DNA from: OCS155 cluster bacterium AG-349-E07 | GTDB taxonomy: Bacteria; Actinomycetota; Acidimicrobiia; Actinomarinales; Actinomarinaceae | DNA: 64,000 bases | Assembly: GCA_003281085.1 (NCBI GenBank) | Contig: QCCZ01000001.1 | Coordinates: forward strand, 27,493 to 91,492 | Direction of reading: 5' to 3' | Shown: positions 1 through 64,000 of the stretch, piece after piece | How the letters are laid out: each line of letters begins with the position of its first letter | Numbering within the stretch: position 1 is the stretch's first letter | Made by a program: the position numbers and the translations under genes | Notes under the pieces: model-generated | The model's database searches: none | Seen by the model: the letters and a program-made list of their open reading frames with translations, nothing else | Told to the model about the DNA's origin: nothing

Positions 1-136
1 TAAAACCTGGTGGTACAGGGATTTCCATATTGGACATTTCAGCCAAGTTTGCACCCTTGCCTCCAAGCAAGTTGTTAAGAGATGAATCACCATCAGTCAT
101 ATTTTTAGAGAATTCAAAAATTAGTTTATTTTTCAT
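1..136 (-). CDS. ppdK: Pyruvate, phosphate dikinase, 5' end only (gene continues beyond the left edge)
   Basis: Reverse-strand ATG at 136-134 opens [45 protein letters not shown]. LLGGKGxNLAEM...PxPxGF is the conserved PPDK N-terminal signature. It is absent from the ORF track because it is truncated. Confidence 0.7.
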
Positions 137-192
137 GGCACAAATTAAAAATATTCCCCCTCTATTCTTTAATTATATATGGGGGAAACAAT

Positions 193-1239
193 ATGTCTAA
201 AAATGTAATAGTCATTGGTACGGGTACTATTGGAGAACCTCTTATAGGCCTTTTCGCAGAACACAAAGACGAACTTGGAATAGATAATGTCATATTCTTT
301 AAAAGAACTCCACTTTCAGATGAGAAAGGGAAAGTTGAAGCATTATTAAGAAAAGGTGCAAAAATAGTATCAACTTCAGATGTATTATCAGATTTTAAAA
401 AATTAGGATTTTCAGATATTGAAGATGTAGAAAACGCATACGATGATACAGATGTCATCATTGACTGTACTCCAAGTGGAAATGATAATTGGGAAAGTAT
501 ATATTCATCTCTTGATCAATCAAAAAGATTTATGGCACAAGGGTCTGAACATGGATTTGGTCCATTCTTTGCTTGGGGAATAAATAATAATATATTTGAA
601 AATGAGTCTAACAGATACCTTATTGCTTCATGCAATACGCACAATATTGCATCAATAGTTAAAACATTTGCCTTAGATGAAGGCCGTGATCTTACTGAAG
701 GTCAATTTGTATGTTTGCGAAGAGCAAATGATGTCTCACAAAATGACTCCTTCTCACCATCGCCAACAATTACAAAACATACAAATCAAGAGTTTGGGAC
801 TCATCACGCAAGAGACGTTCATGAGTTATTTGCCCAAGAAGGAAAAGATTTAAACTTGTTTTCATCAGCAATAAAATTACCAACTCAATATATGCATACT
901 TTGTGGTTTACATTACGCTTTGTAGATTCAATTCAGTATGAAGAAATTATGAACAACCTTTTAAAAAGTGAGTTTTTAATGGCAACAGAAAAAATGTCAG
1001 CAAATAAAGTCTTTTCATTTGGAAGAGATCATGGATACCATGGGAGGCTGTTGTCTCATGGAATTGTTGCTGAACAATCACTTCACGTTAAAGATAATAT
1101 CCTTACCGGATATTGCTTTACACCTCAAGATGGAAACGCGTTGCTATCATCTGTAGCAGGCACAATACAGTATTACTACAAAGATAATTGGAAAGAAAAA
1201 ATGCAACTTTTTAATCGCTATATATTTAAAAATATCTAA
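193..1239 (+). CDS. Type II (archaeal-type) glyceraldehyde-3-phosphate dehydrogenase-like NAD(P) dehydrogenase
   Basis: Rossmann motif GTGTIGEP at the N-terminus. ASCNTHNI (cf. VSCNTTGL catalytic Cys), RRANDV (cf. RRGADP) and THHARDV (cf. SHHGPDV) occur in the order typical of type II GAPDH. Homology is recalled, not searched. Confidence 0.6.
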   Translation: MSKNVIVIGTGTIGEPLIGLFAEHKDELGIDNVIFFKRTPLSDEKGKVEALLRKGAKIVSTSDVLSDFKKLGFSDIEDVENAYDDTDVIIDCTPSGNDNWESIYSSLDQSKRFMAQGSEHGFGPFFAWGINNNIFENESNRYLIASCNTHNIASIVKTFALDEGRDLTEGQFVCLRRANDVSQNDSFSPSPTITKHTNQEFGTHHARDVHELFAQEGKDLNLFSSAIKLPTQYMHTLWFTLRFVDSIQYEEIMNNLLKSEFLMATEKMSANKVFSFGRDHGYHGRLLSHGIVAEQSLHVKDNILTGYCFTPQDGNALLSSVAGTIQYYYKDNWKEKMQLFNRYIFKNI

Positions 1240-1268
1240 ATTAACATCAAATTTTTAATTAATCAAAC

Positions 1269-1297
1269 TTTTCACAAACTATAAAATTTTGTGAAAA
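1269..1297. promoter_or_regulatory. Perfect inverted repeat TTTTCACAAA-N9-TTTGTGAAAA (operator-like or AU-rich hairpin)
   Basis: The arms at 1269-1278 and 1288-1297 are exact reverse complements. Further TTCACAA/TTGTGAA half-sites lie at 1311-1317 and 1373-1379 in the same intergenic region upstream of aceA. Confidence 0.35.
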
Positions 1298-1428
1298 ATT
1301 AAAAAAAAGTTTCACAAAAGCACAATGTTGTTTTTAAAACATGCTATTTTTGTAACATGCAAAAATATAATATTGTGAATGTGGTGAAGTACATAAACAT
1401 GTAATGCCCTTACACATTAATTTTGTTG

Positions 1429-1453
1429 CCGGGCACATGCCCGGTTTTTTTTT
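1429..1453 (+). terminator. Rho-independent terminator-like hairpin
   Basis: CCGGGC-ACAT-GCCCGG (6-7 bp GC stem) is followed directly by a run of nine T. It is the only GC-rich element in an AT-rich spacer, about 190 nt after the stop at 1239 and about 75 nt before the aceA start. Confidence 0.65.
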
Positions 1454-1527
1454 AGGAAGGAAAATAGTGGAAAACCAGAGTAATGAGAGTAAACATAAAG
1501 ATATAAAGCAAACAAAAGCTGAAATTT

Positions 1528-2823
1528 ATGAGAGCCTCTATGACGCAGAATAGTTTTTTAGATAAAGAATTACTGAATTCTGAGTGGGAAAATAATCCCA
1601 GGTGGGAGGGAATTACACGTAATTACAGTGCCGAAGACGTAGTAAGTATTCGTAATTCAATTGAGATCAAATATACTTTGGCCGAAAACGGAGCAAATAA
1701 TCTCTTTAATCACTTAATGAAAAAAGACGAATGGATATCTGCTTTAGGTGCGTTATCAGGTAACCAAGCTGTCCAGATGGTAAAAGCAGGTTTAAAGGCA
1801 ATTTATTTAAGTGGCTGGCAAGTAGCTGCAGACTCTAATCTTGGTGAAACTACCTATCCAGACCAATCACTCTACCCAAGTAATAGTGCGCCAAACCTAG
1901 CAAAAAGAATAAATAATGCCCTTCTTAGAGCTGAACAAGTAGACAGAGTAGAGGGTAATTTTGACATTGATTACGTAGTACCAATTGTTGCTGATGGAGA
2001 AGCTGGTTTTGGCGGCGTATTAAATGTTTTTGAATTAACAAAGAAATTTATTGAAGCTGGTGCCGCAGGTGTACATTTTGAAGACCAACTTGCCGCAGAA
2101 AAAAAATGTGGACATATGGGAGGAAAAGTTCTTGTACCAACTAGTCAACATATAAGAACACTAACATCAGCAAGACTTGCAGCTGATGCCTTGGGTGTTC
2201 CAACAGTAATAATTGCTCGAACAGATGCATTAGCAGCAAATCTGTTAACAAGTGATATAGATGATAATGATAAAGATTTTGTTCTAGGTGAAAGAACATC
2301 TGAAGGGTTTTTTAAGGTAAAAAATGGTCCTGAGGCTGCGTTTAGTCGAGCATTATCTTATGCACCATATGCTGACTTAGTATGGTGCGAGACGGGAACT
2401 CCGGACATTGGGTTTGCAAAAGACTTTGCAGATGCAGTTCATGAAAAATATCCAGATAAATTACTTGCATACAATTGCTCACCATCATTCAATTGGAAAA
2501 AAGCATTGTCAGATAAAGAGATTGATACATTTCAAGAACAACTAAGTTCTTTTGGCTACAAGTTCCAATTTATTACGCTTGCTGGTTTTCATGCCCTTAA
2601 TGCATCCATGTTTGAGCTAGCTTCAAAGTACAAAGGTGGAAATATGTCAGCATATGTCGAGTTGCAACAAAAAGAATTTTCAATGGAAAAGGATGGGTTT
2701 ACATCAGTAAAACATCAAAGAGAAGTTGGTGCTGGTTACTTTGATACCGTATCGACAATTATTAGTGATGGAGATGCGTCGACGCTAGCACTTGAAGGTT
2801 CTACAGAAGAAGAACAATTTTAA
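1528..2823 (+). CDS. aceA: Isocitrate lyase
   Basis: KKCGHMGGK matches the isocitrate lyase active-site signature. The 431-aa length and [17 protein letters not shown]-terminus are typical. In-frame stops upstream (1453, 1465, 1504) fix the start at 1528 or 1540. Confidence 0.95.
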
Positions 2824-4376
2824 TGTTTGAAGTAACTCAAGAAACGCCTAACTCATCAAATATTTTAACCGAGGATGCTTTAAATTTTTTAAGTAAATTT
2901 ACATCTGCATTTGAAGATAGAAGAAAACAATTACTTGATGAAAGAGAAAATACTCAAAAAAGTATAGACTCAGGTGACTTCTTGGGTTTTCCAACTGATA
3001 CTTCAGTTAGAGAAAAAGAGTGGCAGGTAGTTCCTCCACCTTCTGATGTTGCTCAGCGACATGTCGAAATTACTGGACCTGTAGATAGAAAAATGATTAT
3101 TAATGCTTTGAACTCGGGAGCTGATGTTTTTATGGCAGATTTTGAAGACTCAACATCACCAACATGGGAAAACATAATCAATGGTCATAATAACCTTATA
3201 GATGCAAATAATAGAAGCATTGAATTGGTTGACGAGGCCAAGGGAAAGACATATACATTAAATCCAGAAAGTCAAACATCACTATTCGTTAGACCTAGAG
3301 GCCTACATCTTTTGGAGAAAAACGTATTGGTGGATGGTAGTCCTATTAGTGCAAGCATTTTTGACTTCACCATGTATGTTTATCACAATTATCAAAGCAG
3401 GATCGATGCCGAACTAGGTATCTATTTTTATATTCCAAAACTAGAAAATGCAAATGAATCACAACTCTGGGATGATATGTTCACATTAGCTGAAGATGAA
3501 CTTGGAATTCCAAGAAGCAGTATTAGAGCTACAGTTCTTTTAGAGACAATCTCTGCATCATATGAAATAGAAGAGATGCTTTATTCTTTAAGAGAGCACT
3601 CTTTAGGAATGAATGCAGGAAGATGGGATTACATATTTAGTGCGATTAAAAGACACAGAAATGTAGATGGAATCATATTCCCTGACAGATCACAAATTAC
3701 TATGACCGTTCCATTTATGAAAGCGTATACAGAACTATTAGTTGAAAGCTGTCATAAAAGAGGTGCACACGCAATTGGTGGTATGTCTGCATTTATACCA
3801 AACAGAAAAGATCCAGAGGTAACAGAAAAAGCATTTGAAAATGTAAAAAATGATAAGTTAAGAGAAGCAAATATGGGTTTTGATGGGTCTTGGGTTGCTC
3901 ATCCAGATTTAGTAAGCATTTGTAAAGATGTATTCAATGATCATCTCAATGGAGAAGCAAATCAAATTTCATTTGTACCAAGATATGATATTGAGGATTC
4001 AATGCTGCATAACTTTGAAATAGAAAACTCGTCCATAACAATGGAGGGTATTCTAACAAATATCAAAGTGGGCATTTTGTATATGCATTCATGGCTTAAT
4101 GGACAGGGTGCGGCAGCGTTATTTAATTTAATGGAAGATGCTGCTACTGCAGAGATTTCGCGTTCACAGCTTTGGCAATGGCTTCATAACTCAGTTGAAA
4201 CTGAAAACGGTGAAACTATCAATGAATCATTTATGGAAGAGGCTTTTGAGACAGTCTTTTCTGACATAAATGATATAAAGAATATTGAAAAGGCAAGAGA
4301 CGAATTTAAAAAGTTGGTGTTTGATGAAGATTTCTCAGACTTTTTGACTTTACCAGCTTATCATTTAATAAATTAA
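2823..4376 (+). CDS. aceB: Malate synthase A
   Basis: 517 aa with A-type malate synthase motifs (RPRGLHL, GRWDYIFS, DGSWVAHPD). The ATG overlaps the aceA stop (TAATG at 2821-2825). Confidence 0.95.
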   Translation: MFEVTQETPNSSNILTEDALNFLSKFTSAFEDRRKQLLDERENTQKSIDSGDFLGFPTDTSVREKEWQVVPPPSDVAQRHVEITGPVDRKMIINALNSGADVFMADFEDSTSPTWENIINGHNNLIDANNRSIELVDEAKGKTYTLNPESQTSLFVRPRGLHLLEKNVLVDGSPISASIFDFTMYVYHNYQSRIDAELGIYFYIPKLENANESQLWDDMFTLAEDELGIPRSSIRATVLLETISASYEIEEMLYSLREHSLGMNAGRWDYIFSAIKRHRNVDGIIFPDRSQITMTVPFMKAYTELLVESCHKRGAHAIGGMSAFIPNRKDPEVTEKAFENVKNDKLREANMGFDGSWVAHPDLVSICKDVFNDHLNGEANQISFVPRYDIEDSMLHNFEIENSSITMEGILTNIKVGILYMHSWLNGQGAAALFNLMEDAATAEISRSQLWQWLHNSVETENGETINESFMEEAFETVFSDINDIKNIEKARDEFKKLVFDEDFSDFLTLPAYHLIN

Positions 4377-4428
4377 GCCTTGTTTTCATGTTTTGGTTTT
4401 AGTCGCATTATTTCTATAGAATGAAATC

Positions 4429-4941
4429 GTGGATAAAGTAATCGCACAAGTAATACCCGTCTTACTTGTTTTGGGAATTATATGGCTAATCATTGCATCA
4501 AATAAAAGAATAAATAATGCACTTTCTAGTGCTGCGGAGACTTTGGGTTTTACATTCATATCCTCTAAAAACATATTTAGAAAGAAAAGAATATTTGGTG
4601 AAATAGATGGGTACAAATGTGAGGTAGAGGTATACACAAGAAGTCATGGACGTTCCTCAACTACATACGTCTCCTTCTTTGCTTTTTTCCCGGAGAGCTT
4701 TGATATGGGATTAAAGATTAATTGGCGAGGTGAGTTTGATGGAGATGATGAATATCTGACAGACCTATTTATAAAACGAAATGAAAAACTTATAGAGACA
4801 TCAAAGAAAAATCTAAGAAGACTAAGAGTAGAGGATACATTTGTAAATTCAAGAAAAGTCTTATTTAGAAAATATTACAAAGCTGATGAGATTGTAAAAA
4901 CAATGAGAGACGTGCTTAACTTAGCAAAAGCAATTAAGTAG
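4429..4941 (+). CDS. Hypothetical membrane-anchored protein (one N-terminal TM helix)
   Basis: 170-aa ORF with a GTG start and a hydrophobic N-terminus (VIPVLLVLGIIWLIIA). No motif recognised. Confidence 0.45.
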   Translation: MDKVIAQVIPVLLVLGIIWLIIASNKRINNALSSAAETLGFTFISSKNIFRKKRIFGEIDGYKCEVEVYTRSHGRSSTTYVSFFAFFPESFDMGLKINWRGEFDGDDEYLTDLFIKRNEKLIETSKKNLRRLRVEDTFVNSRKVLFRKYYKADEIVKTMRDVLNLAKAIK

Positions 4942-4953
4942 CTTTTTTAGCCA

Positions 4954-5088
4954 CTAATCACGTTTATCAACCCAAAGGGAGTCTTTTTCCATTGGAGCGC
5001 GTAATAATCCAATTACCAATAATGCAAAAGTGATTATTGGAAATAAAAGAATTAAGAACAAAGGGTACGATGTTATTGTTTCTATCAT
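4954..5088 (-). CDS. Candidate 44-aa small membrane protein downstream of pntB
   Basis: ATG at 5088 gives MIETITSYPLFLILLFPIITFALLVIGLLRAPMEKDSLWVDKRD, then TAG at 4956-4954. One TM helix. It is below the ORF-track size cut-off and could be chance in AT-rich DNA. Confidence 0.2.
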   Translation of the reverse strand: MIETITSYPLFLILLFPIITFALLVIGLLRAPMEKDSLWVDKRD

Positions 5089-5193
5089 ATTTTTATTTTA
5101 ATAAATTGAAATAAATCACGCTACACACGACTATTTTTGTCTCATCTGAGTCATATTGTTTGTTTTAATTTTTTTTAATTCAGAAAGAGATAT

Positions 5194-6525
5194 TTAAACT
5201 AATTCAAATGATTTAATGATATTCTCTAAGCCCTCTTTGGCATCGGTAAATAACATTTTTGCATTGTCATTTATAAACAATGGATTCGCAATACCTGCAT
5301 AACCTGGTGACATAGATCTTTTTATCACTATTACTTGTTTTGCTAAGTCAACATCAAGTATTGGCATTCCATAAATTGGAGAATCTTCATCAGTTCTAGC
5401 CAATGGATTTACAACATCATTTGCTCCAAGAACCATTACAACATCAGTTGAAGAGAACTCAGAATTTATATCTTCTAAGGTAAACATATCTTCATAGTCA
5501 ATATCTACCTCAGCTAAGAGTACATTCATATGTCCAGGCATTCTTCCAGCAACTGGATGTATAGCAAACTTCACTTCAATGTTTTTATCTTTTAAGGTAT
5601 TTGTTAATTCTTTTACAGCTGCCTGTGCTTGAGCTACTGCCATTCCATATCCTGGAACAATAACTACAGATTCCGCATAGCTTAGTTGGATTGCTACATC
5701 TTCCGGGGAAGTGCTAGTTGGATCTTTTTCATATTCATTATTTATAGCTGTACCCCCAAAACCACCCTTGAGAACATCTAAAAGTGTACGATTCATTGCA
5801 GTACACATAAGTAAAGTAAGAATTATTCCTGAAGCACCAACTAAGGCGCCAGCTACGATCAAAATAATACTATTTACAATAAACCCTGCTGACATCGCTG
5901 CAATTCCAGAAAGTGAATTTAAGAATGCTATGACAACTGGCATATCTGCTCCACCAATTACCGCAACTCTTATAACTCCACCAATTAATGAAACCAAAAT
6001 AATAAATTCAATTAATAAGTCATCCATTTCTAAAACTACTGGAATTAATATAATCGCAGGTAAAAATACTGAAAATATATCTGCTAATTTTTTGTTAAAG
6101 TTATTTAATTTGCCACGAAGTTTCATTACTGCAACAAGACTTCCCGAGAATGTAAATATTCCAATAACCATTGAGAATATTGCTACAAAAACATCAGAAA
6201 TTGGTAAAGAATTACCGGAGAGCTCAACATAGGCAATTGCACCAGAAGCTCCTCCACCAAAGCCATTAAACAAACCAACTAGTTCTGGCATTTGTGTCAT
6301 CTGAACTCGTTTTGAAATTAAAACTCCAAGCAGTCCTGAAACAACAATTGTGATATAAAAAGCGGAATCATATTTTGAAAAATCAAAATTAAATGCACTA
6401 AAAACAGCTAATGCCATGGCTAACATTGCAAATGTATTTGCTCTATGTGCCGTTGACGGTCTTCCAAAGAGCTTCAAAGCAAAGATAAATAAAATAGCTG
6501 AGACAAGTAATATTATTTCAATCAT
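5194..6525 (-). CDS. pntB: NAD(P) transhydrogenase subunit beta
   Basis: Polytopic N-terminus plus a C-terminal dIII domain with GYGMAVAQAQ and HPVAGRMPGHMNVLLAE motifs. Confidence 0.95.
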   Translation of the reverse strand: MIEIILLVSAILFIFALKLFGRPSTAHRANTFAMLAMALAVFSAFNFDFSKYDSAFYITIVVSGLLGVLISKRVQMTQMPELVGLFNGFGGGASGAIAYVELSGNSLPISDVFVAIFSMVIGIFTFSGSLVAVMKLRGKLNNFNKKLADIFSVFLPAIILIPVVLEMDDLLIEFIILVSLIGGVIRVAVIGGADMPVVIAFLNSLSGIAAMSAGFIVNSIILIVAGALVGASGIILTLLMCTAMNRTLLDVLKGGFGGTAINNEYEKDPTSTSPEDVAIQLSYAESVVIVPGYGMAVAQAQAAVKELTNTLKDKNIEVKFAIHPVAGRMPGHMNVLLAEVDIDYEDMFTLEDINSEFSSTDVVMVLGANDVVNPLARTDEDSPIYGMPILDVDLAKQVIVIKRSMSPGYAGIANPLFINDNAKMLFTDAKEGLENIIKSFELV

Positions 6526-6805
6526 TTTTCTTAAACATTTCTAGTATTCGACCAGTCACTGAAAACCCGCCAACAATATTGAGAGTTGCAAATGCTATTG
6601 CAATTAAAACAATAATTTTGAGCAATTGTGACTCACCTACTTCTGGGTATATAAGAATTGCTGCAATCAATGTAATTCCAGAAATAGCATTGGAACCAGA
6701 CATCAACGGAGTGTGTAATGTCTGTGGAATTTTAGATATAAGTTCATATCCAATAAAGCTTGCTAAAAACGTTATCAACAATGTAAGTAAAAACGTTGCT
6801 TCCAT
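6518..6805 (-). CDS. pntAB: NAD(P) transhydrogenase subunit alpha, part 2 (membrane part)
   Basis: 95-aa protein with three TM helices, sandwiched between pntAA and pntB. 8-nt overlap with the pntB start (ATGATTGA). Confidence 0.85.
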   Translation of the reverse strand: MEATFLLTLLITFLASFIGYELISKIPQTLHTPLMSGSNAISGITLIAAILIYPEVGESQLLKIIVLIAIAFATLNIVGGFSVTGRILEMFKKND

Positions 6806-7818
6806 TATGAGCTCATCTCCACAAAAATCTCGTCGTCACTATTTTCTATATACAGTTCGATTAAATTTCTTACGTTCTCTGAATACAGCTTTGTAGCTGC
6901 ATGCTTAACAGTGTTTAAGATATCTGTTTCACCAACTATCTTTACACCATTAATCTCAACAACTTTGTCTACCTCTGTTCCTTCACAGTTTCCACCTGTA
7001 CCAGCAGCTAAGTCAATAATCACAGAATTCTCTTTCATGTTTTCAACAGTTGACTTTTCAATCAGGACAGGTGCTTTCTTTCCTGGTATTTGAGCAAATG
7101 TTAAAACAATATCGCTTTCAATTAATTGTTTTTTTAATGCTTCTTGAATTTTCTGATTCTCTTCTTCTGAAACTTCTTGTGCGTATACGCTATCTTGAGC
7201 TTCAGTACTAGCTTCAACAAATTTAGCACCTAAAGACTCCACTTGGTCCTTGGCTTCTTTTCTAATATCAAAAGCCCATACTCTAGCCCCAAGTCTTTTT
7301 GCAGTTGCAATTGCTTGAAGGCCTGCAACTCCTACACCAAGAATTAATACTTTTGATGGCTGTATATTTCCTGCTGCAGTTGTCATCATTGGCACTACAT
7401 CTGATGTCTCTTTTGCTGCTCGTAAAACTGAGGCGTAACCAAGCAAGTTTGCTTGAGAAGAAAGAGCATCAAGGTTTTGAGCTCTGGAAATTCTAGGAAG
7501 CTTAAAAAAACTTAATATCTTAATATCTGGCCTTAAGTTTTTAATCTCTTCAATTTTTTCAAAATCAAATATACCGATTAGGATTGCTCCTTCCTTAAGA
7601 TCTTTAATTTTTTTATCTTCAATGTTTTCTACACAAGCAACAATGTCTAAATCACTTACTTTAGAAATAGTTTTAACATTATTTTGAATAGATTCTGAAT
7701 ACTTTAGATAATCAAATATATCTTTTTCTAAATGTACATCTAATGAATATTTTTCAATTGATTCAGGATGTATTGGGGCCCTGTAGCCGTTTTTATCAGT
7801 TAAAAATCCTATTTTCAT
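6805..7818 (-). CDS. pntAA: NAD(P) transhydrogenase subunit alpha, part 1 (dI, NAD(H)-binding)
   Basis: Alanine-dehydrogenase/PNT fold with the Rossmann motif VLILGVGVAGLQAIATAKRLGA. Contiguous with pntAB. Confidence 0.9.
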   Translation of the reverse strand: MKIGFLTDKNGYRAPIHPESIEKYSLDVHLEKDIFDYLKYSESIQNNVKTISKVSDLDIVACVENIEDKKIKDLKEGAILIGIFDFEKIEEIKNLRPDIKILSFFKLPRISRAQNLDALSSQANLLGYASVLRAAKETSDVVPMMTTAAGNIQPSKVLILGVGVAGLQAIATAKRLGARVWAFDIRKEAKDQVESLGAKFVEASTEAQDSVYAQEVSEEENQKIQEALKKQLIESDIVLTFAQIPGKKAPVLIEKSTVENMKENSVIIDLAAGTGGNCEGTEVDKVVEINGVKIVGETDILNTVKHAATKLYSENVRNLIELYIENSDDEIFVEMSS

Positions 7819-7841
7819 ACATTGTTATTTTAAATGTTCTC

Positions 7842-8084
7842 TTACGCTACTAAGAATTTTTCTAACTCTGCTGCAGCTGTAAGGAGGTTTAAATCACTGT
7901 TTTCAATACAATACAATTCTTCTTTGTAAGAAATAGCTAAATAATCAAACCTATTAATGAATATCTGCACATCTTCAAAGATTATGTTCGTAGAAAAGTA
8001 GATTTTTCCTTCTCTAATTAAAACTTCGTTTATGAAAGAATGATGAGAGAGATAACCCAATAGTTTTTCAAGAACATCTGACAT
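7842..8084 (-). CDS. Hypothetical protein (80 aa)
   Basis: ORF directly upstream of the pnt operon on the same strand. No motif recognised. Confidence 0.35.
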   Translation of the reverse strand: MSDVLEKLLGYLSHHSFINEVLIREGKIYFSTNIIFEDVQIFINRFDYLAISYKEELYCIENSDLNLLTAAAELEKFLVA

Positions 8085-8113
8085 ATTTAAATCTTACCAA
8101 ATAAAATACATAC

Positions 8114-9154
8114 ATGAATATTGCTGTCTTTAGCGACAAGTTTTCTGGTACATTAAGTGCCACTGAAGTTCTTAATATTGTTCAAGATAAGTTTTTGGAT
8201 TCAAATATTGATGCAGACTTTTTTAGCGTTACCGATGGTGGACAGGAAAGTACAAGAATTTTTAAAAGTTATAATTTTCAAACTCATGAAAATTTTGAAA
8301 CTTTAAATTCTGATAATGAGTTATCTGCAGTTGAGTCATTAAATATAAACGAGAGTATTTTTTTTGAATCAGCTCAATTAATAGGTATTGATTCAGAAAA
8401 AAAATCTATGAGTATAAATTCAGGGTGTTTGCTTGAAGCGCTTCAAAAAATAGAAGTCCTTGGAACAGGTGGTTCAAAGACTGTTGATTTTGGCATCGGA
8501 CTCTTAAGTAGGTTGGGTATGGAATTCATCTCTAATGGTGAAACTATAGTAAATCCTGTTCCTAAAGATTTTGCCTTTATAGACCGAATTAAAGCAACAA
8601 GTTTTAGCCCTAATTTAGAAAATAGAATTTTAAGTGATACCCAAATTTCATTGTTAGGTGAGAATTCAGCTTTTGATGTTTTTGGTCCTCAAAAAGGTTT
8701 GTCTGAGAAAGATATTGAGAAACACAAGATAGAAGTTGAGAGATTGATAACTCTAATTGATAAGGAACTTGTTTTAGATTTAAATCCAACTGAGGTGAAC
8801 TCAGGTGCAGCTGGTGGTTTAACGTTTACATTAAATCAAATTCTTGGTTGTGAAATTGAAAATGGTGCAAAATACTTTTTAAAGGAGACGAATTTAATCA
8901 ATAAATTAAAAAATTATGACATTGGTATCTTTTGTGAAGGAAAATTTGATGAATCATCGTTAAAGGGAAAAATAATTGGAGAATTGTTGAAAAATTTTAA
9001 AGGACGTAGGTATTTTTTGGGTGGGCAGTATACAGCAAAAACTGAAGATATATTTACAAGCTATTTCCAATGTGGGCCTGAAGGTGTCAGTGATCCAAAA
9101 AGCTCATTAGAGATTGCTACAAATGAATTAATTAAAGAAATACAAAAGTATTAA
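8114..9154 (+). CDS. Glycerate kinase family protein
   Basis: N-terminal FSDKFSGTLSATEV (cf. DSFKGSLSA), TDGGQES (cf. ADGGEGT) and C-terminal CEGKFDESSLKGK (cf. TGEGxxDxQSxxGK). Confidence 0.65.
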   Translation: MNIAVFSDKFSGTLSATEVLNIVQDKFLDSNIDADFFSVTDGGQESTRIFKSYNFQTHENFETLNSDNELSAVESLNINESIFFESAQLIGIDSEKKSMSINSGCLLEALQKIEVLGTGGSKTVDFGIGLLSRLGMEFISNGETIVNPVPKDFAFIDRIKATSFSPNLENRILSDTQISLLGENSAFDVFGPQKGLSEKDIEKHKIEVERLITLIDKELVLDLNPTEVNSGAAGGLTFTLNQILGCEIENGAKYFLKETNLINKLKNYDIGIFCEGKFDESSLKGKIIGELLKNFKGRRYFLGGQYTAKTEDIFTSYFQCGPEGVSDPKSSLEIATNELIKEIQKY

Positions 9155-9163
9155 TATCTCATT

Positions 9164-9421
9164 ATGACAATTCCTTCACCATGTATAAGTGTTTGTGTAA
9201 CAGATCCTGGTAGTGATTTATGTTACGGATGTGCAAGAACTACACCTGAAATAGCTAAGTGGTCAAAATTTACAGATGAAGAGAAAAAACAAGTTATTGA
9301 AAGAAGCAGATCCAGAATGTCAGGGTGGCAGTTAGAGGCTTTTGATAAGGCCTATAAGGAAATTTTAGAAACAGGTTCCAGTCCAATAAAAAAGCAAAAG
9401 CTACAAAACAAACAAGACTAG
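9164..9421 (+). CDS. DUF1289-type small cysteine-rich (Fe-S-like) protein
   Basis: SPCISVCxxDxxxxLCYGCARTxxEIxxW cysteine pattern is typical of DUF1289. Confidence 0.65.
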   Translation: MTIPSPCISVCVTDPGSDLCYGCARTTPEIAKWSKFTDEEKKQVIERSRSRMSGWQLEAFDKAYKEILETGSSPIKKQKLQNKQD

Positions 9422-9939
9422 CTATCTAGTAAAATTTTTTGTGCCCTTGAACTAACAGATTTTCTTTCATCATTCTTTAACTGTTTTGCAATAATCTTAA
9501 CCTTTGATTTCAATATTTTGTCTGTCTTGGATAATTTTTCTAAGAGTTTTAAACCTTGAACGAGTATCATCCAGTCTTTACTGTTTTCCACCCAGCTCAA
9601 TGCATTTTTACTAATAATTTTGTATTCTTTATCATCAAAATATGAAATGAAATCATAATAAATTGTAATAAGCCCAAGCTTCACTACATTATGCTCAGAC
9701 TTTGAAAACTCATCTATGAATCTTTTTTTATTTTTAACAAAAATATGATTATCGTCTTTTATTATTCTCTTTGTTGCATTCATCGCTCTCATTGCAACTA
9801 AAGAATTGTTAGAAAAAAAACATAAGAACAATTTATCAATTTCTTTTATATTGTTTTGAATATGTTCTACTACTTTTAATGTCTTTCCAAGTGAGTTTTG
9901 TTTTCCTTTGCTTAGCTCAAATTCAAAATCTAATTCCAT
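9418..9939 (-). CDS. Hypothetical protein (helical, 173 aa)
   Basis: Clean ORF convergent with 9164..9421 (4-nt overlap). No diagnostic motif recognised. Confidence 0.45.
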   Translation of the reverse strand: MELDFEFELSKGKQNSLGKTLKVVEHIQNNIKEIDKLFLCFFSNNSLVAMRAMNATKRIIKDDNHIFVKNKKRFIDEFSKSEHNVVKLGLITIYYDFISYFDDKEYKIISKNALSWVENSKDWMILVQGLKLLEKLSKTDKILKSKVKIIAKQLKNDERKSVSSRAQKILLDS

Positions 9940-9947
9940 GACTAAGC

Positions 9948-12900
9948 CTATTGTGAATTTTTACTCACCAATGGAATACTTGCAAGTAGATCATCTGGTA
10001 TGTCGTCTACTGATCCTACGTAATTACCATATGAGCTTAAAAATTCTTCCTGAACTCCTTCATCAGAAAAAATGATATCAAAAATATTTGGATGATTAAC
10101 AACATTTGGTGCTCCACCACCCCTGTACTGTTCTGCTGATGGATTAATTTCTCTAATCCTTGACCCATTAGGTCCATAGCCATCTTGAGACATCATAATT
10201 ACTCCATAGTGCCATTCTTCAGGACTTCCACCACCAAGCTGGTTTTCAATATCAAGCTTTACAACTATTACACCTTTGTCTGGTACAACGACAATATCAA
10301 ATTGATTAGTCACTAATTCTGACTCTCCACTTGGTAGTGACTTCCAAATTTGTGGTTCCCATCCTTCTATCACAATATGATATTCCCAACCAGACCCATC
10401 TGGCATTTTTCCAAACCTATAGTTACCTAGCTGTTTTACTCCGGTGTCAGATCCAAAGTCTTTATCAATATACACATCAATTGTTTGGACAGATAGACTT
10501 CTTGGAGATCCCCATGGGTTTTTTACAGCACTTAAAATATCAAAATTCATAACAAGACTTCCATCCGCGATACCTGCTGAAAAGCCCTCAAAATCGTAAC
10601 TTCCAGGTATAAAGACACCGTCCGTTGGATAGGTATATGAACCTTCTCCATGGTCATCTTTAATTGGATCTTTTATATCTAAAAATAGCTCAACATTTGA
10701 AACTTCAGGAACAAATAATGCAAGAGGCCTAGATGGCTGGATGTAGGTATCAAAAGAATCTGAATAAAGTCGAAGTTTAATCTTATCTCCGAAACTCAGT
10801 GAACCTAATTCACCGAGTGGAATTTTTAGATAAAGTTCATTTCCAAAAGCAGAAACCTCTGTTGTTTCCTTAGTTAAGCAGTTTGTTGAAAATGTTTCTT
10901 CTTTAACACTTCCCTCATTAGGTAAATCTCTTTTTGTACACGTAAAATATGAACCATTTTGAAGTTCTTCACCACGATGAAATATTGCCTGAGTAGTTTC
11001 AATACCTATAAATTCTTGATTTGAAACTACGCCATCTTTAAATGGAACTGAAGACCTTCTAATCTTTGTTCTGGACGGACTTTCTAAATAGATATCTAGA
11101 TCAGTATTTTGCCAAGGATTAGATTCCTGCATTGCTGAGGAGGATTTTTGTATAGAAATATATAAATGTTCATCTGAGAATCTATATTGTATTTTTGAAA
11201 TTGTATCTGAAGTCTCTATTTCTCCAGCATCGCTCCATATCTCTTCATTTGTTGTTCCCTTTACAAGTAAAGCTTGATTTGAATTCAAAATTGAATCTGA
11301 TTGCTTATCAAATAATTGAGCAGCAGGAGAAATAATAGGAATATCTAAATATGATGGGGGTTCTTGACCGAGCGATGTATAAACATTTTTAAGAAGGTTT
11401 CTAAATGCTGAACCAAAGTAATCATCATTTCCGCTGGATTGATCACTCCCATACCACCAGAACCAATCTGAACCTTCTGCTAGCAGCATATAATCAAATG
11501 CCTTTTCTAGTTGTTCTACTGTATATTCACCGGATGCATTCGATCTATCGTAAAAAGCTCTTGTTTTTTGCAAATAATCCCATGCATATGTCTCTTCTGT
11601 CTCTCCTATCCATGTAGCAAAATTTGGTTGAAACCAAGATGCTGGAAATACTTTATCTAATTTATCAATTTGGGGCTCATATTTTTCAATATACTCAGTT
11701 GGAGTTGTTGTTTTTAACCATTCTGTAGTCGTGAGCGTTTCGTACATTAAGCTTAGAAAGTCTATACCATCATTTTGATAATGCTCCCATGCATTCTCAC
11801 CATCTAACACGATAGAAACAACAAGTGGCCTATCTAATGTCACACTTACTTCTCTTGCGGCTTCTAGTGCCGTCATCATATCAGCAACTGCCATCTCAGG
11901 AGACATTCCGCTGTAAGTAAAACCAACCTGGTCAGAGATAGATAAGTCTCTAAAGAAAATAGCAACATCATCCTGTCTGTTTAGTTGACCATACCATGGT
12001 GTGTAAAGGACTTCCGGATTAGTAACGATACCTTTTGTGTTTCTTTTAAATGTTGGGATATCTAAAGACTTAGACAATACATGTTCACCTGTTGCAATCC
12101 ACTTTATACCTTCTTTAGCAAACATGCCTAAGACTTCTTGTGAAACAGCTCCCTCAGCTGGCCACATTCCTGTAGGTCTTTGACCTAGAAGTTCCTCAGC
12201 TAAATCCAACCCTTTCTCAACTTGGATTGCAGCATCTGTGGGTTTACTGAATCTATTTTTTGGCAACTCAGCTCCTATATCTCCTACTGAAGCCAAGTTT
12301 GTATCAAATATTAAAGGAAGAATTGGATGTGCATACGGGGTAGTAGTAATTTCAATCTGACCAGTTTTCCACAACTCAGCATGGGTTGGGATAACCTTAT
12401 CAATTAGTTTTGAATGTTCATTCAACAAAACAAATTTATCATCTTCAGAAAAGTCTCTACCTTTACTAACAAGATTTTTTAATGGTTCTTGTGCTAAATA
12501 TTTTGGATCTGTCCATGCCAAATTAAATAATAGTTGCAGATCTCTATAGTCTTGATTTGTCCAGGAAGATGAGTTCTGACTAGAATTTCTAAGTTCTACA
12601 TATCTTGGAAATCGTGCAATTACTTTTGGATTTGTATCAAAAAAACGAGAAATAATAAATTTTTTATCATCTAGAGTCAAAATATCTGCATCGATTTCTG
12701 TGTAGTACCAATATAAATCTTTTGCACCATTTGAGAAATCTTCAAGTTGTCTTAACAAAACTGGCGTTAAATTAAATGTGGCTTTCATCTCTGGATAGTC
12801 AGAAACTAACTCAACCATATCAAGATAATCCTTAGTTGCATGAACTCTCACCCAGGGTCTTGTGTAATAGCCATCATCATTTTTTGTATAAAATGGCTGA

Positions 12901-13097
12901 TGTTGATGCCACATTAGCATCACATATAACTCTGGCTCTTCTTCAACAATCTCTTGCTCATTTATCATTGTCGTGGTGGTTTTATCAATGACATCATTAT
13001 CCACTGATGGCTGAGAACAAAATACAAAAAGTAACATCAAAAGTATGCTGAATTTTTTCATCTTTAAGATATCATAATCTCTATGGTAGAAATTCAT
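9948..13097 (-). CDS. Secreted glycoside hydrolase family 57 enzyme (alpha-amylase/pullulanase-like) with a large C-terminal extension
   Basis: GH57 motifs are present: WHQHQPFY, RPWVRVHATKDYLDM, TTPYAHPILPL, WPAEGAVS, DGENAWE. The signal peptide MKKFSILLMLLFVFC suggests the real start is Met13 (13061). Confidence 0.85.
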   Translation of the reverse strand: MNFYHRDYDILKMKKFSILLMLLFVFCSQPSVDNDVIDKTTTTMINEQEIVEEEPELYVMLMWHQHQPFYTKNDDGYYTRPWVRVHATKDYLDMVELVSDYPEMKATFNLTPVLLRQLEDFSNGAKDLYWYYTEIDADILTLDDKKFIISRFFDTNPKVIARFPRYVELRNSSQNSSSWTNQDYRDLQLLFNLAWTDPKYLAQEPLKNLVSKGRDFSEDDKFVLLNEHSKLIDKVIPTHAELWKTGQIEITTTPYAHPILPLIFDTNLASVGDIGAELPKNRFSKPTDAAIQVEKGLDLAEELLGQRPTGMWPAEGAVSQEVLGMFAKEGIKWIATGEHVLSKSLDIPTFKRNTKGIVTNPEVLYTPWYGQLNRQDDVAIFFRDLSISDQVGFTYSGMSPEMAVADMMTALEAAREVSVTLDRPLVVSIVLDGENAWEHYQNDGIDFLSLMYETLTTTEWLKTTTPTEYIEKYEPQIDKLDKVFPASWFQPNFATWIGETEETYAWDYLQKTRAFYDRSNASGEYTVEQLEKAFDYMLLAEGSDWFWWYGSDQSSGNDDYFGSAFRNLLKNVYTSLGQEPPSYLDIPIISPAAQLFDKQSDSILNSNQALLVKGTTNEEIWSDAGEIETSDTISKIQYRFSDEHLYISIQKSSSAMQESNPWQNTDLDIYLESPSRTKIRRSSVPFKDGVVSNQEFIGIETTQAIFHRGEELQNGSYFTCTKRDLPNEGSVKEETFSTNCLTKETTEVSAFGNELYLKIPLGELGSLSFGDKIKLRLYSDSFDTYIQPSRPLALFVPEVSNVELFLDIKDPIKDDHGEGSYTYPTDGVFIPGSYDFEGFSAGIADGSLVMNFDILSAVKNPWGSPRSLSVQTIDVYIDKDFGSDTGVKQLGNYRFGKMPDGSGWEYHIVIEGWEPQIWKSLPSGESELVTNQFDIVVVPDKGVIVVKLDIENQLGGGSPEEWHYGVIMMSQDGYGPNGSRIREINPSAEQYRGGGAPNVVNHPNIFDIIFSDEGVQEEFLSSYGNYVGSVDDIPDDLLASIPLVSKNSQ

Positions 13098-13559
13098 AAT
13101 ACTGTTATAAAAGTCTTTGAAGAAAATAAAGAAGCTCTAGAAATTTTTGAATGTAAAGATGAATTCTCAGATACTCAAAACTTCTGTGATTACTACGGAT
13201 TTGATATTGAAGATTCATGTAATGCAATTTTAATAAAAGCAAAGAAGCCTGAAGAATTCTATGCAATGTTTTGTGTACTAGGCTCAACAAGACTAGATGT
13301 AAATCAAAAAGCAAAAACTGCTATGGGTGCAAAAAGAGTAAGTTTTGCATCTAGAGAAGAAGCAGAAGAAGTAACCAATCAAACATATGGTGGAATCAGT
13401 CCTCTAGGATTACCTGATAATATAAAAATATTTATTGATAAAAATGTTATGAGTAGAGAAAAACTATTTATAGGTGCTGGTAATAGAGTATCTAAATTTT
13501 TCCTATCTCCAGAATCATTGGTTGATTTAACTGACGCAGAAGTTTTAGATTTAACCTAG
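13083..13559 (+). CDS. YbaK/ProX-type aminoacyl-tRNA editing domain protein
   Basis: 158 aa with YGGISPLG and a FIGAGN-type C-terminal region, as in the YbaK/EbsC deacylase family. Confidence 0.7.
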   Translation: MVEIHNTVIKVFEENKEALEIFECKDEFSDTQNFCDYYGFDIEDSCNAILIKAKKPEEFYAMFCVLGSTRLDVNQKAKTAMGAKRVSFASREEAEEVTNQTYGGISPLGLPDNIKIFIDKNVMSREKLFIGAGNRVSKFFLSPESLVDLTDAEVLDLT

Positions 13560-13994
13560 GCCAGATCTACATAAGCTGGCTGCTTGAGGAAGTAGTGCTT
13601 GTCCATTAAAGCCTGGAAATCTTCCGCCCTGTAAATATGTTCTAAGACTCCCCTTAATATTCTCGAACTCATCTGGATCGAGTGTTTGAGGTTCCAATAG
13701 TATCTGTAAACTATCTGGTAATCTTTCCTCTAAAAATTCCCTTTGATAACTATCTAAATTATCAACGTACTCTGAAAGAAGATTTACAGACACCTCATAG
13801 CTATCAATGACTTCAACACAATTTTCATATTCAATTTTTGTAAGAGGGCTTGTGTCAACTTCATAATCTGCTCTGTATTGAAAAAACAAAACTATTGCAA
13901 TAAATATTAAAAGTGAATACAACAAAAACTTTAATGGAAAAAGAACAATCTTTTTTACAGGCCAAAGTACTAATTTAAATAATCTTTTAAACAT
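13551..13994 (-). CDS. Hypothetical membrane-anchored protein
   Basis: 147-aa ORF with an N-terminal TM helix (LLYSLLIFIAIVLFF). No motif recognised. Confidence 0.45.
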   Translation of the reverse strand: MFKRLFKLVLWPVKKIVLFPLKFLLYSLLIFIAIVLFFQYRADYEVDTSPLTKIEYENCVEVIDSYEVSVNLLSEYVDNLDSYQREFLEERLPDSLQILLEPQTLDPDEFENIKGSLRTYLQGGRFPGFNGQALLPQAASLCRSGLG

Positions 13995-14001
13995 ATGTTT
14001 T

Positions 14002-14802
14002 TTAGTTTAATGCTATGACGAGACACTGACATGCACCGCCTGATTTTAAAAACTCTGAAACATTTGCAACTTTAGAAGTTAATCCAAGATCCTCGACTAC
14101 TTTTATGGCATCTATGTTTTCAGATGGAAAAATAACTGTATCTTCTATAACAACTGCATTACAAGCAAGCTTGTTGGCATCGCTCTCAGATACGGGTATC
14201 AATTCAAATAATTCGGAAAATGCACTTAAAGAATTATCTTTAAAAGCCTCGGGATAGAAAATTGCATGACCATTAGAGAAATGTTGAAAACAGGTATCTA
14301 GATGATAGAACTTCTCTTGGGCTAGCTCTACAATGACTGGTTCTAATTCAAAGTGTTCTGCAATATAAAGGAGTGCCTCTTTATCACTTCTTACTCCATA
14401 CGATCCAACTAGATAGTCTCCATAAACAAAGGCATCTCCCCGACCCTCGAATTTATAGTCAGGGGGGATTCGTGAAACATTGTACTCATTTTCTTTAAAC
14501 CATTTGATATAAATTTCCTCTTCACCCCTACGCTCTTCAAATTTGAAGTTAGCGATTAATACATCATTACCTCTGATTATTCCTGAGTTTGCAGTAAAAA
14601 CTAAATCAGGATGGTTTTCACTTGGAGGTACTACTTTTACTTCTGCTCCTGCTTCCTCAATTGTTCGTTTGAGACCATTCCACTGATCTTTTGCTAGTTC
14701 GAGGTCAACGTTTGTTCCTGGAACCATCCAAGGATTTATTGAGTATTCAACTTTAAAATACTCTGGGGAACTCATTAAAACTATCTTTTGAGACATAGGC
14801 AC
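14002..14802 (-). CDS. Amidinotransferase/DDAH-superfamily (guanidino-group modifying) enzyme
   Basis: FKVEYSINPWM N-terminal motif, FYHLDTCF, and a C-terminal SGGACQC with the expected catalytic Cys position. Confidence 0.65.
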   Translation of the reverse strand: MPMSQKIVLMSSPEYFKVEYSINPWMVPGTNVDLELAKDQWNGLKRTIEEAGAEVKVVPPSENHPDLVFTANSGIIRGNDVLIANFKFEERRGEEEIYIKWFKENEYNVSRIPPDYKFEGRGDAFVYGDYLVGSYGVRSDKEALLYIAEHFELEPVIVELAQEKFYHLDTCFQHFSNGHAIFYPEAFKDNSLSAFSELFELIPVSESDANKLACNAVVIEDTVIFPSENIDAIKVVEDLGLTSKVANVSEFLKSGGACQCLVIALN

Positions 14803-14840
14803 AGTTTACATTTTTATACATTAAATGTATATTTTTACAT

Positions 14841-15362
14841 ATGAAAGAATATTCTTTTTCTTCTATAGACGGTGACCTAGCTGCTAAGTGTCATGAATTA
14901 AATGAAAAGAACGTACCTAATGTTGGGTCTCGCTCTTTAGAGGGATTAACAAATTCTATTGAAAACTCAGACTATAACGAAGCTATTGTTTTTGAAAATA
15001 AAGTAATTGGATTTGTGGTTTGTTTCCAAGACAATGAATTAACAAAATCTTACATGAAGAAAACTGCACATAAAAATTTTAAAGAAATTAGCAACAGAGT
15101 TGATAATTTTTTGTACATTGACAGAATTGCTGTGGATGCTAGATATAGAAACAATAAGTTAGGCACAAGTCTTTATAAAAATATTTTAAATTACGCAAAA
15201 GAAAACTCAATAGAACATTTAACTGCTGAAATAAATTTGCTTCCATCTATTAATGAAGCCTCTTTTAAATTTCATGAGTCTTTTGGTTTTGAAGAATTAG
15301 GAAACGTAAAATATTCTGAAGATTACGAGGTCTCATTACAAAAGCTAACAATAAATAGTTAG
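14841..15362 (+). CDS. GNAT family N-acetyltransferase
   Basis: IAVDARYRNNKLGTSLY matches the acetyl-CoA-binding motif A (Q/RxxGxG/A-like). Size is typical. Confidence 0.7.
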   Translation: MKEYSFSSIDGDLAAKCHELNEKNVPNVGSRSLEGLTNSIENSDYNEAIVFENKVIGFVVCFQDNELTKSYMKKTAHKNFKEISNRVDNFLYIDRIAVDARYRNNKLGTSLYKNILNYAKENSIEHLTAEINLLPSINEASFKFHESFGFEELGNVKYSEDYEVSLQKLTINS

Positions 15363-15371
15363 AATACATTT

Positions 15372-15653
15372 ATGCAATTCAAATTACCTAGGCGACATAG
15401 AAAAAGTTTTGAAGTATCAACAAAAAAGAAATTAAATACCAAATTTAATAAATCAGAATCACTTGAAATTTTTGAGACCATAAAGAATGAATACAATAGT
15501 AGTCCAGTAACATTTGGTTCTTCGTCTGGTAAAAAAGAAGCACTATTAGAACTACTAATTATTACTGCAAGTCAGATAGCAGCAGAATACAAAGACTGTG
15601 ATGTTGTACTAAATCAGGGAGTTCCTGAAATTAAAAAGAGTAGATCATCATGA
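15372..15653 (+). CDS. Hypothetical protein (93 aa, basic N-terminus)
   Basis: ORF whose stop overlaps the next start (ATGA at 15650). No motif recognised. Confidence 0.35.
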   Translation: MQFKLPRRHRKSFEVSTKKKLNTKFNKSESLEIFETIKNEYNSSPVTFGSSSGKKEALLELLIITASQIAAEYKDCDVVLNQGVPEIKKSRSS

Positions 15654-16636
15654 CAAAATTAATTATTGATGCTGACACCGGATCAGATGATGCAGTTGCC
15701 TTATTGATGGCATATCGCAATTTACCAGAAGATAAAATACTTGGTGTTACAGTTGTTGCAGGAAATGTCCCACTTGAACAGGGATTAATAAATACAAGTT
15801 ACGTAAATGAACTTTGTGAAGTACAAATTCCAATATACAAAGGAGCTGAGAAGCCTTTAGAGAGAAATTACATTGAAGTTCATGATTCAGATGAATCAAC
15901 AAAAATAGCTCTCAGCTATGGAAATGATTCTACTTCAGCACAAAATGTACATGGTGTAGATGGCTTAGGTGATATTGGTATTAAGCCCCAAAACCATAAA
16001 ATTGAAGATTCATCTGCACAAGATTTCTATAAGCAAATTTTGGAAGAACAGGAAGAAATTGAAATCGTAACATTAGGGCCTCTGACAAATATTGCTGGTT
16101 TGGTACAAAATAATTCTGATAAATTAGGCAAAATAAAACACTGCTACATTATGGGTGGAAGCTCAAATGCATTAGGGAATATTACTAAGTTTGCTGAGTA
16201 CAATTTCTGGGTAGACCCAGAGGCTGCAGATATTGTACTAAACTCTGGAATTCCAATTACAGTAATTGGTTGGGATCCATCACTATATGATGCCATGATA
16301 AATACAGAAAAAATTCAAGAAATAGAATCTATTGGTACAAAATATTCTAAATTTACCAATGATATTCAAGTTGTCCTAAGGGAAATGATGAAAGATATAT
16401 TTGGAAGTGATAGTTATGACTTGCCTGATCCATTAGCAATGTCGGTTTACTTAGATAATGAAATTATTAGTCAATCTGCCCAAGTAAATGTAAGAGTTGA
16501 TACAAGAGATGGAATGACAAGAGGTGGTTGTGTTCTTGATTATCTTAATTTAGAACCTGATGCACCAAAAGTGCGAGTAGTTCAGAGATGTCATGGAGAC
16601 AAGTTTTATAATCTTTTAAAGCAAAGTCTTGCTTAA
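15650..16636 (+). CDS. Inosine/uridine-preferring nucleoside hydrolase family protein
   Basis: N-terminal IIDADTGSDDAVALLMA matches the IUNH aspartate cluster DxDxxxDD. Confidence 0.9.
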   Translation: MTKLIIDADTGSDDAVALLMAYRNLPEDKILGVTVVAGNVPLEQGLINTSYVNELCEVQIPIYKGAEKPLERNYIEVHDSDESTKIALSYGNDSTSAQNVHGVDGLGDIGIKPQNHKIEDSSAQDFYKQILEEQEEIEIVTLGPLTNIAGLVQNNSDKLGKIKHCYIMGGSSNALGNITKFAEYNFWVDPEAADIVLNSGIPITVIGWDPSLYDAMINTEKIQEIESIGTKYSKFTNDIQVVLREMMKDIFGSDSYDLPDPLAMSVYLDNEIISQSAQVNVRVDTRDGMTRGGCVLDYLNLEPDAPKVRVVQRCHGDKFYNLLKQSLA

Positions 16637-17241
16637 TGGTTTCAAACTCTGCAGTAATAGAGTTAATAATCCTTCAAATAAGTGTCGCTTTTAGCCCTGG
16701 TTTAATAATTGCTCTAATTGTTAATGAATCTGTACAAAAAAGTAGAAAAAATGGACTTCAAGTAGCAGGGGGTGCAGCAACAGGGGCAATTTTTATTACA
16801 ATCATTACGGGTGGAGTTGTCACATTCGTTTTTAATTTAATTCCTCAAATTTTAACCATTATTTATATCATTGGAATTATCTACATTTTATACAAAGGTA
16901 TCGATACTATTAGATCTGGAGTCGAGACCCAAAGTAAAGTTATTAGTAGTGGATCATTTAATGCAGGAATGAAACTAAACCTCATTAATCCAAAGATGTG
17001 GGTATTTTATCTTTCTGTATTACCTATTTTTGTTACAGAAAGTGGAAATGTATTTTTACAGTTAATTTACTTAGGGATTGTAACTATTTTTGTTAACCTC
17101 ATTGCAGATGTTAGCTATGCATTCATGAGTAGTTACTTTTTCCAATCTTCTTCAATTAAAATAAAGAAGCTAATAAATACAATTAGTGGTATTTGTTTGG
17201 TCTTAATTGGAATCTATCTATTTTTTAGTAGATTTCTTTGA
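16636..17241 (+). CDS. LysE/RhtB family amino-acid exporter
   Basis: 201 aa with about six TM helices and an N-terminal FSPGL motif. 1-nt overlap with the upstream stop. Confidence 0.75.
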   Translation: MVSNSAVIELIILQISVAFSPGLIIALIVNESVQKSRKNGLQVAGGAATGAIFITIITGGVVTFVFNLIPQILTIIYIIGIIYILYKGIDTIRSGVETQSKVISSGSFNAGMKLNLINPKMWVFYLSVLPIFVTESGNVFLQLIYLGIVTIFVNLIADVSYAFMSSYFFQSSSIKIKKLINTISGICLVLIGIYLFFSRFL

Positions 17242-18162
17242 ACCTTTAGCGTCATCATCCTTAAATAGTTCTGCTACTGCCCCGATGCTTCCAAGTGTTG
17301 CTGAAAGATCTGCAGGTAAGAATATCTTTGTTGCCTTACCGTTCGCAACTTTTTCTAAAGATTCAAGATACTTAATTGCAATCAAGTCATTTGTTGGATC
17401 ACCTTTATGAATTGCATCAAAAACTTTTTCAATTGCTTCTGCCTCACCCTCAGCGATGGCAATTTTTTCATACTTCTGTGCATCAGCAACTTGCTTCAAT
17501 GCTTCAGCTTCACCAGTTGCATCAAGAACTTGCGATTCTTTTCTACCTTCTGCTGTAAGAATAGCTGCTCTCTTTTCACCTTCAGCTTCTGTTACAACAG
17601 CTCTTCTGTCTCTCTCAGCTTTCATAACTTTGTTCATAGCATCTTGAACATCTTGAGGTGGATCGATTCTTTGAATTTCGACTCTTACAACTCTTGTTCC
17701 CCACTTATCAGTAGCTTCATCAAGAATTAATTTAAGAGAAGTATTAATTGTTTCCCTTGAAGTCAATGCAGCATCTAACTCAAGGTCACCAACAACATTT
17801 CTTAGGTTAGTTTGTGCTAATTTTGTAGCTGCAGTAATGAAGTCTCCTACGTTATAAACGAGTTTCTTAGGGTCAGTCGGTTCATAGTAAATAACAGCAT
17901 CAACTGTAATAGTTACATTGTCTTTAGTAATAACTTCTTGTGGAGGAACATCTATAACTTGTTCTCTCATATCAACGATAATAATTCTCTCAAGTCCAGG
18001 TATTACTATATTCAATCCTGAACTAGCCTCTCTGTTAAACTTACCTAATCTTTCAACTAAGCCGGTTTCAAAGGGTCTAATAATTCTGAAGATTCTAAAA
18101 AGTATTACCCCTAGGAATACAATTATTAAAATCCATCTAACTAATCCAAATATAAATTCCAT
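17218..18162 (-). CDS. SPFH/band-7 (stomatin-like) protein
   Basis: N-terminal TM helix, an SPFH core (VDMREQVIDVPPQEVITKDNV...) and an Ala/Glu-rich coiled-coil tail. Confidence 0.9.
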   Translation of the reverse strand: MEFIFGLVRWILIIVFLGVILFRIFRIIRPFETGLVERLGKFNREASSGLNIVIPGLERIIIVDMREQVIDVPPQEVITKDNVTITVDAVIYYEPTDPKKLVYNVGDFITAATKLAQTNLRNVVGDLELDAALTSRETINTSLKLILDEATDKWGTRVVRVEIQRIDPPQDVQDAMNKVMKAERDRRAVVTEAEGEKRAAILTAEGRKESQVLDATGEAEALKQVADAQKYEKIAIAEGEAEAIEKVFDAIHKGDPTNDLIAIKYLESLEKVANGKATKIFLPADLSATLGSIGAVAELFKDDDAKGSKKSTKK

Positions 18163-18171
18163 AATCTTATT

Positions 18172-18606
18172 TTACTCCTCGTTCGTTTGTACTTCTAATT
18201 TTGTACCATTGACATTTACTACTTTTACTTCAGTACCTGCTGGAATTCTCTTATCTAATGATACTACTTGCCAGTCATCACCATATACATGCTGAAGTGT
18301 TGGATCATATTTGTCTAATTCTTCAGTTGTCACAAAGGTTGTACCTATATATTTATTTACACCTTCAGAAAAGTTTTCTGATTCTTCTTTTTTTCCTCTT
18401 CTTGGACCAAATATTTTTACAGAAATATATACCCCGACAATACTGAATACGACAAATGTTCCAAGCTGAATATCCTGACTATCGGTAATAAGTGAGGCAA
18501 TACCTGCGGAAAACGCTCCAATTGCAAAGGGTAACATGAAAAAGGTTGTTACTAATAATTCGGCAAGTACTAAAACCGCAGCGGCAATGAACCAAATTTG
18601 TGTCAT
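18172..18606 (-). CDS. NfeD family membrane protein
   Basis: TM helices followed by a C-terminal OB-like segment (GTEVKVVNVNGTKLEV). Sits immediately upstream of the SPFH gene, the classic NfeD-stomatin pairing. Confidence 0.8.
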   Translation of the reverse strand: MTQIWFIAAAVLVLAELLVTTFFMLPFAIGAFSAGIASLITDSQDIQLGTFVVFSIVGVYISVKIFGPRRGKKEESENFSEGVNKYIGTTFVTTEELDKYDPTLQHVYGDDWQVVSLDKRIPAGTEVKVVNVNGTKLEVQTNEE

Positions 18607-18615
18607 ACTGACAAT

Positions 18616-18984
18616 CTAACTATCTTGATTGTCCATTTCAAGTTGTTCTTGTTCAAAACGATTTAATGCTAATAGAAACATTACAAACAATATTGAAGAT
18701 CCGATTAAAAAAGTTATAGGAAGAATTCTTATTTCAAATGCATTTAGTCCATCAATTGAAGCCGGTGCTGGACCTCTTGGTGCGTAAAGAATAAAAAATA
18801 TTGAGTTGATTACGCCCCAACCAAATATTGCTGCTCCAGTAATTAAAAAACCTAGTCTTTTTCCCAGGTTTGTGGCATTTAATAAAAATGTGGAACCAGC
18901 AAACACAATTAGAGAACCTATAAACATTATGATTCCTGTAACTAACAGGTTAGACGAGAGAAGAGATCTCATTATTTCACGCAT
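18616..18984 (-). CDS. Hypothetical four-TM membrane protein, last gene of the Rieske/cytochrome b operon
   Basis: 122 aa. The start overlaps the cytochrome c stop by 8 nt (ATGCGTGA), implying co-translation with the complex. Confidence 0.55.
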   Translation of the reverse strand: MREIMRSLLSSNLLVTGIIMFIGSLIVFAGSTFLLNATNLGKRLGFLITGAAIFGWGVINSIFFILYAPRGPAPASIDGLNAFEIRILPITFLIGSSILFVMFLLALNRFEQEQLEMDNQDS

Positions 18985-20401
18985 CAGGTTCCATTCCTCT
19001 CAAATAGTCAATAATTAATTCTATATCTGATTGAGGAAGAACAGCACCAAAACCTGGCATTTTTCCTCCTCCTACACCATTAACTCCGTATGCTTTTCCG
19101 TTTACAGAACCTTTGATAATGAAGTCAATAAAGTCTTCCCTTTGCTTAAACTGAATATTTACTCTTCCTGCTCTTAGCGCAGGTCCCAATCCACCTGAAG
19201 CAATCTCTTTTGTGTATGCTACACCAGCTGAATAACCAGCGGTGTGACATCTTGCACAGTATGCATTGAATAATCCAACTGCTCTTTTAGCCTTTTCGAC
19301 ATCACCTTCGAAAGTTGAGTCTGCAATTTCATCAAATGAAACTTCCCACAACTTCTCTTCAAGAGCTTTTTCTAAGAAAGCAAGACCAGTCTCTGCCTCA
19401 TTTAAAAACTTGTCATATCCCTCTGAAATTATTGTAATGTTGATAAGTTCTGATTCTAATTGTGATAAAAATCCATTTGCCACTGACTTATCTTTTCTTC
19501 CCGGAATAGACTCTTCATTATCTGGATCAAGATTCAATATTGACGTACCAAGTATTTCATTTACATTTGCACTATATGTTGATATATCTACTTCTACCGA
19601 GTCGCTTAGACCATCTTCGTCTGTATCTATCCCACCTTCTTTAGAGAGTAAAGCAGAAATATCTTCAACAGCTTTTTGTACAACTGGCAATTTTGTTGGA
19701 GAGTCTTTTACGCTTTGGATTAATTCTTTTTGTCTCGCAATTTCATTTTCTACAAGTAACTCAGAAGTTTCAAGACGTAATAATGAACTATTAATGTTTG
19801 CATCTATCGTCGCCAATTCTTCATTCTGTGGAATTTGGAAATGGTGCATATATTCAATTAAGTCATCTAACTGGCCGTCATTCATTGGTCCTCCGCCTTC
19901 AAGACCCCATGCGGGCATAGGTGAGTTGGCACGGCCATAAATTAACCAATATCTTACTTCATCATCATCGTATCTAAAAAATACATTATTTATTGCTGGT
20001 GCTTCCCAGGTAACGCTAATTCCACTTCTTTTTTCTACATAAGAAGCTGCGCCACCAGAACCATCTACACCATGACAGTTTCCACACCCAAACTCTTCAT
20101 AAAGGTGTTCTCCACGCTCAACAGAGACTTCATCAAATTCAACAACAAATTCTTGTTGTCTATTTTGTTCTCCTAAGTAATAAAGTGGAATCATTATTGT
20201 CAAAAGAGATGCAAGGAGAACAGCAACAGTTAGTGTTCTATCTAACGTTTTTGTTTCAAGTTCATCATCATTTCTATATTTTGATAAATTAGGGGCTATA
20301 TCTTTAGCTTTGCCAGAACCCCTGAAACCAGCTGAAACAAAAAATGCGAGGCCCCCAATGATACCTAGTGCAATTAATGTAATGAAAAGAGAACTAGACA
20401 A
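18977..20401 (-). CDS. Membrane-anchored diheme cytochrome c (QcrC-like) with a long inter-heme insertion
   Basis: Two CxxCH motifs (CGNCH near residue 106, CARCH near residue 382) and N-terminal TM helices. Residues about 190-365 form a helical, acidic insert containing DTDEDGLSD. Confidence 0.85.
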   Translation of the reverse strand: MSSSLFITLIALGIIGGLAFFVSAGFRGSGKAKDIAPNLSKYRNDDELETKTLDRTLTVAVLLASLLTIMIPLYYLGEQNRQQEFVVEFDEVSVERGEHLYEEFGCGNCHGVDGSGGAASYVEKRSGISVTWEAPAINNVFFRYDDDEVRYWLIYGRANSPMPAWGLEGGGPMNDGQLDDLIEYMHHFQIPQNEELATIDANINSSLLRLETSELLVENEIARQKELIQSVKDSPTKLPVVQKAVEDISALLSKEGGIDTDEDGLSDSVEVDISTYSANVNEILGTSILNLDPDNEESIPGRKDKSVANGFLSQLESELINITIISEGYDKFLNEAETGLAFLEKALEEKLWEVSFDEIADSTFEGDVEKAKRAVGLFNAYCARCHTAGYSAGVAYTKEIASGGLGPALRAGRVNIQFKQREDFIDFIIKGSVNGKAYGVNGVGGGKMPGFGAVLPQSDIELIIDYLRGMEPDA

Positions 20402-20404
20402 CTT

Positions 20405-21268
20405 TTATTCCTCCGTTGTTAATGCAATACAAGAAAGACCTTGTGGGTACTTGACTGACATCCCAGGTGCTCTTGGAGATTCAATTATAGTTCCAGTATC
20501 AATAATTAATCTTCCAGATACATTTGCTACGTTGAATCTATCTAAATTTCTTGGAGCTGGACCAGCAAAATATTCACCAACCATATTATATTTTGATCCA
20601 TGACAAGGACATTCAAATCCTTGAGATGAGTTACACCATGGAACTCTGCATCCGAGATGAACGCATCTTTGATAAACAGCCACTAATCCATCTGTAACAG
20701 TTGAACCTGAGGCAAACTGAGAATTAGCTGCTGCAGATTCACTAAGTGGAAGAATATATGCTCTAGCTGCAGGAATAAATGCAGGTATAACAGAACCATC
20801 TGCTTGAAATATTTGGTTTTTTATTTCTTCAATTGATCCAGCATCAATTTTGGAACCAAAACCACCTGAGACTTTTGGCCATATAAAACCTAGATAAGAG
20901 ATAAGTTGTATGCCTGCAAAAGCACCAAATGAAATTCTTAGAGCTTTAGTTAAAAACTGTCTTCGGTTTATACCTATTTCTTCTTCAGATAGCTCCTCAT
21001 ATATTTCTTTTTCTTCTAATTTAACAGTACCGTCAGATGGAACTTCTTGCTCTTGTTCTTCATCAATAATGGTTTCTGTCTCACCTTTTGGTAATTCTGG
21101 CTCGAGAAAATTTGTTGCTGATTTATCTTCTTTTAGTGCTTTCTTTTCAACGTTTTTTTTCCAATTGAGATTTTTAGGACCTCGTCCTGTGACAATCACT
21201 ACAATTCCAATAATTCCTAATAACCCAACTAAAGCAAACCCTGCAAACGATAACTCAACTAAGGTCAT
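20405..21268 (-). CDS. Rieske [2Fe-2S] subunit
   Basis: CVHLGC...CPCHGS Rieske boxes. An N-terminal TM helix and an acidic linker precede an internal Tat-like motif (NRRQFLTKAL). Confidence 0.9.
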   Translation of the reverse strand: MTLVELSFAGFALVGLLGIIGIVVIVTGRGPKNLNWKKNVEKKALKEDKSATNFLEPELPKGETETIIDEEQEQEVPSDGTVKLEEKEIYEELSEEEIGINRRQFLTKALRISFGAFAGIQLISYLGFIWPKVSGGFGSKIDAGSIEEIKNQIFQADGSVIPAFIPAARAYILPLSESAAANSQFASGSTVTDGLVAVYQRCVHLGCRVPWCNSSQGFECPCHGSKYNMVGEYFAGPAPRNLDRFNVANVSGRLIIDTGTIIESPRAPGMSVKYPQGLSCIALTTEE

Positions 21269-22044
21269 TCGAAGTGTATCCAGTCAAGCAAATCATCAAA
21301 CCATATTCCATCAATCCATGGATACGTCCAGTTCCATCCTGGTCCTCTGAAAAGCACACCAATAATGGTCAAAACTCCGGCACCCGCTAAGAAAAAGGTA
21401 TAAAACATAATTGCAAATTTTCTTTTAGAAGGATGAGTTTCTGGATTTCTATCAATATAAGGAAAGGCCATCCAAAGTACTACGCCTAAGACTAGTGGAA
21501 TCATAACACCTGCTATTTGTGGATCCCAATAAGATAATAATTCTTGCAATCCCAAAAAGTACCAAGGAGCTTTTGCTGGGTTAGGTGTAACGTTTGGGTT
21601 GGCTTCTTCAAGCAAAGGTGCTTGTAATATTGCTGATAATAATATTAAGAATGCTGTCATTGCCATAAGAGAAACAAACTCTGGAAGCATTAGGTGTGGC
21701 CAGGTATTTACTTTATCAACTGGTTCAGCTACTGGCTTCTGAATTGGTTTAGCTTTTACAACCGTAAGAAGTCGTTGGGTTACTTTTACCTCAGGCGCAA
21801 AATCTACTTCTTCGGGTGTGTCAGTCTTTGAGGCTGCAGGTGCAGGTGTTTCAGCAGCAGGTGCAGGTGTTTCAGCAGCAGGTGCAGGTGTTTCATCAAT
21901 AACTTTTACTTCTGGTTCTTTGGCAACAACTGTTGGCTCTGTTTCACCTTTCATTTCAGCTAACGCTTGCTCAACACTAATTCCTAGTGCTTTAGCTCTT
22001 GCTTCTGCGGATCTAATTAATAAATGTTCTGGGATATCTACCAT
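21265..22044 (-). CDS. Cytochrome b C-terminal part (subunit IV-like) with N-terminal module and Pro/Ala repeat linker
   Basis: Three TM helices and a Qo-site PEWY-equivalent (KAPWYFLGLQELL). About 100 extra N-terminal residues carry RSAEARAKALGISVE plus (ETPAPAA)x3. ATGA overlap with the Rieske gene. Confidence 0.8.
   Translation of the reverse strand: MVDIPEHLLIRSAEARAKALGISVEQALAEMKGETEPTVVAKEPEVKVIDETPAPAAETPAPAAETPAPAASKTDTPEEVDFAPEVKVTQRLLTVVKAKPIQKPVAEPVDKVNTWPHLMLPEFVSLMAMTAFLILLSAILQAPLLEEANPNVTPNPAKAPWYFLGLQELLSYWDPQIAGVMIPLVLGVVLWMAFPYIDRNPETHPSKRKFAIMFYTFFLAGAGVLTIIGVLFRGPGWNWTYPWIDGIWFDDLLDWIHFE
21836..21895. repeat. In-frame tandem repeat, 21-bp unit x about 2.9 (encodes ETPAPAA repeats on the minus strand)
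   Basis: GCAGGTGCAGGTGTTTCAGCA is repeated at 21836, 21857 and 21878 (the last copy is partial). Confidence 0.9.
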
Positions 22045-22053
22045 AATTGTTTC

Positions 22054-22827
22054 CTATAACGGTCCTGAGATTCCGCCATCTTTACGAACTCTCCAAAAAT
22101 GAACAGCCATAAAAATAACAATGATAAATGGTAAAAAGAGCACGTGTAGTACATAAAACCTTAATAATGTTGCAGTTGTAGCTTCAAGACCGGCGAAGAG
22201 ACCGAATTTAGCTTGCGCACCGATAACAGGCGTGTAGCCAGCCATATTACCTCCTACTGTCACAGCCCATATTGCTAATTGATCCCACGGTAATAGATAT
22301 CCTGTAAATGAAAGTAGTAAAGTTAGGAGCAAAAGAATAACTCCTATAACCCAGTTAAATTCTCTAGGTGCTTTATATGCGCCATGATAAAAAACTCGTG
22401 ACATGTGAAGAAAAACTACTAGAACCATCAAGTGTGCTCCCCAACGATGCATGTTCCTAACTAACGAACCAAATGCAATACTTGTTTGTAGGTTTTGTAT
22501 GTCTACATAAGCAAGTTCAGTTGGACGAAAATAAAACATCAACCAGATACCAGTAATAGTTAAAACAATAAATAAGAAGAAGCTCAATCCACCTAAGCAT
22601 AATGTGTAAGATAGGCGTACTCCGTGCCTCTTTACTTTTACAGGATGTAAGTGATACAAAACATTGTTCATAACAACATATGATCTATTTCTAGGACTAT
22701 CTACATACCCTTTTCTGAATGGTGAACCAGGACGGAAAATACTAGACATTAATTTTCCGCCTCTAAAGCTATCAGCAGCACTGATTCTTGCTTCTTTAAT
22801 CTTGTCTCTTAAAGATAATTTCTGCAT
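22054..22827 (-). CDS. Cytochrome b6-type subunit (four-helix N-terminal half of cytochrome b)
   Basis: His pairs have b6 spacing (HRWGAHLMVLVVFLH, HVLFLPFIIVIFMAVH). Also PREFNW, TGYLLPWDQ and a b6-like C-terminal end RKDGGISGPL. CLGG conserves the Cys that binds heme ci in b6f and Firmicute complexes. Confidence 0.9.
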   Translation of the reverse strand: MQKLSLRDKIKEARISAADSFRGGKLMSSIFRPGSPFRKGYVDSPRNRSYVVMNNVLYHLHPVKVKRHGVRLSYTLCLGGLSFFLFIVLTITGIWLMFYFRPTELAYVDIQNLQTSIAFGSLVRNMHRWGAHLMVLVVFLHMSRVFYHGAYKAPREFNWVIGVILLLLTLLLSFTGYLLPWDQLAIWAVTVGGNMAGYTPVIGAQAKFGLFAGLEATTATLLRFYVLHVLFLPFIIVIFMAVHFWRVRKDGGISGPL

Positions 22828-22836
22828 TATGTAATT

Positions 22837-23283
22837 TTAAAGCCTTCCATATATATATCCATGTCTGTCACTTCTTTGACCAGAATCTTCATCCCATGGA
22901 GCTTGGTAGATGCCATTTTCAACTGCTTGGTCTGCTAGAGATCCTGCAAACTTTCCAAGTGAAATAACTCCAGTAGGACACCTATCTACACAAAGTGCAC
23001 ATCTTGTACAAGCGTCCTCATCAACAACAAAAAAACCAGGTTCCTCTGAAGCATCAGGAGACTCTACATTTATTGAATCTTCAATAGCGTCTACAGACAA
23101 ATAATGAATACACTTCCATGGACAAATATCTACACATCCTTCACATAGAATGCACTCAGATTCATCTATATGTAAAAACTGTTTTGGTCTAACTCGGGAA
23201 GCCACTTTTTCTGCTTCAACCATTGCTAGATTGTATTTTTTTTCAAACTCTGGCATCTCTATAAGAACTTCTGATTTAGGCAT
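22837..23283 (-). CDS. 2x[4Fe-4S] ferredoxin-domain protein encoded inside the cytochrome b operon
   Basis: CILCEGCVDICP and CTRCALCVDRCP clusters. The ORF track extends to 23352, but the ATG at 23283 overlaps the upstream stop by 8 nt (ATGCCTAA) and is the more likely start. Confidence 0.8.
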   Translation of the reverse strand: MPKSEVLIEMPEFEKKYNLAMVEAEKVASRVRPKQFLHIDESECILCEGCVDICPWKCIHYLSVDAIEDSINVESPDASEEPGFFVVDEDACTRCALCVDRCPTGVISLGKFAGSLADQAVENGIYQAPWDEDSGQRSDRHGYIYGRL

Positions 23284-23869
23284 CTTGTTCCACCCTAACA
23301 ACCTCTTTTCCATAGTCGGAAATTCTAGATTTTGATTTTTCAACTTTATCATTTATATCTTGAATCAGATAAGCAACTACTAAGCCTGCTATTAAAAAGT
23401 TTGTAGAAATACCTAACTGAATTAAATCTTTAAGTGCAGCAAAACTTAACCCAATTTCATTGTTCAAGAATAATATTGGTGGGAATTGAATAAACTCTCT
23501 TTGACCAGTCCATTCAAGAGGACCCTGAGATAAGTTAAGCCATTCTGAAGGTACAATACCCAACAAAATAGACATTTCGATCCAAGTAAGGAAAGCAAAA
23601 TAAGTAGCTTTAGCCCAAGTTAATTCTTTGTCATTCCAGACAATCAAGACAAGACCCAGTAGTAAAAGCTGACTTGCACCAAAAGCAATTAGCTGACCTA
23701 TTGTTTGTGGTAACCAGCCTCTAGGAATCCAATTAAAATAATCAATAACTTCGCCTTTTGGAAATCCTGCAAAGTGTGCGATGATAACTCCAATTGTCAT
23801 CCCTCCTATACCAGAGACAATTGAAATTAAACCTATTCTGTATCTAAATTTATAAATTGTATAAATCAA
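23276..23869 (-). CDS. Hypothetical polytopic membrane protein, first gene of the Rieske/cytochrome b operon
   Basis: 197 aa with about five TM helices. Translationally coupled to the ferredoxin gene. No motif recognised. Confidence 0.55.
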   Translation of the reverse strand: MIYTIYKFRYRIGLISIVSGIGGMTIGVIIAHFAGFPKGEVIDYFNWIPRGWLPQTIGQLIAFGASQLLLLGLVLIVWNDKELTWAKATYFAFLTWIEMSILLGIVPSEWLNLSQGPLEWTGQREFIQFPPILFLNNEIGLSFAALKDLIQLGISTNFLIAGLVVAYLIQDINDKVEKSKSRISDYGKEVVRVEQDA

Positions 23870-24014
23870 ATTTCCTCAAACCTTACCTATATATTTTATC
23901 CTAAGATTGGAAAAAAATATAAATTGATTTCAATATCTTTTTCAAACATTTATCTTATAACGAGAAACATTTTTGAATATAATAGTAAAGTCAAAATGAA
24001 TAATAGCTAGGCTT

Positions 24015-25406
24015 ATGAAATTAAAATTGATTCCAAAAAACGAACAGGAGCTTTCAAAACTTTTTGTTCTAATTTTTCCATTAACCCTTTTGTTGTCATC
24101 ATCTACATCTTTTCTCAGAGATGCTTACTTTACATTTGCTAACTTAATCCCAAATAACAAAATTTTTAACTATGGATTTCTAGACACACTTTACAATCAA
24201 GCAACCTATGGCCTGCTTTTTGCTACATGCGTCTGCTTATCTTTCACTTATTTATTTTCAAAATCTCTTGGAAGAATTGCAGTACTTTTTCCGCTTTTGT
24301 TTCTGACATTATTAGGTCTTGTTGGTACAGAATTTTTAGACCTTCTTTTCAGCTTTTTTTATCAAGATAGAATTAATTTAACAGGAAATAGTTCGTTACT
24401 AATTATTCTAAAAATACTTGTTGGCTTTGGATTGTTTGGCCTAGCTTCATTAAATTTATTAGCTAAAAAAGAAAGTTCAATTTTTGCAAGTGCTCAGTTC
24501 ATATATGGTGCAATAGTTTTTTATTTTATTTCACTAATTGTATCTCGTTCAGAATTAGTTGTATTTACTGATTCTTTGATGATTGCTTCGCTCCATAATT
24601 CAACACATATATATGTGGGTGTATCATTTGTTTTTCTTGCTATTGTTCATTTTTTAATGACGAAACCTTTAGGGGCAACTCTTTTTAATAAAACGCTTAC
24701 AGCAATTACATTTTGGGGTTTCTTGTTTCTGCTTCCATGGACAAACTTTAAGTATTACTTTGGATCTATAATTCCCAATTGGCTTGAGAATGTATCTATC
24801 TATCTTTCACTAAGTTTATTAATTCCTCTTCTTGCATTTTCAGTAAATTATGTAAAAACAATACAGACAAAAGAAGATGAGGGTAATAAGTCATCTGGTT
24901 TAATGAGCTTTTCCGTTATTTTATTTTTAATTACTAATTTACTTCACATTATTTCTAGCTTTGAAAACATACTTCCATTAGTTGGACTGACTAATTTTCA
25001 ATATGTAATAAATCAGGGATATATTGGATCTTTAATTTTTGCTACAATTTCATTTGTCTATTATCTCATTCCCAAGCTTTTTGGAAGGTCAGTCAGATAT
25101 TCAAGACTTGAGGATTTAATCTTTTCCGGGTTTAAGTTTTTATATCCAGCTCTACTAATTAACAATTTTCTTATTGGAGTAAATTCTGGATATTCTTGGA
25201 ATGCTGGAGCAAATGCTGGAAGTCCCACAATCTACGGTGAAGGGTTCAGTATATTATGGAGTGTTGTAAGTATTAACTACTCTGCTAATACTTTTATTTC
25301 ACTTTTGCTAATGACGTTATCGTTTTTATTCTTTATTTCAGTCGTAAGATCAATTAGTTCTGGTGATGTAACAACAGTTGAAGAAATGGTTTTTAGCAGT
25401 GAGTGA
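24015..25406 (+). CDS. CcoN-like (C-family heme-copper oxidase subunit I-like) polytopic protein lacking most canonical metal-ligand histidines
   Basis: 463 aa with 12 or more TM helices. Segments align by eye to CcoN: LYNQATYGLLFA (cf. LHTNAVIFAF), LHNS (cf. GHNA), ITFWGF (cf. VHFWAL), WTNFKYY (cf. GPHHLHY), INQGY (cf. GHVHA), YYLIPKLFGR (cf. YHLVPKVFGR). The whole protein has only 4 His. Confidence 0.55.
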   Translation: MKLKLIPKNEQELSKLFVLIFPLTLLLSSSTSFLRDAYFTFANLIPNNKIFNYGFLDTLYNQATYGLLFATCVCLSFTYLFSKSLGRIAVLFPLLFLTLLGLVGTEFLDLLFSFFYQDRINLTGNSSLLIILKILVGFGLFGLASLNLLAKKESSIFASAQFIYGAIVFYFISLIVSRSELVVFTDSLMIASLHNSTHIYVGVSFVFLAIVHFLMTKPLGATLFNKTLTAITFWGFLFLLPWTNFKYYFGSIIPNWLENVSIYLSLSLLIPLLAFSVNYVKTIQTKEDEGNKSSGLMSFSVILFLITNLLHIISSFENILPLVGLTNFQYVINQGYIGSLIFATISFVYYLIPKLFGRSVRYSRLEDLIFSGFKFLYPALLINNFLIGVNSGYSWNAGANAGSPTIYGEGFSILWSVVSINYSANTFISLLLMTLSFLFFISVVRSISSGDVTTVEEMVFSSE

Positions 25407-26199
25407 TTTAGTAAATAAAGTAGCTGAATTATTAAACGCACCAGTTGACCTTGTGCAGAGATCAGCAGAGGCACGAGCACAGGCGTCTGGCGTCTCTGTT
25501 GACGATGTATTAAATTCATGGGCTGGTGGAGAGAGTGTTGCTGCAAGTTCAGCACCTGCACCGAAAGAAGAAGCCCCTGTTGAAGAAGTAAAAGAGGAAG
25601 CTCCTGTTGAAGAACTTGAGGATAATGTAGAGGAAACAACTGAAGTAGAAGTTGTCGAAGAAAAAGAAGCTCAAGACGTTATTGAGGAAGTTGTTGAGGA
25701 AGTTGTTGAGTTAAAAAATGAGAGTTCATTGGCGTTTATCAGTGGCGTCTTGTTAATTGGAATATTTACTTTTATCTTTGCCTTTGTAATTCCAAAGAAT
25801 CAATCAATAAGCGCAGTTGAAAGCTCTCTAAACAATTCAGTAAGTATAACTAGTGAAGTATTGAGAGGGGCAGAGATATATGGTGAACTAAATTGTCAAT
25901 CGTGTCACACTCAAAACGTAAGAACTTTAATTCCTGATACTCAAAATGGTAAAGTTCTCAAAAACAAATACGCAAATGCAGCACTTATTAAAAATGTAGG
26001 TACTATTCGCTTGGGACCCGATCTCTCAACAAATGGTACAAGAGAACCAACTAATAATTCCCAATGGCTAAAAAGATATCTAACTGACTCCTCTTCTGTA
26101 AATAGGGATATTCCACACCCAAACTATGGATTTCTAGACGACAATGATTTGGAGTACCTCGTAACCTATTTACTATCATTAGGAGAAGTAAATGAGTGA
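25399..26199 (+). CDS. CcoO-like membrane-anchored monoheme cytochrome c with N-terminal repeat module
   Basis: Likely GTG start at 25399 (GTGAGTGA overlap with the upstream stop; the ORF track starts at TTG 25378). GAEIYGELNCQSCHTQNVR, RLGPDLS, WLKRYL and LVTYLLSL follow the FixO/CcoO pattern. One TM helix. Confidence 0.7.
   Translation: MSDLVNKVAELLNAPVDLVQRSAEARAQASGVSVDDVLNSWAGGESVAASSAPAPKEEAPVEEVKEEAPVEELEDNVEETTEVEVVEEKEAQDVIEEVVEEVVELKNESSLAFISGVLLIGIFTFIFAFVIPKNQSISAVESSLNNSVSITSEVLRGAEIYGELNCQSCHTQNVRTLIPDTQNGKVLKNKYANAALIKNVGTIRLGPDLSTNGTREPTNNSQWLKRYLTDSSSVNRDIPHPNYGFLDDNDLEYLVTYLLSLGEVNE
25400..25614 (+). repeat. Direct repeat copy 1 (215 bp, identical to 26193..26407)
   Basis: Base-by-base comparison of the two stretches shows no mismatch. 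Offset is 793 bp. It covers the upstream stop, the start codon and the first 70 or so codons. Confidence 0.95.
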
Positions 26200-27133
26200 T
26201 TTAGTAAATAAAGTAGCTGAATTATTAAACGCACCAGTTGACCTTGTGCAGAGATCAGCAGAGGCACGAGCACAGGCGTCTGGCGTCTCTGTTGACGATG
26301 TATTAAATTCATGGGCTGGTGGAGAGAGTGTTGCTGCAAGTTCAGCACCTGCACCGAAAGAAGAAGCCCCTGTTGAAGAAGTAAAAGAGGAAGCTCCTGT
26401 TGAAGAAGTAAAAGAGGAAGCTCCTGTTGAAGAAGTAAAAGAAGAAGCCCCTGTTGCAGCTTCTGTATCAACTAAACAAGTTAAAAAATCTGTTTCATTT
26501 ATTAATGAGACTATGTCTATCAAAACAAACTCAGATACGATTTTGCCTAAGTGGCTAAACTTTAGTTTTGTAATTATTCCATTATTTATACTTATTGGTC
26601 TTATTAGTTCCTCAAATACACAAGAGTGTGGCGAAAGAGGAATGCTAGACGTAGATAGAAAATCCCAACAGGCTGTTAATTGTGATGGATCACCTTACGA
26701 AGGAAGGGGCGTTGCTGCTACAAATACAATCAATTACATAGCAGTAGGTCAAGAAGTTTATGCAGGAGCAGGTGCTTGTGCTGGCTGTCATGGTGGAGGT
26801 GGAGGTGGAGGTGTTGGACCTGCATTTACCGGCGGTGCTTTATATACAACATTCCCAACATGCGCTGATCATGCAAAGTGGATACAACTAGGTTCTGCAG
26901 GATGGCAGGCTGAGGTTGGTCCTACATACGGAGCTGAAAATACTGTCTCGATTGGTGGTATGCCTGGTTTTCAAGGAAAACTCACTGAAGATGAAATTTA
27001 CGCAGTTGTAGTATTCGAGAGAGTTGTTTTTGGTGGTGGAGATACCGAAGAAGTGTTAATAGATTGTGGATTGCTAGAGACTGAAGAAGAGGAAGAAGAA
27101 GTAACTACAGAGGCAGTTAGTACTTCTCCTTAA
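26192..27133 (+). CDS. Membrane-anchored monoheme class I cytochrome c with N-terminal repeat module and acidic tail
   Basis: CAGCH heme motif followed by a Gly run. GGMPGF supplies a candidate Met ligand. One TM helix and a C-terminal ETEEEEEEV tail. ATGAGTGA overlap with the upstream stop. Confidence 0.8.
   Translation: MSDLVNKVAELLNAPVDLVQRSAEARAQASGVSVDDVLNSWAGGESVAASSAPAPKEEAPVEEVKEEAPVEEVKEEAPVEEVKEEAPVAASVSTKQVKKSVSFINETMSIKTNSDTILPKWLNFSFVIIPLFILIGLISSSNTQECGERGMLDVDRKSQQAVNCDGSPYEGRGVAATNTINYIAVGQEVYAGAGACAGCHGGGGGGGVGPAFTGGALYTTFPTCADHAKWIQLGSAGWQAEVGPTYGAENTVSIGGMPGFQGKLTEDEIYAVVVFERVVFGGGDTEEVLIDCGLLETEEEEEEVTTEAVSTSP
26193..26407 (+). repeat. Direct repeat copy 2 (215 bp, identical to 25400..25614)
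   Basis: See copy 1. Identity ends where copy 2 continues with additional 27-bp units. Confidence 0.95.
26363..26455 (+). repeat. In-frame tandem repeat, 27-bp unit x about 3.4 (EAPVEEVKE)
   Basis: Units start at 26363, 26390 and 26417, with a partial unit at 26444. Copy 1 of the module (25570-25614) has only about 1.7 units. Confidence 0.9.
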
Positions 27134-27568
27134 ATGAAAAAGTTTTCCATTTTTGATAAAAAGTCCTTACTTTATATTTTTGCTTTTTTCGATGGTCTTT
27201 CTGTAGCTGCTGGAGCCCTATTTGGTTTCTTTTTTCCAAAATTACTATCTGATGTTTTTGGAGCAAATTTTCAAACTAATGACTTGATCTGGTTTAAATT
27301 TGTACTTCTTCCTGGAATTGCAATAAATGTCCTATATATGTACTTTGCTATAACAAAAAGTAGAACCTTAATTCTTTTATCAAATATATTAAGGACATTA
27401 ACAACTGTGGGTTTCTTTTTGATGTGGGGAGAGGCGGTAGTACTGAGATCTTTGCTTAACCTTATGATTATTCATCATATCGTTGCAATATCATTAACAT
27501 TTTTTTTATATTTTAGAAAAGTAGATAACAAGAATATAGATATTTCAACTGAAAGAAAAGATCTTTAA
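27134..27568 (+). CDS. Hypothetical four-TM membrane protein, last gene of the CcoN-like operon
   Basis: The ATG immediately follows the cytochrome c stop (TAAATG). 144 aa, hydrophobic. Confidence 0.5.
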   Translation: MKKFSIFDKKSLLYIFAFFDGLSVAAGALFGFFFPKLLSDVFGANFQTNDLIWFKFVLLPGIAINVLYMYFAITKSRTLILLSNILRTLTTVGFFLMWGEAVVLRSLLNLMIIHHIVAISLTFFLYFRKVDNKNIDISTERKDL

Positions 27569-27686
27569 GAAAACTAGTTTGTTTCTTTCTAGAACCTAAT
27601 TACAATTTTTTTATGCTGCCAGTTATGTACTTTCATTTAGGACTGCTTGTCGTTGGTGTCCTCTTGTTTTACGTCATTCTCTAAAC

Positions 27687-28136
27687 ATGGCAAAGAAAAA
27701 AAGAGAAAAGCGAATTGTTGGCTGGAAAGAACATGTTGCACTTCCAGATTTAAAAGTTAAAAGCGTAATTGCAAAAATTGATACTGGCGCAAGCGTTGCC
27801 TCAATAGATGCCTCAGAAATTAAAATCGTTAAAAGAGAAGGTGTTAGATACGTGAATTTTAAAGTCATGAAAAGAAATAATACAGTTCGTAAAACATCTG
27901 CTCCTTTAGCTGGATATAAAAGAATAAAAAGTTCTAATGGTGATGTAGAGAGAAGGCCTTATGTTAAAACAACATTGCTTATGGATGGAATAAGTAAAAC
28001 AATTGAACTGACACTAACTGACCGGGGGCCAATGGATTACACAATGCTGATTGGTAAAAAAGCACTTGGAAGAAGATGGCTTGTTAACCCAGCAATTAGT
28101 TATTTGACTACTGCCAAAAAAGAAAATAAAAAATGA
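27687..28136 (+). CDS. Retropepsin-like aspartic endopeptidase (RimK-associated, RimB/DUF785-like)
   Basis: GWKEHVALPDL...AKIDTGASVASIDA contains the DTGA aspartic-protease motif. The stop overlaps the rimK start (ATGA at 28133). Confidence 0.7.
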   Translation: MAKKKREKRIVGWKEHVALPDLKVKSVIAKIDTGASVASIDASEIKIVKREGVRYVNFKVMKRNNTVRKTSAPLAGYKRIKSSNGDVERRPYVKTTLLMDGISKTIELTLTDRGPMDYTMLIGKKALGRRWLVNPAISYLTTAKKENKK

Positions 28137-29035
28137 AACTTGGAATTTTATCCCAGGACATAAGACTGTATTCAACTAGCAGATTATTTGAGACAGCAAA
28201 AAAAAGGGGTCATGAAACTGAGGTTGTGAGTTATCTGAGATGTTATATGAATATTGCAAAAGCAAAACCTAGAATTTTTTTTCAAGGTAGAGAAGTCAAT
28301 TTCGATGTTGTTATTCCAAGAATTGCAGCTACATGGACCTTCTATGGTGCAGCCGTTGTGAGACAGTTTGAGTTAATGGGTACTTTGTCTGCTAATTCAT
28401 CTGCATCTATAAGTAGATCCAGAGATAAATTAAGAGCATTGCAATTAATTGGTAACAGTGGTGTAGAAATGCCAATTACTGGTTATGTGCATTTATCAAG
28501 AGACATTGAATCTGTTTTGAGAACTGTTGGCACTCCGCCATATGTTATTAAATTACTCGAAGGCACACAGGGTCGTGGAGTTGTTTTGACAGAAACAATG
28601 GAAGCAGCGATAAGTGCCATTGAGACTATGAAAAAGATAGATGCAAACATTCTTATTCAAGAGTTTATTAGTGAATCAAGTGGACAAGACATAAGGGCCA
28701 TTGTTGTTGGAGATAAAGTAGTCGCTTCTATGAAAAGAATTGCCAAGCCTGGTGAATTTAGGTCAAATGTCCACCTTGGCGGAAGAGTTGAAGACTACAA
28801 ATTAACTAATCAAGAAGAAGAGAGTGCAATAAAAGCAGCTAAAGTATTGGGCTTATCTGTCGCAGGTGTTGATTTAATTCAATCGAATAGAGGGCCTTTG
28901 GTTCTTGAAGTAAATTCATCACCAGGATTAGAGGGAATTGAAAAGGCTACAGGTATTGATGTAGCTGATGAAATAATTAAATACTTAGAAGAACAACATG
29001 CAAATAGAGATAAATCAAAACCTATAGATATTTAA
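28133..29035 (+). CDS. rimK: RimK-family ATP-grasp alpha-L-glutamate ligase
   Basis: 300 aa with an ATP-grasp pattern (PYVIKLLEGTQGRGV, DIRAIVVGDKVV, EVNSSPGLEGIE) typical of RimK. Confidence 0.9.
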   Translation: MKLGILSQDIRLYSTSRLFETAKKRGHETEVVSYLRCYMNIAKAKPRIFFQGREVNFDVVIPRIAATWTFYGAAVVRQFELMGTLSANSSASISRSRDKLRALQLIGNSGVEMPITGYVHLSRDIESVLRTVGTPPYVIKLLEGTQGRGVVLTETMEAAISAIETMKKIDANILIQEFISESSGQDIRAIVVGDKVVASMKRIAKPGEFRSNVHLGGRVEDYKLTNQEEESAIKAAKVLGLSVAGVDLIQSNRGPLVLEVNSSPGLEGIEKATGIDVADEIIKYLEEQHANRDKSKPIDI

Positions 29036-29253
29036 AAAACTATTTTTTTTATAATCTTCCAAGTATTAAAGATACCTTCATCTACAACTTCATCATTCTT
29101 CAATAAGACTGGGATGCGAAGTAGATACTCTTCGTATCCATTAGTTACATCTACTTTCTTTATTGATGAAAAAAAATTGATAAATTTAATTTTTTTAAAA
29201 GCTTTATTACATAGTTCACAGTTTTCTGAAGTTACAAAGATTAGTTTTGACAT
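29032..29253 (-). CDS. Glutaredoxin/thioredoxin-like small protein
   Basis: 73 aa with an N-terminal CELC (CxxC) motif after a beta-strand, as in the glutaredoxin-like DUF836 family. Confidence 0.55.
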   Translation of the reverse strand: MSKLIFVTSENCELCNKAFKKIKFINFFSSIKKVDVTNGYEEYLLRIPVLLKNDEVVDEGIFNTWKIIKKIVF

Positions 29254-29315
29254 GTATTATGAGATTATGAGACCATGGACTCTGGTATTTGTAATATTAC
29301 TAATTTTGATAATTT

Positions 29316-30146
29316 TCATTTCAGGTTCAATCGCTTTGTCAAACTTCCAGCTTTAATAGTTACTTTCGAACCATCTTTACAATTTAAAAGTTTGCTTGCA
29401 TCCCCATTAGAAAGAAATATTGAAATCATACCCCAAGAATCTGTAACAATTCCAACTCCTCCAGTAGTATTTTGATAATTATTACACCATTTTGAAGTTA
29501 ATTCTTGATTCTCAACTCTAAGGCTTAATGTATCGCCAACTTTAAAGTTTTTTTCTTTTAATTCTTCTGGTGAGATATTTGTCTGACAATTTCCAAAATG
29601 ATCAACATAAAGAACTTCACCTTTAATTTCTTTTTCAGTAATGTCGGTTAACGGGATTAGATATTGTTTAAGATCTTCTAAGTTTAATTCTTGCCCAAAT
29701 TCTTCAAGTTGGAGTTGACCAGAAGCATAAGCAGCAGCAAATGGAGAAAAAATATCTCTTGCATGAAAAGTCTCACCCTCGTGTGGAATTATCCAGTTCT
29801 CATTCTCTAAAGCGAATGCTTGTTGAGCGCCACCAACTGTAGCACAGGCAAGGTTGAGTAGTCCATTATCAGGCCCAATCATTACTCCCCAATCTGTCTT
29901 TATTGCAATTGGTTTTCTATCTGAGCCAACACCTGGATCAACTACTGCTAGAAGAACTCCTTGGGGAATATACTGAATTGCTCTCATAAGAAGCAAACTC
30001 CCATATTTAATATTTTGAGCAGGAATGCCGTGGGATATATCAATAATTTTTAAATCTGGATCAACTCGATTAATAACTCCCTTTACTACTCCAACTGACC
30101 CGTCGCTATTTCCAAAGTCTGAAGCAAAAGAAATAATTTTTTTCAT
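29316..30146 (-). CDS. SAM hydroxide adenosyltransferase / chlorinase-fluorinase family (DUF62) protein
   Basis: N-terminal ISFASDFGNSDGSVGVVKGVI...DISHGI matches the DUF62 signature (TDFGxxDxYVGxMKGV...D[IL]xH). Confidence 0.85.
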   Translation of the reverse strand: MKKIISFASDFGNSDGSVGVVKGVINRVDPDLKIIDISHGIPAQNIKYGSLLLMRAIQYIPQGVLLAVVDPGVGSDRKPIAIKTDWGVMIGPDNGLLNLACATVGGAQQAFALENENWIIPHEGETFHARDIFSPFAAAYASGQLQLEEFGQELNLEDLKQYLIPLTDITEKEIKGEVLYVDHFGNCQTNISPEELKEKNFKVGDTLSLRVENQELTSKWCNNYQNTTGGVGIVTDSWGMISIFLSNGDASKLLNCKDGSKVTIKAGSLTKRLNLK

Positions 30147-30244
30147 AACTCATATTATAAAGAGAATAGAAATCAAGATAATATTGAAAGACAATTAGCA
30201 AAAATTTTTGAATGGATTATATTGATATATAGCAAGGGGGATAT

Positions 30245-31198
30245 ATTAAAAAATTCTTAGTTTTTTTATTAGTTTTAATAACTGTTGGCTATTTCGGTGC
30301 AGGATATTACGTTTATGATATTGCTGCTTCAGTACCATGTGCAGTTTGGGATGGTGAACAAAACAATACACCAACCAATTTTGAAATCTGGGAAGATTAC
30401 CAAGATACAATAAATGCCTCTGATTATTTCATTGATAGTTATGAAGATGTAAGTTTCCCTTCAACTGATGATGTAACTATTAGCGGATGGTGGATGGAGC
30501 AAAATCCCGGTGGTCCTACGGTAATTATTAATCATGGACTTACAAGCAGTAAGTACTCTTCTGGAATATTGCTTGCTTCAGGGATATTGTATAGAAATGG
30601 TTTTAATGTCTTAGCTATTGATTTACGAGACCATGGAGACAGTACATGTGAAGATGGATATTATTCTGCAGGTCAAAAAGAATCTTACGACTCTGCAGCA
30701 GCTGTCGACTGGTTAGTTAATACAAAAGGAATACCTCCTACATCTCTTGGAATATATGGACAGTCTTTAGGAGCCCTTACAGCTTTAACAACATCTCAAC
30801 ATACAAATGATTTTGCTGCAATTGCAGTGCATGATCCTCCGGTAAATTTTGAAACTTTAGTTAGAGAAGAAATGGTATATCAAGGCTTTCCTGGATTCCT
30901 TTTTGAGCCTACAAGCCACTATGCAAGAATATTTGAAGGAATAAGATTAACTTATATAACACCTGAAACTTCATTAGCGAGAAGTGCAAAACAACCAATC
31001 TTAATATTCAATGGAATGCTTGATGAAAGAGTTCTTCCACACCACAGTTTAGATTTGGTTGAACTAGCTGACAGCTTAGGTATCAAAACTGAATTATATA
31101 GATATGAAGATGCAGGGCATGTTGAAAGCTTGTGGACTTATACAGATGAATTTGAACAAATAATTGTTCGTTTTTTTCAAGACAACTTAACATCCTGA
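30245..31198 (+). CDS. Membrane-anchored alpha/beta hydrolase, probable non-canonical ATT start
   Basis: The core has HG (IINHGL) and the nucleophile elbow GQSLG. The frame is open from 30233, with no ATG/GTG/TTG/CTG before 30494. The upstream part encodes a TM anchor (KKFLVFLLVLITVGYFGAG) and the family-typical SGWW. AAGGGGGA lies just before the ATT at 30245. Confidence 0.7.
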   Translation: MKKFLVFLLVLITVGYFGAGYYVYDIAASVPCAVWDGEQNNTPTNFEIWEDYQDTINASDYFIDSYEDVSFPSTDDVTISGWWMEQNPGGPTVIINHGLTSSKYSSGILLASGILYRNGFNVLAIDLRDHGDSTCEDGYYSAGQKESYDSAAAVDWLVNTKGIPPTSLGIYGQSLGALTALTTSQHTNDFAAIAVHDPPVNFETLVREEMVYQGFPGFLFEPTSHYARIFEGIRLTYITPETSLARSAKQPILIFNGMLDERVLPHHSLDLVELADSLGIKTELYRYEDAGHVESLWTYTDEFEQIIVRFFQDNLTS

Positions 31199-32319
31199 TA
31201 AGTCTTTAATAGATTATCAGCTGTCGCTGCCCAATTATATTTTTCTGATTTTTGAATGCATTGACTCATCACATTATTGAAGTAATCATTATTGTTTAAT
31301 AAGTCTCTAACAAAATTATTTGCATGATTATCCATAAAATCTTCAGCAAAATATCCATTTTTATTGTTTTCTATAATCTCTATCAATGAACCTGTATTAA
31401 TGGATAGGATTGGCACGCCCATAGAGTTTGCCTCAATAGCAACTAGACCAAAAGTTTCGTATTGAGATGTATGAATTAACAGTTTTGATTTATTCATATA
31501 ATTTTTAATTTTTGTTTGAGGTAAATTCCCTAAAAACTTCACGTGAGATTCTAGATTAAATTCTTTTACACTCTTCTCTAGTTCAGCCAAGTAATCATCT
31601 CCGGACTTACCACTTGGACCGCCAATAAAATAACAAAGGAAGTTACTATCAATCTTTCTAAAATTATTTATAAATTTTATTGTCTCAAGTTGTCTTTTTT
31701 GTTCTTGTATTCTGCCTATTGAAAGAAAAATATTTTCTCTAGGGAGGTTTAAGTCAGGAGTAAAAATTTTACGGTCAAGACCGGGAGTTATTTTTTTTAT
31801 CTTATTTTCATCAATTTTGTAATTTTCTGAAATCAACACATGTTCATAATGAGATGAGGCTGTTACAAAGTTTGAGGACGTCATTACCATTTTTTCACAA
31901 TCTACACGCTCTTTGTTATATCCCTCAAGAAATACTCCCAAACTATGTGATGTAAATACGTAGGGTATATTTTTTTCTTCTGAAATCTGTTTTGCTACTA
32001 AACCAGAAAGCCAATAGTGAGCATGAATAATATCAAAATCTTCTAATTCAAAATTTTCTTCTAGTTTTATTTTGAATTCTTGTAGGTGTATTTCTTTATC
32101 ATCTACAGAGAGATCTGGTTCAAATAAATCTAGCGAGTAAAAATCCAGATTATCTATTTTAAAATTTTCTGCCTTTTCTGCAGTTACAACAGTTACATTA
32201 TTATTTTTGTTCGATAGTTGTTTTGCGATGTGCTGTACATAAACATTAAGACCTCCTGAATCAAATTTACCAACACTACCAAAAGGTGACGTATGAAAAC
32301 TTATTTGTAGAATATTCAT
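31177..32319 (-). CDS. GT4 glycosyltransferase, MshA-like
   Basis: N-terminal ISFHTSPFGSVGKFDSGGLNVYV resembles the MshA signature HTSPxxxPGxGDxGGMNVY. C-terminal ETFGLVAIEANSMGVP is the GT4 EX7E region. Confidence 0.8.
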   Translation of the reverse strand: MNILQISFHTSPFGSVGKFDSGGLNVYVQHIAKQLSNKNNNVTVVTAEKAENFKIDNLDFYSLDLFEPDLSVDDKEIHLQEFKIKLEENFELEDFDIIHAHYWLSGLVAKQISEEKNIPYVFTSHSLGVFLEGYNKERVDCEKMVMTSSNFVTASSHYEHVLISENYKIDENKIKKITPGLDRKIFTPDLNLPRENIFLSIGRIQEQKRQLETIKFINNFRKIDSNFLCYFIGGPSGKSGDDYLAELEKSVKEFNLESHVKFLGNLPQTKIKNYMNKSKLLIHTSQYETFGLVAIEANSMGVPILSINTGSLIEIIENNKNGYFAEDFMDNHANNFVRDLLNNNDYFNNVMSQCIQKSEKYNWAATADNLLKTYQDVKLS

Positions 32320-33131
32320 AATTCAATGACTAAGTCATATAATTGAACTGAATTTCCACCTAAATCATACTTATATCTTTCTGTACCTTTAAGAAAATCA
32401 AAAAAAGCCATTCCTCTTTGAATAAGTTGCTGAATTATTAAATCATTTAACACTATTCCAGGATTTATTGAGTTAAATTCATTATTTCTACTCGAATTAT
32501 AAAGATAACACCCATAATCATTCTCGTAACAAAAAGCAGTTGAGAGAACGCCTTTATCAGTATTTGTATAGTAAATTTTCCATCCTTGCAAATTCAAAAG
32601 ATTTCTAAAGTATGTCTCAACTACTTCTGTCATGAACTCTCTTTTTTCACCTTTTGATTCTCTGTGTTGAGAAATAAAAATATCAAAAATATCTTGTTCT
32701 TTAGATTCTCCTAGTTCATAAGAAGTAGTCTCATTATCAAATTTTCTTTTTTTTCTTCGTAACTCGTGTCTGTTTTTTTTGGTCAGGCTTTCCAAATACT
32801 CTTCGTAAGTTTTTGGCAAAATTAAGTTAACAACAATGTCTGATTTTTTAATTTTTACAGACTTGTTATCTATTTCCTCAACTAAATTTTGAACTTGGAA
32901 AAAATGTAGAGAATCAAAACTGATACTAGATATATTATTATCTTTTAAAACTTGGGGGTCGATAGAAATATCTGGCCTGTAATCTACAAAATCTCTATCT
33001 CCAATATTCACAATAGATGAGTTAGAGATTGCATAATTTGCGATCTTTGTTGTTTTTACTTCACTTACAATATCAACTAATTCTAAAAATTCTTTTTTAC
33101 AAAACGGTGACTCTAATACCTGTTCTTTCAC
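32316..33131 (-). CDS. GNAT-fold acyltransferase, CelD/BcsL/FemAB-like
   Basis: 271 aa. The C-terminal half (FDFLKGTERYKYDLGG) resembles the Acetyltransf_6/CelD family. ATGA overlap with the GT4 gene. Confidence 0.5.
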   Translation of the reverse strand: MKEQVLESPFCKKEFLELVDIVSEVKTTKIANYAISNSSIVNIGDRDFVDYRPDISIDPQVLKDNNISSISFDSLHFFQVQNLVEEIDNKSVKIKKSDIVVNLILPKTYEEYLESLTKKNRHELRRKKRKFDNETTSYELGESKEQDIFDIFISQHRESKGEKREFMTEVVETYFRNLLNLQGWKIYYTNTDKGVLSTAFCYENDYGCYLYNSSRNNEFNSINPGIVLNDLIIQQLIQRGMAFFDFLKGTERYKYDLGGNSVQLYDLVIEL

Positions 33132-33136
33132 AGATA

Positions 33137-33982
33137 CTAGAATAAACCATTTACAACATTTAGTGCATCAACTAAGTAAAGTGACAATACAAACGCAAAC
33201 ATATAATCAAAAACATATATTTGATTCGATAATTTTGAAGTAATTTCATACTCAAAACGCAATTTGGTAAAAACATGGGTTATAAAAGTGGTAAATAGTG
33301 CTATTGATGTTCCTCCAATAAAGATATTTACTGTTTTATAGTCATAAAAAGTACTTACGCCATTAAATACTATAAATATCAAGAAAAAATTAAAGAAAAA
33401 TTGAAAATTACCAAATTGTACATTGAAATATGTTGCAAGAGTTTTCAAAAAAAGCAAAAGTAAGAAAATATAAGCTATGTAAAAGATATTTTCTTGAAAA
33501 AATGGATCAACAATATACCCATTTACCAAAAAAGTAATAACCGTAATGAATATAGAATTTCCTATTTTAAAAATATTTACATCTGATTGAAATAGGAAAT
33601 AAATCATTAAGACAACAAGAAATATAATGAATGACTCATAAGGCTCTATAGAGGAAAAAAGGTTCTTGAAACTGACAGATGAAAAAGATAATAGTAGAAG
33701 GATTAATATCACATAATACTTGTCACTATTGATATCGAACTGCCCAGAAAGCATCTCTGTAAGCCAAACAAGAGTCAAGCCAACAAAACAAGATGAAATT
33801 AAAGGTGTGCTTGAAATCAATATGCCAACAAATATTGCTAAAGATAAAATATATTGGAAATATCTAAGTTGAATTTGAAACATCCTCGCGAAAATTTTAC
33901 TTGGATAAGCTTGAAAATTAAAGAACTTTATTATATAGTTAACAAACACTACATTTAGTGTATTTTTGTATCCATCATACAA
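33137..33982 (-). CDS. Hypothetical polytopic membrane protein
   Basis: About eight TM helices. The annotated N-terminus overlaps the nrdJ NrdR boxes, so Met34 (33883) is a plausible alternative start. Confidence 0.45.
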   Translation of the reverse strand: MYDGYKNTLNVVFVNYIIKFFNFQAYPSKIFARMFQIQLRYFQYILSLAIFVGILISSTPLISSCFVGLTLVWLTEMLSGQFDINSDKYYVILILLLLSFSSVSFKNLFSSIEPYESFIIFLVVLMIYFLFQSDVNIFKIGNSIFITVITFLVNGYIVDPFFQENIFYIAYIFLLLLFLKTLATYFNVQFGNFQFFFNFFLIFIVFNGVSTFYDYKTVNIFIGGTSIALFTTFITHVFTKLRFEYEITSKLSNQIYVFDYMFAFVLSLYLVDALNVVNGLF

Positions 33983-33992
33983 TATTTAGTGA
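33946..33992 (+). promoter_or_regulatory. Tandem NrdR boxes upstream of nrdJ
   Basis: ACACTACATTTAGTGT (33946-33961) matches the NrdR-box consensus acaCwAtATaTwGtgt at 14/16 positions. ATACAATATTTAGTGA (33977-33992) matches at 13/16. The box starts are 31 bp apart. Confidence 0.65.
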
Positions 33993-34007
33993 TAAAAAGG
34001 AGATAAA

Positions 34008-37000
34008 GTGGCACAGAAATCAGGGCTAAAAGTTACAAGGAAATATACAACACCGGGTAATCCCTATAACAACATCGAATGGGAAAAGCGTAGTTCAAAA
34101 ATAACCAACCCCGATGGTTCAGTTGTTTTTGAAATGAATGACGTAGAGATTCCTTCAACATGGTCTCAGGTAGCAACAGACATTATGGTTTCAAAATATT
34201 TCAGAAAAGCAGGAGTGCCTCAAACTGATGCTGATGGAAATGTACTAAAAGATGAAAATGGAAACGTAGTCCTCGGACCTGAAACCTCATCAAGACAAGT
34301 TTTTGACAGACTGGCCGAAACATGGAGACACTGGGGTGAAAAAACAGGCTACTTTGCCACAAAAGCAGATGCTCAATCCTTTGAAGATGAACTCAAGTAC
34401 ATGCTTGCGACACAAATGGCTGCGCCAAATAGTCCCCAATGGTTCAATACAGGACTTAACTTCAAATATGATCTTACAGGTCCAGCCCAAGGATTTTGGT
34501 ATGTAGATCCAAAAACAGGTAAGTTAACTCCTGGTGAAGATTCTTATTCAAGACCTCAACCACATGCTTGTTTCATACAGTCTATAGATGATGATCTTGT
34601 CAATGAAGGTGGCATCATGGACCTATGGGTAAAAGAAGCAAGACTTTTTAAATTTGGTTCTGGAACTGGTACTAACTTTTCTAATTTAAGAGGTGAGGGA
34701 GAAAAATTATCAGGTGGAGGTGTTTCATCTGGTGTAATGTCCTTCTTGAAAATTGGTGACAGAGCAGCTGGTGCTATCAAATCAGGTGGTACTACAAGAA
34801 GAGCTGCAAAGATGGTCATCTTAGATTTAGACCATCCTGACATTGAAGACTTTATTGAGTGGAAGGCTATTGAAGAAGATAAAGCTCGTGCTCTAATTGC
34901 TGCTGGGTATCCTGCAGATTTCAATGGAGAAGCTTATGCGACAGTATCAGGACAAAATTCAAACAACTCTGTACGTGTTCCATCAGATTTTGTTAAAGCA
35001 GTTGAAGAAGATGGAGACTGGGATTTAATTGCAAGAACTGATGGATCAGTTTTTAGAACTGTCAAAGCAAGAGATCTTTGGAATAAGATTGCAGACGCAG
35101 CCTGGAAGTGTGCCGATCCTGGGGTTCAATATGACACCACAATAAATGAATGGCATACATCACCTGAAGGTGGAAAAATTAGAGCATCAAATCCTTGTTC
35201 TGAATACTTATTCTTAGACAACACTGCTTGTAATCTTGCAAGTCTCAACCTTGTTAAGTTTTATGATGATGAGACACAAGTGTTTGATATTGATTCATAT
35301 AAACATGCACTCAGAATCTGGACTATTGTTCTTGAAATATCTGTCGAAATGGCCCAATTCCCATCAAAGGAGATTGCTCAAGGATCATACGACTACAGAA
35401 CACTTGGTTTAGGGTATGCAAACTTAGGCTCATTGCTTATGAGAAAAGGTATTGCATACGACTCTGATTTAGGAAGAGCAATAGCTGGTGCATTAACAGC
35501 GATGTTAACTGGTGAGGCTTACAAAGCATCTGCAGAAATGGCAGGAATTGTTGGTCCATTTCCAAAATATAAAGAAAACTCTACAAACATGCTTCGTGTA
35601 ATGAACAATCATAGAAAAGCAGCATATGATTCAAATGATTACGAAGGGTTAAGCCACGACTTGATTGCTATCAACCAAGAACTTTGTCCTGAAGACTTAT
35701 TGAAAGCAGCTCAACTTTCCTGGGATGAAGCTGTAGAGCTTGGTACAAAGAATGGTTATAGAAATGCCCAAGCAACAGTATTAGCTCCTACTGGAACTAT
35801 TGGCCTTTTGATGGACTGTGATACAACTGGCGTAGAACCAGACTTTGCACTAATGAAATTCAAAAAACTTGCTGGTGGTGGCTATATGAAGATTGCAAAC
35901 CAATCAATTGGGCCAGCACTCCAAGCTCTAGGATATGAAGAAAATCAAGTACAAGAAATTATTCAATATGTTATTGGATCAATGTCACTTGAAAATTCAC
36001 CTTACATTAATAAGAGATCATTAATGGAGAAAGGTCTTGGTGAAGAGGATATCGTAAAAATTGAAGGAGCTCTTCCTGGAGCTTTCGAAATCCAACATGC
36101 TTTTAATGTTTTTGTTTTAGGCGAAGAGACATTAAAAGGTCTTGGTATAGACGAAGAAGAATATACTTCTTTTGACTTTAATTTGCTTGAGAGGCTTGGT
36201 TTCTCAAGAAATGAAATAGCTCAAGCCAATCTTGAAATCTGTGGAACACAAAAAATAGAAGGTGCACCATATTTGAAAGATGAACATTTAGATGTTTTTG
36301 ATTGCGCCAACAAGTGTGGAAAAGATGGCAAAAGATTTATTCATTACATGGGTCATGTAAGGATGATGGCTGCTGCACAACCATTTATATCTGGCGCTAT
36401 CTCTAAAACAGTGAACATGCCTAATGAAGCAACTGTACAAGACATTGAGGACTGTTACTTTGAATCAGCAAAGATTGGTGTTAAGGCAATTGCAATTTAT
36501 AGAGATGGTTCTAAAGCATCTCAGCCACTATCCGCATCTTCTGATGAAGGAGACTCAGACGAGAGCGATCAAGAAGTTAACAAGATTCTTGAAGAAGAAG
36601 CAATGTTAATTCAAGGAAATTTTGCCCCAGGAACAAGTCCAACAAAAGCATATTCTGGTGTAAATAGACCAAGATTCTTACTTCCTGAGAGAAGAAAAGG
36701 ATGGACTCAAGAAGCTAGAGTTGCAGGGCATAAAGTCTACTTAAGGACTGGAGAATACCCTGATGGAACATTGGGTGAAGTATTTATTGATATTGCGAAA
36801 GAAGGAGCAACACTGAAAGGAGTTTTGGGTTGTTTTGCCATAGCTGTATCTAAGGGTCTTCAGTACGGAGTGCCCCTTGAAGAGTTTGTAGATACATTTA
36901 CATTCCAAACTTTTGAACCAAGAGGAATGGTTGAAGGACACGAGAACATTAAAATGAGTAATTCAATCATTGATTATGTTTTTAGAGCCCTTGGACTTGA

Positions 37001-37325
37001 GTATCTTGATAGAACTGATATTGTTCAAGTTCCCCCAAAAGATAAGCCACAAACAGAGTCTATTGCTGTTGAAGAAAAACCTGTAACACCTGTTCAGAAA
37101 GCGGAACCTGTAACACCTGTTCAGAAAGCGGAACCTGTAACACCTGTTCAGAAAGTGGAACCTGTAAGTGTTGAACAAACAGAGAACTCAGTTGCTACAG
37201 TTCAAGAAGTTCTTGGCGATATGATGGGTGATGCTCCAGCCTGCCCTGATTGTGGACATATAACAATCAGGAATGGTTCATGTTACAAGTGCCTTAATTG
37301 TGGTAACTCTTTAGGCTGTAGTTAA
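34008..37325 (+). CDS. nrdJ: Class II (adenosylcobalamin-dependent) ribonucleotide reductase
   Basis: 1105 aa with a GTG start after AGGAG. Typical class II motifs are present (NPCSEY, ACNLASLNL, TGVEPDF). The C-terminal Cys4 ribbon is CPDCGH...CYKCLNCG. Confidence 0.95.
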   Translation: MAQKSGLKVTRKYTTPGNPYNNIEWEKRSSKITNPDGSVVFEMNDVEIPSTWSQVATDIMVSKYFRKAGVPQTDADGNVLKDENGNVVLGPETSSRQVFDRLAETWRHWGEKTGYFATKADAQSFEDELKYMLATQMAAPNSPQWFNTGLNFKYDLTGPAQGFWYVDPKTGKLTPGEDSYSRPQPHACFIQSIDDDLVNEGGIMDLWVKEARLFKFGSGTGTNFSNLRGEGEKLSGGGVSSGVMSFLKIGDRAAGAIKSGGTTRRAAKMVILDLDHPDIEDFIEWKAIEEDKARALIAAGYPADFNGEAYATVSGQNSNNSVRVPSDFVKAVEEDGDWDLIARTDGSVFRTVKARDLWNKIADAAWKCADPGVQYDTTINEWHTSPEGGKIRASNPCSEYLFLDNTACNLASLNLVKFYDDETQVFDIDSYKHALRIWTIVLEISVEMAQFPSKEIAQGSYDYRTLGLGYANLGSLLMRKGIAYDSDLGRAIAGALTAMLTGEAYKASAEMAGIVGPFPKYKENSTNMLRVMNNHRKAAYDSNDYEGLSHDLIAINQELCPEDLLKAAQLSWDEAVELGTKNGYRNAQATVLAPTGTIGLLMDCDTTGVEPDFALMKFKKLAGGGYMKIANQSIGPALQALGYEENQVQEIIQYVIGSMSLENSPYINKRSLMEKGLGEEDIVKIEGALPGAFEIQHAFNVFVLGEETLKGLGIDEEEYTSFDFNLLERLGFSRNEIAQANLEICGTQKIEGAPYLKDEHLDVFDCANKCGKDGKRFIHYMGHVRMMAAAQPFISGAISKTVNMPNEATVQDIEDCYFESAKIGVKAIAIYRDGSKASQPLSASSDEGDSDESDQEVNKILEEEAMLIQGNFAPGTSPTKAYSGVNRPRFLLPERRKGWTQEARVAGHKVYLRTGEYPDGTLGEVFIDIAKEGATLKGVLGCFAIAVSKGLQYGVPLEEFVDTFTFQTFEPRGMVEGHENIKMSNSIIDYVFRALGLEYLDRTDIVQVPPKDKPQTESIAVEEKPVTPVQKAEPVTPVQKAEPVTPVQKVEPVSVEQTENSVATVQEVLGDMMGDAPACPDCGHITIRNGSCYKCLNCGNSLGCS
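37080..37167 (+). repeat. In-frame tandem repeat, 27-bp unit x about 3.3 (PVTPVQKAE) inside nrdJ
   Basis: CCTGTAACACCTGTTCAGAAAGCGGAA occurs at 37080 and 37107, with one substitution at 37134 and a partial copy at 37161. Confidence 0.9.
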
Positions 37326-37370
37326 AAAAAACTACAATAATTCAAAAAACTAAATATACTAATTAGCTCA

Positions 37371-37444
37371 GGGCGCTTAGCTCAGTCCGGCAGAGCGCTT
37401 CCCTTACAAGGAAGAAGTCACAGGTTCAAATCCTGTAGCGCCCA
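37371..37444 (+). tRNA. tRNA-Val (anticodon TAC)
   Basis: Cloverleaf folded by hand: acceptor GGGCGCT/AGCGCCC, anticodon stem CTTCC/GGAAG with loop CTTACAA, T-arm ACAGG-TTCAAAT-CCTGT. CCA is not encoded. Confidence 0.9.
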
Positions 37445-37861
37445 CAAGGGTTTTTCAGAAATGCACCTTGTAAAAGACACTATAAAATTTTAGAAAAGTT
37501 ATCAAGAAAATAGTGATAAAAATACTATGAAAGGTAAAGATATTAGTGCGAAAGAAATATAAATTAAGAAACTAATTATCAATAAAATAATTGCACCAAT
37601 AAAGATTTTGTTCGCATTCATAAAAAATTATTTTACAACTAGTTTCTTTTTTTCATAAATTGTAAAGTTCAAAGAAAAAATAGGGCGAAGTAATGTTGGG
37701 CTATTGCAATGGGGATTTCCTGGAAATAAATTACGTGGGGAATATCTTATTAATGAAAGAGCACAAAGCTAAACAGTTCTGATTATTAGTCTATTGATTA
37801 ATTATTTAACTGTATCGTAACGAAACTTCGTTTAGAATTATAAAACAGGAGCTATTAATTT

Positions 37862-39940
37862 ATGAACAGGAAAGTTTCATTTTTTGTAATTTTTTTATTA
37901 ATAATGATTTCTTGTGGTGGAGAAACAGAACAAACTATTTCAGAGACGACAACTTCAACAATTTTGGATACGACCTCTACATCTTCGAGCACTACAACGA
38001 CAATTGTTGAAATAAATGAAAAAAATGAACAAAAATGTCCAGAGGATGATAACAGTAATATTGATTTTTCAAAAACAAAAAATGTTCAACTGTTTTTAAA
38101 TAAGTATGGTTTTGATGCAGGTGAGCCTGATGGAATTCCTGGCAATCAAACAGTTGAAGCTATAAAAGAGTTCCAAGCCTATGCGGGTTTAAGTGTTGAC
38201 GGTGATGCAGGACCTAATACAATTGCAAAAATGAATTCATGGACAGGCTGTGAAGAGAAAATTAATGATTATATTAAGCAAACCACTACAACAACTGTCG
38301 CAAGTTCTGAATCTAGCAATGAAAGTACAAGCACTACTTCAACTACAAGTACAACAACCACGACTATTCCACAAAGCCTGTATGTGCAAAATAATTTTGG
38401 TTTTATGCCAAGCTTGTCTCTTAAAAATAATGAAATTGTTAGTATATTTAAAGGACATAGCGATGGTAATTTGGTTTGCGGTACACCTTACTTTGGTGAT
38501 CTTCCTACAAACACTTTAAATTATTTTTCTAACTCTATGCCAACTGCTCAAACAGTAAGTAATAGTCCCTTTACTAAATCTGAGTTGTCTACAAAAATAA
38601 ATGTTAACTCAAATGCTGAAATTGAGATACAAGTTATTGGAAATGGTGATACTAATTTTAAATTTTACTTTATAAAACCTTTTGATAATCAATTTATAAT
38701 CTTAAATCCTAGCAATATAGTTTCTTCTGCTGGTCTTACAACGGCTACTTTCAAAAAAAATAACCTAGATAATGGTGCGTGGTTTTATGGATTTGCAGAA
38801 AATAGCAGCGGAGAGATTGTAAAAGCTTCTGGAAATAGGGAGTTCATCGTAGGTGATGCAGGTGGAATGACAAATGCAGATTCAAACGAAATAGAAACAA
38901 TTATCATAACAAAAAACGGTAAAAATATTACGCAAGGTGAAAACTTAAGCTCTTCTGACAAATTGTCAATTATGTATATTACAAAAAGTATTTATGACAA
39001 TAGAGATAACACACAAACAACTATAAACAGTGAAACTGACACCATTACGTTGAAAAACGATAGTCAGGCAAATGTTGGAAATATTCTTCTAATAAATAGA
39101 GAGCTTATGTTTGTAAACTCAAAAAATTCTAACAATTATACAGTTACTCGTGGGTATTTGAACACAGAAATAAAAGAGCACTTGGCTGGCTCTTCAGTAA
39201 GAGTAATAGAGGACTCATCAAGGGAAGGTTTAAAGAGCAATTTCGGTTATGCAGTAATTAGAACCGAAAAAGGTTTTAAATTTCAAATTCCTCTAGGTCC
39301 AGAACTTAGTAGCAATGAATTCTTGTTATCTGGATGTCCAAACGATAGATATTTATTAGAAGAAATAACAACTTTTTCATGGAGACAAAGTGGATCTTCT
39401 ACAGTTGTCAATAGTTCAACAAAAAATACCGTAACTTCATTACTTGATAAGGAATTCGTCATTAACACCAATAAACAATATCTCTCCCCAAATTTAATTG
39501 GTAAAGATTCAGATACTGGAAATTTTTTAATAGAGGGTCCAAGGAATAAAGTGCTAAGTCTAAATGAAAGTGTAAATTTTAATTTTAACAAGATAGAGTT
39601 AGGCAATTCAGAAATTAAATTTGTAGAAATTAATTTTAAGATGCTTCCCCTAGAAAATTCAAACAAACTTTCAAGTTCAAAATCTATTTATTTACCGGTT
39701 GTTGATGGAAACTTTAATTTTATTATTGACCTACAACAAAAATCCGAAGTTAAAGTTCCTAATTCTAACAATTGGGAAGTGGGCTATAAATATATTTTTA
39801 ATTACATAACTTTTTTTGATAAAATCTCAAAAACAAGATTTAAAAATGACGGAACAGTTGCTTATGGTCATAATTCAAATCCTGGATCGCATGATGTCTA
39901 CTATTTAGACCAATTTTCATTTATTGTTAATGAAGATTAA
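37862..39940 (+). CDS. Lipoprotein with peptidoglycan-binding (PG_binding_1-like) domain and Ser/Thr-rich linkers
   Basis: Signal peptide with lipobox LIMISCGG. YGFDAGEPDGIPGNQTVEAIKEFQAYAGLSVDGDAGPNT matches the PG-binding repeat. Two poly-Thr/Ser linkers. Confidence 0.65.
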   Translation: MNRKVSFFVIFLLIMISCGGETEQTISETTTSTILDTTSTSSSTTTTIVEINEKNEQKCPEDDNSNIDFSKTKNVQLFLNKYGFDAGEPDGIPGNQTVEAIKEFQAYAGLSVDGDAGPNTIAKMNSWTGCEEKINDYIKQTTTTTVASSESSNESTSTTSTTSTTTTTIPQSLYVQNNFGFMPSLSLKNNEIVSIFKGHSDGNLVCGTPYFGDLPTNTLNYFSNSMPTAQTVSNSPFTKSELSTKINVNSNAEIEIQVIGNGDTNFKFYFIKPFDNQFIILNPSNIVSSAGLTTATFKKNNLDNGAWFYGFAENSSGEIVKASGNREFIVGDAGGMTNADSNEIETIIITKNGKNITQGENLSSSDKLSIMYITKSIYDNRDNTQTTINSETDTITLKNDSQANVGNILLINRELMFVNSKNSNNYTVTRGYLNTEIKEHLAGSSVRVIEDSSREGLKSNFGYAVIRTEKGFKFQIPLGPELSSNEFLLSGCPNDRYLLEEITTFSWRQSGSSTVVNSSTKNTVTSLLDKEFVINTNKQYLSPNLIGKDSDTGNFLIEGPRNKVLSLNESVNFNFNKIELGNSEIKFVEINFKMLPLENSNKLSSSKSIYLPVVDGNFNFIIDLQQKSEVKVPNSNNWEVGYKYIFNYITFFDKISKTRFKNDGTVAYGHNSNPGSHDVYYLDQFSFIVNED

Positions 39941-39942
39941 TA

Positions 39943-41133
39943 ATGGTTAATATAAAAAAGGCACCATTCTATATTTTGACGTTTGTACAAACTTTATTTT
40001 TTTTGCCTTTTTTTTTACAATCAAATATTGGGTCTGACTGGGATGCCTACTCACTAATTGGGACTTATTTAATATTTGAAGAAAGTGGTCAATATTTTCC
40101 TTCAAGACCTCCTGGTTTCCCAGTCTATGAATTGTTAGTCGGCTTCATATCGAAGTTCTCATTTTTAGGTATAGAAAAATCTCTACTACTACTTCAGTAC
40201 ATAATTATGATCTCATTAAATTTTTTAATTTATCTTTTTTTTCAAAAAAGAAAAGATTCTAATATTTTAATTTTTATAATAATTCTTTTTTCTCCAATTT
40301 ATTTAATCTCAAGTTTTACAGTAATTGATTACACATTTGGAGCACTTTTTGGATTTTTGTCCATTTACCTAGCCCAATATGGCTCAAAAAAATATCGATT
40401 GTTTATTCCTTTATTATTAGCAATATCAATTGGTGCAAGGCTATCAAACATTGTATTTTTAATCGCAACTTTAATTTCTTTGAATCAAAAAAACATCAAA
40501 CTTGCAAAACTGTTTAATACTTTGCTTTATACATTTTTTTTAAGCATATTATTTTATACTCCAACTCACCTAAATTTATTTAAGTATTTAAAAAATCTTG
40601 GATATAAAACTTCAGAACTTGTGTGTATTTTAAATTTAACAAATATTGACCACACCCTATATGATCGAATAGGTAGATTTATTCTTAAACAAATCAACTA
40701 TATGGGTTTTATAGCCTTTGTTATTTTTTTAATAGCTATTATCATCTCAAAAAAACAAATTCAACAAAAGCACTATCCTCTTGTAGTAGTTTTTTTACTT
40801 TTTGAATTGAGTTTTTTAAGACTGCCTACTGAAGAGGGTCATTTATTGCCTGCATTTATAGCGTTTATGTTAATAATTAAAGATTTTAAATTTCATAATA
40901 AATTTTTAAATTTAACAATTTTATTTTTAGTAATTTCTAGTTTTTTTGATTTAAAATTCTATACAGTTGATGTAGTAGATAGTGCTTCAACAGCTGAACT
41001 AGGAGTTTATCCAAGTAAAGGCTACTTAATCGAAGAATATGAATTAAGAGAACAAGTTGTTAATAAAAATTATCATTATGAAAATTCTAAAATAACATTA
41101 ATAGAAGCCTGGGCTGAAGGTTGCCCAAATTAA
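39943..41133 (+). CDS. GT-C fold membrane glycosyltransferase-like protein (ArnT/PMT-like)
   Basis: 396 aa with about 10 TM helices. The first loop has RPPGFPVYE, as in GT39/GT83-type enzymes. Confidence 0.5.
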   Translation: MVNIKKAPFYILTFVQTLFFLPFFLQSNIGSDWDAYSLIGTYLIFEESGQYFPSRPPGFPVYELLVGFISKFSFLGIEKSLLLLQYIIMISLNFLIYLFFQKRKDSNILIFIIILFSPIYLISSFTVIDYTFGALFGFLSIYLAQYGSKKYRLFIPLLLAISIGARLSNIVFLIATLISLNQKNIKLAKLFNTLLYTFFLSILFYTPTHLNLFKYLKNLGYKTSELVCILNLTNIDHTLYDRIGRFILKQINYMGFIAFVIFLIAIIISKKQIQQKHYPLVVVFLLFELSFLRLPTEEGHLLPAFIAFMLIIKDFKFHNKFLNLTILFLVISSFFDLKFYTVDVVDSASTAELGVYPSKGYLIEEYELREQVVNKNYHYENSKITLIEAWAEGCPN

Positions 41134-41201
41134 ATGAATAAGTATTTAATTTTTTAAAAATAATTGTGTTTATTTATTGAGGGCTATTTATGATTTAAAT
41201 A

Positions 41202-42389
41202 ATGGATAAAAATATAAATTTTCTAGTTTTTGGAAGATTTCCAACTGAAAGAGCTTACGGTGTTCATGTTGTTTCAAATGCAAAATCTTATCAAAATTTT
41301 GGAAAAGTTAAAATAATTTACCCAACTACCACTAACTCAAAAACAATAGATAGTAACCCAGAAGAATATTTTTCGAGAAGCGATGGCATAGTTTTTGAAA
41401 AAATAGACTTTTACGATATTACAGACAATTTATTATTTAAATTATCGCCCAGTTTTTTAAAACAATTTTTATGGTTATTATTTACGTACATATTTGGAAA
41501 AAAAGTTTCAAAAAATATACCAAATAATAATAACGAAATTTTATGGTCTACAAGTTCTGTATTGTTGTATTCAGCATCTAAAAAAAATCATCAGTTAATT
41601 TTTGAGCTACATGGTAGAGCAAGAAAAATTCAATCTTATTTTTTAAAAAAATTGTACAAGAAAAATTATTTCAGAAAAATATTTATTTCAACTTCAAAAT
41701 TTGGTACTGATGATTTACATAATCGTGGTATTAAAAACAATTTACTTTTCATGCCAAATGGTGTTGATACTGATTTATTTAGACCAAAAAACCCAAATGA
41801 TTCATACAAGGATAAATTGAATATCGGCTATGTAGGTCAATTACATACTTATGGAATAGAAAAAGGAATTACATTTTCATTAAGTGCTTTGGATGCCGCT
41901 ATAAATGAATTAAAAAATTCACCTCAATCTGAAAATATGTACAAAAATATTATTTTTACAGTTGTCGGTGGAACTGATGAGGAACATAAACTAATAGATG
42001 ATTTTAAAAATTTTGATACTGTGTTCTTTAAAAATACAAATCAAGAAAATGTAGCTAAAATTTTACAGTCAATTGATATTGGAATTGTACCGTATCCTAA
42101 GGAAGAGCACATCGCTAAATATTCTTCGTCCTTAAAGCTATTTGAATACATATCTTCTGGAGTAGCAGTAATTGCTTCAGATGTTAAAGCTAATCAAGTA
42201 TTCGATAAAGACATTGGAATTGAATTTTTTGAAGCAGAAAATTTTGAAAGTTTAAAAAGAAAATTTAAATATTTTTTAAATAAGAAAAATTCACATCATC
42301 TAGCAGACTTGGCAAAATTAAATGAAGCTTATCGAGATAAACTATCATGGGGTTTAAGAACAAAAGAAATTTTAAAAAATCTTGAATAA
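41202..42389 (+). CDS. GT4 glycosyltransferase
   Basis: The C-terminal domain has an EX7E-like region (SSSLKLFEYISSGVAVIASD), and NGVD precedes it. Confidence 0.7.
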   Translation: MDKNINFLVFGRFPTERAYGVHVVSNAKSYQNFGKVKIIYPTTTNSKTIDSNPEEYFSRSDGIVFEKIDFYDITDNLLFKLSPSFLKQFLWLLFTYIFGKKVSKNIPNNNNEILWSTSSVLLYSASKKNHQLIFELHGRARKIQSYFLKKLYKKNYFRKIFISTSKFGTDDLHNRGIKNNLLFMPNGVDTDLFRPKNPNDSYKDKLNIGYVGQLHTYGIEKGITFSLSALDAAINELKNSPQSENMYKNIIFTVVGGTDEEHKLIDDFKNFDTVFFKNTNQENVAKILQSIDIGIVPYPKEEHIAKYSSSLKLFEYISSGVAVIASDVKANQVFDKDIGIEFFEAENFESLKRKFKYFLNKKNSHHLADLAKLNEAYRDKLSWGLRTKEILKNLE

Positions 42390-42391
42390 TT

Positions 42392-42465
42392 GCGCCTGTA
42401 GCTTAACTGGATAGAGCATCTGACTTCGGATCAGAGGGTTGGGGGTTCGAGTCCCTCCAGGCGTG
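42392..42465 (+). tRNA. tRNA-Arg (anticodon TCG)
   Basis: Acceptor GCGCCTG/CAGGCGT (G1-U72 wobble), anticodon stem TCTGA/TCAGA with loop CTTCGGA, T-loop TTCGAGT. Confidence 0.85.
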
Positions 42466-42469
42466 CAAA

Positions 42470-43615
42470 TTAAAAAGAATTTAGTTTATTAATAATTTTT
42501 TCAACTCTATTTTCATAACTATATTCTTTTATTTTTTCTATATCAAAATCTATTTCTTCTCCTAAAATTTTGATTGATTCTAAAATACCCTTTTTTATTG
42601 AGCCTGAATCATCATCAATAAACACTGATTTTTCGTAATCAAATCTCTTATTTGCTTCAACATTAGAGCATAAAACAACAAGCCCTGCTCTTATATACTC
42701 AAAAAATTTCATAGATGAGGAAAAACTGTTTACATGATGTGTGTTTGGCAATGGTATCAAACCAATGTCTGACCTAAACAGTTCATAATAAAAATCTTGT
42801 GAAGGAATTCTATTGTGAATTTTGATACTGTCGTTTATATTTTTTGTGTAAACAAATTTATCTAATAATTCTTTTTCATCCTTACTTGAACAATAAATTG
42901 ATAAAGTACAATTTTGTAATTCATTTTTTGTAACAAGATCATTAAAAACGAGAATAATTTTTTCCAGGTTTTTACTCTCTCCTGATATATCCAATGAGCC
43001 CCCAAAAATAAATCTTGTTAATTCACTATTTTGTTCTTTTTTATGTGTTTCTATTTCAGAAAATAGCTTTTCATCATACCCAGTCTCTAGATAAACGGTG
43101 TTATTTTTATCCACTCCTAAACTTTGTATTACTTTCTCAATATATGGAGTAAGAACAACAAATATAATTTTTTGATTTTTTTTGATTGAGTGTCGAACAA
43201 GTAATTTAGACATTCTTGTAATTTGATGTACTTCGTAGACAATTTTGTTTTGATTATTTCTCGTAGTGAAAAGAATATAAGGCGATCGGGTATATAAGAT
43301 AAAATTATTTTTATACTTTTTTAAATAATTTTTTACCCTCTTGGCAAATAACATATGATTAAAAATGTAAATTAATTTATTTAATAATGTTTGGCTTTTG
43401 TATTCGTATTTTTTTGTATGTTTAATTTTTGTTAATTTGAATTTATTGTTTATTTTGTAAAATTCTTCAAAATTTTTACTTGTTTTTTTTCTATCTGGGT
43501 AAACAAGTTCTACATCGATTTCTTTATCAATAAAATTATTTATTGTAGAAATAGATTGAAATGTATTTGTCCTGTAGTCAGGAAAAAATTGATAAGTTGC
43601 ATATATTATTTGCAT
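42470..43615 (-). CDS. GT4-like glycosyltransferase
   Basis: C-terminal SSSMKFFEYIRAGLVVLCSN parallels the EX7E region of the 41202 gene. 381 aa. Confidence 0.6.
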   Translation of the reverse strand: MQIIYATYQFFPDYRTNTFQSISTINNFIDKEIDVELVYPDRKKTSKNFEEFYKINNKFKLTKIKHTKKYEYKSQTLLNKLIYIFNHMLFAKRVKNYLKKYKNNFILYTRSPYILFTTRNNQNKIVYEVHQITRMSKLLVRHSIKKNQKIIFVVLTPYIEKVIQSLGVDKNNTVYLETGYDEKLFSEIETHKKEQNSELTRFIFGGSLDISGESKNLEKIILVFNDLVTKNELQNCTLSIYCSSKDEKELLDKFVYTKNINDSIKIHNRIPSQDFYYELFRSDIGLIPLPNTHHVNSFSSSMKFFEYIRAGLVVLCSNVEANKRFDYEKSVFIDDDSGSIKKGILESIKILGEEIDFDIEKIKEYSYENRVEKIINKLNSF

Positions 43616-43699
43616 GCAATTTAATGGTAATTCATTATTTAAAAAACATAAGAAATTTTTAATTTATACTTAATTAAAAATTGTTCTAAAGTACTTATA

Positions 43700-44542
43700 A
43701 TGCAAGGTGATCCAGGTTATTTTGGCCCACAATCGATGATGTGGAAAGTAAATAAAGAAATTACAGTTCTTTTTGGTGGTGCAAGGGCATTACTTATGCA
43801 TGCAGCTCATCCATTAATTGCAGCTGGCGCTAGGCAAACATCTTTTTACCAAAGAGATCCTTGGAAAAGACTAATTAGAACACTGTCTCTGCAAAATTCA
43901 GTAACTTTTGGTACAAAATCTGAAGCTGATGAAAGTGCTCACAGAATAAATAAGCTTCATGAAGTAATCAAAGGTGATGATCCTATTTCAGGTGGATATT
44001 ATGATGCTTTAGATCATGAACAGCTTCTTTGGGTACATGCTTGTTTACAAATTTCTTCAATCTATTTTTATGAAAAAACGGTCAAAAAATTAAGCACAGA
44101 TGAAAAAAATCAGTACCACATTGAAAACATGAAATCTGCAGAGTTAGTTTTAATAAACATAAATAAAATGCCTCAAACTCATGAAGAATTAAAAAAATGG
44201 GTTATTGAAAAATCTAAAGAAAAAAATTATTTGCTATATACAGATGTAGCTAAAGATGTTGAAGAAATCATTGCTGGCGGTCCAGTTCCGACACATATAA
44301 AACCAATTTGGCCTTTCATTGCATTTACAGCGTTTAATACATTACCTAGAGAATTCAAAAATCTATATGGAGTTAAAGAAACTAAATTTAAAATGATTAT
44401 TCTAAACTTCAACTTGAAACTTTTAAAATATACTAGACCTTTTCTTCCACCTTTTTTTAGACTAATTGCACCAGCAAGATGGGCTAAACAAAGAATAGTT
44501 AAAAATCCAAACCTTAAATTTAAAGACAAGGCAAATTTTTAA
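43700..44542 (+). CDS. MpaB/DUF2236 family oxygenase
   Basis: YFGPQSMMWKVNKEITVLFGGARALLMHAAHPLIAAG matches the conserved DUF2236 N-terminal block. Confidence 0.75.
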   Translation: MQGDPGYFGPQSMMWKVNKEITVLFGGARALLMHAAHPLIAAGARQTSFYQRDPWKRLIRTLSLQNSVTFGTKSEADESAHRINKLHEVIKGDDPISGGYYDALDHEQLLWVHACLQISSIYFYEKTVKKLSTDEKNQYHIENMKSAELVLININKMPQTHEELKKWVIEKSKEKNYLLYTDVAKDVEEIIAGGPVPTHIKPIWPFIAFTAFNTLPREFKNLYGVKETKFKMIILNFNLKLLKYTRPFLPPFFRLIAPARWAKQRIVKNPNLKFKDKANF

Positions 44543-44562
44543 AATTACTATATTATTAAGCC

Positions 44563-44886
44563 ATGACCGATCAAAATAATTGGGAAGAGATGTCAGATGA
44601 CATTGCCGATATTTCTAAAAAAATTAAAAACAATATTTCAGGAGATGAAAATATTGATGATTTAAAAGATTCATTAATAAATATTAAAGAAAATGTAATG
44701 AACACATTTAATAAACTTGCTGAAATTGTTGAAAATACTTTAAATGATGAGGAAGTTAAGAAAGATACTTTAAATATTGTAAATAAATTGCGTGATGAAA
44801 TTTCAGATATTGTTGACTCCACTAAAGATAAAGTATCAGATGTTGTTAATTTTGATGATTATTTAAAAAATTCTGAAGAAGAATAA
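44563..44886 (+). CDS. Hypothetical acidic helical protein (107 aa)
   Basis: Asp/Glu/Asn/Lys-rich ORF with no TM helix. No motif recognised. Confidence 0.35.
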   Translation: MTDQNNWEEMSDDIADISKKIKNNISGDENIDDLKDSLINIKENVMNTFNKLAEIVENTLNDEEVKKDTLNIVNKLRDEISDIVDSTKDKVSDVVNFDDYLKNSEEE

Positions 44887-44930
44887 ATTGTTCTTAATAT
44901 ATCAAGTAGTGTATTATTCAATGAGTAACT

Positions 44931-45003
44931 GGGTCGGTAGCTCAATCGGCAGAGCAGGAGCCTTTTAAGCTCAAGGTCGTGGGTTCGATTCCCACCCGAC
45001 CCA
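44931..45003 (+). tRNA. tRNA-Lys (anticodon TTT)
   Basis: Acceptor GGGTCGG/CCGACCC, anticodon loop CTTTTAA, T-arm GTGGG-TTCGATT-CCCAC. Confidence 0.9.
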
Positions 45004-45036
45004 CAAATTTTTATCGAATTACTCTATTATTAATTT

Positions 45037-46734
45037 ATGAAAACTTTTCATGCATTATCCGGTTTATTTGTATTTATTACATTAAAAATTTTAATTAATT
45101 TTAATAAGGAATTTCTGAATAGAAATTTTTTTAGAATTGATGACTTTATAAATACATTAATGGTTTTTGTGGTTTTAATTTATGTTTACACCAATAAAGA
45201 AAAGTTTATTGAATACCAACCAAAAAAAAATAATAAAATCTTTTTCATTGTAATTATCATTTCAATCATTTTTCATACATACAGAACTTTGATTAACCTT
45301 CCATACTCGTTTTTGCATTCTGACAACGTAATATCAAACCTTCATGTAAATAGAATGATAAATTTTGATTTAAATGTTTATCAAGCTACTTGGAATGAAC
45401 ATACAACTTTACTGATTTATATTCAAAAATATGCAATTCAAATATTCAAAATTTTTGGATTTGAAAATGACTTGTTAATTTACTTTATTGTTTTTATCTT
45501 GTTTACATCGCTAAGTTGTCTTTTGATTGTGAAATTATCAAATTTTTTTACTGATTATAAAGCAATAGGATTTGTCATTGGAACACTTTATTTTATAGAT
45601 TCTGTTGGAGCTGGGAACAGGACACTGAGATTTGATACTCGATCTTTTGGTTCATTTCTTATGCTTTTATTTACTTACTTTTTATATAAATATACAACAA
45701 ACAGGAATATTAATGATTTACACATGACCGTCGTGTTTGGAACATTTGCGATGTTTAATTTAGAATCGTACTCCTTAACAATTCTGATATTATTTTTAAC
45801 ATTCATTTATGTAGAAAAGCCTGGCTTAAGAATTTTAGGAAAATTATTTTTTACTTTTTTGTCTACATTCAGCTCTATTTTTTTGTTTCATTTTCTAACT
45901 GATCAATTAAACGATTTAATAAATCTTAACATTCTATTCCACCTTCAGTCATCAAGGGTTGAGAGCGTAAATTTATTATATGCTATTTCTGGTGTAGAAT
46001 TTTTCCCTGGATTAAATCTTTACCTGTTTATATTTTTACTTTGGCCAATATTCTTGTTGAGGTTTAAAAATTATTTGAAGAACAAAAATATTATCTACCT
46101 CAATTCATATATCTTGGGAGAATTGCTTCATTTGATTTTAACTGGTCCTAGATGGATTGCTTATGGTCAGATAATGCGTATACCTTTAATGATTATTTTA
46201 TGTATCTACTTGGATAAATTTGCTGTAAAAATAGGCTTGAACAAGTCCTTTGATAATTTTAAGTATAAAATCTCAACTTCTTTATTAATTCCAGTAGTTT
46301 TAACAGCCTTTATCGGTGGTCCATCTATATTTAATTCAAAAATAGAACGACAAAAAGAAATACTTATTGGAGAGTCTTCAAGAATTGAAATAATTAAATT
46401 GATTGAAGAAAATACAGATAATAATGCTTATTTCTTATGGACTGAAAATAAAAATTGGTCTTGGATGTTTTTAAATTCAAATTACTTGCCTGCAACAAGA
46501 ATGTGGTTGTGGGTGCAAGCTTATGAGGAGAACAAATCATATTTTTCATGGAGTGATCGTTGGGGATTAGAACAAATTCAAAAATACTGGCTTGAAGATA
46601 TTGAAACCGAGAATGTTGATGTTTTTGTAATTGATAAAAACTTTATTAATTTGCCTAATTTTATAAATCAATACATTTCAGAAAATTCAGCACTGGTTAG
46701 ATGTATCTCAGATTTTTGTTTATATAAAAAATAA
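45037..46734 (+). CDS. Large polytopic membrane protein (GT-C/O-antigen-polymerase-like, unassigned)
   Basis: 565 aa with more than 10 TM helices followed by a soluble C-terminal domain. Sits in the glycosylation island. Confidence 0.5.
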   Translation: MKTFHALSGLFVFITLKILINFNKEFLNRNFFRIDDFINTLMVFVVLIYVYTNKEKFIEYQPKKNNKIFFIVIIISIIFHTYRTLINLPYSFLHSDNVISNLHVNRMINFDLNVYQATWNEHTTLLIYIQKYAIQIFKIFGFENDLLIYFIVFILFTSLSCLLIVKLSNFFTDYKAIGFVIGTLYFIDSVGAGNRTLRFDTRSFGSFLMLLFTYFLYKYTTNRNINDLHMTVVFGTFAMFNLESYSLTILILFLTFIYVEKPGLRILGKLFFTFLSTFSSIFLFHFLTDQLNDLINLNILFHLQSSRVESVNLLYAISGVEFFPGLNLYLFIFLLWPIFLLRFKNYLKNKNIIYLNSYILGELLHLILTGPRWIAYGQIMRIPLMIILCIYLDKFAVKIGLNKSFDNFKYKISTSLLIPVVLTAFIGGPSIFNSKIERQKEILIGESSRIEIIKLIEENTDNNAYFLWTENKNWSWMFLNSNYLPATRMWLWVQAYEENKSYFSWSDRWGLEQIQKYWLEDIETENVDVFVIDKNFINLPNFINQYISENSALVRCISDFCLYKK

Positions 46735-46774
46735 AAATTAAATTTTGAAAACTAGAAATATGTATCATTGATAT

Positions 46775-47380
46775 ATGAATATTCATAAAACAGCAGTTTT
46801 AGATAAGTCGGTTTATTTAGGAAAAAATGTTGAGATTGGTGCATTTTCTCAAATACTAGGCAATGTACAAATAGGCGATAATGTAAAAATAAAAAGTAAC
46901 TGTGTTATCGGAGCTGAGGCTGACCAGCCTAGGGTCGATAGGTTAGGTGGCCAAAATGGAAGTATTGTCATTCAAGATGGTTGTGTTATAAAAGATTCAG
47001 TCATTATTTCTAAACCAACTCTAACTGAAGTTACAAAAATTGGTTCGAACTCTTACCTAATGAGTGGTGCATACATAGCTCATGATTCTATTCTGGGCAA
47101 GAATGTAATAATTTCTCATGGTGCAAGACTATCAGGATATACAACTGTTGATGACTTTTCGAATATAGGGGCTAACGCAACAACACATCAAAAAACGACT
47201 ATCGGAATGTGTGTTATGGTTGGCGCAAATTCATTTGTCAAGGGTGAGCTTAATTCTGGTTTAATTTATGTAGAAAAAAATAAAATTCTTGGTATTAATA
47301 AAATCGGGATCGAAAATGCTAAGTTGTCTGACAAAGAAAAACAAAGAATTATTGACATAGCAAATAAATATATTAATTAA
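46775..47380 (+). CDS. Left-handed beta-helix (hexapeptide-repeat) acyltransferase, LpxA-like
   Basis: Repeated [LIV]-G-x4 hexads (VYLGKNVEIGAFSQILGNVQIGDNVKIKSNCVIG) and an HDS motif, as in the LpxA/acetyltransferase family. Confidence 0.7.
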   Translation: MNIHKTAVLDKSVYLGKNVEIGAFSQILGNVQIGDNVKIKSNCVIGAEADQPRVDRLGGQNGSIVIQDGCVIKDSVIISKPTLTEVTKIGSNSYLMSGAYIAHDSILGKNVIISHGARLSGYTTVDDFSNIGANATTHQKTTIGMCVMVGANSFVKGELNSGLIYVEKNKILGINKIGIENAKLSDKEKQRIIDIANKYIN

Positions 47381-47421
47381 TCCTTTTTATTACTCTACTT
47401 ATATTAAAATCTAGAAATATT

Positions 47422-47496
47422 GGGGGCGTGGTGAAGTCTGGAGTTCACGCCTGCCTGTCACGCAGGAGGTCGCGGGTTCGAATCCCGTCGTCCCCG
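47422..47496 (+). tRNA. tRNA-Asp (anticodon GTC)
   Basis: Acceptor GGGGGCG/CGTCCCC, anticodon stem CCTGC/GCAGG with loop CTGTCAC, T-arm GCGGG-TTCGAAT-CCCGT. Confidence 0.9.
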
Positions 47497-47502
47497 CTAC
47501 TT

Positions 47503-47578
47503 GGCCAGATAGCTCAGTCGGTAGAGCACTTGTCTGAAAAACAAGGGGTCGGCAGTTCGATTCTGCCTCTGGCCACCA
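47503..47578 (+). tRNA. tRNA-Phe (anticodon GAA), CCA encoded
   Basis: Acceptor GGCCAGA/TCTGGCC, anticodon stem CTTGT/ACAAG with loop CTGAAAA, T-arm GGCAG-TTCGATT-CTGCC, 3' ACCA. Lies 6 nt after tRNA-Asp. Confidence 0.9.
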
Positions 47579-47659
47579 AATGCTGCAAAAGGTTTCTAGT
47601 AGATTTCTTTAAAATCAGAATGGTCACAGAAACTGTCTCATAAAACTAAAATAACCAAT

Positions 47660-48523
47660 ATGAAAAAGGTATTAGTCCTTTTACTTCTTTTTGTGGTTAC
47701 TTGTGGTGGCTCTAATAAAGAAAATGTAGCTAAAGATACTACAGTAAATGAAGTTAAAAAAATAACAACTACAATTAAAGATCCAGTAAGTATTGATGGC
47801 CTTACGGTGTTGTATGCAGGACATAGCTTTGGCATCCCTTTTGCTCAAAATCTTACAAACCTTGCAGAGTTTTCTGGTATAGAAGACCATAATCAGCGAA
47901 TAGTGTTTCGAGGAGGAGAAAATGGATCACCACAAGCAATGTGGGAAAATCCAACTGTTAAAAGTGAAATTAAAAAAAATTTAGATGATGGAAATGTTGA
48001 TGTTGTTATCTTAATATGTTGTTCTGAAGAATTGATTGAAAGTCGAGGACAAAGTGATCAAGCAATAGTAGAAATAATAGAGTTTGCACTTAGTAAAAAT
48101 ACGGAAACAAGATTTGGTCTTGCTATGCCATGGATCGACTTTCCAGGTAATTATAAAGATGTCAACGATCATAGATCCCTTACGGATATGGGGTATTTAG
48201 CATATAAAGAATTTGCAAAAAGTCTCTCAAAACAATTCAATGGCTTAGATATATTTACTTTTTATCATGGTGCGGCTGTTTACGAATTACGAAAAATGTT
48301 TGAAAATGGAAAATTACAAGATGTAAAAAGGTTAATAGGACCAAAAAAAAGTTCACTTTTTACTGATGAAAAAGGACATACTGGTGATATTGCAAATGAT
48401 ACTGGTTCTTTAATTTGGCTAAAAGCAATATATGACATAAACCCGATGGACATTCCAAAGATAGAAAAATATGAAACAGATATTAGAGAAATTGCATCAA
48501 GGGTCTTAAGGTTTTACAGGTAA
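47660..48523 (+). CDS. Lipoprotein, possible SGNH/GDSL-like hydrolase
   Basis: Signal peptide with lipobox LFVVTCGG. YAGHSFG occupies the block-I position of SGNH-like folds. The functional assignment is weak. Confidence 0.5.
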   Translation: MKKVLVLLLLFVVTCGGSNKENVAKDTTVNEVKKITTTIKDPVSIDGLTVLYAGHSFGIPFAQNLTNLAEFSGIEDHNQRIVFRGGENGSPQAMWENPTVKSEIKKNLDDGNVDVVILICCSEELIESRGQSDQAIVEIIEFALSKNTETRFGLAMPWIDFPGNYKDVNDHRSLTDMGYLAYKEFAKSLSKQFNGLDIFTFYHGAAVYELRKMFENGKLQDVKRLIGPKKSSLFTDEKGHTGDIANDTGSLIWLKAIYDINPMDIPKIEKYETDIREIASRVLRFYR

Positions 48524-48543
48524 ATAATTGATTAATAGTTATT

Positions 48544-50223
48544 TTAGTTTTGTATTTTTCTCTTAATTGAGACAAATAATATTAAAATTAATGACACAAC
48601 TGTAAGATATAAAGCAAAATTGTTGTATCTAGGAGTTCTATCTTCTATGTAAACATTACTGTTTACATAATATCCTCCATTTACATAGTTTAAACATTCT
48701 GCGTAACCATTTACAGTAACGGTATAACCTGAATTATCGATCAAGTTTAATGGAGTAAAAAAGTCATCACTTTTAAATATTAAATACCCGTCTGGATGCT
48801 CTTCCGGTTGTGTAAAAATTTCATAGTATCCACATGCAGCAACTTCTCTATTTAAACAATTTGTATTCGTATCTAGAACATTATCAAAATAAAGTGATGA
48901 TATGTTACAACCAACTGTTGTTGGTAGTTTATCAGTTAGGTTATTTGAAAAATCGTTATTATAGTCTTTTGGAAATCCATAGGTAAAAAGAAATATACTC
49001 AACATTAAAATAACTAGTATTAAATTATTTAAATATCTTTTATCTGAAAAATATCTTATTAAGAGAAGCGTAAACGAAATGGCAATTAAATAAAAATAGT
49101 AATGGGTTTTGACTGTATCACCTTTTTCAGGATTAAAATGAAGCCCAAAAACACCTAAAGATGTTAAAGCTAAAACTAAAATTCCAATCAGATAAACTCT
49201 TAGATATTTTTTAAATTCTTTCTCTCTTGAATATGTGATTGATGATATTAAAAAAATTATTGAAAGCAATACCGAAAAATTTCTTCGTGGGTGAGGTAAA
49301 AATTCAAACAATTCAGATCTATTTTGAATGAATAAACTCCTGCTATGGTCCCAGTATCTGTTAAAGTAATCTCCAAATAAATCAATTAAAGTTATACCAA
49401 TTAACGAGTTAGCATGTTGATTCCTAAATGGATTTTCTATTAAATCAGAAAAATTTATATTATATAGAAAACTTATTGGCGCAGAAAATAAATATTGATC
49501 TAATTCTTCATGGTTTATTAAACTTACTGAATTTATTTCCAAATTTTCAAAATACAAAAGACTTGAGAGTGTAAAAAAAACTATCATTGGGGCAAGCAAA
49601 TCTTTAATTTTAATATATTTAAATTTTTCATAAAATAGGTATAAAAGAGTTATAAACAAAATAAAAGCTATAGTTCCTTTACTAGTCACTAAAACTGAAA
49701 GTAAAGGAGCAGCTAATAATAAACTAAAGCTACTTCTTTTATCAAAATAATTATCTAAGCACAAAATTATCCACGGAAGAAGACAAAAAACCAAAATTTC
49801 TGGTTTCATGATTAACCTCCCCCCGTAAATTGGTGGAAAAAAATTTAGCACTGTAAATGATAAAAATATGTTTTCTGTATGAATTTTTTTAGAAACAAGC
49901 CATATGTAAAAACCAAATAAGCCAACGATGTATAGAATAAAATTTCCTAATTGTATTGCCGAACTATAAATAAACTCCCATTTTTCCGGCACGAAAAAGT
50001 TGTGTGAATATTCTATGAAATTTGAAATAAACCAAAAATATAAAAGTCCTTGTTCTCTTGAAGTAGACTCAATTGATCCATTGAAGTATTCGATATATCT
50101 AAAATATCTGTAAAAATCTGTTCCATCAATTGAGTTATAAAATATTTCGCCTAAAAAATATGATGAAAAAAGTGAAATTAAAAATAAAAAAAAAGAAGAT
50201 GTTTTTATCATATTAATTTGCAT
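48544..50223 (-). CDS. Large polytopic membrane protein (GT-C-like, unassigned)
   Basis: 559 aa with many TM helices, a Cys-containing extracytoplasmic C-terminal region and a terminal TM helix. 1-nt overlap with the upstream methyltransferase. Confidence 0.5.
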   Translation of the reverse strand: MQINMIKTSSFFLFLISLFSSYFLGEIFYNSIDGTDFYRYFRYIEYFNGSIESTSREQGLLYFWFISNFIEYSHNFFVPEKWEFIYSSAIQLGNFILYIVGLFGFYIWLVSKKIHTENIFLSFTVLNFFPPIYGGRLIMKPEILVFCLLPWIILCLDNYFDKRSSFSLLLAAPLLSVLVTSKGTIAFILFITLLYLFYEKFKYIKIKDLLAPMIVFFTLSSLLYFENLEINSVSLINHEELDQYLFSAPISFLYNINFSDLIENPFRNQHANSLIGITLIDLFGDYFNRYWDHSRSLFIQNRSELFEFLPHPRRNFSVLLSIIFLISSITYSREKEFKKYLRVYLIGILVLALTSLGVFGLHFNPEKGDTVKTHYYFYLIAISFTLLLIRYFSDKRYLNNLILVILMLSIFLFTYGFPKDYNNDFSNNLTDKLPTTVGCNISSLYFDNVLDTNTNCLNREVAACGYYEIFTQPEEHPDGYLIFKSDDFFTPLNLIDNSGYTVTVNGYAECLNYVNGGYYVNSNVYIEDRTPRYNNFALYLTVVSLILILFVSIKRKIQN

Positions 50224-50768
50224 TATTTCTTACACTCAATATTTAAACTTATCAGTGTTCCATTCTTTTTGTCCATATGAGGATAATAAGCCTGTGAATA
50301 GTCATCATATTCAGGATTATTTTTAAAAACTTCTCTCCAGTCCCAATAATTAATGTCTGAAAATCCTAAATTTTCTAATAATTTTGTCAAACTTTTACTG
50401 TCATATATAGTCTTATGATATATATATTGATCTTTCCCAACCTTCCATTTTCCGTATATAGGACCCAATATTTTTTCAATATTTTTTGTTGTTTGATAAA
50501 CGGAAATTAAAGCCTCAAGGTTTGGAACTGCGAGTCTTAAAATCCCATTTTTCTTTAATACTCTTCTCCACTCCTTTAAGACAGCTCTCACTTCATCTTG
50601 ATCAAAATACTCTAGAACATGTGATGCATAGATTTCATCGACGCTATCACTTTTTATTGAAGTTAACTTGTCTACCGAAGTCTTTACATCAATGTGGTCG
50701 TGACTAGAAATATCAACATGTATATAACCTTTTAAATATCTGTTGCCAGATCCAAGATGGAGCTTCAT
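50223..50768 (-). CDS. Class I SAM-dependent methyltransferase
   Basis: KLHLGSGNRYLKGYIHVD (motif I-like), DEIYASHVLEYF and LKKNGILRLAVPN resemble the Methyltransf_11 type. Confidence 0.75.
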   Translation of the reverse strand: MKLHLGSGNRYLKGYIHVDISSHDHIDVKTSVDKLTSIKSDSVDEIYASHVLEYFDQDEVRAVLKEWRRVLKKNGILRLAVPNLEALISVYQTTKNIEKILGPIYGKWKVGKDQYIYHKTIYDSKSLTKLLENLGFSDINYWDWREVFKNNPEYDDYSQAYYPHMDKKNGTLISLNIECKK

Positions 50769-51451
50769 ATTTTTAATCTTAATTTAAACATACCAATTAG
50801 AATTTTAAATCCATCAAAAAAAGCATTCACTTTTGTAACTCCTGCATATCTCTCTCTTTCTAAACTAAGAATTTCTTTATACTTAAAATCATTTGCATGA
50901 ACTACCGCAGGCAACTCTAAACATAGTGTAAAATCTTGTGAACTTAAATTAATTTTTTCTAGAATTTCTTTTCGAAATAATGGGTAAAAAAATAAAGCAT
51001 CAGAAATTTTGCATTTAAATAATACTTGAACTAACAAGGTAAACAATTTATTTCCAACTGCTCTAATAAAGGTATCGTCTGGACTTTTTGCACCACCTTT
51101 ATATCTTGAAGAAAATATTACATCATAGTTTTCAATTAATGATTTCATTTCTAATATTGCCGTAGGGTTGTAGGACCCATCTCCATCCATATAAGTTATA
51201 AATTTTGATTTTGATTTTGAAAACCCCTGCATGACAGCACTTCCCCAACCTTTATCATTTTGTTTTATAAAAATAGCTCCATACTCTTTAGCTACTAATT
51301 CTGTATTATCAGTTGAATTTCCATCAACAACTATAATTTCTCCAAAGTTATAATCTTTAATTTCATTCAGAACAAAGGGTAATGATTCTTCCTCATTGTA
51401 AGTAGCAATTATTAAGGAAACATCTTCTAAAGAAGTATTTAAATTATTCAT
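50765..51451 (-). CDS. GT2 glycosyltransferase (polyprenol-phosphate sugar transferase-like)
   Basis: VSLIIATYNEEESL, VVDGNSTDNT and YMDGDGSY (DxD) are classic GT2/DPM1-like blocks. Confidence 0.85.
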   Translation of the reverse strand: MNNLNTSLEDVSLIIATYNEEESLPFVLNEIKDYNFGEIIVVDGNSTDNTELVAKEYGAIFIKQNDKGWGSAVMQGFSKSKSKFITYMDGDGSYNPTAILEMKSLIENYDVIFSSRYKGGAKSPDDTFIRAVGNKLFTLLVQVLFKCKISDALFFYPLFRKEILEKINLSSQDFTLCLELPAVVHANDFKYKEILSLERERYAGVTKVNAFFDGFKILIGMFKLRLKI

Positions 51452-51466
51452 TTGATAAAGACAACC

Positions 51467-52546
51467 TCAAGCACTTAAAAAGTTATTAACTTCATCAGAA
51501 ATATATTTAATTTCTTCATAAGACAAATTAGTCGATGATGGCAACCAAAGAATATTATTTGAGATATTTTCCGAAATACCTAAATAAGTTTTGTCTGATT
51601 TTGATAAGTATGATTGACTACTTAAGGAAGGATAAGAATATCTTGTTTCAATATTTTTTGAAGTTAGGTACATATTTAATTTTTCTCTTTGTTTTTCGTT
51701 ATCGCAAAATAAATCGACAAACCATGGGGTTTCATAATCTTCAAATGGTTTTAAATATTTAATATCTATAAATTTTGAATATTCTTGATAAAGGTTTCGT
51801 TTTAATTCCACAAAATCAAATAATTTATTAAATTGTGATAAACCAAGTGATGCCTGCAGATCTGTAATTTTAAAATTTAGTCCAAAACCTTTGTGAACAT
51901 CACTTTTATCTTTTTCTCTGTTAAAAGTTTTTAAATCTATAATATTTGCGTAAACATCATCATCATCTAATAAAATCATTCCTCCTTGACCCATAGTGAT
52001 TATTTTATGTGGAGTAAATGAAAAAATGCTTATTTCACCCAATGAGCCACATTTCTGATTTATATAAGACGACCCTAATGCATGAGCTGAATCTTCAATT
52101 AATAATATGTTTTTATTTTTACAGTAGTCTTGTATTTCTAACCCAGCTCCAGTTCTTCCATTTAAGGGGACAAAAATTACTGCATCTACGTCAGGAGCTT
52201 GCTCTAGAGAATCTTTAGACAAGCACAAACTATCATCAATATCAATAATTACTGGTGATGCGCCAGCCCAAATTATTGCATTAATTGTAGCTATCATAGT
52301 AATGTTTGGAACTGCAACTTTGTAACCTTCTTTTATCCCTGACGCGAGAAGAGAAAGATAAATAGCTATTGTCCCATTTGGTACTGCTACAGCATATTTA
52401 CGATTTACATATTCAGCAACATTCTGTTCTAGTTTCTCAGTAACCTTATGTTCTGTTATCCACGAACCCGAAGCCAGATACTCTGAAACATTTTGAATAT
52501 CTTCACTTGATATATTAGGCTCTACCTGATTAATCATTTCTGACAT
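51467..52546 (-). CDS. DegT/DnrJ/EryC1/StrS family PLP-dependent sugar aminotransferase
   Basis: The FSFTPHKIITMGQGGM block contains the Schiff-base Lys, and EDSAHALGS lies upstream. 359 aa. Confidence 0.9.
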   Translation of the reverse strand: MSEMINQVEPNISSEDIQNVSEYLASGSWITEHKVTEKLEQNVAEYVNRKYAVAVPNGTIAIYLSLLASGIKEGYKVAVPNITMIATINAIIWAGASPVIIDIDDSLCLSKDSLEQAPDVDAVIFVPLNGRTGAGLEIQDYCKNKNILLIEDSAHALGSSYINQKCGSLGEISIFSFTPHKIITMGQGGMILLDDDDVYANIIDLKTFNREKDKSDVHKGFGLNFKITDLQASLGLSQFNKLFDFVELKRNLYQEYSKFIDIKYLKPFEDYETPWFVDLFCDNEKQREKLNMYLTSKNIETRYSYPSLSSQSYLSKSDKTYLGISENISNNILWLPSSTNLSYEEIKYISDEVNNFLSA

Positions 52547-52955
52547 TTATTCTTGTTCTGTCTTTTTCAGGACCAAAATAGGGGCCATTTTTGATTTCTA
52601 GCACTTTGCTGTCTTTTTTGATTTCATATTCATGAACACCTTGATATTGAATGATTAATTGACCCTTATTAATTTCTTCACTAGTTATAAACTCTCCTTC
52701 AGTTGTATACAAGTTACAAACTATACTTCCCTCAATAACTAATACTACTTCTTGGGTTAGGTACGATTTTCTTTCAAATGTATTATGGTAATGCGCATCT
52801 AAAATTTTTCCTTTTTTATAATTCCATGTTCCCACTTGTAAAAATGAATCATCACTTGTAAAAAAATCTAGTCCCTCGTTTGTATTTTTTAGGTCAAACA
52901 CACTTGAGTAGAGTATGTCTTTAAAAATTATATTTTTAATATTTTGATTAACCAT
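52530..52955 (-). CDS. WxcM/FdtA-like cupin (sugar keto-isomerase-like)
   Basis: Cupin block GKILDAHYHNTFERKSYLTQEVVLVIEGS. The ORF track extends to 52997, but the ATG at 52955 overlaps the fcl stop by 8 nt (ATGGTTAA). Confidence 0.6.
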   Translation of the reverse strand: MVNQNIKNIIFKDILYSSVFDLKNTNEGLDFFTSDDSFLQVGTWNYKKGKILDAHYHNTFERKSYLTQEVVLVIEGSIVCNLYTTEGEFITSEEINKGQLIIQYQGVHEYEIKKDSKVLEIKNGPYFGPEKDRTRINVRND

Positions 52956-53868
52956 AGTTATTAATATACCAATCCACAGTAGTTTGAATTCCATCATATA
53001 AATTTGTTTTTGGTTTCCAACCCAGTTTTGTTTCGCCTAAATACCCATCAACTTTCTTTTCGTATACCCCGTCTGGTTTTGAGATGTCTAATTCAAAGTC
53101 ACCATTCCATCCTATTTTTTCTTTTATAATTTTTGCAAGTTCAATAATTGAAATACCTTTTTTAACTCCAACGTTAAAAAAATGGTGACCTGATCCTAAA
53201 TTTATGCATTTAATTAATGCTTCAGCACCGTCTTCAACATAAAGCCATTCTCGAATTGGCTTACCAGTTCCCCAAATTTGAACTTTGTTTAAATTGTTTT
53301 TCTTTGCATCATATACTTTCTTTATAATTGCCCCTAATGCATGTGATCTTTCAATATCAAAATGATCGTGTGGTCCGTACATGTTTGAAACTACAACATT
53401 TACAGATGAGAAATTATTTTCTTCATAAAAACTTTTTCCAAGCTGTACATAGAGTCTTTTAGATATTCCGTAATTGTAAACAGACTCATCAGGTGGTCCG
53501 TCAAAAAAATATTCTTCTTTGTATGTTGATAAATTACCTGGATACGCACAATTTGAGATAGGATTAATTAATTTCTTAATTTTATGTTTTGTTGATGCTT
53601 TATATAAATTAATTGCCATAGAAGAATTTTCATATAACATTTTGGCAGGATATTTATAACCGTAAGATATTCCACCTACAAAAGCTGCACAGTTAATCAA
53701 AATATCAGGTCTTGACTCCGATAAAAACTCATTTAAAGAGTCATATTGAGTTATATCAACATGATTCTTGCCAGTTATCTCAAGAACAACATGGTTGTTT
53801 TGTTTTTCAAGAAGAGTTTTTACATGCTTGCCTAAAAAACCATGAGATCCTATTACTAAAACTTTCAT
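52948..53868 (-). CDS. fcl: GDP-L-fucose synthase (GDP-4-keto-6-deoxymannose 3,5-epimerase/4-reductase)
   Basis: Short-chain epimerase fold with GSHGFLGKHV, NCAAFVGGI, NMYGPHDHFD, SHALGAIIKK and IWGTGKPIREWLYVEDGAEA. Sits directly downstream of gmd. Confidence 0.8.
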   Translation of the reverse strand: MKVLVIGSHGFLGKHVKTLLEKQNNHVVLEITGKNHVDITQYDSLNEFLSESRPDILINCAAFVGGISYGYKYPAKMLYENSSMAINLYKASTKHKIKKLINPISNCAYPGNLSTYKEEYFFDGPPDESVYNYGISKRLYVQLGKSFYEENNFSSVNVVVSNMYGPHDHFDIERSHALGAIIKKVYDAKKNNLNKVQIWGTGKPIREWLYVEDGAEALIKCINLGSGHHFFNVGVKKGISIIELAKIIKEKIGWNGDFELDISKPDGVYEKKVDGYLGETKLGWKPKTNLYDGIQTTVDWYINNYG

Positions 53869-53873
53869 GATAT

Positions 53874-54905
53874 TTATACTTTAGGATATTCCCATGTTGG
53901 GGAGATTAAATTATCTTTTAATAATGCTAAATCTTTTTTTGCTTCGTTAATATCATGATCAACCATTATTTGAACTAATCCTTTAAAATCTACAGAGGGT
54001 TCCCAGCTTAATTGCTTCCTTGCTTTTGAAGAATCTCCCAGCAAATAATCAACTTCATTTGGTCTAAAATATTTTTCTGATGAGATTACATAATCTTCCC
54101 AATTTAGGTTTACATAGCTAAAGGCCTGCTCAGCAAACTCTCGGACTGTTTTGGTTACTCCAGTTGCTAATACCCAGTCTTCGGGTTGTTCATGTTGCAT
54201 CATTAGCCACATTCCTCTGACATAATCTTTAGCAAAGCCCCAATCTCTACTCGCATCTAAATTTCCAAGTGTCAGTTTTGATTGAATGCCGGCAGATATA
54301 CGTCCAACAGCTTTTGTTATTTTTCTAGTCACAAAGGTTTCTCCCCTTAAAGGAGACTCATGGTTAAACAAGATTCCATTTACACCAAATAAATTATATG
54401 AATCTCTATAAATCTTTGTGATCTCATGGGCAAATACTTTTGAAGCACCATAAGGACTTTTTGAATCAAAAACTGAATTTTCATTTAACAACTCGACAGA
54501 TGAGCCACCAAACATTTCAGATGAAGATGCTTGGTAAAATTTTATAGATTTTTTTGAATGTTTAATTGCTTCTAAAATTGTTATAGACCCTAGAGTGCCA
54601 ATTTGTGTTGTAAAGATAGGATTTTGAAATGATACTGATACATGAGATTGAGCAGCTAAATTGTAGACTTCATCAGGTTCAATATTATTGATTAAGTTTG
54701 TTATTGAGGAAGAATCTAACAAATCAGAATAATGAAGAGATAGTTTTTGGCTTTGTGAATATTTAGAAATTAAATTATCAATCCTATTGGTATTAAATGA
54801 AGAAGATCTTCTAACTGTTCCATGTACTTGATAACCTTTTTCTAATAAAAATTCTGCTAGATAGGCGCCATCTTGCCCAGTTATTCCAGTAATCAAAGCT
54901 TTCAT
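53874..54905 (-). CDS. gmd: GDP-mannose 4,6-dehydratase
   Basis: MKALITGITGQDGAYLAEFLLEKGYQVHG..RRSSSFNTNRI, YGASK and NHESPLRGETFVTRKIT are highly characteristic. Confidence 0.95.
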   Translation of the reverse strand: MKALITGITGQDGAYLAEFLLEKGYQVHGTVRRSSSFNTNRIDNLISKYSQSQKLSLHYSDLLDSSSITNLINNIEPDEVYNLAAQSHVSVSFQNPIFTTQIGTLGSITILEAIKHSKKSIKFYQASSSEMFGGSSVELLNENSVFDSKSPYGASKVFAHEITKIYRDSYNLFGVNGILFNHESPLRGETFVTRKITKAVGRISAGIQSKLTLGNLDASRDWGFAKDYVRGMWLMMQHEQPEDWVLATGVTKTVREFAEQAFSYVNLNWEDYVISSEKYFRPNEVDYLLGDSSKARKQLSWEPSVDFKGLVQIMVDHDINEAKKDLALLKDNLISPTWEYPKV

Positions 54906-54988
54906 TTATATAAATATTGTACTTTGATAATTGACATTGTTCTCACATTTAATCTTAATTACTAAATCAATTATTTTTTAGGTGATCG

Positions 54989-55129
54989 TCAATATATATC
55001 TTCCAAAAAGTTATTCCTAAAACTATGTTGAAGCATAAAAATTACAAGACTAAGAAAACTTAAAATACTCAACAGTAAAAAATCTGAAACCTTAACTAAT
55101 TTAATTGACTCTAATTTAAATATTTTCAT
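54989..55129 (-). CDS. Candidate 46-aa small membrane protein coupled to the formyltransferase-like gene
   Basis: The ATG at 55129 overlaps the upstream TGA (ATGA). Product is MKIFKLESIKLVKVSDFLLLSILSFLSLVIFMLQHSFRNNFLEDIY. It is below the ORF-track cut-off and could be chance. Confidence 0.2.
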   Translation of the reverse strand: MKIFKLESIKLVKVSDFLLLSILSFLSLVIFMLQHSFRNNFLEDIY

Positions 55130-55917
55130 ATGGCCTTAATTAGACTCTTAAACGTAAAGAGCTTATATTTTTTTTGTTTAAAGTCTTTAATATCTTTCTT
55201 GTTAGGAAGGTTCCTGATAATTGGTTCAACATTCTCATACTCCTTTTCTGGATCAAAATATTTATCTACACTAGAAAGAAATTCAAAAAGTAATTTACCT
55301 GCCAAAATAGAGGTCTCGTGGTAAAGAGACATCATACTTTTGTTGTAATCAATCTCAATTTTATCTTCTAATAATACGCTTCCTGAATCTAGTTGTTTTG
55401 AGGCAATTTGTATTGATACAAATGAAAATTCCTCATTATTAAGCATCATCCAAAACTGGTTAAACAAACCACCATATTCCGGCAATTTTGCAAGGTGAAC
55501 ATTAATAGAAAGTTCTTTAGATGAATTTAAAACTTTTTCAGGTATATATTGATTTGTTAACAAAACAAGAATGTCAATTTTATCTTCTTTGACTTTTGTC
55601 GAAAGTTTCTCATAATTTAAATCAAATAAATGATGTTCAACATTATTTTCAATTACGTAATGCCTTATTGATTTTCTTGATATAAATCTAAAAAACTTAA
55701 TAAATAGAGTATCCAAAATTTTGTAAAAAATGTATTGATAATTTGTTTCCTTAATGATTCTCTTTAATAACTTATTATTAGATTTTTTTGTTGGAGAATA
55801 AACAGGCAAGAAATAAACAATCAAATCATTATTGTTTAAATTTTTTAGTGATTTAAAGATTAAATTTTTAGTTGGAAGAAACTCTGACACAATGAAACCA
55901 ATTTTTCTATTCGTCAT
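55126..55917 (-). CDS. Formyltransferase-family protein (sugar N-formyltransferase candidate)
   Basis: INVHLAKLPEYGGLFNQFWMMLNNEEFSFVSI parallels the iNiHpSLLPkyRGxxPixwAi block of formyl transferases, and a DSG follows. Confidence 0.6.
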   Translation of the reverse strand: MTNRKIGFIVSEFLPTKNLIFKSLKNLNNNDLIVYFLPVYSPTKKSNNKLLKRIIKETNYQYIFYKILDTLFIKFFRFISRKSIRHYVIENNVEHHLFDLNYEKLSTKVKEDKIDILVLLTNQYIPEKVLNSSKELSINVHLAKLPEYGGLFNQFWMMLNNEEFSFVSIQIASKQLDSGSVLLEDKIEIDYNKSMMSLYHETSILAGKLLFEFLSSVDKYFDPEKEYENVEPIIRNLPNKKDIKDFKQKKYKLFTFKSLIKAI

Positions 55918-56608
55918 TGTCCTGCTTTATTGTATTTTGACGTAATGGAATAAATTTATAAATACAAAATCCATTGCCATGTCTATTTACTTTTGAAAAT
56001 ATTTTCTCAAAAAATTCTGATTGAAATATTTCATCCTGCTCAGGAGTTACATAGATTATCCAAAAATTAAGTCCAAGTTCAATATACTTTTGTTTTAGGT
56101 TTTCAATCAAGAAATCTATCACTTGTTTGCTTGAAGTGTTGTATATAAAGAAAACCCTTTGACCTTCCTCATATTTCCAATCTAAAAAGTTTTTATTATA
56201 TATAATTGTATTTTTTTCAAAATTTTGATCTGTAATATTTTTTACTGAAACTTCATACAATTTTTTTGATATTTCATACCCGTAAACTTTATTAAAACCA
56301 TTTTTTAGTGCTTCAATTAAAACACGGCCTGAACCAGAACCAAAATCAACTAACGAGTATTGGAAAATGTGTTTGGGTAATTTTTTAAAGGAATTACGAA
56401 TTATAGGAATTGGAACCGGACCATGAGATGTAATATCAGTTGATTTGAAATTGACATAATCTTTAATTTCTGAAAAAAGTTCTGCATTACTAATGAAAAT
56501 TAATTCATTTCTTTTTTGAAAAATTGACAAAAGTTCATGATAAATAAATTTTAGTGTTGTAAAAAATCCCCATTTATAAGCTTGCTGAAATAAATAAAAC
56601 ACTTTCAC
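55907..56608 (-). CDS. Class I SAM-dependent methyltransferase
   Basis: LVDFGSGSGRVLIEALKNGF is the glycine-rich SAM motif I, and GYEIS follows (motif II-like). Confidence 0.6.
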   Translation of the reverse strand: MKVFYLFQQAYKWGFFTTLKFIYHELLSIFQKRNELIFISNAELFSEIKDYVNFKSTDITSHGPVPIPIIRNSFKKLPKHIFQYSLVDFGSGSGRVLIEALKNGFNKVYGYEISKKLYEVSVKNITDQNFEKNTIIYNKNFLDWKYEEGQRVFFIYNTSSKQVIDFLIENLKQKYIELGLNFWIIYVTPEQDEIFQSEFFEKIFSKVNRHGNGFCIYKFIPLRQNTIKQDNDE

Positions 56609-56760
56609 TTTAGCTACCCTGCACTTTACAATTTTCTGAAGCTAATATTTTTACAAATAAATTTAACAGTTTTAGTACAAAGTGAAATTCCGAAAATATA
56701 AAACCAATTTTGTAATCCACATCTGTATAATAGTGCAATGAAAAAAGATGTCAGAAGCAT

Positions 56761-58002
56761 ATGAAAAGTGAATTTATTGCTGAAAACCAGTCTGACATTG
56801 ACAGCTTAATCCTTTCTTTCTTTTCACTTATCAAATTTATCAATCCGAATTTAGGTAAAGATCAGTTTTTAATCGGAACAAACGATTGGTTAGTCAGTAA
56901 AACAAAAAATGTTAGAAAAAAACTTATATGTGTTTGCACAGATGGCAAAATTAAAAATACTGAGAATATTTTTGCTATTACTAAGGATGAAGCATTATAT
57001 TTTGCTAAAAAAATTACATTAGCTGAAAAGCTTAACGTAAAGGGTATTTCGGAAATTGACAACTATAAAGAAGATACAAAATTAGTTGATTTTATATCAA
57101 ATTTAAAAATATTCTTTAACGATAAAAAAATTAGTTATATACCTGAGGGATACAATGGTTTGTTGCTTCTCTCTCATGATATTGACTATATTCAAACCAA
57201 TATGATGTATAGATTAGGGCGTATATATTATTTGTTAATTTATTTAAGATTAGGAAAATTTAAAATGTTCTTCCAAAATTTTATTCACTTTTCTAAACAA
57301 GTATTTATAGAGAAAGATTGGAAACATGTAAAAATGCTTGAAATTGAAAAAGAGTTCAATATTACCTCTACATGGTTTTTCTTTTCGAGAATTACAGAAA
57401 ATAAAAAACTATTCAATCCAAATTATGAATTAAAAAATAATATGGTTGTAGATTTAATGCAAAAGATAAAAAATAATAACTCTGAAATTGCTCTACATGC
57501 TTCTCCTGAAAGTGCCTTCAATTCAATAATTCTTAATAAAGAAAAAGCAAATCTTGCATCCTACTCAAATGAAGTGATTTCTGGAAATAGGCACCATATG
57601 GGAAGATTTAATCCCAAAATATCTTTTGATATATGGATAGAAAATGAATTTGAGTATGATGCAAGCTTTCTAGCAAATGACAAATTTATGGACATAACTT
57701 CTACAAAACATTTTTTTAAAATTTTTAATACTTCAGGTAACAAATCTTTAATTGAGTTTCCAACACAATGGATGGATGTCCAGTATTTAAACTTTTCAGC
57801 ATACGATGAAAAAAAGTTTAAATCTGAAACATTTAAAGTGATTGATAATGCTTACAACAATAATCAAGTTTTGTCTATGAACTGGCATGGTGTTCCATAT
57901 AAATGGTACACAGATGTTTATCGTGAAGTAATAGATTATTGTATCCAAAAAGGTTTTTTAATTTGTGGATATCGTGATTATCTCGAAAATATTAAAGACT
58001 AG
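56761..58002 (+). CDS. Hypothetical protein, possible polysaccharide deacetylase (CE4)-like
   Basis: LLLSHDIDY and ALHASPES resemble CE4 metal-binding Asp/His blocks. The assignment is weak. Confidence 0.4.
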   Translation: MKSEFIAENQSDIDSLILSFFSLIKFINPNLGKDQFLIGTNDWLVSKTKNVRKKLICVCTDGKIKNTENIFAITKDEALYFAKKITLAEKLNVKGISEIDNYKEDTKLVDFISNLKIFFNDKKISYIPEGYNGLLLLSHDIDYIQTNMMYRLGRIYYLLIYLRLGKFKMFFQNFIHFSKQVFIEKDWKHVKMLEIEKEFNITSTWFFFSRITENKKLFNPNYELKNNMVVDLMQKIKNNNSEIALHASPESAFNSIILNKEKANLASYSNEVISGNRHHMGRFNPKISFDIWIENEFEYDASFLANDKFMDITSTKHFFKIFNTSGNKSLIEFPTQWMDVQYLNFSAYDEKKFKSETFKVIDNAYNNNQVLSMNWHGVPYKWYTDVYREVIDYCIQKGFLICGYRDYLENIKD

Positions 58003-60509
58003 TTAAAAAAATTAACGAGGGATTTTGATATTCTTCTAAAATCAAAGTTTTTGTATTTGAATTCTATAACATTGTTGCCTGTTTCTAGTATTGCGCCCAT
58101 ATAAGCCCTGTTTGCTAAATATATTTCTTTTTCAATACCATTTACTGTTAATATCCAACCAGGATCCCAGGTTTCATTAAAAACTAACAAGGTTGGCTCA
58201 AATGTTTCAACTTCAAGATGAAAATAACCATTTCTAAAAAGGTCATATTCAACTATCGGATCACTAATATTTTGTTGTGAATTACTAAATAGTTCAATTG
58301 CTGATGGAGTTTCCGTGTAAACTCCGTCATCAAATGTTGTATATTCAATTTGATTATTGTCACCTAAGAAATTGGATTCAAATTTTTGGAAAACAGGATG
58401 ATTATATCCTATTGGGTTGTACATAAGTTCAATTAATTTATTAAATTCTTCATTAGAACCTGCGCTATAAAATTGTAAATCTTTTTCAAATAGAGCATAT
58501 CTTTTGTTATTCAAATTAATTATATTTGCACCATCAACATTAAATTTAGTACTAATCACAGAAGGGGGCTTGGAGGTGAGGCCACCTTCTTTATATGGTT
58601 TTGAAGTCCCAATCTCTATATTGTAAGGATCTTCTATTGAAGTAAAGCCATTCATTAAAAAATCATAAATTAAAAAATACGAATAATCTTTTGATTCAAA
58701 TACAGCATCAGTAAAGTAGTATCTTTTTTTTGCATCTGGAATTTTATATAAATTAAGGTTGTCTGTACTTTTTACTAACTCTACATCTTCAGTATTAATA
58801 CAATTTTGATTTTTTGGAGTAATGACGAATCCTATGTTAGCTTTTTTTGCCAAACTGATATTAAATTTTGAACCAACACTTGAATGAAACCAACCTCCAC
58901 CGTACTTAATTCCTGAACCTATATCACTTGTTAATTGGTCAAAGTACTCACTATATCCTTTTATTACCCAGCTATCATATATATCAAACCATCTTGACGT
59001 AGAATCATAAGATAGAAACCTATTTGGTCTATAAACATACTCATAATCATATGGATCTGATACTACATCTCTATTCGCTGGCGGTGCAAAGCAAACTCCA
59101 GAAATTTTATAGGAGCTGTCTGTCATTTCAATAAGTTCAACAAATTCCAACTCTTTATCACTGGAAAATTTAAGTTCTAAAGCATGCAGTACATTTTGTC
59201 TTTCCATTCCTGAGAAAAGTGAAATCAATAATATCAGTAATAAAAACTGCTTACTTTGTGAAAAGTAATCTTTGTAGAATTTATCAATCCCAGCAAAAAT
59301 AATAATTGCAAGACTAAATACAAGAATGCTGGAGAATCTTTCCCAGTTTGAAACATAATTTATAAATATTATTTGTTGAAAAAATTCAGAAAAGAAATTT
59401 AGTTCTGAAAATAAAAAGGCTGTGGCAAGAGATGCATATAAAATATTTTTAATTTGTTTGTTATTTGCCTTAAAAACAAAAATTAAAAATAAAAATAATG
59501 GAGTCACATAAAGGTTGTTATTAAGCCTCAGCCAGTGCTCAATCGTTATAGTAAAAGGATCAAGAATTGTTCTAACGGTGATAATGTTGAGTTTTGGAAT
59601 ATCGATAACTCCCCCAACAAAACTTCTATCACTGATTGATAATGTTTCAAAAAAATAAAATAAATAAACAAAATTAAATACTGATGCAACAAATAAGTAG
59701 GATAAGTTTTTTGTAAAAACTTTAAGATTTTTATTATTTAATAAATCCACCAAAAAATAGATACCTAAAAAAATATATATCATCAAATAAAGTTGCAAAT
59801 GAGCAGAAGTTGAAAGACAATACGAACCAATCGATAAATAAATAACTTTTTTAAAATCACTAGATAATAGTGCTAAAAAAATTAGTGATAGACCAAAAAC
59901 AAAACCTGGCCAGTGTATGAATGAATACCAAGAAGATAGTAGCTCAGCACTTAGAAGTGCGTATACAAAAATTGCTCCTATGAATTTATTAAAATTTAAT
60001 TTTTTTGAAACTTGTAATAAAATTAAGGCACTCGATAAATAATGAAAAATTACATAAAAGTTATAACTATTGAAAACTGAAAATATCTCCGATGCCACAA
60101 TCTTAAAAATAATATATTCTCTCGGAATTTGACCCACGAGTCTATGCCCTGAACCAATTCTTTCGTTCCAAATTATATTGGATTTATTATTTATTAAATC
60201 AATCCACACTGGCTCCTGATAATCATAATTATCTGTGTCATAGTAATCCTGTAATAAAGACTGAAATTGAAGTGAATCTAGTGAAAATATTATTATTAAA
60301 AACAGTGTTCCTAATAAAATCAATTTTTCATTTTTATCGAAAAAGTATATGACAATTACCATAAGAAGCCATATATACAACGATATAAATAATGGGTTAT
60401 CAGAAAAAGTCCATTTAGAAATCAAATTAAATAATGAGTTACTTCTTAATAGGACTGGAGACAACAAAAAAAATAAGATTAACAGTTTTTTATTTTTTTT
60501 ATAAAGCAC
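57999..60509 (-). CDS. YfhO-like/GT-C large polytopic membrane protein
   Basis: 836 aa with more than 12 TM helices, a roughly 380-aa extracytoplasmic domain and no recognised soluble enzyme motif. WNERIGSGHRLVGQ and SAHLQ blocks are shared with the 60612 gene. Confidence 0.5.
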   Translation of the reverse strand: MLYKKNKKLLILFFLLSPVLLRSNSLFNLISKWTFSDNPLFISLYIWLLMVIVIYFFDKNEKLILLGTLFLIIIFSLDSLQFQSLLQDYYDTDNYDYQEPVWIDLINNKSNIIWNERIGSGHRLVGQIPREYIIFKIVASEIFSVFNSYNFYVIFHYLSSALILLQVSKKLNFNKFIGAIFVYALLSAELLSSWYSFIHWPGFVFGLSLIFLALLSSDFKKVIYLSIGSYCLSTSAHLQLYLMIYIFLGIYFLVDLLNNKNLKVFTKNLSYLFVASVFNFVYLFYFFETLSISDRSFVGGVIDIPKLNIITVRTILDPFTITIEHWLRLNNNLYVTPLFLFLIFVFKANNKQIKNILYASLATAFLFSELNFFSEFFQQIIFINYVSNWERFSSILVFSLAIIIFAGIDKFYKDYFSQSKQFLLLILLISLFSGMERQNVLHALELKFSSDKELEFVELIEMTDSSYKISGVCFAPPANRDVVSDPYDYEYVYRPNRFLSYDSTSRWFDIYDSWVIKGYSEYFDQLTSDIGSGIKYGGGWFHSSVGSKFNISLAKKANIGFVITPKNQNCINTEDVELVKSTDNLNLYKIPDAKKRYYFTDAVFESKDYSYFLIYDFLMNGFTSIEDPYNIEIGTSKPYKEGGLTSKPPSVISTKFNVDGANIINLNNKRYALFEKDLQFYSAGSNEEFNKLIELMYNPIGYNHPVFQKFESNFLGDNNQIEYTTFDDGVYTETPSAIELFSNSQQNISDPIVEYDLFRNGYFHLEVETFEPTLLVFNETWDPGWILTVNGIEKEIYLANRAYMGAILETGNNVIEFKYKNFDFRRISKSLVNFFN

Positions 60510-60611
60510 TTACATATTTTATACGTTTGAAAAACAGATTTGAGCATAAATCTATATAATCTAATTAAATTACAACAACCCAACTTGAAAGAATATAATT
60601 AAGACTTACAA

Positions 60612-63600
60612 ATGAAAAGTAAAAATTTTGTATTGAATTTTTGTAAAACAGCTGTGTATGTTTTACTTATTCTCTTTTTAATCTTGTTGTTTCAACCAAA
60701 TTTATATAATTCTTTGTTTTTAGAAAACAGATCAAACATAGAGTACAAAAATCTAACTCTTGATACATATGAAGATATTTTAAATTCTGATTGCAAATAC
60801 ACAATTAATGAAGCAGAATTCATGATAAAAAATTCTGAATTTAATGGTAATTCTGAATTAAGAATTCTTTCAACAGATGCTGTTGAATTCACCTATACAA
60901 AATTTAGCTGCTTTAATAAAATTAGTTACTCTGATGTTGTTACTGACTCGGTAGTAAAAGGAAAATTAGTCTACTATGCACAACCATTTCCAAGAAGAAC
61001 TATTGTTTTTATAATCTATTCATTATTAATTGTTGGAGCAATTTTAAGTGATAAATTTAAAGCCCCTTTAGGCCAAACCAAAGATGTCTTATTCAATTTA
61101 TCCATATTAAAAAAAATGTCTACCGGACTGTCAGTTTTGTTTTTAATTCTTACTTCCTTCATGTTTTTATACAATAAAATTCCACAAATTGATAGTGATG
61201 TTGCATATTTAAGTTCTAATTATCTTACTATTGCAAAACCTAAGCAGTTGTATACTGATTCTCTAACTGTTCCCCTTTTTGATAACAAATGTAAATATTC
61301 TCCTGAGAATGCAATAAAAGCACTTGAAAGAAATGGTTTTAAAAAAGGTAATATAAAAATTAAAGCTTACCAAGAAAAAGGTATTCTTAATCCTAAAGCT
61401 ATTAGTTATTTAAATTTTAAGTGTTGGGATAGAATAGTAGGTTCTACCTACTCACAGGGGACCAAGCTAAAAAGTAGTGATCAAATCAATTTATATTACA
61501 ATCCTTATCCAAAAGGACTTCTATGGAGTATTAGTTTTTTAATACTTTTTCTGAGCTTTAGGATTAAAGATTTTATTTATAAGTCAGAATCTAAATTTAG
61601 AATACCGCAATATATTCCAAATTTTTTAATAAATAATTTCCATATTTTTCTTCTAATCGTTACTTTATATCAATTTTTTACATTTAATTTTTACATAAAA
61701 GAATATTATTTGGCATTTGGAAACAACATTTTAAATTTACTTACTATTTTTTTGGTGCCCTTCATAACATACAAAATAATATCTTCAAAAAAAGATAAAA
61801 AATATTTGCTTCTTGTTTCAATTATTTTAATTGTCTCAAGTTACTCATATTTATTTAGTAAAGGACTTTCAATAAATGAAATATTCACTGATGTAGACGT
61901 TTATCAATCACAACTACCAATTTCTACTTTGCAATTTGAGCAAGTTAAAGAGTACGGTGAAATGTTTACATGGAATTCGAATCTTGGAAGCGGCTACCAA
62001 CTGGCAGGGCAATATGCATCAGACTCATTAATCAGACAATTGATTTTTCAAATTTCACCTAATTTCAACTTTGCTACAAATCTCTACTTTTTATTTCATG
62101 TATCTTTAGGAATGTTCTTTATTGCACTGTTTATGAGAGAAATTGGTTTTTCTTATTACTCATCTGTAATTGGTGCATTTGTGTTTTTCACGAGTAATCA
62201 GATTATTACTTGGGTAACTTTTTTGCACTATCCAGCTTTTATATTAAGTTTTTCAATGATAATGTACGGAATAATTATTTCGAAAAAAACCTCTAAATTA
62301 TCTTCCCTGTTTATAATTTTTGGCTTTTATATTTCTGCTACGGGTGCACATTTACAAAATTTAGTTTTTTTATTTATTTATTTAATAGGATTTCTTATAT
62401 TAGCTTATTTCTTCGTAGAATTGAGAGACAAAATTTCATACAAATTTATTTCTTTTTCAATTTTAATTTCAGGTATATTGAGCCTTTATTTTATAATGCC
62501 GTTTTTTGAATTATTAAATAACCTTGGCGACAGGGTAGGTTCTGATAACGCAGATTACTTTATCTCTGATGACTTAGTAAATTTTGTAAATAATAGGATT
62601 TTACTTGATTCAGGTAATGTGATTTCATTTTATTCTATAAATACCCAATTATTTATTTCAACAGTCATTATCTTTATATTTTTATCACTCAAAACTAAAA
62701 ATAAAACAATAGAAAAGTTTTCTATATGTAGCTTTATTATTATTTACTTTTTTAGTACAAATAATCCATTACAAAACTTTATTGTGGAAAACGTACCAGG
62801 CTTGTCATTAGTATCAAACTGGCAAAGAACAGCTCCCTTTTTAATTTTTTCAGTTGTTTTGTATTTGATTTCTAAACTAGATGAATTTGTTTTAATTCAA
62901 GATAAAAAGTCTGTCTACTTTGTAATTCTTTTTTCAATAATTTTTAGCTCAATAACACGTATAAATGCTTTTTATAACATTGATATAAATGGGTTAAGAT
63001 CATCAAATCTATATTCTCATACTGAACAGTTAAGAGACTTCAGTAAAAATTTTAACTTATCTGGAGATAATTCGAGGATTATGTCAATTTGTAATTTTAA
63101 CGAACATTTACATATAACTCCGGACTCAAGTTTAATAATTAATAACGATTTATTTTGGACTGGACTTTATGAAAGTTTTCCAAATATAAATTACACTTCT
63201 AAATTTAAGACTATTTCTGATACTCCTCCAGGAATTGCAGGTGGAAGATATTACACCCATGTTCGAGGTGATGAGTTCTACCCTGAAAACCTCGATAACC
63301 TCAATGTTGAATTTATTGTCGCCAGAAAAGAGGGGTGTGAATTTGATAAGAATGGTTTTATTAGGATAAAAGATTTTGATAATTACGAAATATATCAAAA
63401 ATTATCACATGTACCAATTATTAATTTAGGAATAAAAAACGATGAATATTTAATTCCAGATGAAATTAATAGAAAAAATCCTGAGTTAATTGAAATAAAT
63501 ATTAAAAATTTTGAGGAAGATGGATATCTATATTTTAATGAAATTTACTCAGCTTATTGGAATGTATATATAAATTCAAAAAAAGCTGAACTAATCAATA

Positions 63601-63719
63601 ATGATGGTTTTATGTCAGTGAAAATTAACAAAGGTAATAGTCAAGTAATTTTTATCTTTGATAATAGAGATTTAAATCTAAATATTAAGTCTTTAAATAA
63701 ATTTCTAACTAATGATTAA
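60612..63719 (+). CDS. YfhO-like/GT-C large polytopic membrane protein with duplicated N-terminal extracytoplasmic modules
   Basis: 1035 aa. The core (WNSNLGSGYQLAGQ, GAHLQ) is paralogous to 57999..60509. The N-terminal 300 or so aa hold two related TM-plus-Cys-pair modules (DCKYT...SCFNKI...LVYYAQP and KCKYS...KCWDRI...LYYNPYP). Confidence 0.5.
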   Translation: MKSKNFVLNFCKTAVYVLLILFLILLFQPNLYNSLFLENRSNIEYKNLTLDTYEDILNSDCKYTINEAEFMIKNSEFNGNSELRILSTDAVEFTYTKFSCFNKISYSDVVTDSVVKGKLVYYAQPFPRRTIVFIIYSLLIVGAILSDKFKAPLGQTKDVLFNLSILKKMSTGLSVLFLILTSFMFLYNKIPQIDSDVAYLSSNYLTIAKPKQLYTDSLTVPLFDNKCKYSPENAIKALERNGFKKGNIKIKAYQEKGILNPKAISYLNFKCWDRIVGSTYSQGTKLKSSDQINLYYNPYPKGLLWSISFLILFLSFRIKDFIYKSESKFRIPQYIPNFLINNFHIFLLIVTLYQFFTFNFYIKEYYLAFGNNILNLLTIFLVPFITYKIISSKKDKKYLLLVSIILIVSSYSYLFSKGLSINEIFTDVDVYQSQLPISTLQFEQVKEYGEMFTWNSNLGSGYQLAGQYASDSLIRQLIFQISPNFNFATNLYFLFHVSLGMFFIALFMREIGFSYYSSVIGAFVFFTSNQIITWVTFLHYPAFILSFSMIMYGIIISKKTSKLSSLFIIFGFYISATGAHLQNLVFLFIYLIGFLILAYFFVELRDKISYKFISFSILISGILSLYFIMPFFELLNNLGDRVGSDNADYFISDDLVNFVNNRILLDSGNVISFYSINTQLFISTVIIFIFLSLKTKNKTIEKFSICSFIIIYFFSTNNPLQNFIVENVPGLSLVSNWQRTAPFLIFSVVLYLISKLDEFVLIQDKKSVYFVILFSIIFSSITRINAFYNIDINGLRSSNLYSHTEQLRDFSKNFNLSGDNSRIMSICNFNEHLHITPDSSLIINNDLFWTGLYESFPNINYTSKFKTISDTPPGIAGGRYYTHVRGDEFYPENLDNLNVEFIVARKEGCEFDKNGFIRIKDFDNYEIYQKLSHVPIINLGIKNDEYLIPDEINRKNPELIEINIKNFEEDGYLYFNEIYSAYWNVYINSKKAELINNDGFMSVKINKGNSQVIFIFDNRDLNLNIKSLNKFLTND

Positions 63720-64000
63720 ACAAAGGTATATCAACAAAGTACTAATTTTTTTATTTCTACTAATTAACCTTTTCCAACTTCAAAAGTCAAATATCGAGAA
63801 AATCAATACATGGTGTTTTGGTTTTTGCGGTTCCTATATGCAAAATTTAACTTACCTAATATCTCTAACTATAATTTTTTCGTTTTTAATTTACTTGTTT
63901 ATTCAATACGTAAAAAATTCAAACTTTATATGGCTACTTTTAATTCCAATAATTTACCCAATATTTCCAAGTAAAGGTAACGAAGATCGAGAATTGGGTT
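63712..64000 (+). CDS. Membrane protein, 5' part only (continues beyond the right edge)
   Basis: The ATG at 63712 overlaps the upstream stop by 8 nt (ATGATTAA). The frame stays open to the window end and encodes MIKQRYINKVLIFLFLLINLF... with TM segments. Confidence 0.45.
   Translation, partial: MIKQRYINKVLIFLFLLINLFQLQKSNIEKINTWCFGFCGSYMQNLTYLISLTIIFSFLIYLFIQYVKNSNFIWLLLIPIIYPIFPSKGNEDRELG

Follow-up and report, generated by a model that had tools for sequence, protein, structure and literature searches.

The b6c-type reductases of Firmicutes and heliobacteria (QcrABC, PetCBDA) are menaquinol-oxidising Gram-positive enzymes that carry the haem-ci cysteine, and we know of none with a ferredoxin or with the membrane subunits A and G described below. 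In b6f, haem cn has been proposed to take up electrons from ferredoxin; in anammox Rieske/cytochrome b complexes an FeS subunit has been modelled as a wire from haem bN/cN to the cytoplasm; and cytochrome b of Dibrova subfamily G co-occurs with FeS oxidoreductases. The split cytochrome b of Ilumatobacter (Acidimicrobidae) was placed in the APWY or the PEWY-cyt c clade, the alternative not being specified (Kao & Hunte 2014); the APWY clade probably overlaps subfamily G.

The cluster described here is, on balance, likely to encode a seven-subunit Rieske/b6-type menaquinol:cytochrome c oxidoreductase of the APWY branch, with an n-side FeS port to haem bn/cn. No searchable paper or solved structure was found that describes the seven-gene arrangement, or the ferredoxin, A or G of this complex, in line with the initial supposition that the architecture had not already been characterised; a b6f-like core with its own ferredoxin and two membrane proteins of unknown family would constitute an uncharacterised version of complex III, whose ferredoxin may be an extra cytoplasmic-side electron port.

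The gene cluster and its conservation in Acidimicrobiia

The window, the whole 64,000-nucleotide stretch that was analysed, derives from Candidatus Actinomarina (Acidimicrobiia), a very abundant marine actinobacterium, and its ORF list and gene calls place seven translationally coupled genes on the minus strand at 18616-23869, in the order A-Fd-b6-SUIV-Rieske-dihaem c-G. All seven open reading frames of the initial annotation, which had described them as tightly coupled, are present at their coordinates, with junctions from A to G of -8, +9, +9, -4, +3 and -8 nt, the first of which bears out the 8-nt overlap by which the ferredoxin gene was said to be coupled. Pfam and NCBIfam matches within the cluster comprise two Fer4 domains, Cytochrome_B, Cytochrom_B_C, Rieske and two cytochrome c domains. 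Within the AT-rich divergent intergenic region (23870..24014; 145 nt), the minus-strand operon has its best sigma-70-like match at 23945-23916 (a consensus match only). Tight coupling in Actinomarina runs on past G, across 9-nt gaps, into genes for NfeD (18172-18606, minus strand) and a Band7/SPFH protein (17218-18162, minus strand), which together span 17218..18606; adjacent in Actinomarina only, these are probably not core parts of the cluster. Four marine metatranscriptome runs contain contigs that cover the cluster and span each gene junction, demonstrating its transcription in situ.

Among 80 genomes seeded with the ferredoxin, gene order is identical in every sufficiently long locus, and is therefore conserved far beyond chance, with the cluster always paired divergently with a ccoNOP-like set; two divergent high-GC contigs, whose ferredoxin clusters are labelled Actinomycetota, have the same order. 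In metagenome loci seeded with b6 (GC 47-72%), b6 is immediately preceded by the ferredoxin gene in 61 of the 63 with enough upstream DNA, two loci (L158 and L164) having no ferredoxin gene at this position. Acidimicrobiia as a class encode this Rieske/b6-type cluster, which is best read as a complex-III-type enzyme typical of the class. The cofactor sites are complete and their residues conserved (four His for the b haems, CxGG and APWY in the cytochrome b pair, both Rieske boxes, two CxxCH and the eight Cys of the Fe-S clusters), and the ferredoxin, with a median identity of 63.3%, is the second most conserved subunit (Rieske 47%, cytochrome c 41%, G 58.4%). The synteny survey thus speaks against the possibility, raised initially, that the ferredoxin would prove poorly conserved or absent at orthologous loci; because it is conserved class-wide, its presence in the operon is not incidental.

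The cytochrome b core and its probable electron acceptors

Subunit C (22054..22827, minus strand; 257 residues; Cytochrome_B match) is a cytochrome b6-type protein whose alignment with cyanobacterial b6 (1vf5_A, E 2.5e-44) covers its full length and takes in both CLGG and the ISGPL of its C-terminus RKDGGISGPL, which upholds the proposed b6-type split with the haem-ci cysteine. Of 70 b6 orthologues, at least 90% keep the four haem His and CLGG, and the CLGG cysteine is the putative site of covalent haem-cn (haem-ci) attachment. A conserved, basic N-terminal extension of ~50 residues (net charge +7), kept in L158 and L164, is covered neither by the ExtP model nor by the alignments with cyanobacterial b6. 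Subunit D (21265..22044, minus strand; PF00032, Cytochrom_B_C), the subunit IV (SUIV) of the cluster, contains APWY as its Qo motif, along with three TM segments, and KAPWYFLGLQELL is conserved in it; module alignment distinguishes an 'RSAEARA' module at its N-terminus and a repeat linker rich in Pro, Ala and Glu. Assignment of the b6/subunit IV pair to b6f, actinobacterial QcrCAB or ExtP was rejected, the pair falling under the thresholds for all three (NCBIfam scores of b6: ExtP, the best match, 289.3 bits with a cut-off of 290; b6, 200.5 with 325; QcrB_actin, 110.9 with 500); the pair fits the uncharacterised 'APWY clade'.

The Rieske [2Fe-2S] protein (subunit E; 20405..21268, minus strand; Rieske domain match) has its internal twin-arginine motif (RRQFL) behind an N-terminal TM segment, and its cluster boxes are CVHLGC and CPCHGSKY. 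Subunit F (18977..20401, minus strand; two cytochrome c domains) is a dihaem cytochrome c with two N-terminal TM segments and haem motifs CGNCH and CARCH, its haem domains separated by a long insert. The actinobacterial look initially ascribed to both proteins is weak (QcrA, 28.6 bits against a cut-off of 275; QcrC, 23.2 against 200), the Rieske protein scoring better with b6f PetC models (64 bits, under cut-off). Judging from the conserved motifs, quinol would be oxidised at a Qp site of b6, subunit IV (APWY) and Rieske, with one electron passing via Rieske to the membrane-anchored dihaem cytochrome c, and from there to further membrane cytochromes c or an oxidase, and the second crossing the membrane from haem bp through bn to haem cn, covalently bound at the CLGG cysteine.

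The divergent neighbour X (24015..25406, plus strand) is a CcoN-like (cbb3 subunit I) protein of the 12-TM type, matching PDB CcoN over its full length (profile E 4.8e-64), in which none of the six His that canonically bind haem b, haem b3 and CuB is present; no conserved His column was found in 60 X orthologues, some of which have one His in the entire protein. It is followed by Y (25399..26199, plus strand), a CcoO/FixO-like monohaem cytochrome c (CQSCH; domain matches) with one TM segment, and Z (26192..27133, plus strand), a membrane-anchored monohaem cytochrome c (CAGCH; domain match and TM prediction); the cytoplasmic N-terminal RSAEARA module is common to Y, Z and subunit IV, with a linker also in Y. 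A partner composed of a cofactor-less CcoN and two cytochromes c, not a functional oxidase, would suit a reading in which the complex mainly works backwards or belongs to a different pathway, as suggested for APWY-clade enzymes, and is not the main quinol:cytochrome c reductase, electrons running from periplasmic or membrane cytochromes c to the quinone pool or the FeS subunit, driven by membrane potential, as would the view that APWY is characteristic of reverse-direction complexes, none of them characterised (Kao & Hunte). Such a role is nevertheless very improbable, given that the cluster is kept universally in Acidimicrobiia, including the streamlined aerobic heterotroph Actinomarina, that genome surveys report it as the complex III of Acidimicrobiia beside cytochrome c oxidase, that surface-ocean metatranscriptomes contain its transcripts, and that no periplasmic substrate dehydrogenase was found linked to it.

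The ferredoxin, subunits A and G, and a possible third electron port

Subunit B (Fd; 22837..23283, minus strand; Fer4 x2) is a 2x[4Fe-4S] ferredoxin-like protein that is soluble and strongly acidic (net charge -14) and in which no TM segment was found; orthologue alignment and gene calls support the 148-residue form beginning MPKSEV. Both CxxCxxCxxxCP motifs are invariant in the orthologue alignment, and conservation reaches into the N- and C-terminal extensions that flank the ferredoxin core. Identification as NuoI was rejected (44.7 bits, NCBIfam cut-off 113). Since the whole family collapses to one 50%-identity representative, Fd forms a dedicated orthologous group and is not a generic ferredoxin; across all loci examined, it is present solely in this gene context.

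These features weigh upon whether Fd is a subunit or instead a co-transcribed soluble ferredoxin or transient biogenesis factor (for example, in haem cn or Rieske cluster insertion), with A and G as assembly factors or peripheral small subunits. The latter interpretation agrees, on the structural side, with the pLDDT of 33 of the Fd AF2 model, and with the two lineages that have no ferredoxin gene at the locus; moreover, as we know of no haem cn attachment machinery outside cyanobacteria and plastids, dedicated factors are to be expected somewhere. It is improbable, however, in that Fd conservation exceeds that of the catalytic Rieske protein and cytochrome c, whereas the conservation of an assembly factor usually falls short of that of its clients, and the conserved extensions, the fixed and translationally coupled place between A and b6, and the single tight orthologous group found solely in this context likewise argue for a subunit.

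Subunits A (23276..23869, minus strand; 197 residues) and G (18616..18984, minus strand; 122 residues), assigned from their ORFs and always the first and last genes of the cluster, have no Pfam or NCBIfam match and no PDB sequence relative, and a Foldseek search returned no fold relative of A (best E 0.81), in agreement with their original description as two membrane proteins of unknown family. Their supposed five and four TM segments did not hold, the AF2 model of A (pLDDT 77.6) having four long helices and a beta-hairpin, and G three hydrophobic segments. A has 1181 relatives, each named one among 120 listed being a 'hypothetical protein', and carries an invariant His32 and the motifs PRGW, MTWARA, VPSEWLNLxQ and SPYGRP; the motifs of G are TNLGKRL and YAPRGPxP..GLNAFEIRI.

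As a subunit, Fd would be made in stoichiometric coupling with b6 and dock on the cytoplasmic (n) face, probably at the basic b6 extension together with A and G, its two clusters forming a short wire that links haem cn/bn to the cytoplasm, the third electron port of the complex. A low-potential port on this side is plausible, in keeping with the conservation and charge data, although docking on the extension is weakened by L158 and L164, which keep the extension without Fd, unless their gene lies elsewhere. The likeliest direction, put forward tentatively, is entry, with low-potential cytoplasmic electrons passing through the FeS wire to haem cn and menaquinone at Qn, which would make the complex a built-in ferredoxin:quinone reductase. 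Reduced ferredoxin from 2-oxoacid:ferredoxin oxidoreductases is a possible source; it counts against the model that no partner enzyme for Fd (FNR, KOR) is encoded within the cluster. In the sister order UBA5794, 2-oxoglutarate:ferredoxin oxidoreductase replaces 2-oxoglutarate dehydrogenase, and reduced ferredoxin must therefore be re-oxidised aerobically, which counts for entry.

Exit by bifurcation is rather unlikely: here Fd would accept the low-potential branch, a menaquinol electron moving uphill through bp/bn/cn to [4Fe-4S] and a cytoplasmic acceptor while the second runs downhill to cytochrome c and O2, as likewise proposed for NAD(P)-reducing anammox Rieske/cytochrome b complexes. Ser and Tyr in the Rieske CPCHGSxY box raise the cluster potential, and the box occurs here within a lineage reported to make menaquinone, a pairing that, for anammox, has been taken as an argument for a haem bP of very low potential. 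The near-threshold ExtP score of b6, the n-side FeS/NAD(P) modules of subfamily-G and anammox complexes, and the view that APWY complexes are a system distinct from PEWY/PDWY enzymes (Kao & Hunte) point the same way. The cluster, however, has neither a flavin or NAD(P) domain nor an acceptor enzyme, its ferredoxin comprising only 148 residues; exit would, by our estimate, be about isoenergetic before membrane potential is counted; the host, an aerobic heterotroph that encodes PntAB in this window, can obtain reductant by other routes; and the Qn site retains all its elements (CxGG, bn ligands), needlessly so were FeS the way out.

Comparison with known complexes

The best family and PDB matches of Fd, NuoI/NdhI of complex I and PsaC/PscB of type-I reaction centres, are likewise small 2x[4Fe-4S] proteins with two CxxCxxCxxxCP motifs and terminal extensions, and in all these systems they are the permanently bound n-side electron wire of a membrane complex; Fd differs in scoring well under the family cut-offs, in its context and in its unique N- and C-terminal extensions. 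The neighbouring set resembles cbb3 oxidase CcoNOP in having a full-length CcoN homologue and, behind it in N-O-P order, genes for a FixO/CcoO-like protein and a cytochrome c, but X has lost the six His ligands class-wide and Y and Z have the N-terminal module.

With QcrCAB of the same phylum (Mycobacterium, Corynebacterium), the cluster has in common a dihaem cytochrome c anchored in the membrane and a Rieske protein whose Tat motif is preceded by extra N-terminal TM helix(es), and the linked oxidase-like module suggests a comparable supercomplex; QcrB, in contrast, is unsplit and without the haem-ci cysteine, gene order differs, the three actinobacterial NCBIfam models score far under cut-off and PDB QcrB matches of b6 reach only about E-22. 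Firmicute and heliobacterial complexes are alike as non-photosynthetic or anoxygenic b6-type enzymes with a c-type cytochrome (dihaem in heliobacteria), but their operons have Rieske ahead of b6, the Qo motif is PDWY or PEWY and Bacillus has a fusion of subunit IV and cytochrome c.

Among solved complexes, b6f of cyanobacteria and chloroplasts (PetB/PetD/PetC/PetA) is nearest to the b6 subunit, with the same split point (…ISGPL), four His ligands, CLGG haem-cn cysteine and three-helix subunit IV, and with PetC boxes that we take to resemble CVHLGC…CPCHGSKY. Here, however, a dihaem class-I cytochrome c replaces cytochrome f, APWY replaces PEWY, the b6 model score is under cut-off, the basic b6 extension and subunits A, Fd and G are present, and gene order is b6-SUIV-Rieske-c. 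The APWY clade, which includes Geobacter ExtOPQ (Kao & Hunte 2014), matches in Qo motif, split cytochrome b and CxGG; its typical haem motif is WCMGG, here LCLGG, and Geobacter ExtP has no N-terminal extension, its cluster encoding multihaem cytochromes and no ferredoxin.

The closest precedent is the FeS/NAD(P) modules of anammox Rieske/cytochrome b complexes R/b-2 and R/b-3 (Kuste4569-4574, Kustd1480-1485), which likewise combine a split b6-type cytochrome and haem cN with an in-cluster cytoplasmic FeS subunit. Theirs, large and GltD-like, is an NAD(P) oxidoreductase that contains FAD and about four FeS clusters and is accompanied on the p-side by multihaem or HAO-like proteins, whereas the acidimicrobial cluster pairs a 148-residue two-cluster protein with a plain dihaem cytochrome c, in an aerobic host, and adds A and G.

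Organisation and transcription of the seven-gene cluster

Seven minus-strand ORFs (18616-23869; ORFs of at least 60 aa considered) encode, in this order, membrane subunit A (23276-23869, 197 aa), a ferredoxin (Fd; 22837-23283, 148 aa), cytochrome b6 (22054-22827, 257 aa), subunit IV (SUIV; 21265-22044, 259 aa), a Rieske protein (20405-21268, 287 aa), a dihaem cytochrome c (18977-20401, 474 aa) and membrane subunit G (18616-18984, 122 aa), in a region of 35-38% GC within a window of low GC content (∼26-39%). Recomputed ORFs and A-to-G junctions (-8, +9, +9, -4, +3 and -8 nt) agree with the seven coupled genes and 8-nt A/Fd overlap of the initial annotation, and with intergenic gaps of ≤9 nt there is no space inside the operon for the small subunits PetG, PetL, PetM and PetN. 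The longest Fd ORF begins at 23352; 21 orthologues and public gene calls begin at the MPKSEV-equivalent methionine. An AT-rich spacer of 145 nt separates A from a divergent plus-strand gene set, X, Y and Z, and its best minus-strand sigma-70-like match (23945-23916) is a match to consensus only. Downstream, genes for NfeD and a Band7/SPFH (stomatin-like) protein (17218-18606, minus strand) come after G at 9-nt spacing and appear to be co-transcribed, an adjacency seen in Actinomarina loci only. Elsewhere in the window (1528-7818 and 34008-37325) lie the glyoxylate-shunt genes for isocitrate lyase and malate synthase, together with genes for PntB, a PNT/alanine-dehydrogenase-family (PntA-like) protein, a class II (B12) ribonucleotide reductase and glycerate kinase.

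In four independent marine metatranscriptomes, contigs span 18.4-23.8 kb and cross every junction of the cluster: NfeD/G/dihaem c (18454-19298, run X1 record 1), dihaem c/Rieske (20363-20615, run X7 record 29), Rieske/SUIV (20535-21336, run X1 record 4), SUIV/b6 (21891-22132, run X1 record 5), b6/Fd (22657-23196, run X1 record 6) and Fd/A (23228-23626, run X4 record 23). These contigs, which are unstranded and may include DNA carry-over, agree with co-transcription of the cluster in situ.

Pfam and NCBIfam models assign two Fer4, Cytochrome_B, Cytochrom_B_C, Rieske and two cytochrome c domains, with no assignment for A or G. Cytochrome b is divided between two ORFs (PF00033 and PF00032), one for b6, with four helices, and one for subunit IV, with three. 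The b6 protein aligns end to end with cyanobacterial/chloroplast b6 (PDB: 1vf5_A; E 2.5e-44), the alignment covering CLGG and stopping at ISGPL, so that the split point at the C-terminus (…RKDGGISGPL) is canonical; H126, H140, H227, H242, C77-L-G-G and the C-terminus are ≥90% conserved in 70 orthologues, bearing out the earlier description of a b6-type split with the haem ci cysteine, and C77 is the predicted site of haem cn (ci). SUIV has KAPWYFLGLQELL, giving a Qo motif of APWY, not PEWY, within a conserved KAPWYF. An N-terminal extension of b6, absent in ExtP-type and cyanobacterial b6, has a net charge of +7 (range +6 to +10). The SUIV linker (21833-21898) contains a 21-nt tandem repeat coding for three copies of PAPAAET, and in Actinomarina single-cell genomes with identical b6 the SUIV protein is anywhere between 252 and 323 aa long, marking the linker as a length-polymorphic, low-complexity spacer.

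The Rieske protein carries the boxes CVHLGC and CPCHGSKY, and its N-terminal transmembrane (TM) helix precedes an internal twin-arginine motif, RRQFL. The gene downstream of it encodes a dihaem class-I cytochrome c (PF13442, PF00034; CGNCH and CARCH), not cytochrome f, with two N-terminal hydrophobic segments; the long insert separating its haem domains contains a conserved DTDEDGLSD (19580-19630, residues ∼257-274) that resembles the bacterial thrombospondin type-3 calcium-binding repeat, with a match under the Pfam threshold (E 0.0026). Neither A nor G gave a credible match when its profile was compared with the PDB and Pfam. A usable AlphaFold2 model of A (pLDDT 77.6) has four long helices and a β-hairpin, with no fold relative in a Foldseek search of the PDB (best E 0.81), and G has three hydrophobic segments, replacing the five and four membrane spans first ascribed to A and G.

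Conservation of the ferredoxin and its locus

Fd contains two CxxCxxCxxxCP motifs whose cysteines (C44/47/50/54 and C92/95/98/102) do not vary among 21 sequences, no detected TM segment, N- and C-terminal extensions outside the ferredoxin core that are invariant in the orthologue alignment, and a net charge of -14 (range -16 to -11). In the PDB it is closest to polyferredoxins, NuoI/NdhI and PscB, none of the solved structures there contains it, and source databases name it variously NuoI, PreA, formate hydrogenlyase subunit 6 or plain ferredoxin. A profile search of 1.84 billion representatives resolved the family into approximately one 50%-identity cluster and a few shorter relatives of 120-139 aa; an AlphaFold2 model built from the 21-sequence alignment was rejected (pLDDT 33).

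Marine single-cell assemblies carry the exact b6 protein in an identical neighbourhood, and it is indexed in 2471 blocks of the public collection. A genome scan seeded with Fd recovered at least 599 species genomes with a relative; the closest among the matches listed are titled Candidatus Actinomarina or OCS155, and the other loci of the best 80 bear mostly Acidimicrobiia or Acidimicrobiaceae titles, with ∼20 under other or broader bin labels. Among these best 80, every sufficiently long locus has A-Fd-b6-SUIV-Rieske-c-G in the same order and on the same strand, and the X-Y-Z set lies upstream and divergent in every sufficiently long Fd-seeded locus. Median identities to the window proteins in non-Actinomarina loci are 77.8% for b6, 63.3% for Fd, 60.3% for SUIV, 58.4% for G, 47.2% for the Rieske protein, 41.3% for cytochrome c, 38.7% for Z, 38.3% for A, 31.0% for Y and 24.0% for X, making Fd the second most constrained component.

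Because this survey was seeded with Fd, it was repeated on metagenome contigs with b6 as the seed, yielding 63 loci (GC 47-72%) in which the contig extends 520 nt or more upstream of b6. Fd lies ≤200 nt upstream of b6 in 59 of these and at slightly wider spacing in two more, and a ferredoxin that proved poorly conserved or absent at orthologous loci, which would have spoken against the initial annotation, is clearly not what is found (63.3% median identity; present in 61/63 b6-seeded loci). Two GC-rich loci (L087 and L088, 67-68%) carry shorter Fd relatives, from protein clusters named ‘Actinomycetota bacterium’, in the order small membrane protein, Fd, b6 (CLGG), SUIV (APWY), Rieske, dihaem c and membrane protein, adjoining cytochrome c maturation genes.

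Fd is co-inherited and translationally coupled with the subunits of the complex, and apparently co-transcribed with them. Its conservation above that of the catalytic Rieske protein and cytochrome c, its invariant terminal extensions, its single tight orthologous group, which every locus examined places in this context and no other, and a charge of -14 facing the +7 extension of b6 together lead us to infer that Fd is a stoichiometric subunit on the n-side. Less probably, Fd would be a soluble ferredoxin or a biogenesis factor, a reading to which the two remaining b6-seeded loci lend weight: the Fd gene is missing before b6 in L158 and L164, yet the N-terminal extension of b6 (SIFRPGS…) is kept. 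At both (L158:1263-2542 and L164:1816-3510), a gene for an A-like membrane protein adjoins b6, with no Fd gene between.

The divergent CcoN-like gene set

The plus-strand genes X (24015-25406), Y (25399-26199) and Z (26192-27133) encode, respectively, a protein with full-length homology to the cbb3 oxidase subunit CcoN, a CcoO/FixO-like monohaem cytochrome c and a membrane-anchored cytochrome c, in the gene order N-O-P, and X is always divergent from the b6 cluster. The X profile matches CcoN of solved structures (PDB: 9g6b_A, E 4.8e-64; 3mk7_A, E 3.7e-61) over a 12-helix core, with non-histidine residues at all six positions of the haem b, haem b3 and CuB ligands; no conserved histidine column was found among 60 orthologues, whose whole proteins contain one to seven histidines and no HH pair. 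X is a catalytic-subunit homologue without metal ligands, having lost all six histidines across Acidimicrobiia. The COX1-like gene of L087 is likewise histidine-poor. Annotation pipelines would match X to the oxidase (CcoN, COX1) family, and inferences of microaerobic respiration drawn from such a match would be wrong, given the missing metal ligands. X and Y are apparently fused into one ORF in six loci from several Acidimicrobiia lineages (L057, L068, L071, L072, L082 and L085), and an ORF following Z (27134-27568), conserved in close Actinomarina relatives only, was left out of the system. Essentially no contigs of the four metatranscriptomes that cover the b6 cluster map to 24140-25210 within X, a gap that could reflect low expression or strain divergence past the 90% likeness filter; as X is the fastest-evolving gene, the filter may account for its near-zero coverage.

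A module of ∼30 residues, PExL(V/L)xRSAEARAxAxGxxVEEVL, forms the cytoplasmic N-terminus of SUIV (21943-22044), Y (25399-25530) and Z (26192-26323), with a Pro/Ala/Glu-rich linker and then a TM helix after each copy. It is conserved class-wide, occurs three times in the whole window and has no model in Pfam; a profile search returned only fragments of ≤77 aa and did not reveal other carrier families. In Y and Z, the DNA encoding module and linker is 100% identical over 215 nt (25400-25614 and 26193-26407), a direct repeat that suggests gene conversion between the two genes and contains 27-nt tandem repeats of the EEAPVEEVK type. The fixed divergent pairing and the module common to SUIV, Y and Z suggest that the b6 complex and X-Y-Z may work together, possibly in a supercomplex en route to a real oxidase.

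Proposed electron transfer and relation to known complexes

The residues expected of a Q-cycle-type enzyme (haems bp, bn and cn, the Rieske cluster and two c haems) are all conserved, and the two Fd clusters would link the cytoplasm to haem cn/bn, as the clusters of NuoI, PsaC and PscB do in their own complexes. For the direction of electron flow, entry is tentatively favoured: reduced ferredoxin would pass electrons through the FeS clusters and haem cn to menaquinone at Qn. The full Qn machinery is kept, no flavin or NAD(P) acceptor is encoded, and the sister order UBA5794 runs an aerobic TCA cycle on 2-oxoglutarate:ferredoxin oxidoreductase. The main rival is exit by bifurcation, with electrons leaving the complex via the FeS subunit, which would accord with kinship to anammox and APWY enzymes and with a Rieske protein bearing a Ser/Tyr box in a menaquinone lineage; if true, it would provide a second, simpler and aerobic case of bifurcation driven by quinol, as proposed for anammox bacteria. 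The initial annotation had taken the ferredoxin as a hint of an additional low-potential entry or exit on the cytoplasmic side, near haem bn/ci, a role that it may have; the descriptive core of the annotation holds, with details such as TM counts corrected.

Joining entry or exit to the divergent gene set, a supercomplex of a haem-cn b6 complex with a hard-wired two-cluster ferredoxin and a cofactor-less CcoN with two cytochromes c, tied together by the shared ∼30-residue module, is proposed tentatively, as an arrangement that may well prove not to exist. If true, it would represent a natural ferredoxin:quinone reductase, or a quinol-driven ferredoxin-reducing bifurcase, so far undescribed in the respiration of Acidimicrobiia. 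The role of haem cn and the direct exchange of electrons between b6 complexes and ferredoxin (the ‘FQR’ route of cyclic electron flow) is a long-standing question. A ferredoxin seemingly fixed to a b6-type complex would make it directly testable, in a lineage that is not photosynthetic and could in principle be cultured. Complex III of the whole class Acidimicrobiia appears to be encoded by this cluster. The class is abundant in oceans, lakes, soils and sponges, and its members include an actinobacterium that ranks among the most abundant in the surface ocean. Dibrova et al. recall a proposal that haem cn accepts electrons from ferredoxin, and genome surveys annotate the cytochrome b of Acidimicrobiia as ‘menaquinol-cytochrome c reductase’.

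The cluster resembles b6f complexes in the position of the split, the four-helix b6 and three-helix SUIV, the four haem histidines and the CxGG cysteine, but differs in its APWY motif, its dihaem c in place of cytochrome f, and scores below cut-off for b6 (PRK03735, 200.5 bits vs 325) and PetC (best Rieske matches, 64.4 vs 154 and 62.5 vs 250). The dihaem cytochrome, with its two cytochrome c domains, is shared with actinobacterial QcrCAB, whereas the b subunit is split, the order is b6-SUIV-Rieske-c as opposed to an unsplit b in qcrC-qcrA-qcrB, and all scores fall below cut-off (QcrB_actin 110.9 vs 500; QcrA_actin 28.6 vs 275; QcrC_actin 23.2 vs 200). The ‘actinobacterial look’ first attributed to the Rieske protein and cytochrome c therefore goes no further than a dihaem cytochrome and an additional TM helix preceding the Tat motif. 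As initially noted, the order b6-SUIV-Rieske-c of the surveyed loci also departs from petCA/petBD and qcrABC, as well as petCBDA, these orders being as known from the literature. With NuoI and bound ferredoxins, Fd shares the two CxxCxxCxxxCP motifs; its identity as NuoI of complex I was rejected on a score below cut-off (TIGR01971, 44.7 bits vs 113) and a different genomic context.

SUIV carries the Qo motif that defines the ‘APWY clade’ of Kao & Hunte, with cytochromes b in Deltaproteobacteria, Chloroflexi, Nitrospirales, Planctomycetes and some Firmicutes and Actinobacteria, of which no enzyme had been characterised and which was considered a separate system, possibly working in reverse (PMC4122944). 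As a score-based proxy for placement in this clade, b6 matches the Geobacter ExtP model best among NCBIfam families (289.3 bits; cut-off 290), followed by cytochrome b6 and, much lower, actinobacterial QcrB; the ExtQ model gives 57.2 bits against 150. The Geobacter Ext system, suspected from this near-threshold score, was rejected: it combines the Rieske protein ExtO, cytochrome b ExtP and membrane protein ExtQ with multihaem cytochromes and has no ferredoxin (PMC5877670), and no multihaem (ExtM/N/S-type) or porin (ExtI-type) genes were found in the cluster or its neighbourhood. A cluster-encoded FeS subunit, here between A and b6, is shared with the anammox Rieske/cytochrome b complexes, in which AlphaFold3 models bring the FeS chain of a GltD-like NAD(P) oxidoreductase to haem bN/cN (PMC12954380); Fd differs in its 148 aa with Fer4 domains only and no FAD/NAD(P) domain, and the p-side partner is a dihaem c.

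The architecture was not described in the PDB or in the open-access literature searched for Acidimicrobiia or Actinomarina with Rieske, b6, ferredoxin or cbb3. Already known, from phylogeny, is the split APWY- or PEWY-type cytochrome b of one Acidimicrobiia species: the split cytochromes b of Ilumatobacter (Acidimicrobidae) and Rubrobacteridae were placed in either the APWY or the PEWY-cytochrome c clade (PMC4122944). The cluster thus probably belongs to a broad known kind, the APWY-type b6 complexes, some with n-side FeS modules, and is distinguished by its minimal and distinct ferredoxin, by subunits A and G without sequence relatives (A also without a fold relative), and by its gene order.

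What the first reader, a model, noticed from the sequence alone, without database searches (positions are those of the whole stretch)
24015..26199. CcoN-like protein that appears to have lost five of the six heme/CuB histidine ligands, coupled to a CcoO-like cytochrome c
The 463-aa polytopic product aligns by eye block-for-block with cbb3 oxidase subunit CcoN, from the helix II region through YYLIPKLFGR. Only the first CuB histidine position (LHNS versus GHNA) keeps a His. The other ligand positions read Y (LYNQ versus LHTN), NF (WTNFKYY versus GPHHLHY) and N..G (INQGY versus GHVHA). The entire protein has only four histidines, so a canonical two-heme plus CuB site is impossible. It is nevertheless intact, and it is translationally coupled (GTGAGTGA) to a CcoO-like monoheme cytochrome c, followed by another cytochrome c and a 4-TM protein. 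In the CcoO-like protein the usual S-x-M-P-x-Y axial-Met block reads IPHPNY. This looks like a repurposed oxidase scaffold: a pseudo-oxidase, ion channel, scaffold or electron-transfer module. I am not aware of a description of such a system.
Basis: partly seen in the sequence, partly recalled or inferred. Interest (0 to 1): 0.8.

Follow-up and report, generated by a model that had tools for sequence, protein, structure and literature searches.

The report
Cofactor-less cbb3 oxidase look-alike operon
A marine actinobacterium (Candidatus Actinomarina) keeps, under purifying selection, a full-length copy of the catalytic subunit of a cbb3-type oxygen reductase that has lost the residues needed to hold its two hemes and copper; databases label this protein and its many relatives as working oxidases.

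Summary
The ORF at 24015-25406 (+) encodes a 463-aa, 12-helix protein. Its predicted structure superposes on CcoN of cbb3 oxidases (TM-score 0.88), and profile comparison gives 98.8% probability of homology. The heme and CuB ligand positions read Y60, L240, K246 and Y247, and the helix-X HxH tripeptide is deleted. One CuB-type His (H194 or H198, depending on the aligner) remains but is not conserved in orthologues.

The gene is not decaying. All 28 Actinomarinales orthologues are intact, and dN/dS is 0.04-0.09. It overlaps by 8 nt (GTGAGTGA) a FixO/CcoO-like monoheme cytochrome c, which overlaps (ATGAGTGA) a CcoP-like monoheme cytochrome c. The operon sits back-to-back with a Rieske/cytochrome b6 complex operon. 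This layout is conserved in every genome examined, including a 60%-GC Acidimicrobiia MAG.

The loss is ancient and widespread. Of 67 full-length cluster representatives, 54 lack both the HH and HxH motifs. All examined members keep a heme-c FixO partner and are annotated as "cbb3-type cytochrome c oxidase subunit I".

My best explanation is inferred, not shown: a pseudo-oxidase that serves as a membrane scaffold for anchored c-type cytochromes working with complex III. I found no published description. I rate it a new variant of a known kind, with interest about 0.7.

The parts
24015..25406 (+). CcoN-like pseudo-oxidase subunit (463 aa, 12 TM helices) without heme or CuB ligands
   Evidence: The fold matches CcoN at TM-score 0.88. 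Ligand positions read Y60, H198 (or H194), L240, K246 and Y247, with the HxH tripeptide deleted. dN/dS is 0.04-0.09.
25399..26199 (+). FixO/CcoO-like membrane-anchored monoheme cytochrome c. It has an N-terminal cytoplasmic module, an acidic linker, one TM helix and a heme domain (CQSCH). The axial Met is replaced by His (IPHPNY).
   Evidence: Pfam FixO scores 38.7 bits against a gathering score of 29.6. CQSCH and IPHP[NS]Y occur in all Actinomarinales orthologues. The GTG start overlaps the upstream stop.
26192..27133 (+). CcoP-like membrane-anchored monoheme cytochrome c (313 aa; CAGCH, GGMPGF) carrying the same N-terminal module
   Evidence: Pfam Cytochrome_CBB3 and Cytochrom_C hits. The motifs are conserved in all orthologues. 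One TM helix is predicted at residues 122-140. The ATGAGTGA overlap with the upstream gene is shown.
27134..27568 (+). 144-aa multi-TM protein, the last gene of the operon. It matches no family and was not detected in the deeper Actinomarinales loci L024-L026 or in L029.
25400..25614 (+). Copy 1 of a perfect 215-nt direct repeat. It encodes the shared N-terminal module plus the start of the acidic linker.
   Evidence: Concerted evolution across genomes is shown.
26193..26407 (+). Copy 2 of the perfect 215-nt direct repeat
23870..24014 (.). 145-bp AT-rich divergent intergenic region between the two operons. It presumably holds promoters for both; this is not shown.
   Evidence: The promoter scan was no better than shuffled sequence.
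23276..23869 (-). 197-aa 4-TM protein, the first gene of the Rieske/cytochrome b operon. It carries the conserved motif PSEWLNLxQGPLxWTxQ and matches no known family.
22837..23352 (-). 2x[4Fe-4S] ferredoxin-type subunit
22054..22827 (-). Cytochrome b6-type subunit
   Evidence: Pfam Cytochrome_B, E 3e-43. NF040969 scores 289 bits.
21265..22044 (-). Subunit IV-like (cytochrome b C-terminal) protein carrying the same N-terminal module (LLIRSAEARAKALGISVEQA)
20405..21268 (-). Rieske iron-sulfur subunit
18977..20401 (-). Diheme cytochrome c (CGNCH, CARCH)
18616..18984 (-). 122-aa membrane protein, the last gene of the Rieske/cytochrome b operon. It is strongly conserved even in the 60%-GC relative.

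Best explanation
**Shown.** The gene encodes a pseudo-enzyme: a full-length CcoN-fold membrane protein that cannot bind heme b, heme b3 or CuB. It is kept intact by purifying selection. It is co-translated with two membrane-anchored monoheme c-type cytochromes, one CcoO-like and one CcoP-like. This is an ancient cbb3-type operon (N-O-P order) whose catalytic core was emptied.

**Inferred mechanism.** The emptied 12-helix subunit serves as a membrane scaffold. In real cbb3 oxidase, CcoN holds the single TM helices and the periplasmic heme domains of CcoO and CcoP, and I propose the same here. The resulting fixed cytochrome c module would work with the neighbouring Rieske/cytochrome b6/diheme-c complex, probably as part of one supercomplex. 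It would pass electrons from the quinol oxidase side onward to a real terminal oxidase encoded elsewhere. Oxygen is not reduced by this protein.
For: **Fold kept, ligands lost.**
- The model matches CcoN at TM-score 0.88 and hhalign gives 98.8% probability, yet no ligand His is conserved.
- The residues conserved across the His-less family are the structural G, P, W, N278, T282 and T326 that canonical CcoN also conserves.
- The helices that carry ligands in real oxidases (TM2, 6, 10) are no better conserved than average. TM7-8 and periplasmic loop 11-12 are the most conserved segments.

**Selection.**
- dN/dS is 0.04-0.09, and all 28 orthologues are intact.

**The partner keeps its cofactor.**
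- Every context examined has a FixO-like gene with CxxCH directly downstream.

**Link to complex III.**
- The operon is divergent from a complete Rieske/cytochrome b6 operon in all Actinomarinales loci long enough to show it and in the Acidimicrobiia MAG locus L029.
- A roughly 45-aa N-terminal module (..L..RSAEARA.A.G.SV..VL..) occurs only on subunit IV of the b complex, the CcoO-like protein and the CcoP-like protein. It is conserved in L029.
- In an unrelated lineage, a partly degenerate CcoN-FixO-cytochrome c set directly follows ActF of Alternative Complex III.

**Ecology.**
- Ca. Actinomarina is sharply inhibited by hypoxia (PMC11754627). This fits the absence of a working high-affinity cbb3 oxidase.
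Against: - No physical interaction was tested or modelled. No multimer prediction was available.
- In three other lineages (L032, L033, L034) the N-O pair is not next to a complex III operon.
- The His-for-Met change in the Actinomarinales CcoO-like heme would, from general heme c chemistry, lower its potential. That is awkward for a relay toward a high-potential oxidase.
- I could not confirm that Actinomarina has an aa3-type oxidase elsewhere. None lies in the 64-kb window or within 10 kb of the gene in relatives.
- The CcoN-like gene evolves faster than every bc subunit, so constraint on it is weaker.
Confidence: 0.5

Rival explanations
1. Repurposed conduit. The emptied 12-helix bundle acts as an ion or proton channel, or a small-molecule transporter. 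The attached heme c domain would then work as a redox sensor or gate rather than as a relay.
For: - Polar residues inside helices are conserved across the family: N278 and T282 in TM8, T326, and S159.
- The family has its own conserved cytoplasmic C-terminal tail, R..TSG....E..V.
- In some lineages the operon sits next to complex I or a Crp/FNR regulator instead of complex III.
Against: - The same polar residues are conserved in canonical CcoN, so they need not mark a new function.
- I know of no precedent for transport by a heme-copper oxidase fold without redox chemistry.
- The partner cytochromes are always retained.
Confidence: 0.15
2. Assembly or stability factor. The protein is needed only for maturation, membrane insertion or stabilisation of the Rieske/cytochrome b6 complex or of the c-type cytochromes. 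It is not part of the working electron path.
For: - The layout is divergent and co-conserved with the bc operon.
- Three subunits from the two operons share an N-terminal module.
- The gene is next to cytochrome c maturation genes in L032 and L033.
Against: - Tight translational coupling by 8-nt overlaps suggests a fixed-stoichiometry structural complex rather than a catalytic chaperone.
- A 12-TM protein is a costly assembly factor for a genome of about 1 Mb.
Confidence: 0.15
3. Electron entry or exit module for another partner. The two anchored cytochromes c, held by the scaffold, would exchange electrons with a periplasmic or extracellular donor or acceptor, not with the terminal oxidase.
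For: - The bis-His-type ligation predicted for the Actinomarinales CcoO-like heme would suit a lower-potential partner.
- Some Acidimicrobiia are iron oxidisers (general knowledge).
Against: - No candidate partner gene lies in the conserved neighbourhood.
- Relatives outside Actinomarinales keep the Met ligand.
Confidence: 0.1
4. Still a redox enzyme. Hemes or metals would be bound through non-histidine ligands.
For: - The fold is complete and confidently predicted.
- H212 and H311 are invariant within the close Actinomarina group.
Against: - H212 and H311 are lost in deeper low-GC relatives (P0121, P0124) and in high-GC relatives.
- No His, Met, Cys, Lys or Tyr column is conserved across the family.
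- The HxH tripeptide is physically deleted.
Confidence: 0.04
5. A decaying pseudogene remnant of a cbb3 operon.
For: - It is the fastest-evolving gene of the cluster: 52-70% identity where cytochrome b6 keeps 87-98%.
Against: - All 28 orthologues are intact, with no frameshifts.
- dN/dS is 0.04-0.09.
- Length and synteny are conserved from 32%-GC to 60%-GC genomes.
- Hundreds of near-full-length metagenomic copies exist.
Confidence: 0.02

Closest known systems
cbb3-type cytochrome c oxidase CcoNOQP (Pseudomonas stutzeri 3MK7/5DJQ; P. aeruginosa 8SMR)
   Same: - The subunit I fold has 12 TM helices and matches at TM-score 0.88.
- The gene order is N, O, then a P-like cytochrome c.
- CcoO-like carries one heme c on a single TM anchor.
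- Conserved structural motifs are shared, including FW in TM7, PxW, N..xT in TM8 and YY..PK.FGR.
   Different: - No heme b or b3 His ligands, no HH CuB pair, and no cross-linked Tyr. The HxH tripeptide is deleted.
- It scores 37 bits against the 583-bit TIGR00780 cut-off.
- The P-like subunit is monoheme.
- No CcoQ was recognised.
- The c-type subunits carry extra cytoplasmic N-terminal modules.
- The axial Met of CcoO is His in Actinomarinales.
cNOR (NorBC) and the newer NOR families of the heme-copper superfamily (Murali et al. 2024, PMC11214002)
   Same: - It belongs to the C-family branch by fold, with NorB at TM-score 0.78-0.80.
- A catalytic-type subunit is paired with a monoheme cytochrome c subunit.
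- Like all NORs, it lacks the active-site Tyr.
   Different: - All NOR families keep both heme ligands and at least two of the three active-site His.
- gNOR is described as the first case of replacing even one of them. Here all are gone.
Cofactor-less accessory subunits within the superfamily (subunit II of E. coli bo3 and of gNOR without CuA; the qNOR N-terminal domain without heme c)
   Same: - A redox cofactor site is lost while the fold is kept as a structural element (PMC11214002).
   Different: - Those losses affect accessory domains, and the enzyme stays active. Here the catalytic subunit itself is emptied.
Actinobacterial bcc-aa3 and proteobacterial bc1-cbb3 supercomplexes (7QHM, 8OVC, 6XKW, 8SMR)
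   Same: - A quinol:cytochrome c oxidoreductase with a diheme c is genetically and, in those cases, physically coupled to a heme-copper oxidase-fold complex.
- Anchored c hemes bridge the two.
   Different: - Here the complex III is a split b6 plus subunit IV type with a ferredoxin-like subunit.
- Its oxidase-fold neighbour cannot reduce oxygen.
- Physical association is not shown.

Membership tests
Heme-copper oxidoreductase superfamily (subunit I fold) | 12-TM subunit I core fold | tested here: met
   The AF2 model has pLDDT 85 and pTM 0.89. Foldseek matches CcoN at TM-score 0.88, NorB at 0.78-0.80, and A and B family subunits at 0.6-0.76. hhalign gives 98.8% probability.
Heme-copper oxidoreductase superfamily (subunit I fold) | Two His ligands for the low-spin heme (helix II and helix X) and one for the high-spin heme (helix X) | tested here: not met
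   The helix II ligand aligns to Y60. HxH falls in a 3-residue deletion. No His is conserved in these columns in the family.
Heme-copper oxidoreductase superfamily (subunit I fold) | Three His ligands for CuB or FeB (helix VI His and the helix VII HH pair) | tested here: not met
   The HH pair aligns to K246 and Y247. The helix VI position holds H198 or H194 in this sequence but is not conserved in orthologues or relatives.
cbb3-type cytochrome c oxidase subunit I (CcoN, TIGR00780; Pfam COX1) | Score above the curated family cut-off | tested here: not met
   TIGR00780 scores 36.8 bits against a 583.15-bit cut-off. PF00115 scores 24.4 bits against 34.8. L029 scores 166 bits and the Cobetia-type protein 295 bits, also below cut-off.
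cbb3-type cytochrome c oxidase subunit I (CcoN, TIGR00780; Pfam COX1) | Cross-linked active-site Tyr on helix VII | tested here: not met
   It aligns to L240.
cbb3-type cytochrome c oxidase subunit I (CcoN, TIGR00780; Pfam COX1) | Operon with ccoO and ccoP-type cytochrome c genes | tested here: met
   FixO-like and cytochrome c genes follow with 8-nt overlaps. The P-like protein is monoheme and gave no FixP_N Pfam hit.
cbb3-type cytochrome c oxidase subunit I (CcoN, TIGR00780; Pfam COX1) | Oxygen reductase activity | not testable with these tools
   It is excluded only by inference from the missing ligands.
FixO/CcoO (PF02433) | Profile score above the gathering threshold, a single CxxCH, and an N-terminal TM anchor | tested here: met
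   It scores 38.7 bits against 29.6. CQSCH is present. One TM helix is predicted at residues 113-131.
FixO/CcoO (PF02433) | Axial Met in the S-x-M-P-x-Y block | tested here: not met
   The block reads IPHP[NS]Y in all Actinomarinales orthologues recovered to that block. Met is kept in L029 and L031-L034.
Pseudogene | Frameshifts or stops in relatives, or dN/dS near 1 | tested here: not met
   All 28 orthologues are intact. dN/dS is 0.04-0.09.

The most novel reading that the evidence does not exclude
A cofactor-free heme-copper-oxidase subunit is the obligatory structural core of a previously unrecognised respiratory module. It would work either as an adaptor that builds a complex III-cytochrome c supercomplex in Acidimicrobiia (and, with Alternative Complex III, in other phyla), or as a redox-gated ion conduit. 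Either way, catalytic subunits of oxidases could be recycled as pure architecture and kept for very long evolutionary times. If so, 'cbb3 oxidase' calls for Acidimicrobiia, and for any other lineage carrying ligand-less CcoN homologues, would be wrong.
Probability: 0.35. Interest if true: 0.85.

Novelty: new variant of a known kind. Interest (0 to 1): 0.72.

Why it matters
1. **It contradicts a stated rule.** The 2024 survey of the heme-copper superfamily says the active-site histidines are completely conserved in all families but one (PMC11214002). Here a large, diverse branch has none, and selection still maintains it.

2. **The annotation is wrong, with consequences.** NCBI and JGI name these proteins 'cbb3-type cytochrome c oxidase subunit I'. 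Metagenome studies read such calls as capacity for high-affinity, microaerobic respiration. One example reports cbb3 in actinobacterial MAGs in a paper that discusses Acidimicrobiia (PMC8357290); I did not verify those sequences or their class. Ca. Actinomarina is one of the most abundant marine actinobacteria and is in fact sharply inhibited by hypoxia.

3. **It offers a natural experiment.** It shows what the oxidase scaffold does apart from catalysis. It may also reveal how the unusual split-b6 complex III of Acidimicrobiia hands electrons on.

4. **A cultured organism is available.** Cobetia sp. L2A1 (WP_158772588.1) carries a similarly ligand-poor CcoN, so experiments are possible.

Tried and rejected
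- **Pseudogene reading.** Rejected by intact orthologues and low dN/dS.
- **Streamlining or heme-auxotrophy adaptation of Actinomarina.** Actinomarinales are listed among putative heme auxotrophs. I rejected this as the cause because 60%-GC Acidimicrobiia share the ligand loss and the same synteny.
- **H212 and H311 as a new metal site.** They are invariant in the close group but lost in P0121, P0124 and all high-GC relatives.
- **Canonical oxidase nearby.** Motif scans and Pfam over the 64-kb window found none. The 559-aa ORF I suspected lies in a sugar-modification island.
- **Promoter and terminator scan of the operon.** No enrichment over shuffled sequence: 16 sites found against 16.8 expected.
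- **Accessory membrane proteins.** Pfam and NCBIfam (all three proteins) and a PDB sequence search (197-aa protein only) returned nothing for the 197-, 144- and 122-aa proteins.
- **ACIII genes in L031.** NCBIfam did not recognise them. A PDB search then identified ActF at E 1e-64.
- **Literature.** Searches for 'CcoN-like', for ccoN with Actinobacteria and ligands, and for heme-copper with missing histidine found no description of such a family. The Actinomarinales genome paper does not discuss cytochromes.
- **Phylogeny.** The NJ tree is crude (BLOSUM distances, midpoint root). I use it only as a hint that ligand loss may have happened more than once.
Full report
**Source and layout.** The window comes from Candidatus Actinomarina (Actinomarinales, Acidimicrobiia). 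GC content is about 32%. A single-cell genome contig encodes a 98% identical protein, and the 28 related genome loci are nearly all titled Actinomarina or Acidimicrobiia. Four tightly packed genes lie on the + strand:
- a 463-aa polytopic protein at 24015-25406;
- a cytochrome c ending at 26199;
- a second cytochrome c at 26192-27133;
- a 144-aa multi-TM protein at 27134-27568.

The first junction reads GTGAGTGA and the second ATGAGTGA. In each, the start codon overlaps the upstream stop by 8 nt. The last junction is TAAATG. The mechanical ORF list starts the second gene at TTG 25378. GTG 25399 is the better start, because it sits at the base equivalent to the ATG of the next gene within a perfect 215-nt repeat.

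**Homology of the 463-aa protein.**
- Sequence profiles detect CcoN weakly but significantly: TIGR00780 E 2e-9 and Pfam COX1 E 1.6e-5. Both are far below the curated cut-offs.
- phmmer against PDB CcoN chains gives E about 1e-7 over residues 194-403.
- A profile of nine family members against eight canonical CcoN sequences gives hhalign probability 98.8%, E 1.3e-16, over 407 columns.
- An AlphaFold2 model built on a 21-sequence alignment has pLDDT 85, pTM 0.89 and 12 long helices.
- Foldseek puts CcoN of cbb3 oxidases first (TM-score 0.88, E about 1e-12). NorB follows at 0.78-0.80, then A and B family subunits at 0.6-0.76.

The fold assignment is therefore secure, and the C family is the nearest branch.

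**Ligand positions.** In the hhalign alignment:
- the helix II heme b ligand aligns with Y60;
- the cross-linked Tyr aligns with L240;
- the CuB HH pair aligns with K246 and Y247;
- the helix X HxH, which ligates heme b3 and heme b, falls in a three-residue deletion between N333 and Q334.

The helix VI CuB His aligns with H198 by hhalign and with H194 by phmmer. The protein has four His in all: 194, 198, 212 and 311. Within the family H194 is mostly Y or F. H198 is L in one close relative and Q in a distant one. Across the wider family no His column is conserved. It is, if anything, understated: functionally none of the six ligands survives.

**Not a pseudogene.**
- All 28 Actinomarinales orthologues are uninterrupted ORFs with two to four His. 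Those cut by contig ends are intact as far as they go.
- Hundreds of 463-aa copies occur in marine metagenomes, including Tara.
- Nei-Gojobori dN/dS against seven relatives is 0.04-0.09.
- This is higher than for the neighbouring respiratory genes (0.00-0.06) but is clear purifying selection.
- It is nevertheless the fastest-evolving gene of the cluster: 52-70% identity where cytochrome b6 keeps 87-98%.
- Across 24 orthologues, the helices that carry ligands in real oxidases (TM2, 6, 10) are no better conserved than average.
- TM7, TM8, periplasmic loop 11-12 and cytoplasmic loop 4-5 are the most conserved segments.

**Partner subunits.** The second gene passes the Pfam FixO gathering score (38.7 against 29.6 bits). 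It has CQSCH and one TM helix. It aligns to CcoO chains with IPHPNY opposite the axial-Met block. Every Actinomarinales orthologue recovered to that block has His there. The high-GC relative and four other lineages keep Met. The third gene is a single-TM monoheme cytochrome c (CAGCH, GGMPGF). It occupies the CcoP position in the operon.

**Genomic context.** Divergently transcribed from a 145-bp AT-rich spacer lies a complete Rieske/cytochrome b operon. In order it encodes a 197-aa membrane protein, a 2x[4Fe-4S] ferredoxin, cytochrome b6, subunit IV, Rieske, a diheme cytochrome c and a 122-aa membrane protein. This two-operon layout is identical in every Actinomarinales locus long enough to show it. 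It is also identical in a 60%-GC MAG, locus L029 from GCA_024641305.1. That protein's cluster includes a 479-aa sequence (MBK5266846.1) that NCBI assigns to an Acidimicrobiia bacterium.

A further link joins the two operons. A module of about 45 aa (..L..RSAEARA.A.G.SV..VL..) forms the cytoplasmic N-terminus of exactly three proteins: subunit IV, the CcoO-like protein and the CcoP-like protein. This holds across the Acidimicrobiia-type loci and L029.

**Breadth of the family.** A profile search of 1.8 billion cluster representatives returned 150 hits. I aligned the 66 full-length hits with the window protein:
- 42 have no His at any of the six ligand columns, 15 have some, and 10 are canonical;
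- with a tolerance of four columns, 54 lack both HH and HxH, and 37 have no His near any ligand position.

The residues conserved in the His-less set are the structural G, P, W, N and T residues that canonical CcoN also keeps. The one family-specific feature I saw is a C-terminal tail, R..TSG....E..V.

Contexts were checked in five further lineages, and each keeps a FixO-like gene with CxxCH directly downstream:
- the Acidimicrobiia locus L029, with the Rieske/b6 cluster;
- two loci beside complex I genes, each with cytochrome c maturation genes upstream;
- a sequence whose cluster includes a protein of the cultured gammaproteobacterium Cobetia sp. L2A1, followed by a Crp/FNR regulator;
- a partly degenerate form that directly follows ActF of Alternative Complex III, matching 6F0K_F at E 1e-64.

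A crude NJ tree places the Actinomarina and high-GC sequences in one all-His-less clade. The Cobetia type sits beside canonical CcoN, which hints at more than one loss. That tree is not strong evidence.

**Interpretation.** The following points are shown:
- this is a cbb3-type operon whose catalytic subunit has lost its cofactor sites;
- it keeps its fold and its heme-c partners;
- it is maintained by selection;
- the state is ancient.

The following is inferred. The emptied subunit acts as a membrane scaffold for the anchored cytochromes c, as CcoN does for CcoO and CcoP in real cbb3 oxidases. The module would then work with the adjacent complex III, probably in a supercomplex, passing electrons on to a real oxidase encoded elsewhere.

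Evidence for this reading:
- the invariant N-O pairing;
- the conserved back-to-back arrangement with complex III genes;
- the shared N-terminal module;
- the independent association of a degenerate CcoN with ACIII.

Points that weaken it:
- no interaction test was possible;
- three lineages show no complex III adjacency;
- the His-for-Met heme ligand in Actinomarinales would lower the potential;
- I could not confirm an aa3 oxidase in the rest of the genome, and none lies in the window or flanks.

Rival readings are a channel or transporter, an assembly factor, an alternative electron port, a non-His metalloenzyme and a pseudogene. Each is scored in its own section. The last two are effectively excluded.

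**Comparison with the literature.**
- Murali et al. [quoted passage not shown]
- Khalfaoui-Hassani et al. 2018 state that Actinobacteria are known to lack cbb3 oxidase (PMC5829832).
- NCBI and JGI nevertheless name these proteins cbb3-type cytochrome c oxidase subunit I.
- A MAG study reports cbb3 oxidases in actinobacterial MAGs, in a paper that discusses Acidimicrobiia (PMC8357290). I did not check those sequences or their class.
- Ca. [quoted passage not shown] This fits the absence of a working high-affinity oxidase but is circumstantial.
- Targeted searches found no description of a ligand-less CcoN family. Subscription literature was not searchable, so prior mention cannot be excluded.

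**Verdict.** The feature is real. The function is unproven. [quoted passage not shown] It has practical consequences for annotation and offers a clear experimental route.

Noticed in passing
window 25400-25614 and 26193-26407: A perfect 215-nt direct repeat covers the 5' ends of the two adjacent cytochrome c genes, including the overlapping stop of each upstream gene. In 13 of 18 related genomes the two copies are 99-100% identical within a genome, but they differ by 9-36% between genomes. This indicates ongoing gene conversion, not an assembly artefact.
   Followed up: yes
window 21900-22044 (-), 25399-25540 (+), 26192-26330 (+); L029 at about 7500-7890 (-, two copies), from about 11450 (+), from about 12240 (+): A module of about 45 aa (P..L[VI].RSAEARA.A.G.SV..VL..W) forms the cytoplasmic N-terminus of subunit IV, the CcoO-like protein and the CcoP-like protein only. 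It has no significant Pfam match; the best is DUF1805 at E 0.06. It occurs twice in the high-GC subunit IV. Its partner and function are unknown.
   Followed up: partly
window 26357-26461 and 25564-25614; subunit IV gene at about 21800-21880: Tandem 27-nt repeats encode KEEAPVEEV in the linkers of the cytochromes c, and ETPAPAA x3 occurs in subunit IV. Linker lengths differ between strains (subunit IV alignments span 259-323 aa). Some MAGs show split ORFs there, for example L006 and L016, probably from assembly errors in the repeats.
   Followed up: partly
window 26110-26130 (CcoO-like residue His in IPHPNY): The axial Met of the CcoO-type heme c is replaced by His in all Actinomarinales. Met is kept in the high-GC Acidimicrobiia relative and in four other lineages. 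This is a lineage-specific switch to probable bis-His ligation.
   Followed up: yes
L016 (JBJKYB010000001.1) and L022 (CBFIBF010000028.1): Two MAG contigs titled 'Gammaproteobacteria bacterium' carry the Actinomarina-type cluster with 70% and 56% identical CcoN-like genes. L016 has the full synteny; the 8.5-kb L022 contig carries only the oxidase-like operon and part of tm197. The taxonomy is probably mislabelled, or the bins are contaminated.
   Followed up: no
L034 (Logan SRR20019841 contig); cluster member WP_158772588.1 of Cobetia sp. L2A1: A cultured gammaproteobacterium has a CcoN homologue much closer to canonical CcoN (295 bits to TIGR00780). It lacks the HH pair and the helix X HxH. 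It is followed by a FixO-like gene, a 90-aa ORF and a Crp/FNR regulator. This may be an independent loss and gives an experimentally tractable case.
   Followed up: partly
L031 433-5430: An ActE-like cytochrome c, ActF (E 1e-64 to 6F0K_F) and a 127-aa protein are directly followed by a CcoN homologue that keeps three of the six His. That homologue ends in a Cys-rich tail (CCASCCG). FixO and another cytochrome c come next. This is a partly degenerate oxidase-like set attached to Alternative Complex III.
   Followed up: partly
protein P0011 (661 aa, NCBI/metaclust): One database entry fuses the CcoN-like and FixO-like genes into a single ORF (Pfam COX1 plus FixO). A one-base difference at the 8-nt overlap would produce this. 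It may be a sequencing error or a real fusion.
   Followed up: no
window 23276-23352: The ferredoxin ORF as listed overlaps the upstream 197-aa gene by 77 nt. The high-GC orthologue is 149 aa, so the true ferredoxin start is probably a downstream ATG.
   Followed up: no
window about 40000-64000: GC content drops to 25-29%. The region holds glycosyltransferases, GDP-mannose dehydratase, epimerases, an aminotransferase, methyltransferases and several ORFs with no family. It looks like a cell-envelope glycosylation island of the kind described as flexible in streamlined marine genomes.
   Followed up: partly
window 18616-18984 (-) and 23276-23869 (-): Two membrane proteins with no family match bracket the Rieske/cytochrome b operon. 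Both are strongly conserved between 32%-GC and 60%-GC genomes. The 197-aa protein carries the motif PSEWLNLxQGPLxWTxQ. They are probably uncharacterised subunits of this complex III type.
   Followed up: partly

Follow-up and report, generated by a model that had tools for sequence, protein, structure and literature searches.

A shared N-terminal module on respiratory-chain membrane proteins of Actinomarinales and its probable homogenization by gene conversion

We found that two adjacent, otherwise unrelated cytochrome genes of Candidatus Actinomarina begin with one and the same 5′ segment, which encodes a module of 46 codons. Taken as a whole, the data make it quite probable that the two gene starts are homogenized by gene conversion and that the module represents an uncatalogued domain family carried by respiratory-chain membrane proteins. 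The genes lie in a stretch of 64,000 nucleotides that was analyzed at its full length and is referred to as the window. Actinomarinales possess some of the most streamlined genomes known for free-living organisms, with a GC content of 32.5% and a median intergenic spacer of 2 bp (PMC7771536).

A direct repeat at the start of two cytochrome genes

The perfect 215-nt direct repeat described in the earlier note was confirmed: the stretches 25400-25614 and 26193-26407, offset by 793 nt, show no base difference, and identity ends at these borders with no further extension on either side. An exact repeat of this length in 64 kb cannot have arisen by chance. The features of the locus are given below.

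24015..25406, + strand: CcoN-like polytopic membrane protein, below the COX1 cutoff; last codon and stop inside repeat copy 1
25399..26199, + strand: CcoO-like mono-heme cytochrome c; module, acidic linker, transmembrane (TM) helix and FixO domain with CQSCH
26192..27133, + strand: membrane-anchored mono-heme cytochrome c; module, acidic linker, TM helix and cytochrome c domain with CAGCH
25400..25614, + strand: direct repeat copy 1; opens the CcoO-like gene at start-codon base 2 and spans the module plus the beginning of the linker
26193..26407, + strand: direct repeat copy 2; 5′ end of the membrane cytochrome c gene
25399..25536, + strand: module type A of the CcoO-like protein, codons 1-46, GTG start; tblastn and profile match, sequence modeled as a three-helix bundle
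26192..26329, + strand: module type A of the cytochrome c, codons 1-46, ATG start; predicted helices at residues 2-12, 16-30 and 34-41, pLDDT 93-95
25565..25616, + strand: 27-nt tandem repeat, 2.0 units, acidic linker; the direct repeat ends here
26357..26456, + strand: 27-nt tandem repeat, 3.7 units, EAPVEEVKE, acidic linker of the cytochrome c, predicted to be disordered
21265..22044, − strand: subunit IV (PetD-like) of a split cytochrome b complex, divergent operon; Pfam Cytochrom_B_C
21937..22044, − strand: module type B at the N-terminus of bc-complex subunit IV (codons 1-36), without the first type A helix
21836..21895, − strand: 21-nt tandem repeat, 2.9 units, translated as ETPAPAA, forming the subunit IV linker
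18616..18984, − strand: small membrane protein at the end of the bc operon, without a module here

The left border of the repeat coincides with base 2 of the start codon in both genes, which is GTG at 25399 in the CcoO-like gene and ATG at 26192 in the cytochrome c gene. Since relatives start both genes with ATG at the repeat border, the TTG at 25378 given in the ORF-finder listing is not the start. The end of the upstream gene was likewise said to lie within the repeat, and both start codons do overlap the preceding last codon and stop in the form (G/A)TGAGTGA. The right border falls within the 27-nt tandem repeat, the copy number of which differs between the two genes. The GC content of the repeat is 46% vs 32% for the window. 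GC-biased conversion was considered as the source of this excess; it is inseparable from the Ala/Gly/Pro/Glu-rich composition of the encoded protein, and we make no claim in this respect.

The CcoN-like protein reached 24.4 bits against Pfam COX1 (cutoff 34.8) and 36.8 against the 583 of TIGR00780 (NCBIfam). It matched cbb3 CcoN in the PDB at an E-value of 2e-7, with the ligand histidines replaced: the HH pair lies opposite Y-Y and the HxH motif opposite N-Q. With respect to the six ligands of heme b, heme b3, and CuB, no invariant-His column was found among the aligned CcoN-like proteins, and full-length members contain only 1-4 histidines in Actinomarinales and 7 in L048. The CcoO-like protein, in contrast, scores above the Pfam FixO cutoff (38.7 bits vs 29.6), has one hydrophobic segment at residues 109-132 and retains its heme motif. 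As it remains far below the NCBIfam equivalog cutoffs, it is a distant member of CcoO (FixO). Subunit IV scored 36 bits against Cytochrom_B_C (cutoff 20.7), and its gene is located directly downstream of a Cytochrome_B gene at 22054-22827.

The locus thus resembles cbb3 oxidase operons in the order of a CcoN-like and a FixO-domain protein and in the CxxCH motif of the latter, whereas it differs in the loss of all six canonical His ligands (0/6) from the CcoN-like protein and in the extra N-terminal module and very acidic linker of the CcoO-like protein. These data flag a conserved cbb3-like unit of which the catalytic subunit has lost all metal ligands. High-GC relatives show synteny with a fused CcoN::FixO gene. 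In Actinomarinales, an ancestral CcoN::CcoO fusion might have been split by a copy of the neighbor's 5′ segment, by which the CcoO-like gene would have gained a start codon together with the module. Module-bearing CcoO-like proteins are also encoded in some high-GC lineages (P0230, P0245), suggesting that fission and capture are older than Actinomarinales or have recurred.

Identity of the two copies across related genomes

Both copies are present in all 34 related genomes with contigs spanning the two genes, including single-contig assemblies of ~1 Mb; among the related genome loci, 45/46 had Actinomarina-type protein matches. The paralogous copies are 100% identical over 135 nt in 20 of the 34 pairs and at least 97% identical in 25. 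Median identity is 100% within genomes vs 74% between genomes (orthologue range 62-100%), and the best match is the paralogue of the same genome for 53/68 copies. In pairs that are identical over the module, the exact tracts measure 154-246 nt, all of them beginning at the start codon and ending in the repetitive linker; upstream of the start codon, identity extends over 0-4 nt only. These sequence comparisons indicate that repeated gene conversion maintains the identity of the copies, i.e. concerted evolution, and that the arrangement in two copies has existed as long as the order Actinomarinales. The duplication predates the compared lineages, as judged from its presence in every spanning genome and from the occurrence of three of the four carrier types in high-GC relatives. 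Of the two origins put forward in the earlier note, a recent duplication or ongoing gene conversion, the comparative data support only the latter.

Synonymous sites diverge both between genomes (pS 0.58, pN/pS ~0.23) and between the paralogues of non-homogenized genomes (pS 0.37-0.65, pN 0.01-0.11), and nucleotide constraint does not explain the identity. In a clade that escaped homogenization (L005-L009), paralogue pS is 0.53-0.65 and pN 0.08-0.11; the copies differ mainly at synonymous sites, which shows that selection acts on the protein. Among metagenome contigs spanning both copies, only 3/28 pairs are identical. We attribute this figure to assembly breaks at exact repeats; it also implies that many natural lineages are not fully homogenized. 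Contigs L021 and L127 carry an extra tandem unit, which is either an expected by-product of direct-repeat recombination or possibly an assembly loop.

Other explanations of the identity were weighed against gene conversion. If the 5′ segment had been duplicated just once and recently in this genome, and conversion had not continued, the perfect identity taken alone would fit; however, the two copies found throughout the related genomes, mostly identical within each genome while their orthologues have diverged, would then demand about 20 independent identical recent duplications with the same borders, and we consider this scenario highly improbable. Selection at the nucleotide level, for example on an RNA element that acts in translational coupling or regulation where each gene begins, would be in line with the stop/start overlap, which is conserved in every genome, and with the elevated GC content of the repeat. 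Yet the synonymous sites are free to diverge while the protein is conserved, a search of Rfam gave no matching family at the repeat locus, and the module also occurs internally in multi-module proteins, away from gene starts, all of which makes such selection very unlikely.

There is also the question of whether assembly placed one copy twice or merged two diverged copies into a consensus, as short-read assemblers have difficulty with exact repeats exceeding the k-mer size. Public assemblies do contain chimeric fragments that begin in the module (P0205, P0157, P0142, P0189), and the extra unit of L021 and L127 could be of this kind. Nevertheless, the copies head different genes, each of which needs its own copy for start codon and N-terminus, and the same arrangement is seen in single-cell genomes, in single contigs of ~1 Mb whose record names suggest long reads, and in contigs with AACY accessions. 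Near-identical copies are located on single contigs of 0.9-1.0 Mb in L004, L027, L032, and L034, and both pairs on the AACY contigs L077 and L101, presumably Sanger-read assemblies, are 100% identical. An artefact is hence scarcely credible as the source of the repeat, while consensus smoothing of short reads could explain some of the exact identity by hiding a few real differences. Many single-cell contigs terminate in or beside the module, as expected at an exact repeat. For annotators, a practical consequence is that short-read assemblies are broken or scrambled here by the exact repeat, which gives rise to contig ends, chimeric ORFs, and possible loop duplications.

An uncatalogued domain family and its carriers

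The proposed shared layout of both cytochromes, with a common domain at the start and then an acidic linker rich in Pro and a single TM helix, was borne out by AF2 models of the full protein (pLDDT 93-95 for the module, below 50 for the linker, and a helix at 120-140). Modeled alone, the module again gave a three-helix bundle (pLDDT 88). It is confidently predicted to form such a bundle on a disordered acidic tether. Subunit IV carries the expected diverged module, which is recognized by the same profile at 44% protein and 49% DNA identity to the other two; at this DNA identity, type B stands outside the conversion. The net charge is −4 for type A and −3 for type B, and −9 and −20 for the linkers. 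The face of the module that carries R, S, and R/K is almost invariant, suggesting one specific partner.

As anticipated, no curated family covers the module: Pfam-A 2025, NCBIfam 20.0, and the PDB returned no match above threshold, and precomputed Pfam annotations of homologues list cytochrome c domains only. A Foldseek search of the pLDDT-88 model against the PDB yielded nothing below an E-value of 0.89, the hits being designed helical toroids or repeat proteins. A PDB sequence-profile match to designed repeat proteins (8vd6, dTor) was discarded, as it reflects a generic helix-capping pattern, G-(I/L)-S-V-(D/E)-E, and not homology. Our literature search retrieved no description of the module, nor of Acidimicrobiia with cbb3 or a supercomplex, and cytochromes are not mentioned anywhere in the reference paper on the genomes of Actinomarinales. 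The module defines an uncatalogued domain family of Acidimicrobiia-type Actinomycetota, the hosts of which, marine Actinomarinales and other Acidimicrobiia, are a widespread and abundant group.

An exhaustive search with a module profile identified 438 carrier clusters at E ≤ 1e-3. This search replaced a word-indexed one with the 46-residue module profile, which had returned only fragments of at most 81 amino acids, many ending in adapter-derived peptides or frameshifts. Inspection covered the top 150 of the 438 clusters, of which 96/150 were unclassifiable, mostly fragments. The classifiable carriers among these 150 are respiratory-chain membrane proteins only, with the module on N-terminal tails: bc-complex subunit IV, the CcoO-like protein, the membrane cytochrome c, the small bc-operon membrane protein, and a polytopic protein beside caa3 oxidase genes. 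The module is hence present on the three respiratory subunits originally named, but its range is wider, extending to no fewer than five types of respiratory membrane protein, often with tandem arrays. The family so far marks only such subunits; non-respiratory carriers may exist beyond the classified ones. Four additional candidates, a short-chain dehydrogenase (P0205), a MotA/ExbB-like piece (P0142), ribosomal protein uL3 (P0189), and a ParB-like piece (P0157), were set aside because they are probably chimeric assemblies, all on short contigs; in one case, half of module B is fused with half of module A.

Streamlined Actinomarinales have one copy per protein and high-GC relatives up to seven, with Pro/Ala linkers in between. 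Where a protein has a single module, this invariably forms the very N-terminus and precedes the first TM helix. Homologues of the small bc-operon protein bear 3-7 modules in high-GC relatives; for example, P0121 and P0130, with C-terminal parts 47-51% identical to the protein encoded at 18616..18984, have 7 and 3, respectively. In 80 marine metagenome loci, only four carriers were found, i.e. the CcoO-like protein, the cytochrome c, subunit IV, and a fourth carrier. The latter is encoded directly after COX2-COX1-COX3-COX4-CtaG, and its cupredoxin-bearing relative is also near caa3 genes.

Possible role of the module and comparison with known systems

According to the established topology of CcoO, membrane-bound c-type cytochromes, and subunit IV, the modules would lie in the cytoplasm. 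In both cytochromes, the linker leads to the single TM helix and from there to an extracytoplasmic heme c domain. Together with the set of carriers and their architecture, this topology leads us to propose, tentatively, that the modules might serve as tethered docking handles. They would bind each other or one common partner at the cytoplasmic face and thereby hold together the bc complex, the ligand-less CcoNO-like unit, the membrane cytochrome c, and the caa3 oxidase. A more speculative extension is a new class of multivalent cytoplasmic connector, in which 1-7 copies per subunit on long disordered tethers would bind themselves or a common site and so assemble a respirasome or respiratory membrane patch in Acidimicrobiia. 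The CcoNO-like unit would then be a catalytically dead scaffold, and gene conversion would keep the interacting copies matched. To our knowledge, the contacts of known supercomplexes lie within the membrane or on its outer side; the carrier pattern provides a testable hypothesis of respiratory complexes organized from the cytoplasmic side.

Instead of organizing supercomplexes, the module may be a handle for biogenesis or quality control, recognized first off the ribosome by a cytoplasmic factor for targeting, insertion, cofactor delivery, or proteolysis. Its position ahead of the first TM helix in every single-module protein, the shared need of the carriers for membrane insertion and redox-cofactor assembly, and the nearly invariant face would all agree with such a function. 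Arrays of up to seven modules are, however, hard to reconcile with a simple recognition tag, some carriers are without a known cofactor (small bc-operon protein, P0160 type), and the examined loci contain no linked gene for a candidate factor; overall, we regard this function as rather unlikely. The earlier note had also seen a loose resemblance to HeH/SAP/Rho_N motifs, by which respiratory complexes could be tied to the nucleoid or RNA. The module does share with these and LEM motifs two short helices joined by a Gly-containing turn, here Gly-x-Ser. It is, in contrast, built of three helices instead of two, is acidic and not basic, and resides on membrane proteins and not on nucleic-acid-binding proteins; its charge and that of the linkers are unfavorable for binding a polyanion. 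The resemblance was not substantiated by Pfam hmmscan, which detected no HeH, SAP, Rho_N, or LEM family (modules at E ≤ 10, multi-module proteins at E ≤ 0.1), or by the structure search, so that a nucleic-acid-binding role has hardly any probability.

Concerted evolution by gene conversion is well established for tufA/tufB of enterobacteria and for rRNA operons. The repeat described here resembles these systems in its near-identical paralogues within genomes, diverged orthologues, and sharp tract ends, and the extra tandem unit mentioned above would correspond to their recombination by-products. It differs in that only a 5′ segment of ~150-250 nt encoding one domain is homogenized, and in that the genes are adjacent and otherwise unrelated, with a tract running from the start codon and including the upstream stop. 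The locus offers a clean natural example of concerted evolution at the level of a domain under extreme streamlining, with the non-converting sister clade as a built-in control.

With regard to the proposed docking role, the E2 chains of 2-oxo acid dehydrogenase complexes carry peripheral-subunit-binding and lipoyl domains on Ala/Pro-rich linkers, which provide docking and reach. The module shares with them the format of a tiny autonomous domain of ~40 residues, disordered linkers rich in Pro/Ala/Glu, and a variable tandem copy number, but it matches them neither in sequence (no E3_binding) nor in fold, and it sits on integral membrane proteins that belong to the respiratory chain.

In bc1-cbb3 supercomplexes, complex III and the cbb3 oxidase are linked by membrane-anchored c-type cytochromes, namely cytochrome cy and CcoP (PMC7876108, PMC10556555). 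Their flexible tether is periplasmic and they have no folded cytoplasmic N-terminal domain, and the CcoN-like partner in the window, unlike theirs, is devoid of heme and copper ligands. Apart from these differences, the cytochrome described here is of the same design, a c-type cytochrome on one N-terminal TM helix that is encoded beside cbb3-like and bc genes and plausibly shuttles electrons between complexes.

A module-coding repeat in a respiratory locus

The 215 nt at 25400-25614 recur without a single change at 26193-26407, and the identity ends abruptly on both sides; the perfect direct repeat described in the earlier note is thus real. The two copies form the 5' segments of adjacent genes beside a divergent bc-type operon.

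Genes of the locus (window coordinates)
24015-25406, plus strand: CcoN-like polytopic protein
25399-26199, plus strand: CcoO-like mono-haem protein (Pfam FixO above cut-off; CQSCH motif)
26192-27133, plus strand: membrane mono-haem cytochrome c
listed after the cytochrome c, plus strand: 144-aa membrane protein
within 22837-23869, start of the bc-type operon, minus strand: 197-aa membrane protein, conserved, no family
22837-23352, after the 197-aa protein and ahead of the split cytochrome b, minus strand: soluble 2[4Fe-4S] ferredoxin
divergent bc-type operon, minus strand: cytochrome b6-like protein
start at 22044, minus strand: subunit IV, N-terminus related to the module
divergent bc-type operon, minus strand: Rieske protein
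divergent bc-type operon, minus strand: di-haem cytochrome c
18616-18984, end of the bc operon, minus strand: 122-aa membrane protein, no module in the window

The left border of the repeat is base 2 of the start codon in both genes (GTG 25399 for the CcoO-like protein, ATG 26192 for the cytochrome c), and both starts overlap the last codon and stop of the preceding gene in the string (G/A)TGAGTGA. In relatives, both genes have ATG here; TTG 25378, proposed by the ORF finder for the CcoO-like gene, is therefore not the true start. The right border lies within a 27-nt tandem repeat encoding EAPVEEVKE, of which the first gene has 2.0 units and the second 3.7. The GC content of the repeat is 46%, compared to about 32% in the window. 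GC-biased conversion is a possible source of this excess, inseparable from the Ala/Gly/Pro/Glu-rich composition of the protein. A further short repeat, the hexamer GGTGGA (3.7 units, 26792-26813, plus strand), accounts for a run of seven glycines right behind the CAGCH haem motif of the cytochrome c.

The 197-aa protein, the ferredoxin and the split cytochrome b form the same set in all relatives examined; for a bc complex, such a set of subunits is unusual. Actinomarina-type protein matches were found at 45 of the 46 matching genome loci, and the traits of the window are consistent with those published for Actinomarinales (PMC7771536). Downstream, GC content falls to 26-29% (40000-64000) compared to 32-38% upstream, and five tRNA genes are located at 37371-47575. 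This low-GC region with its tRNA genes may be the start of fGI1, a flexible genomic island of 28% GC reported for the order (PMC7771536).

AlphaFold2 predicted three helices for the module alone (residues 3-12, 16-30 and 34-41; mean pLDDT 88). In the full-length model of the cytochrome c, the module reached a pLDDT of 93-95, residues 45-112 stayed below 50 and are read as a disordered tether, and a TM helix (120-140) precedes the cytochrome domain. This model and the locus sequence agree with the previously noted arrangement of shared N-terminal domain, acidic linker and TM helix. The subunit IV N-terminus (22044, minus strand; type B) shares 44% protein and 49% DNA identity with the type A module of the two cytochromes, in line with the relationship claimed before. 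Net charge is -4 for type A and -3 for type B, with linkers of -9 and -20.

No Pfam or NCBIfam model covers the module, and Foldseek matched its model to no natural protein. Sequence matches in the PDB were designed repeat proteins, whose similarity rests on a generic helix-capping string. Because of these results and the acidic charge, the suggested likeness to HeH/SAP/Rho_N motifs is not supported; this was the one part of the earlier interpretation to fail, while the repeat, the shared module and conversion (see below) stood. Across 203 distinct modules the consensus is LLxxVAExxG(M/I)PExL(V/L)xRSAEARAKAxGx(S/T)V(E/D)(E/D)VLAEWAG, with conservation of 90% or more at each of the positions P, R, S, A, A, R/K, A, G, L and W/M. 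We found no description of this module in the literature. It is a new, uncatalogued domain family.

Concerted evolution of the two copies

In all 34 related genomes with contigs spanning both genes, each of the two genes begins with the module. DNA identity over codons 2-46 was 100% in 20 of these pairs and at least 97% in 25. In the pairs identical over the module, the exact tracts (154-246 nt) without exception begin with the start codon and stop within the linker, with only 0-4 identical nt upstream. The module of the same gene compared across genomes showed a median identity of only 74% (minimum 62%), and the paralogue of the same genome was the closest match overall for 53 of 68 copies. 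Such identity within and divergence between genomes is the signature of concerted evolution, and the comparison argues that the copies are homogenised by gene conversion. A single recent duplication, which had been offered alongside ongoing conversion, is rejected, as the two-copy state is old and orthologues have diverged while paralogues are identical in most genomes.

Between genomes, the module had a pN of 0.13 and a pS of 0.58 (ratio ~0.23). In the clade L005-L009, where identity between the copies is only 76-80% and they cluster by gene rather than by genome, paralogues showed a pS of 0.53-0.65 and a pN of 0.08-0.11. These substitution patterns indicate purifying selection on the protein, with synonymous sites free. 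The pN/pS comparison gave no sign of RNA- or DNA-level constraint on the repeat, and no Rfam family matched it. With the protein constrained and synonymous sites free, exact identity outside this clade thus reflects recent conversion. Among metagenome contigs spanning both copies, only 3 of 28 pairs were identical; this sample is biased, since assemblies break at exact repeats, yet homogenisation is evidently not universal. The process itself is ordinary gene conversion, and the unusual part is its restriction to a domain-coding 5' segment common to two otherwise unrelated neighbour genes. Overall, the locus is a clear case of concerted evolution.

An assembly artefact as the origin of the repeat is rejected, since the two-copy state also occurs in single-cell genomes, on single contigs of 0.9-1.0 Mb (L004, L027, L032, L034; record names suggest long-read assembly) and on metagenome contigs with AACY accessions, presumably Sanger-read assemblies. 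In the latter the copies are 100% (L077, L101) or 98.5% (L050, L083, L084) identical. Among short-read assemblies, contigs frequently end in or beside the module, as expected for an exact repeat. Two independent contigs contain an extra tandem copy of the inter-repeat unit: L021 (3614-5105) has a pair of ccoO-like genes with 8 differing positions between them, all in the first 69 nt, and in L127 (5001-6944) the ccoO-like gene and a small ORF are present twice. Unequal crossing-over between direct repeats would yield such a product, although an assembly loop is also possible.

The small ORF (L004 6782-7018; L127 5740-5976 and 6708-6944) encodes 78 aa with 7 Cys, had no Pfam match and lies between the ccoO-like and cytochrome c genes, its stop overlapping the next start inside the repeat. 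It occurs in some Actinomarinales genomes, namely those with a repeat spacing of ~970-1025 nt, and the window lacks it. Among public metagenome ORFs with the module at their start (P0004-P0118), many end in LSLIHISEPTRP, VSYTHLTLPT or CLLYTSPSPRD, which we take to be translated sequencing adapters, and others, from long-read contigs, are frameshifted in the repetitive linker; the locus thus gives rise to many annotation artefacts.

A CcoN-like protein apparently without metal ligands and a possible origin of the ccoO-like gene

The CcoN-like protein (24015-25406, plus strand) is homologous to CcoN of cbb3 oxidases (PDB 9g6b and 3mk7, E ~1e-7) and is conserved across the order Actinomarinales and in high-GC relatives. 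It has only 4 histidines in the window; full-length orthologues have 1-4 in Actinomarinales and 7 in the high-GC locus L048, none invariant. In the alignment to CcoN, Y-Y takes the place of the CuB HH pair, and N-Q that of the haem HxH motif. The protein appears to be a haem-copper-oxidase fold without metal ligands.

In three high-GC loci (L048 8075-9997, L130 8095-9993, L131 8071-9996), which otherwise share the synteny of the window, a single protein of 632-641 aa without a module unites the CcoN-like and FixO parts, whereas Actinomarinales encode them separately, with the module at the start of the FixO part. This suggests that the ccoO-like gene of the Actinomarinales lineage may have arisen by fission: a captured copy of the neighbour's 5' segment would have split the CcoN::CcoO fusion, providing a start codon, an upstream stop and the N-terminal module at once. 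Some high-GC lineages have module-bearing CcoO-like proteins (P0230, P0245), so that such a fission would be older than the order, or recurrent.

Carriers of the module and its putative role

We searched 1.84 billion cluster representatives exhaustively with a profile of the module and obtained 438 proteins at E<=1e-3, 167 of them at E<=1e-10. Among the classifiable proteins in the best 150 of the 438, we counted 16 homologues of subunit IV, 15 of the window cytochrome c, 8 CcoO-like carriers, and 2 homologues of the 122-aa bc-operon protein, with 7 (P0121) and 3 modules (P0130). The 122-aa protein of the window (18616-18984, minus strand) seems to have lost its module during streamlining, while high-GC homologues retain theirs. 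The best 150 also include a polytopic membrane protein family (P0160, P0233, P0241, P0249, P0254), one member of which has a C-terminal cupredoxin. A fourth Actinomarina carrier, of the P0160 type, is a 374-aa polytopic protein with a type A module (L047 5348-6472); its gene comes immediately after COX2-COX1-COX3-COX4-CtaG of a caa3-type oxidase. The module of this protein shares 84-87% DNA identity with type A copies of other genomes, and its cupredoxin-bearing relative is also near caa3 genes. In 80 marine metagenome loci the only carriers were the cytochrome c, the CcoO-like protein, subunit IV and the P0160 type. High-GC relatives (Acidimicrobiia, Actinomycetia or Actinomycetota where named) have 2-7 modules per protein with Pro/Ala-rich linkers between them, and tandem modules within one gene of L130 are nearly identical (95% over 176 nt).

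In CcoO and in membrane-anchored c-type cytochromes, the N-terminus lies inside and the haem domain outside, and the N-terminus of subunit IV is on the n-side; all modules should therefore be cytoplasmic. Respiratory membrane subunits carry this predicted mini-domain N-terminally, on a tether that is long, disordered and acidic. A genome of ~1 Mb retains it four times, and its carriers are either part of three different complexes and their electron carrier or encoded next to them. The mechanism we prefer, though at a fairly low probability, is docking through a putative common handle. One module would attach to another, or all of them to a single site on the cytoplasmic face, and this would hold together the bc complex, the CcoNO-like unit (CcoN-like plus CcoO-like protein), the membrane cytochrome c and the caa3 oxidase, with variable module copy number supplying multivalency. 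In the main rival, which has a somewhat lower probability still, the module would serve biogenesis or quality control as a common handle. Its unfavourable net charge makes binding to nucleic acids unlikely.

In architecture, the module and its linker resemble the small domains on Ala/Pro linkers in E2 chains of 2-oxo acid dehydrogenases, but without any relationship in sequence or fold. Among known systems, bc1 and cbb3 complexes are linked by membrane-anchored cytochromes (PMC7876108, PMC10556555). The tethers of these proteins are periplasmic.
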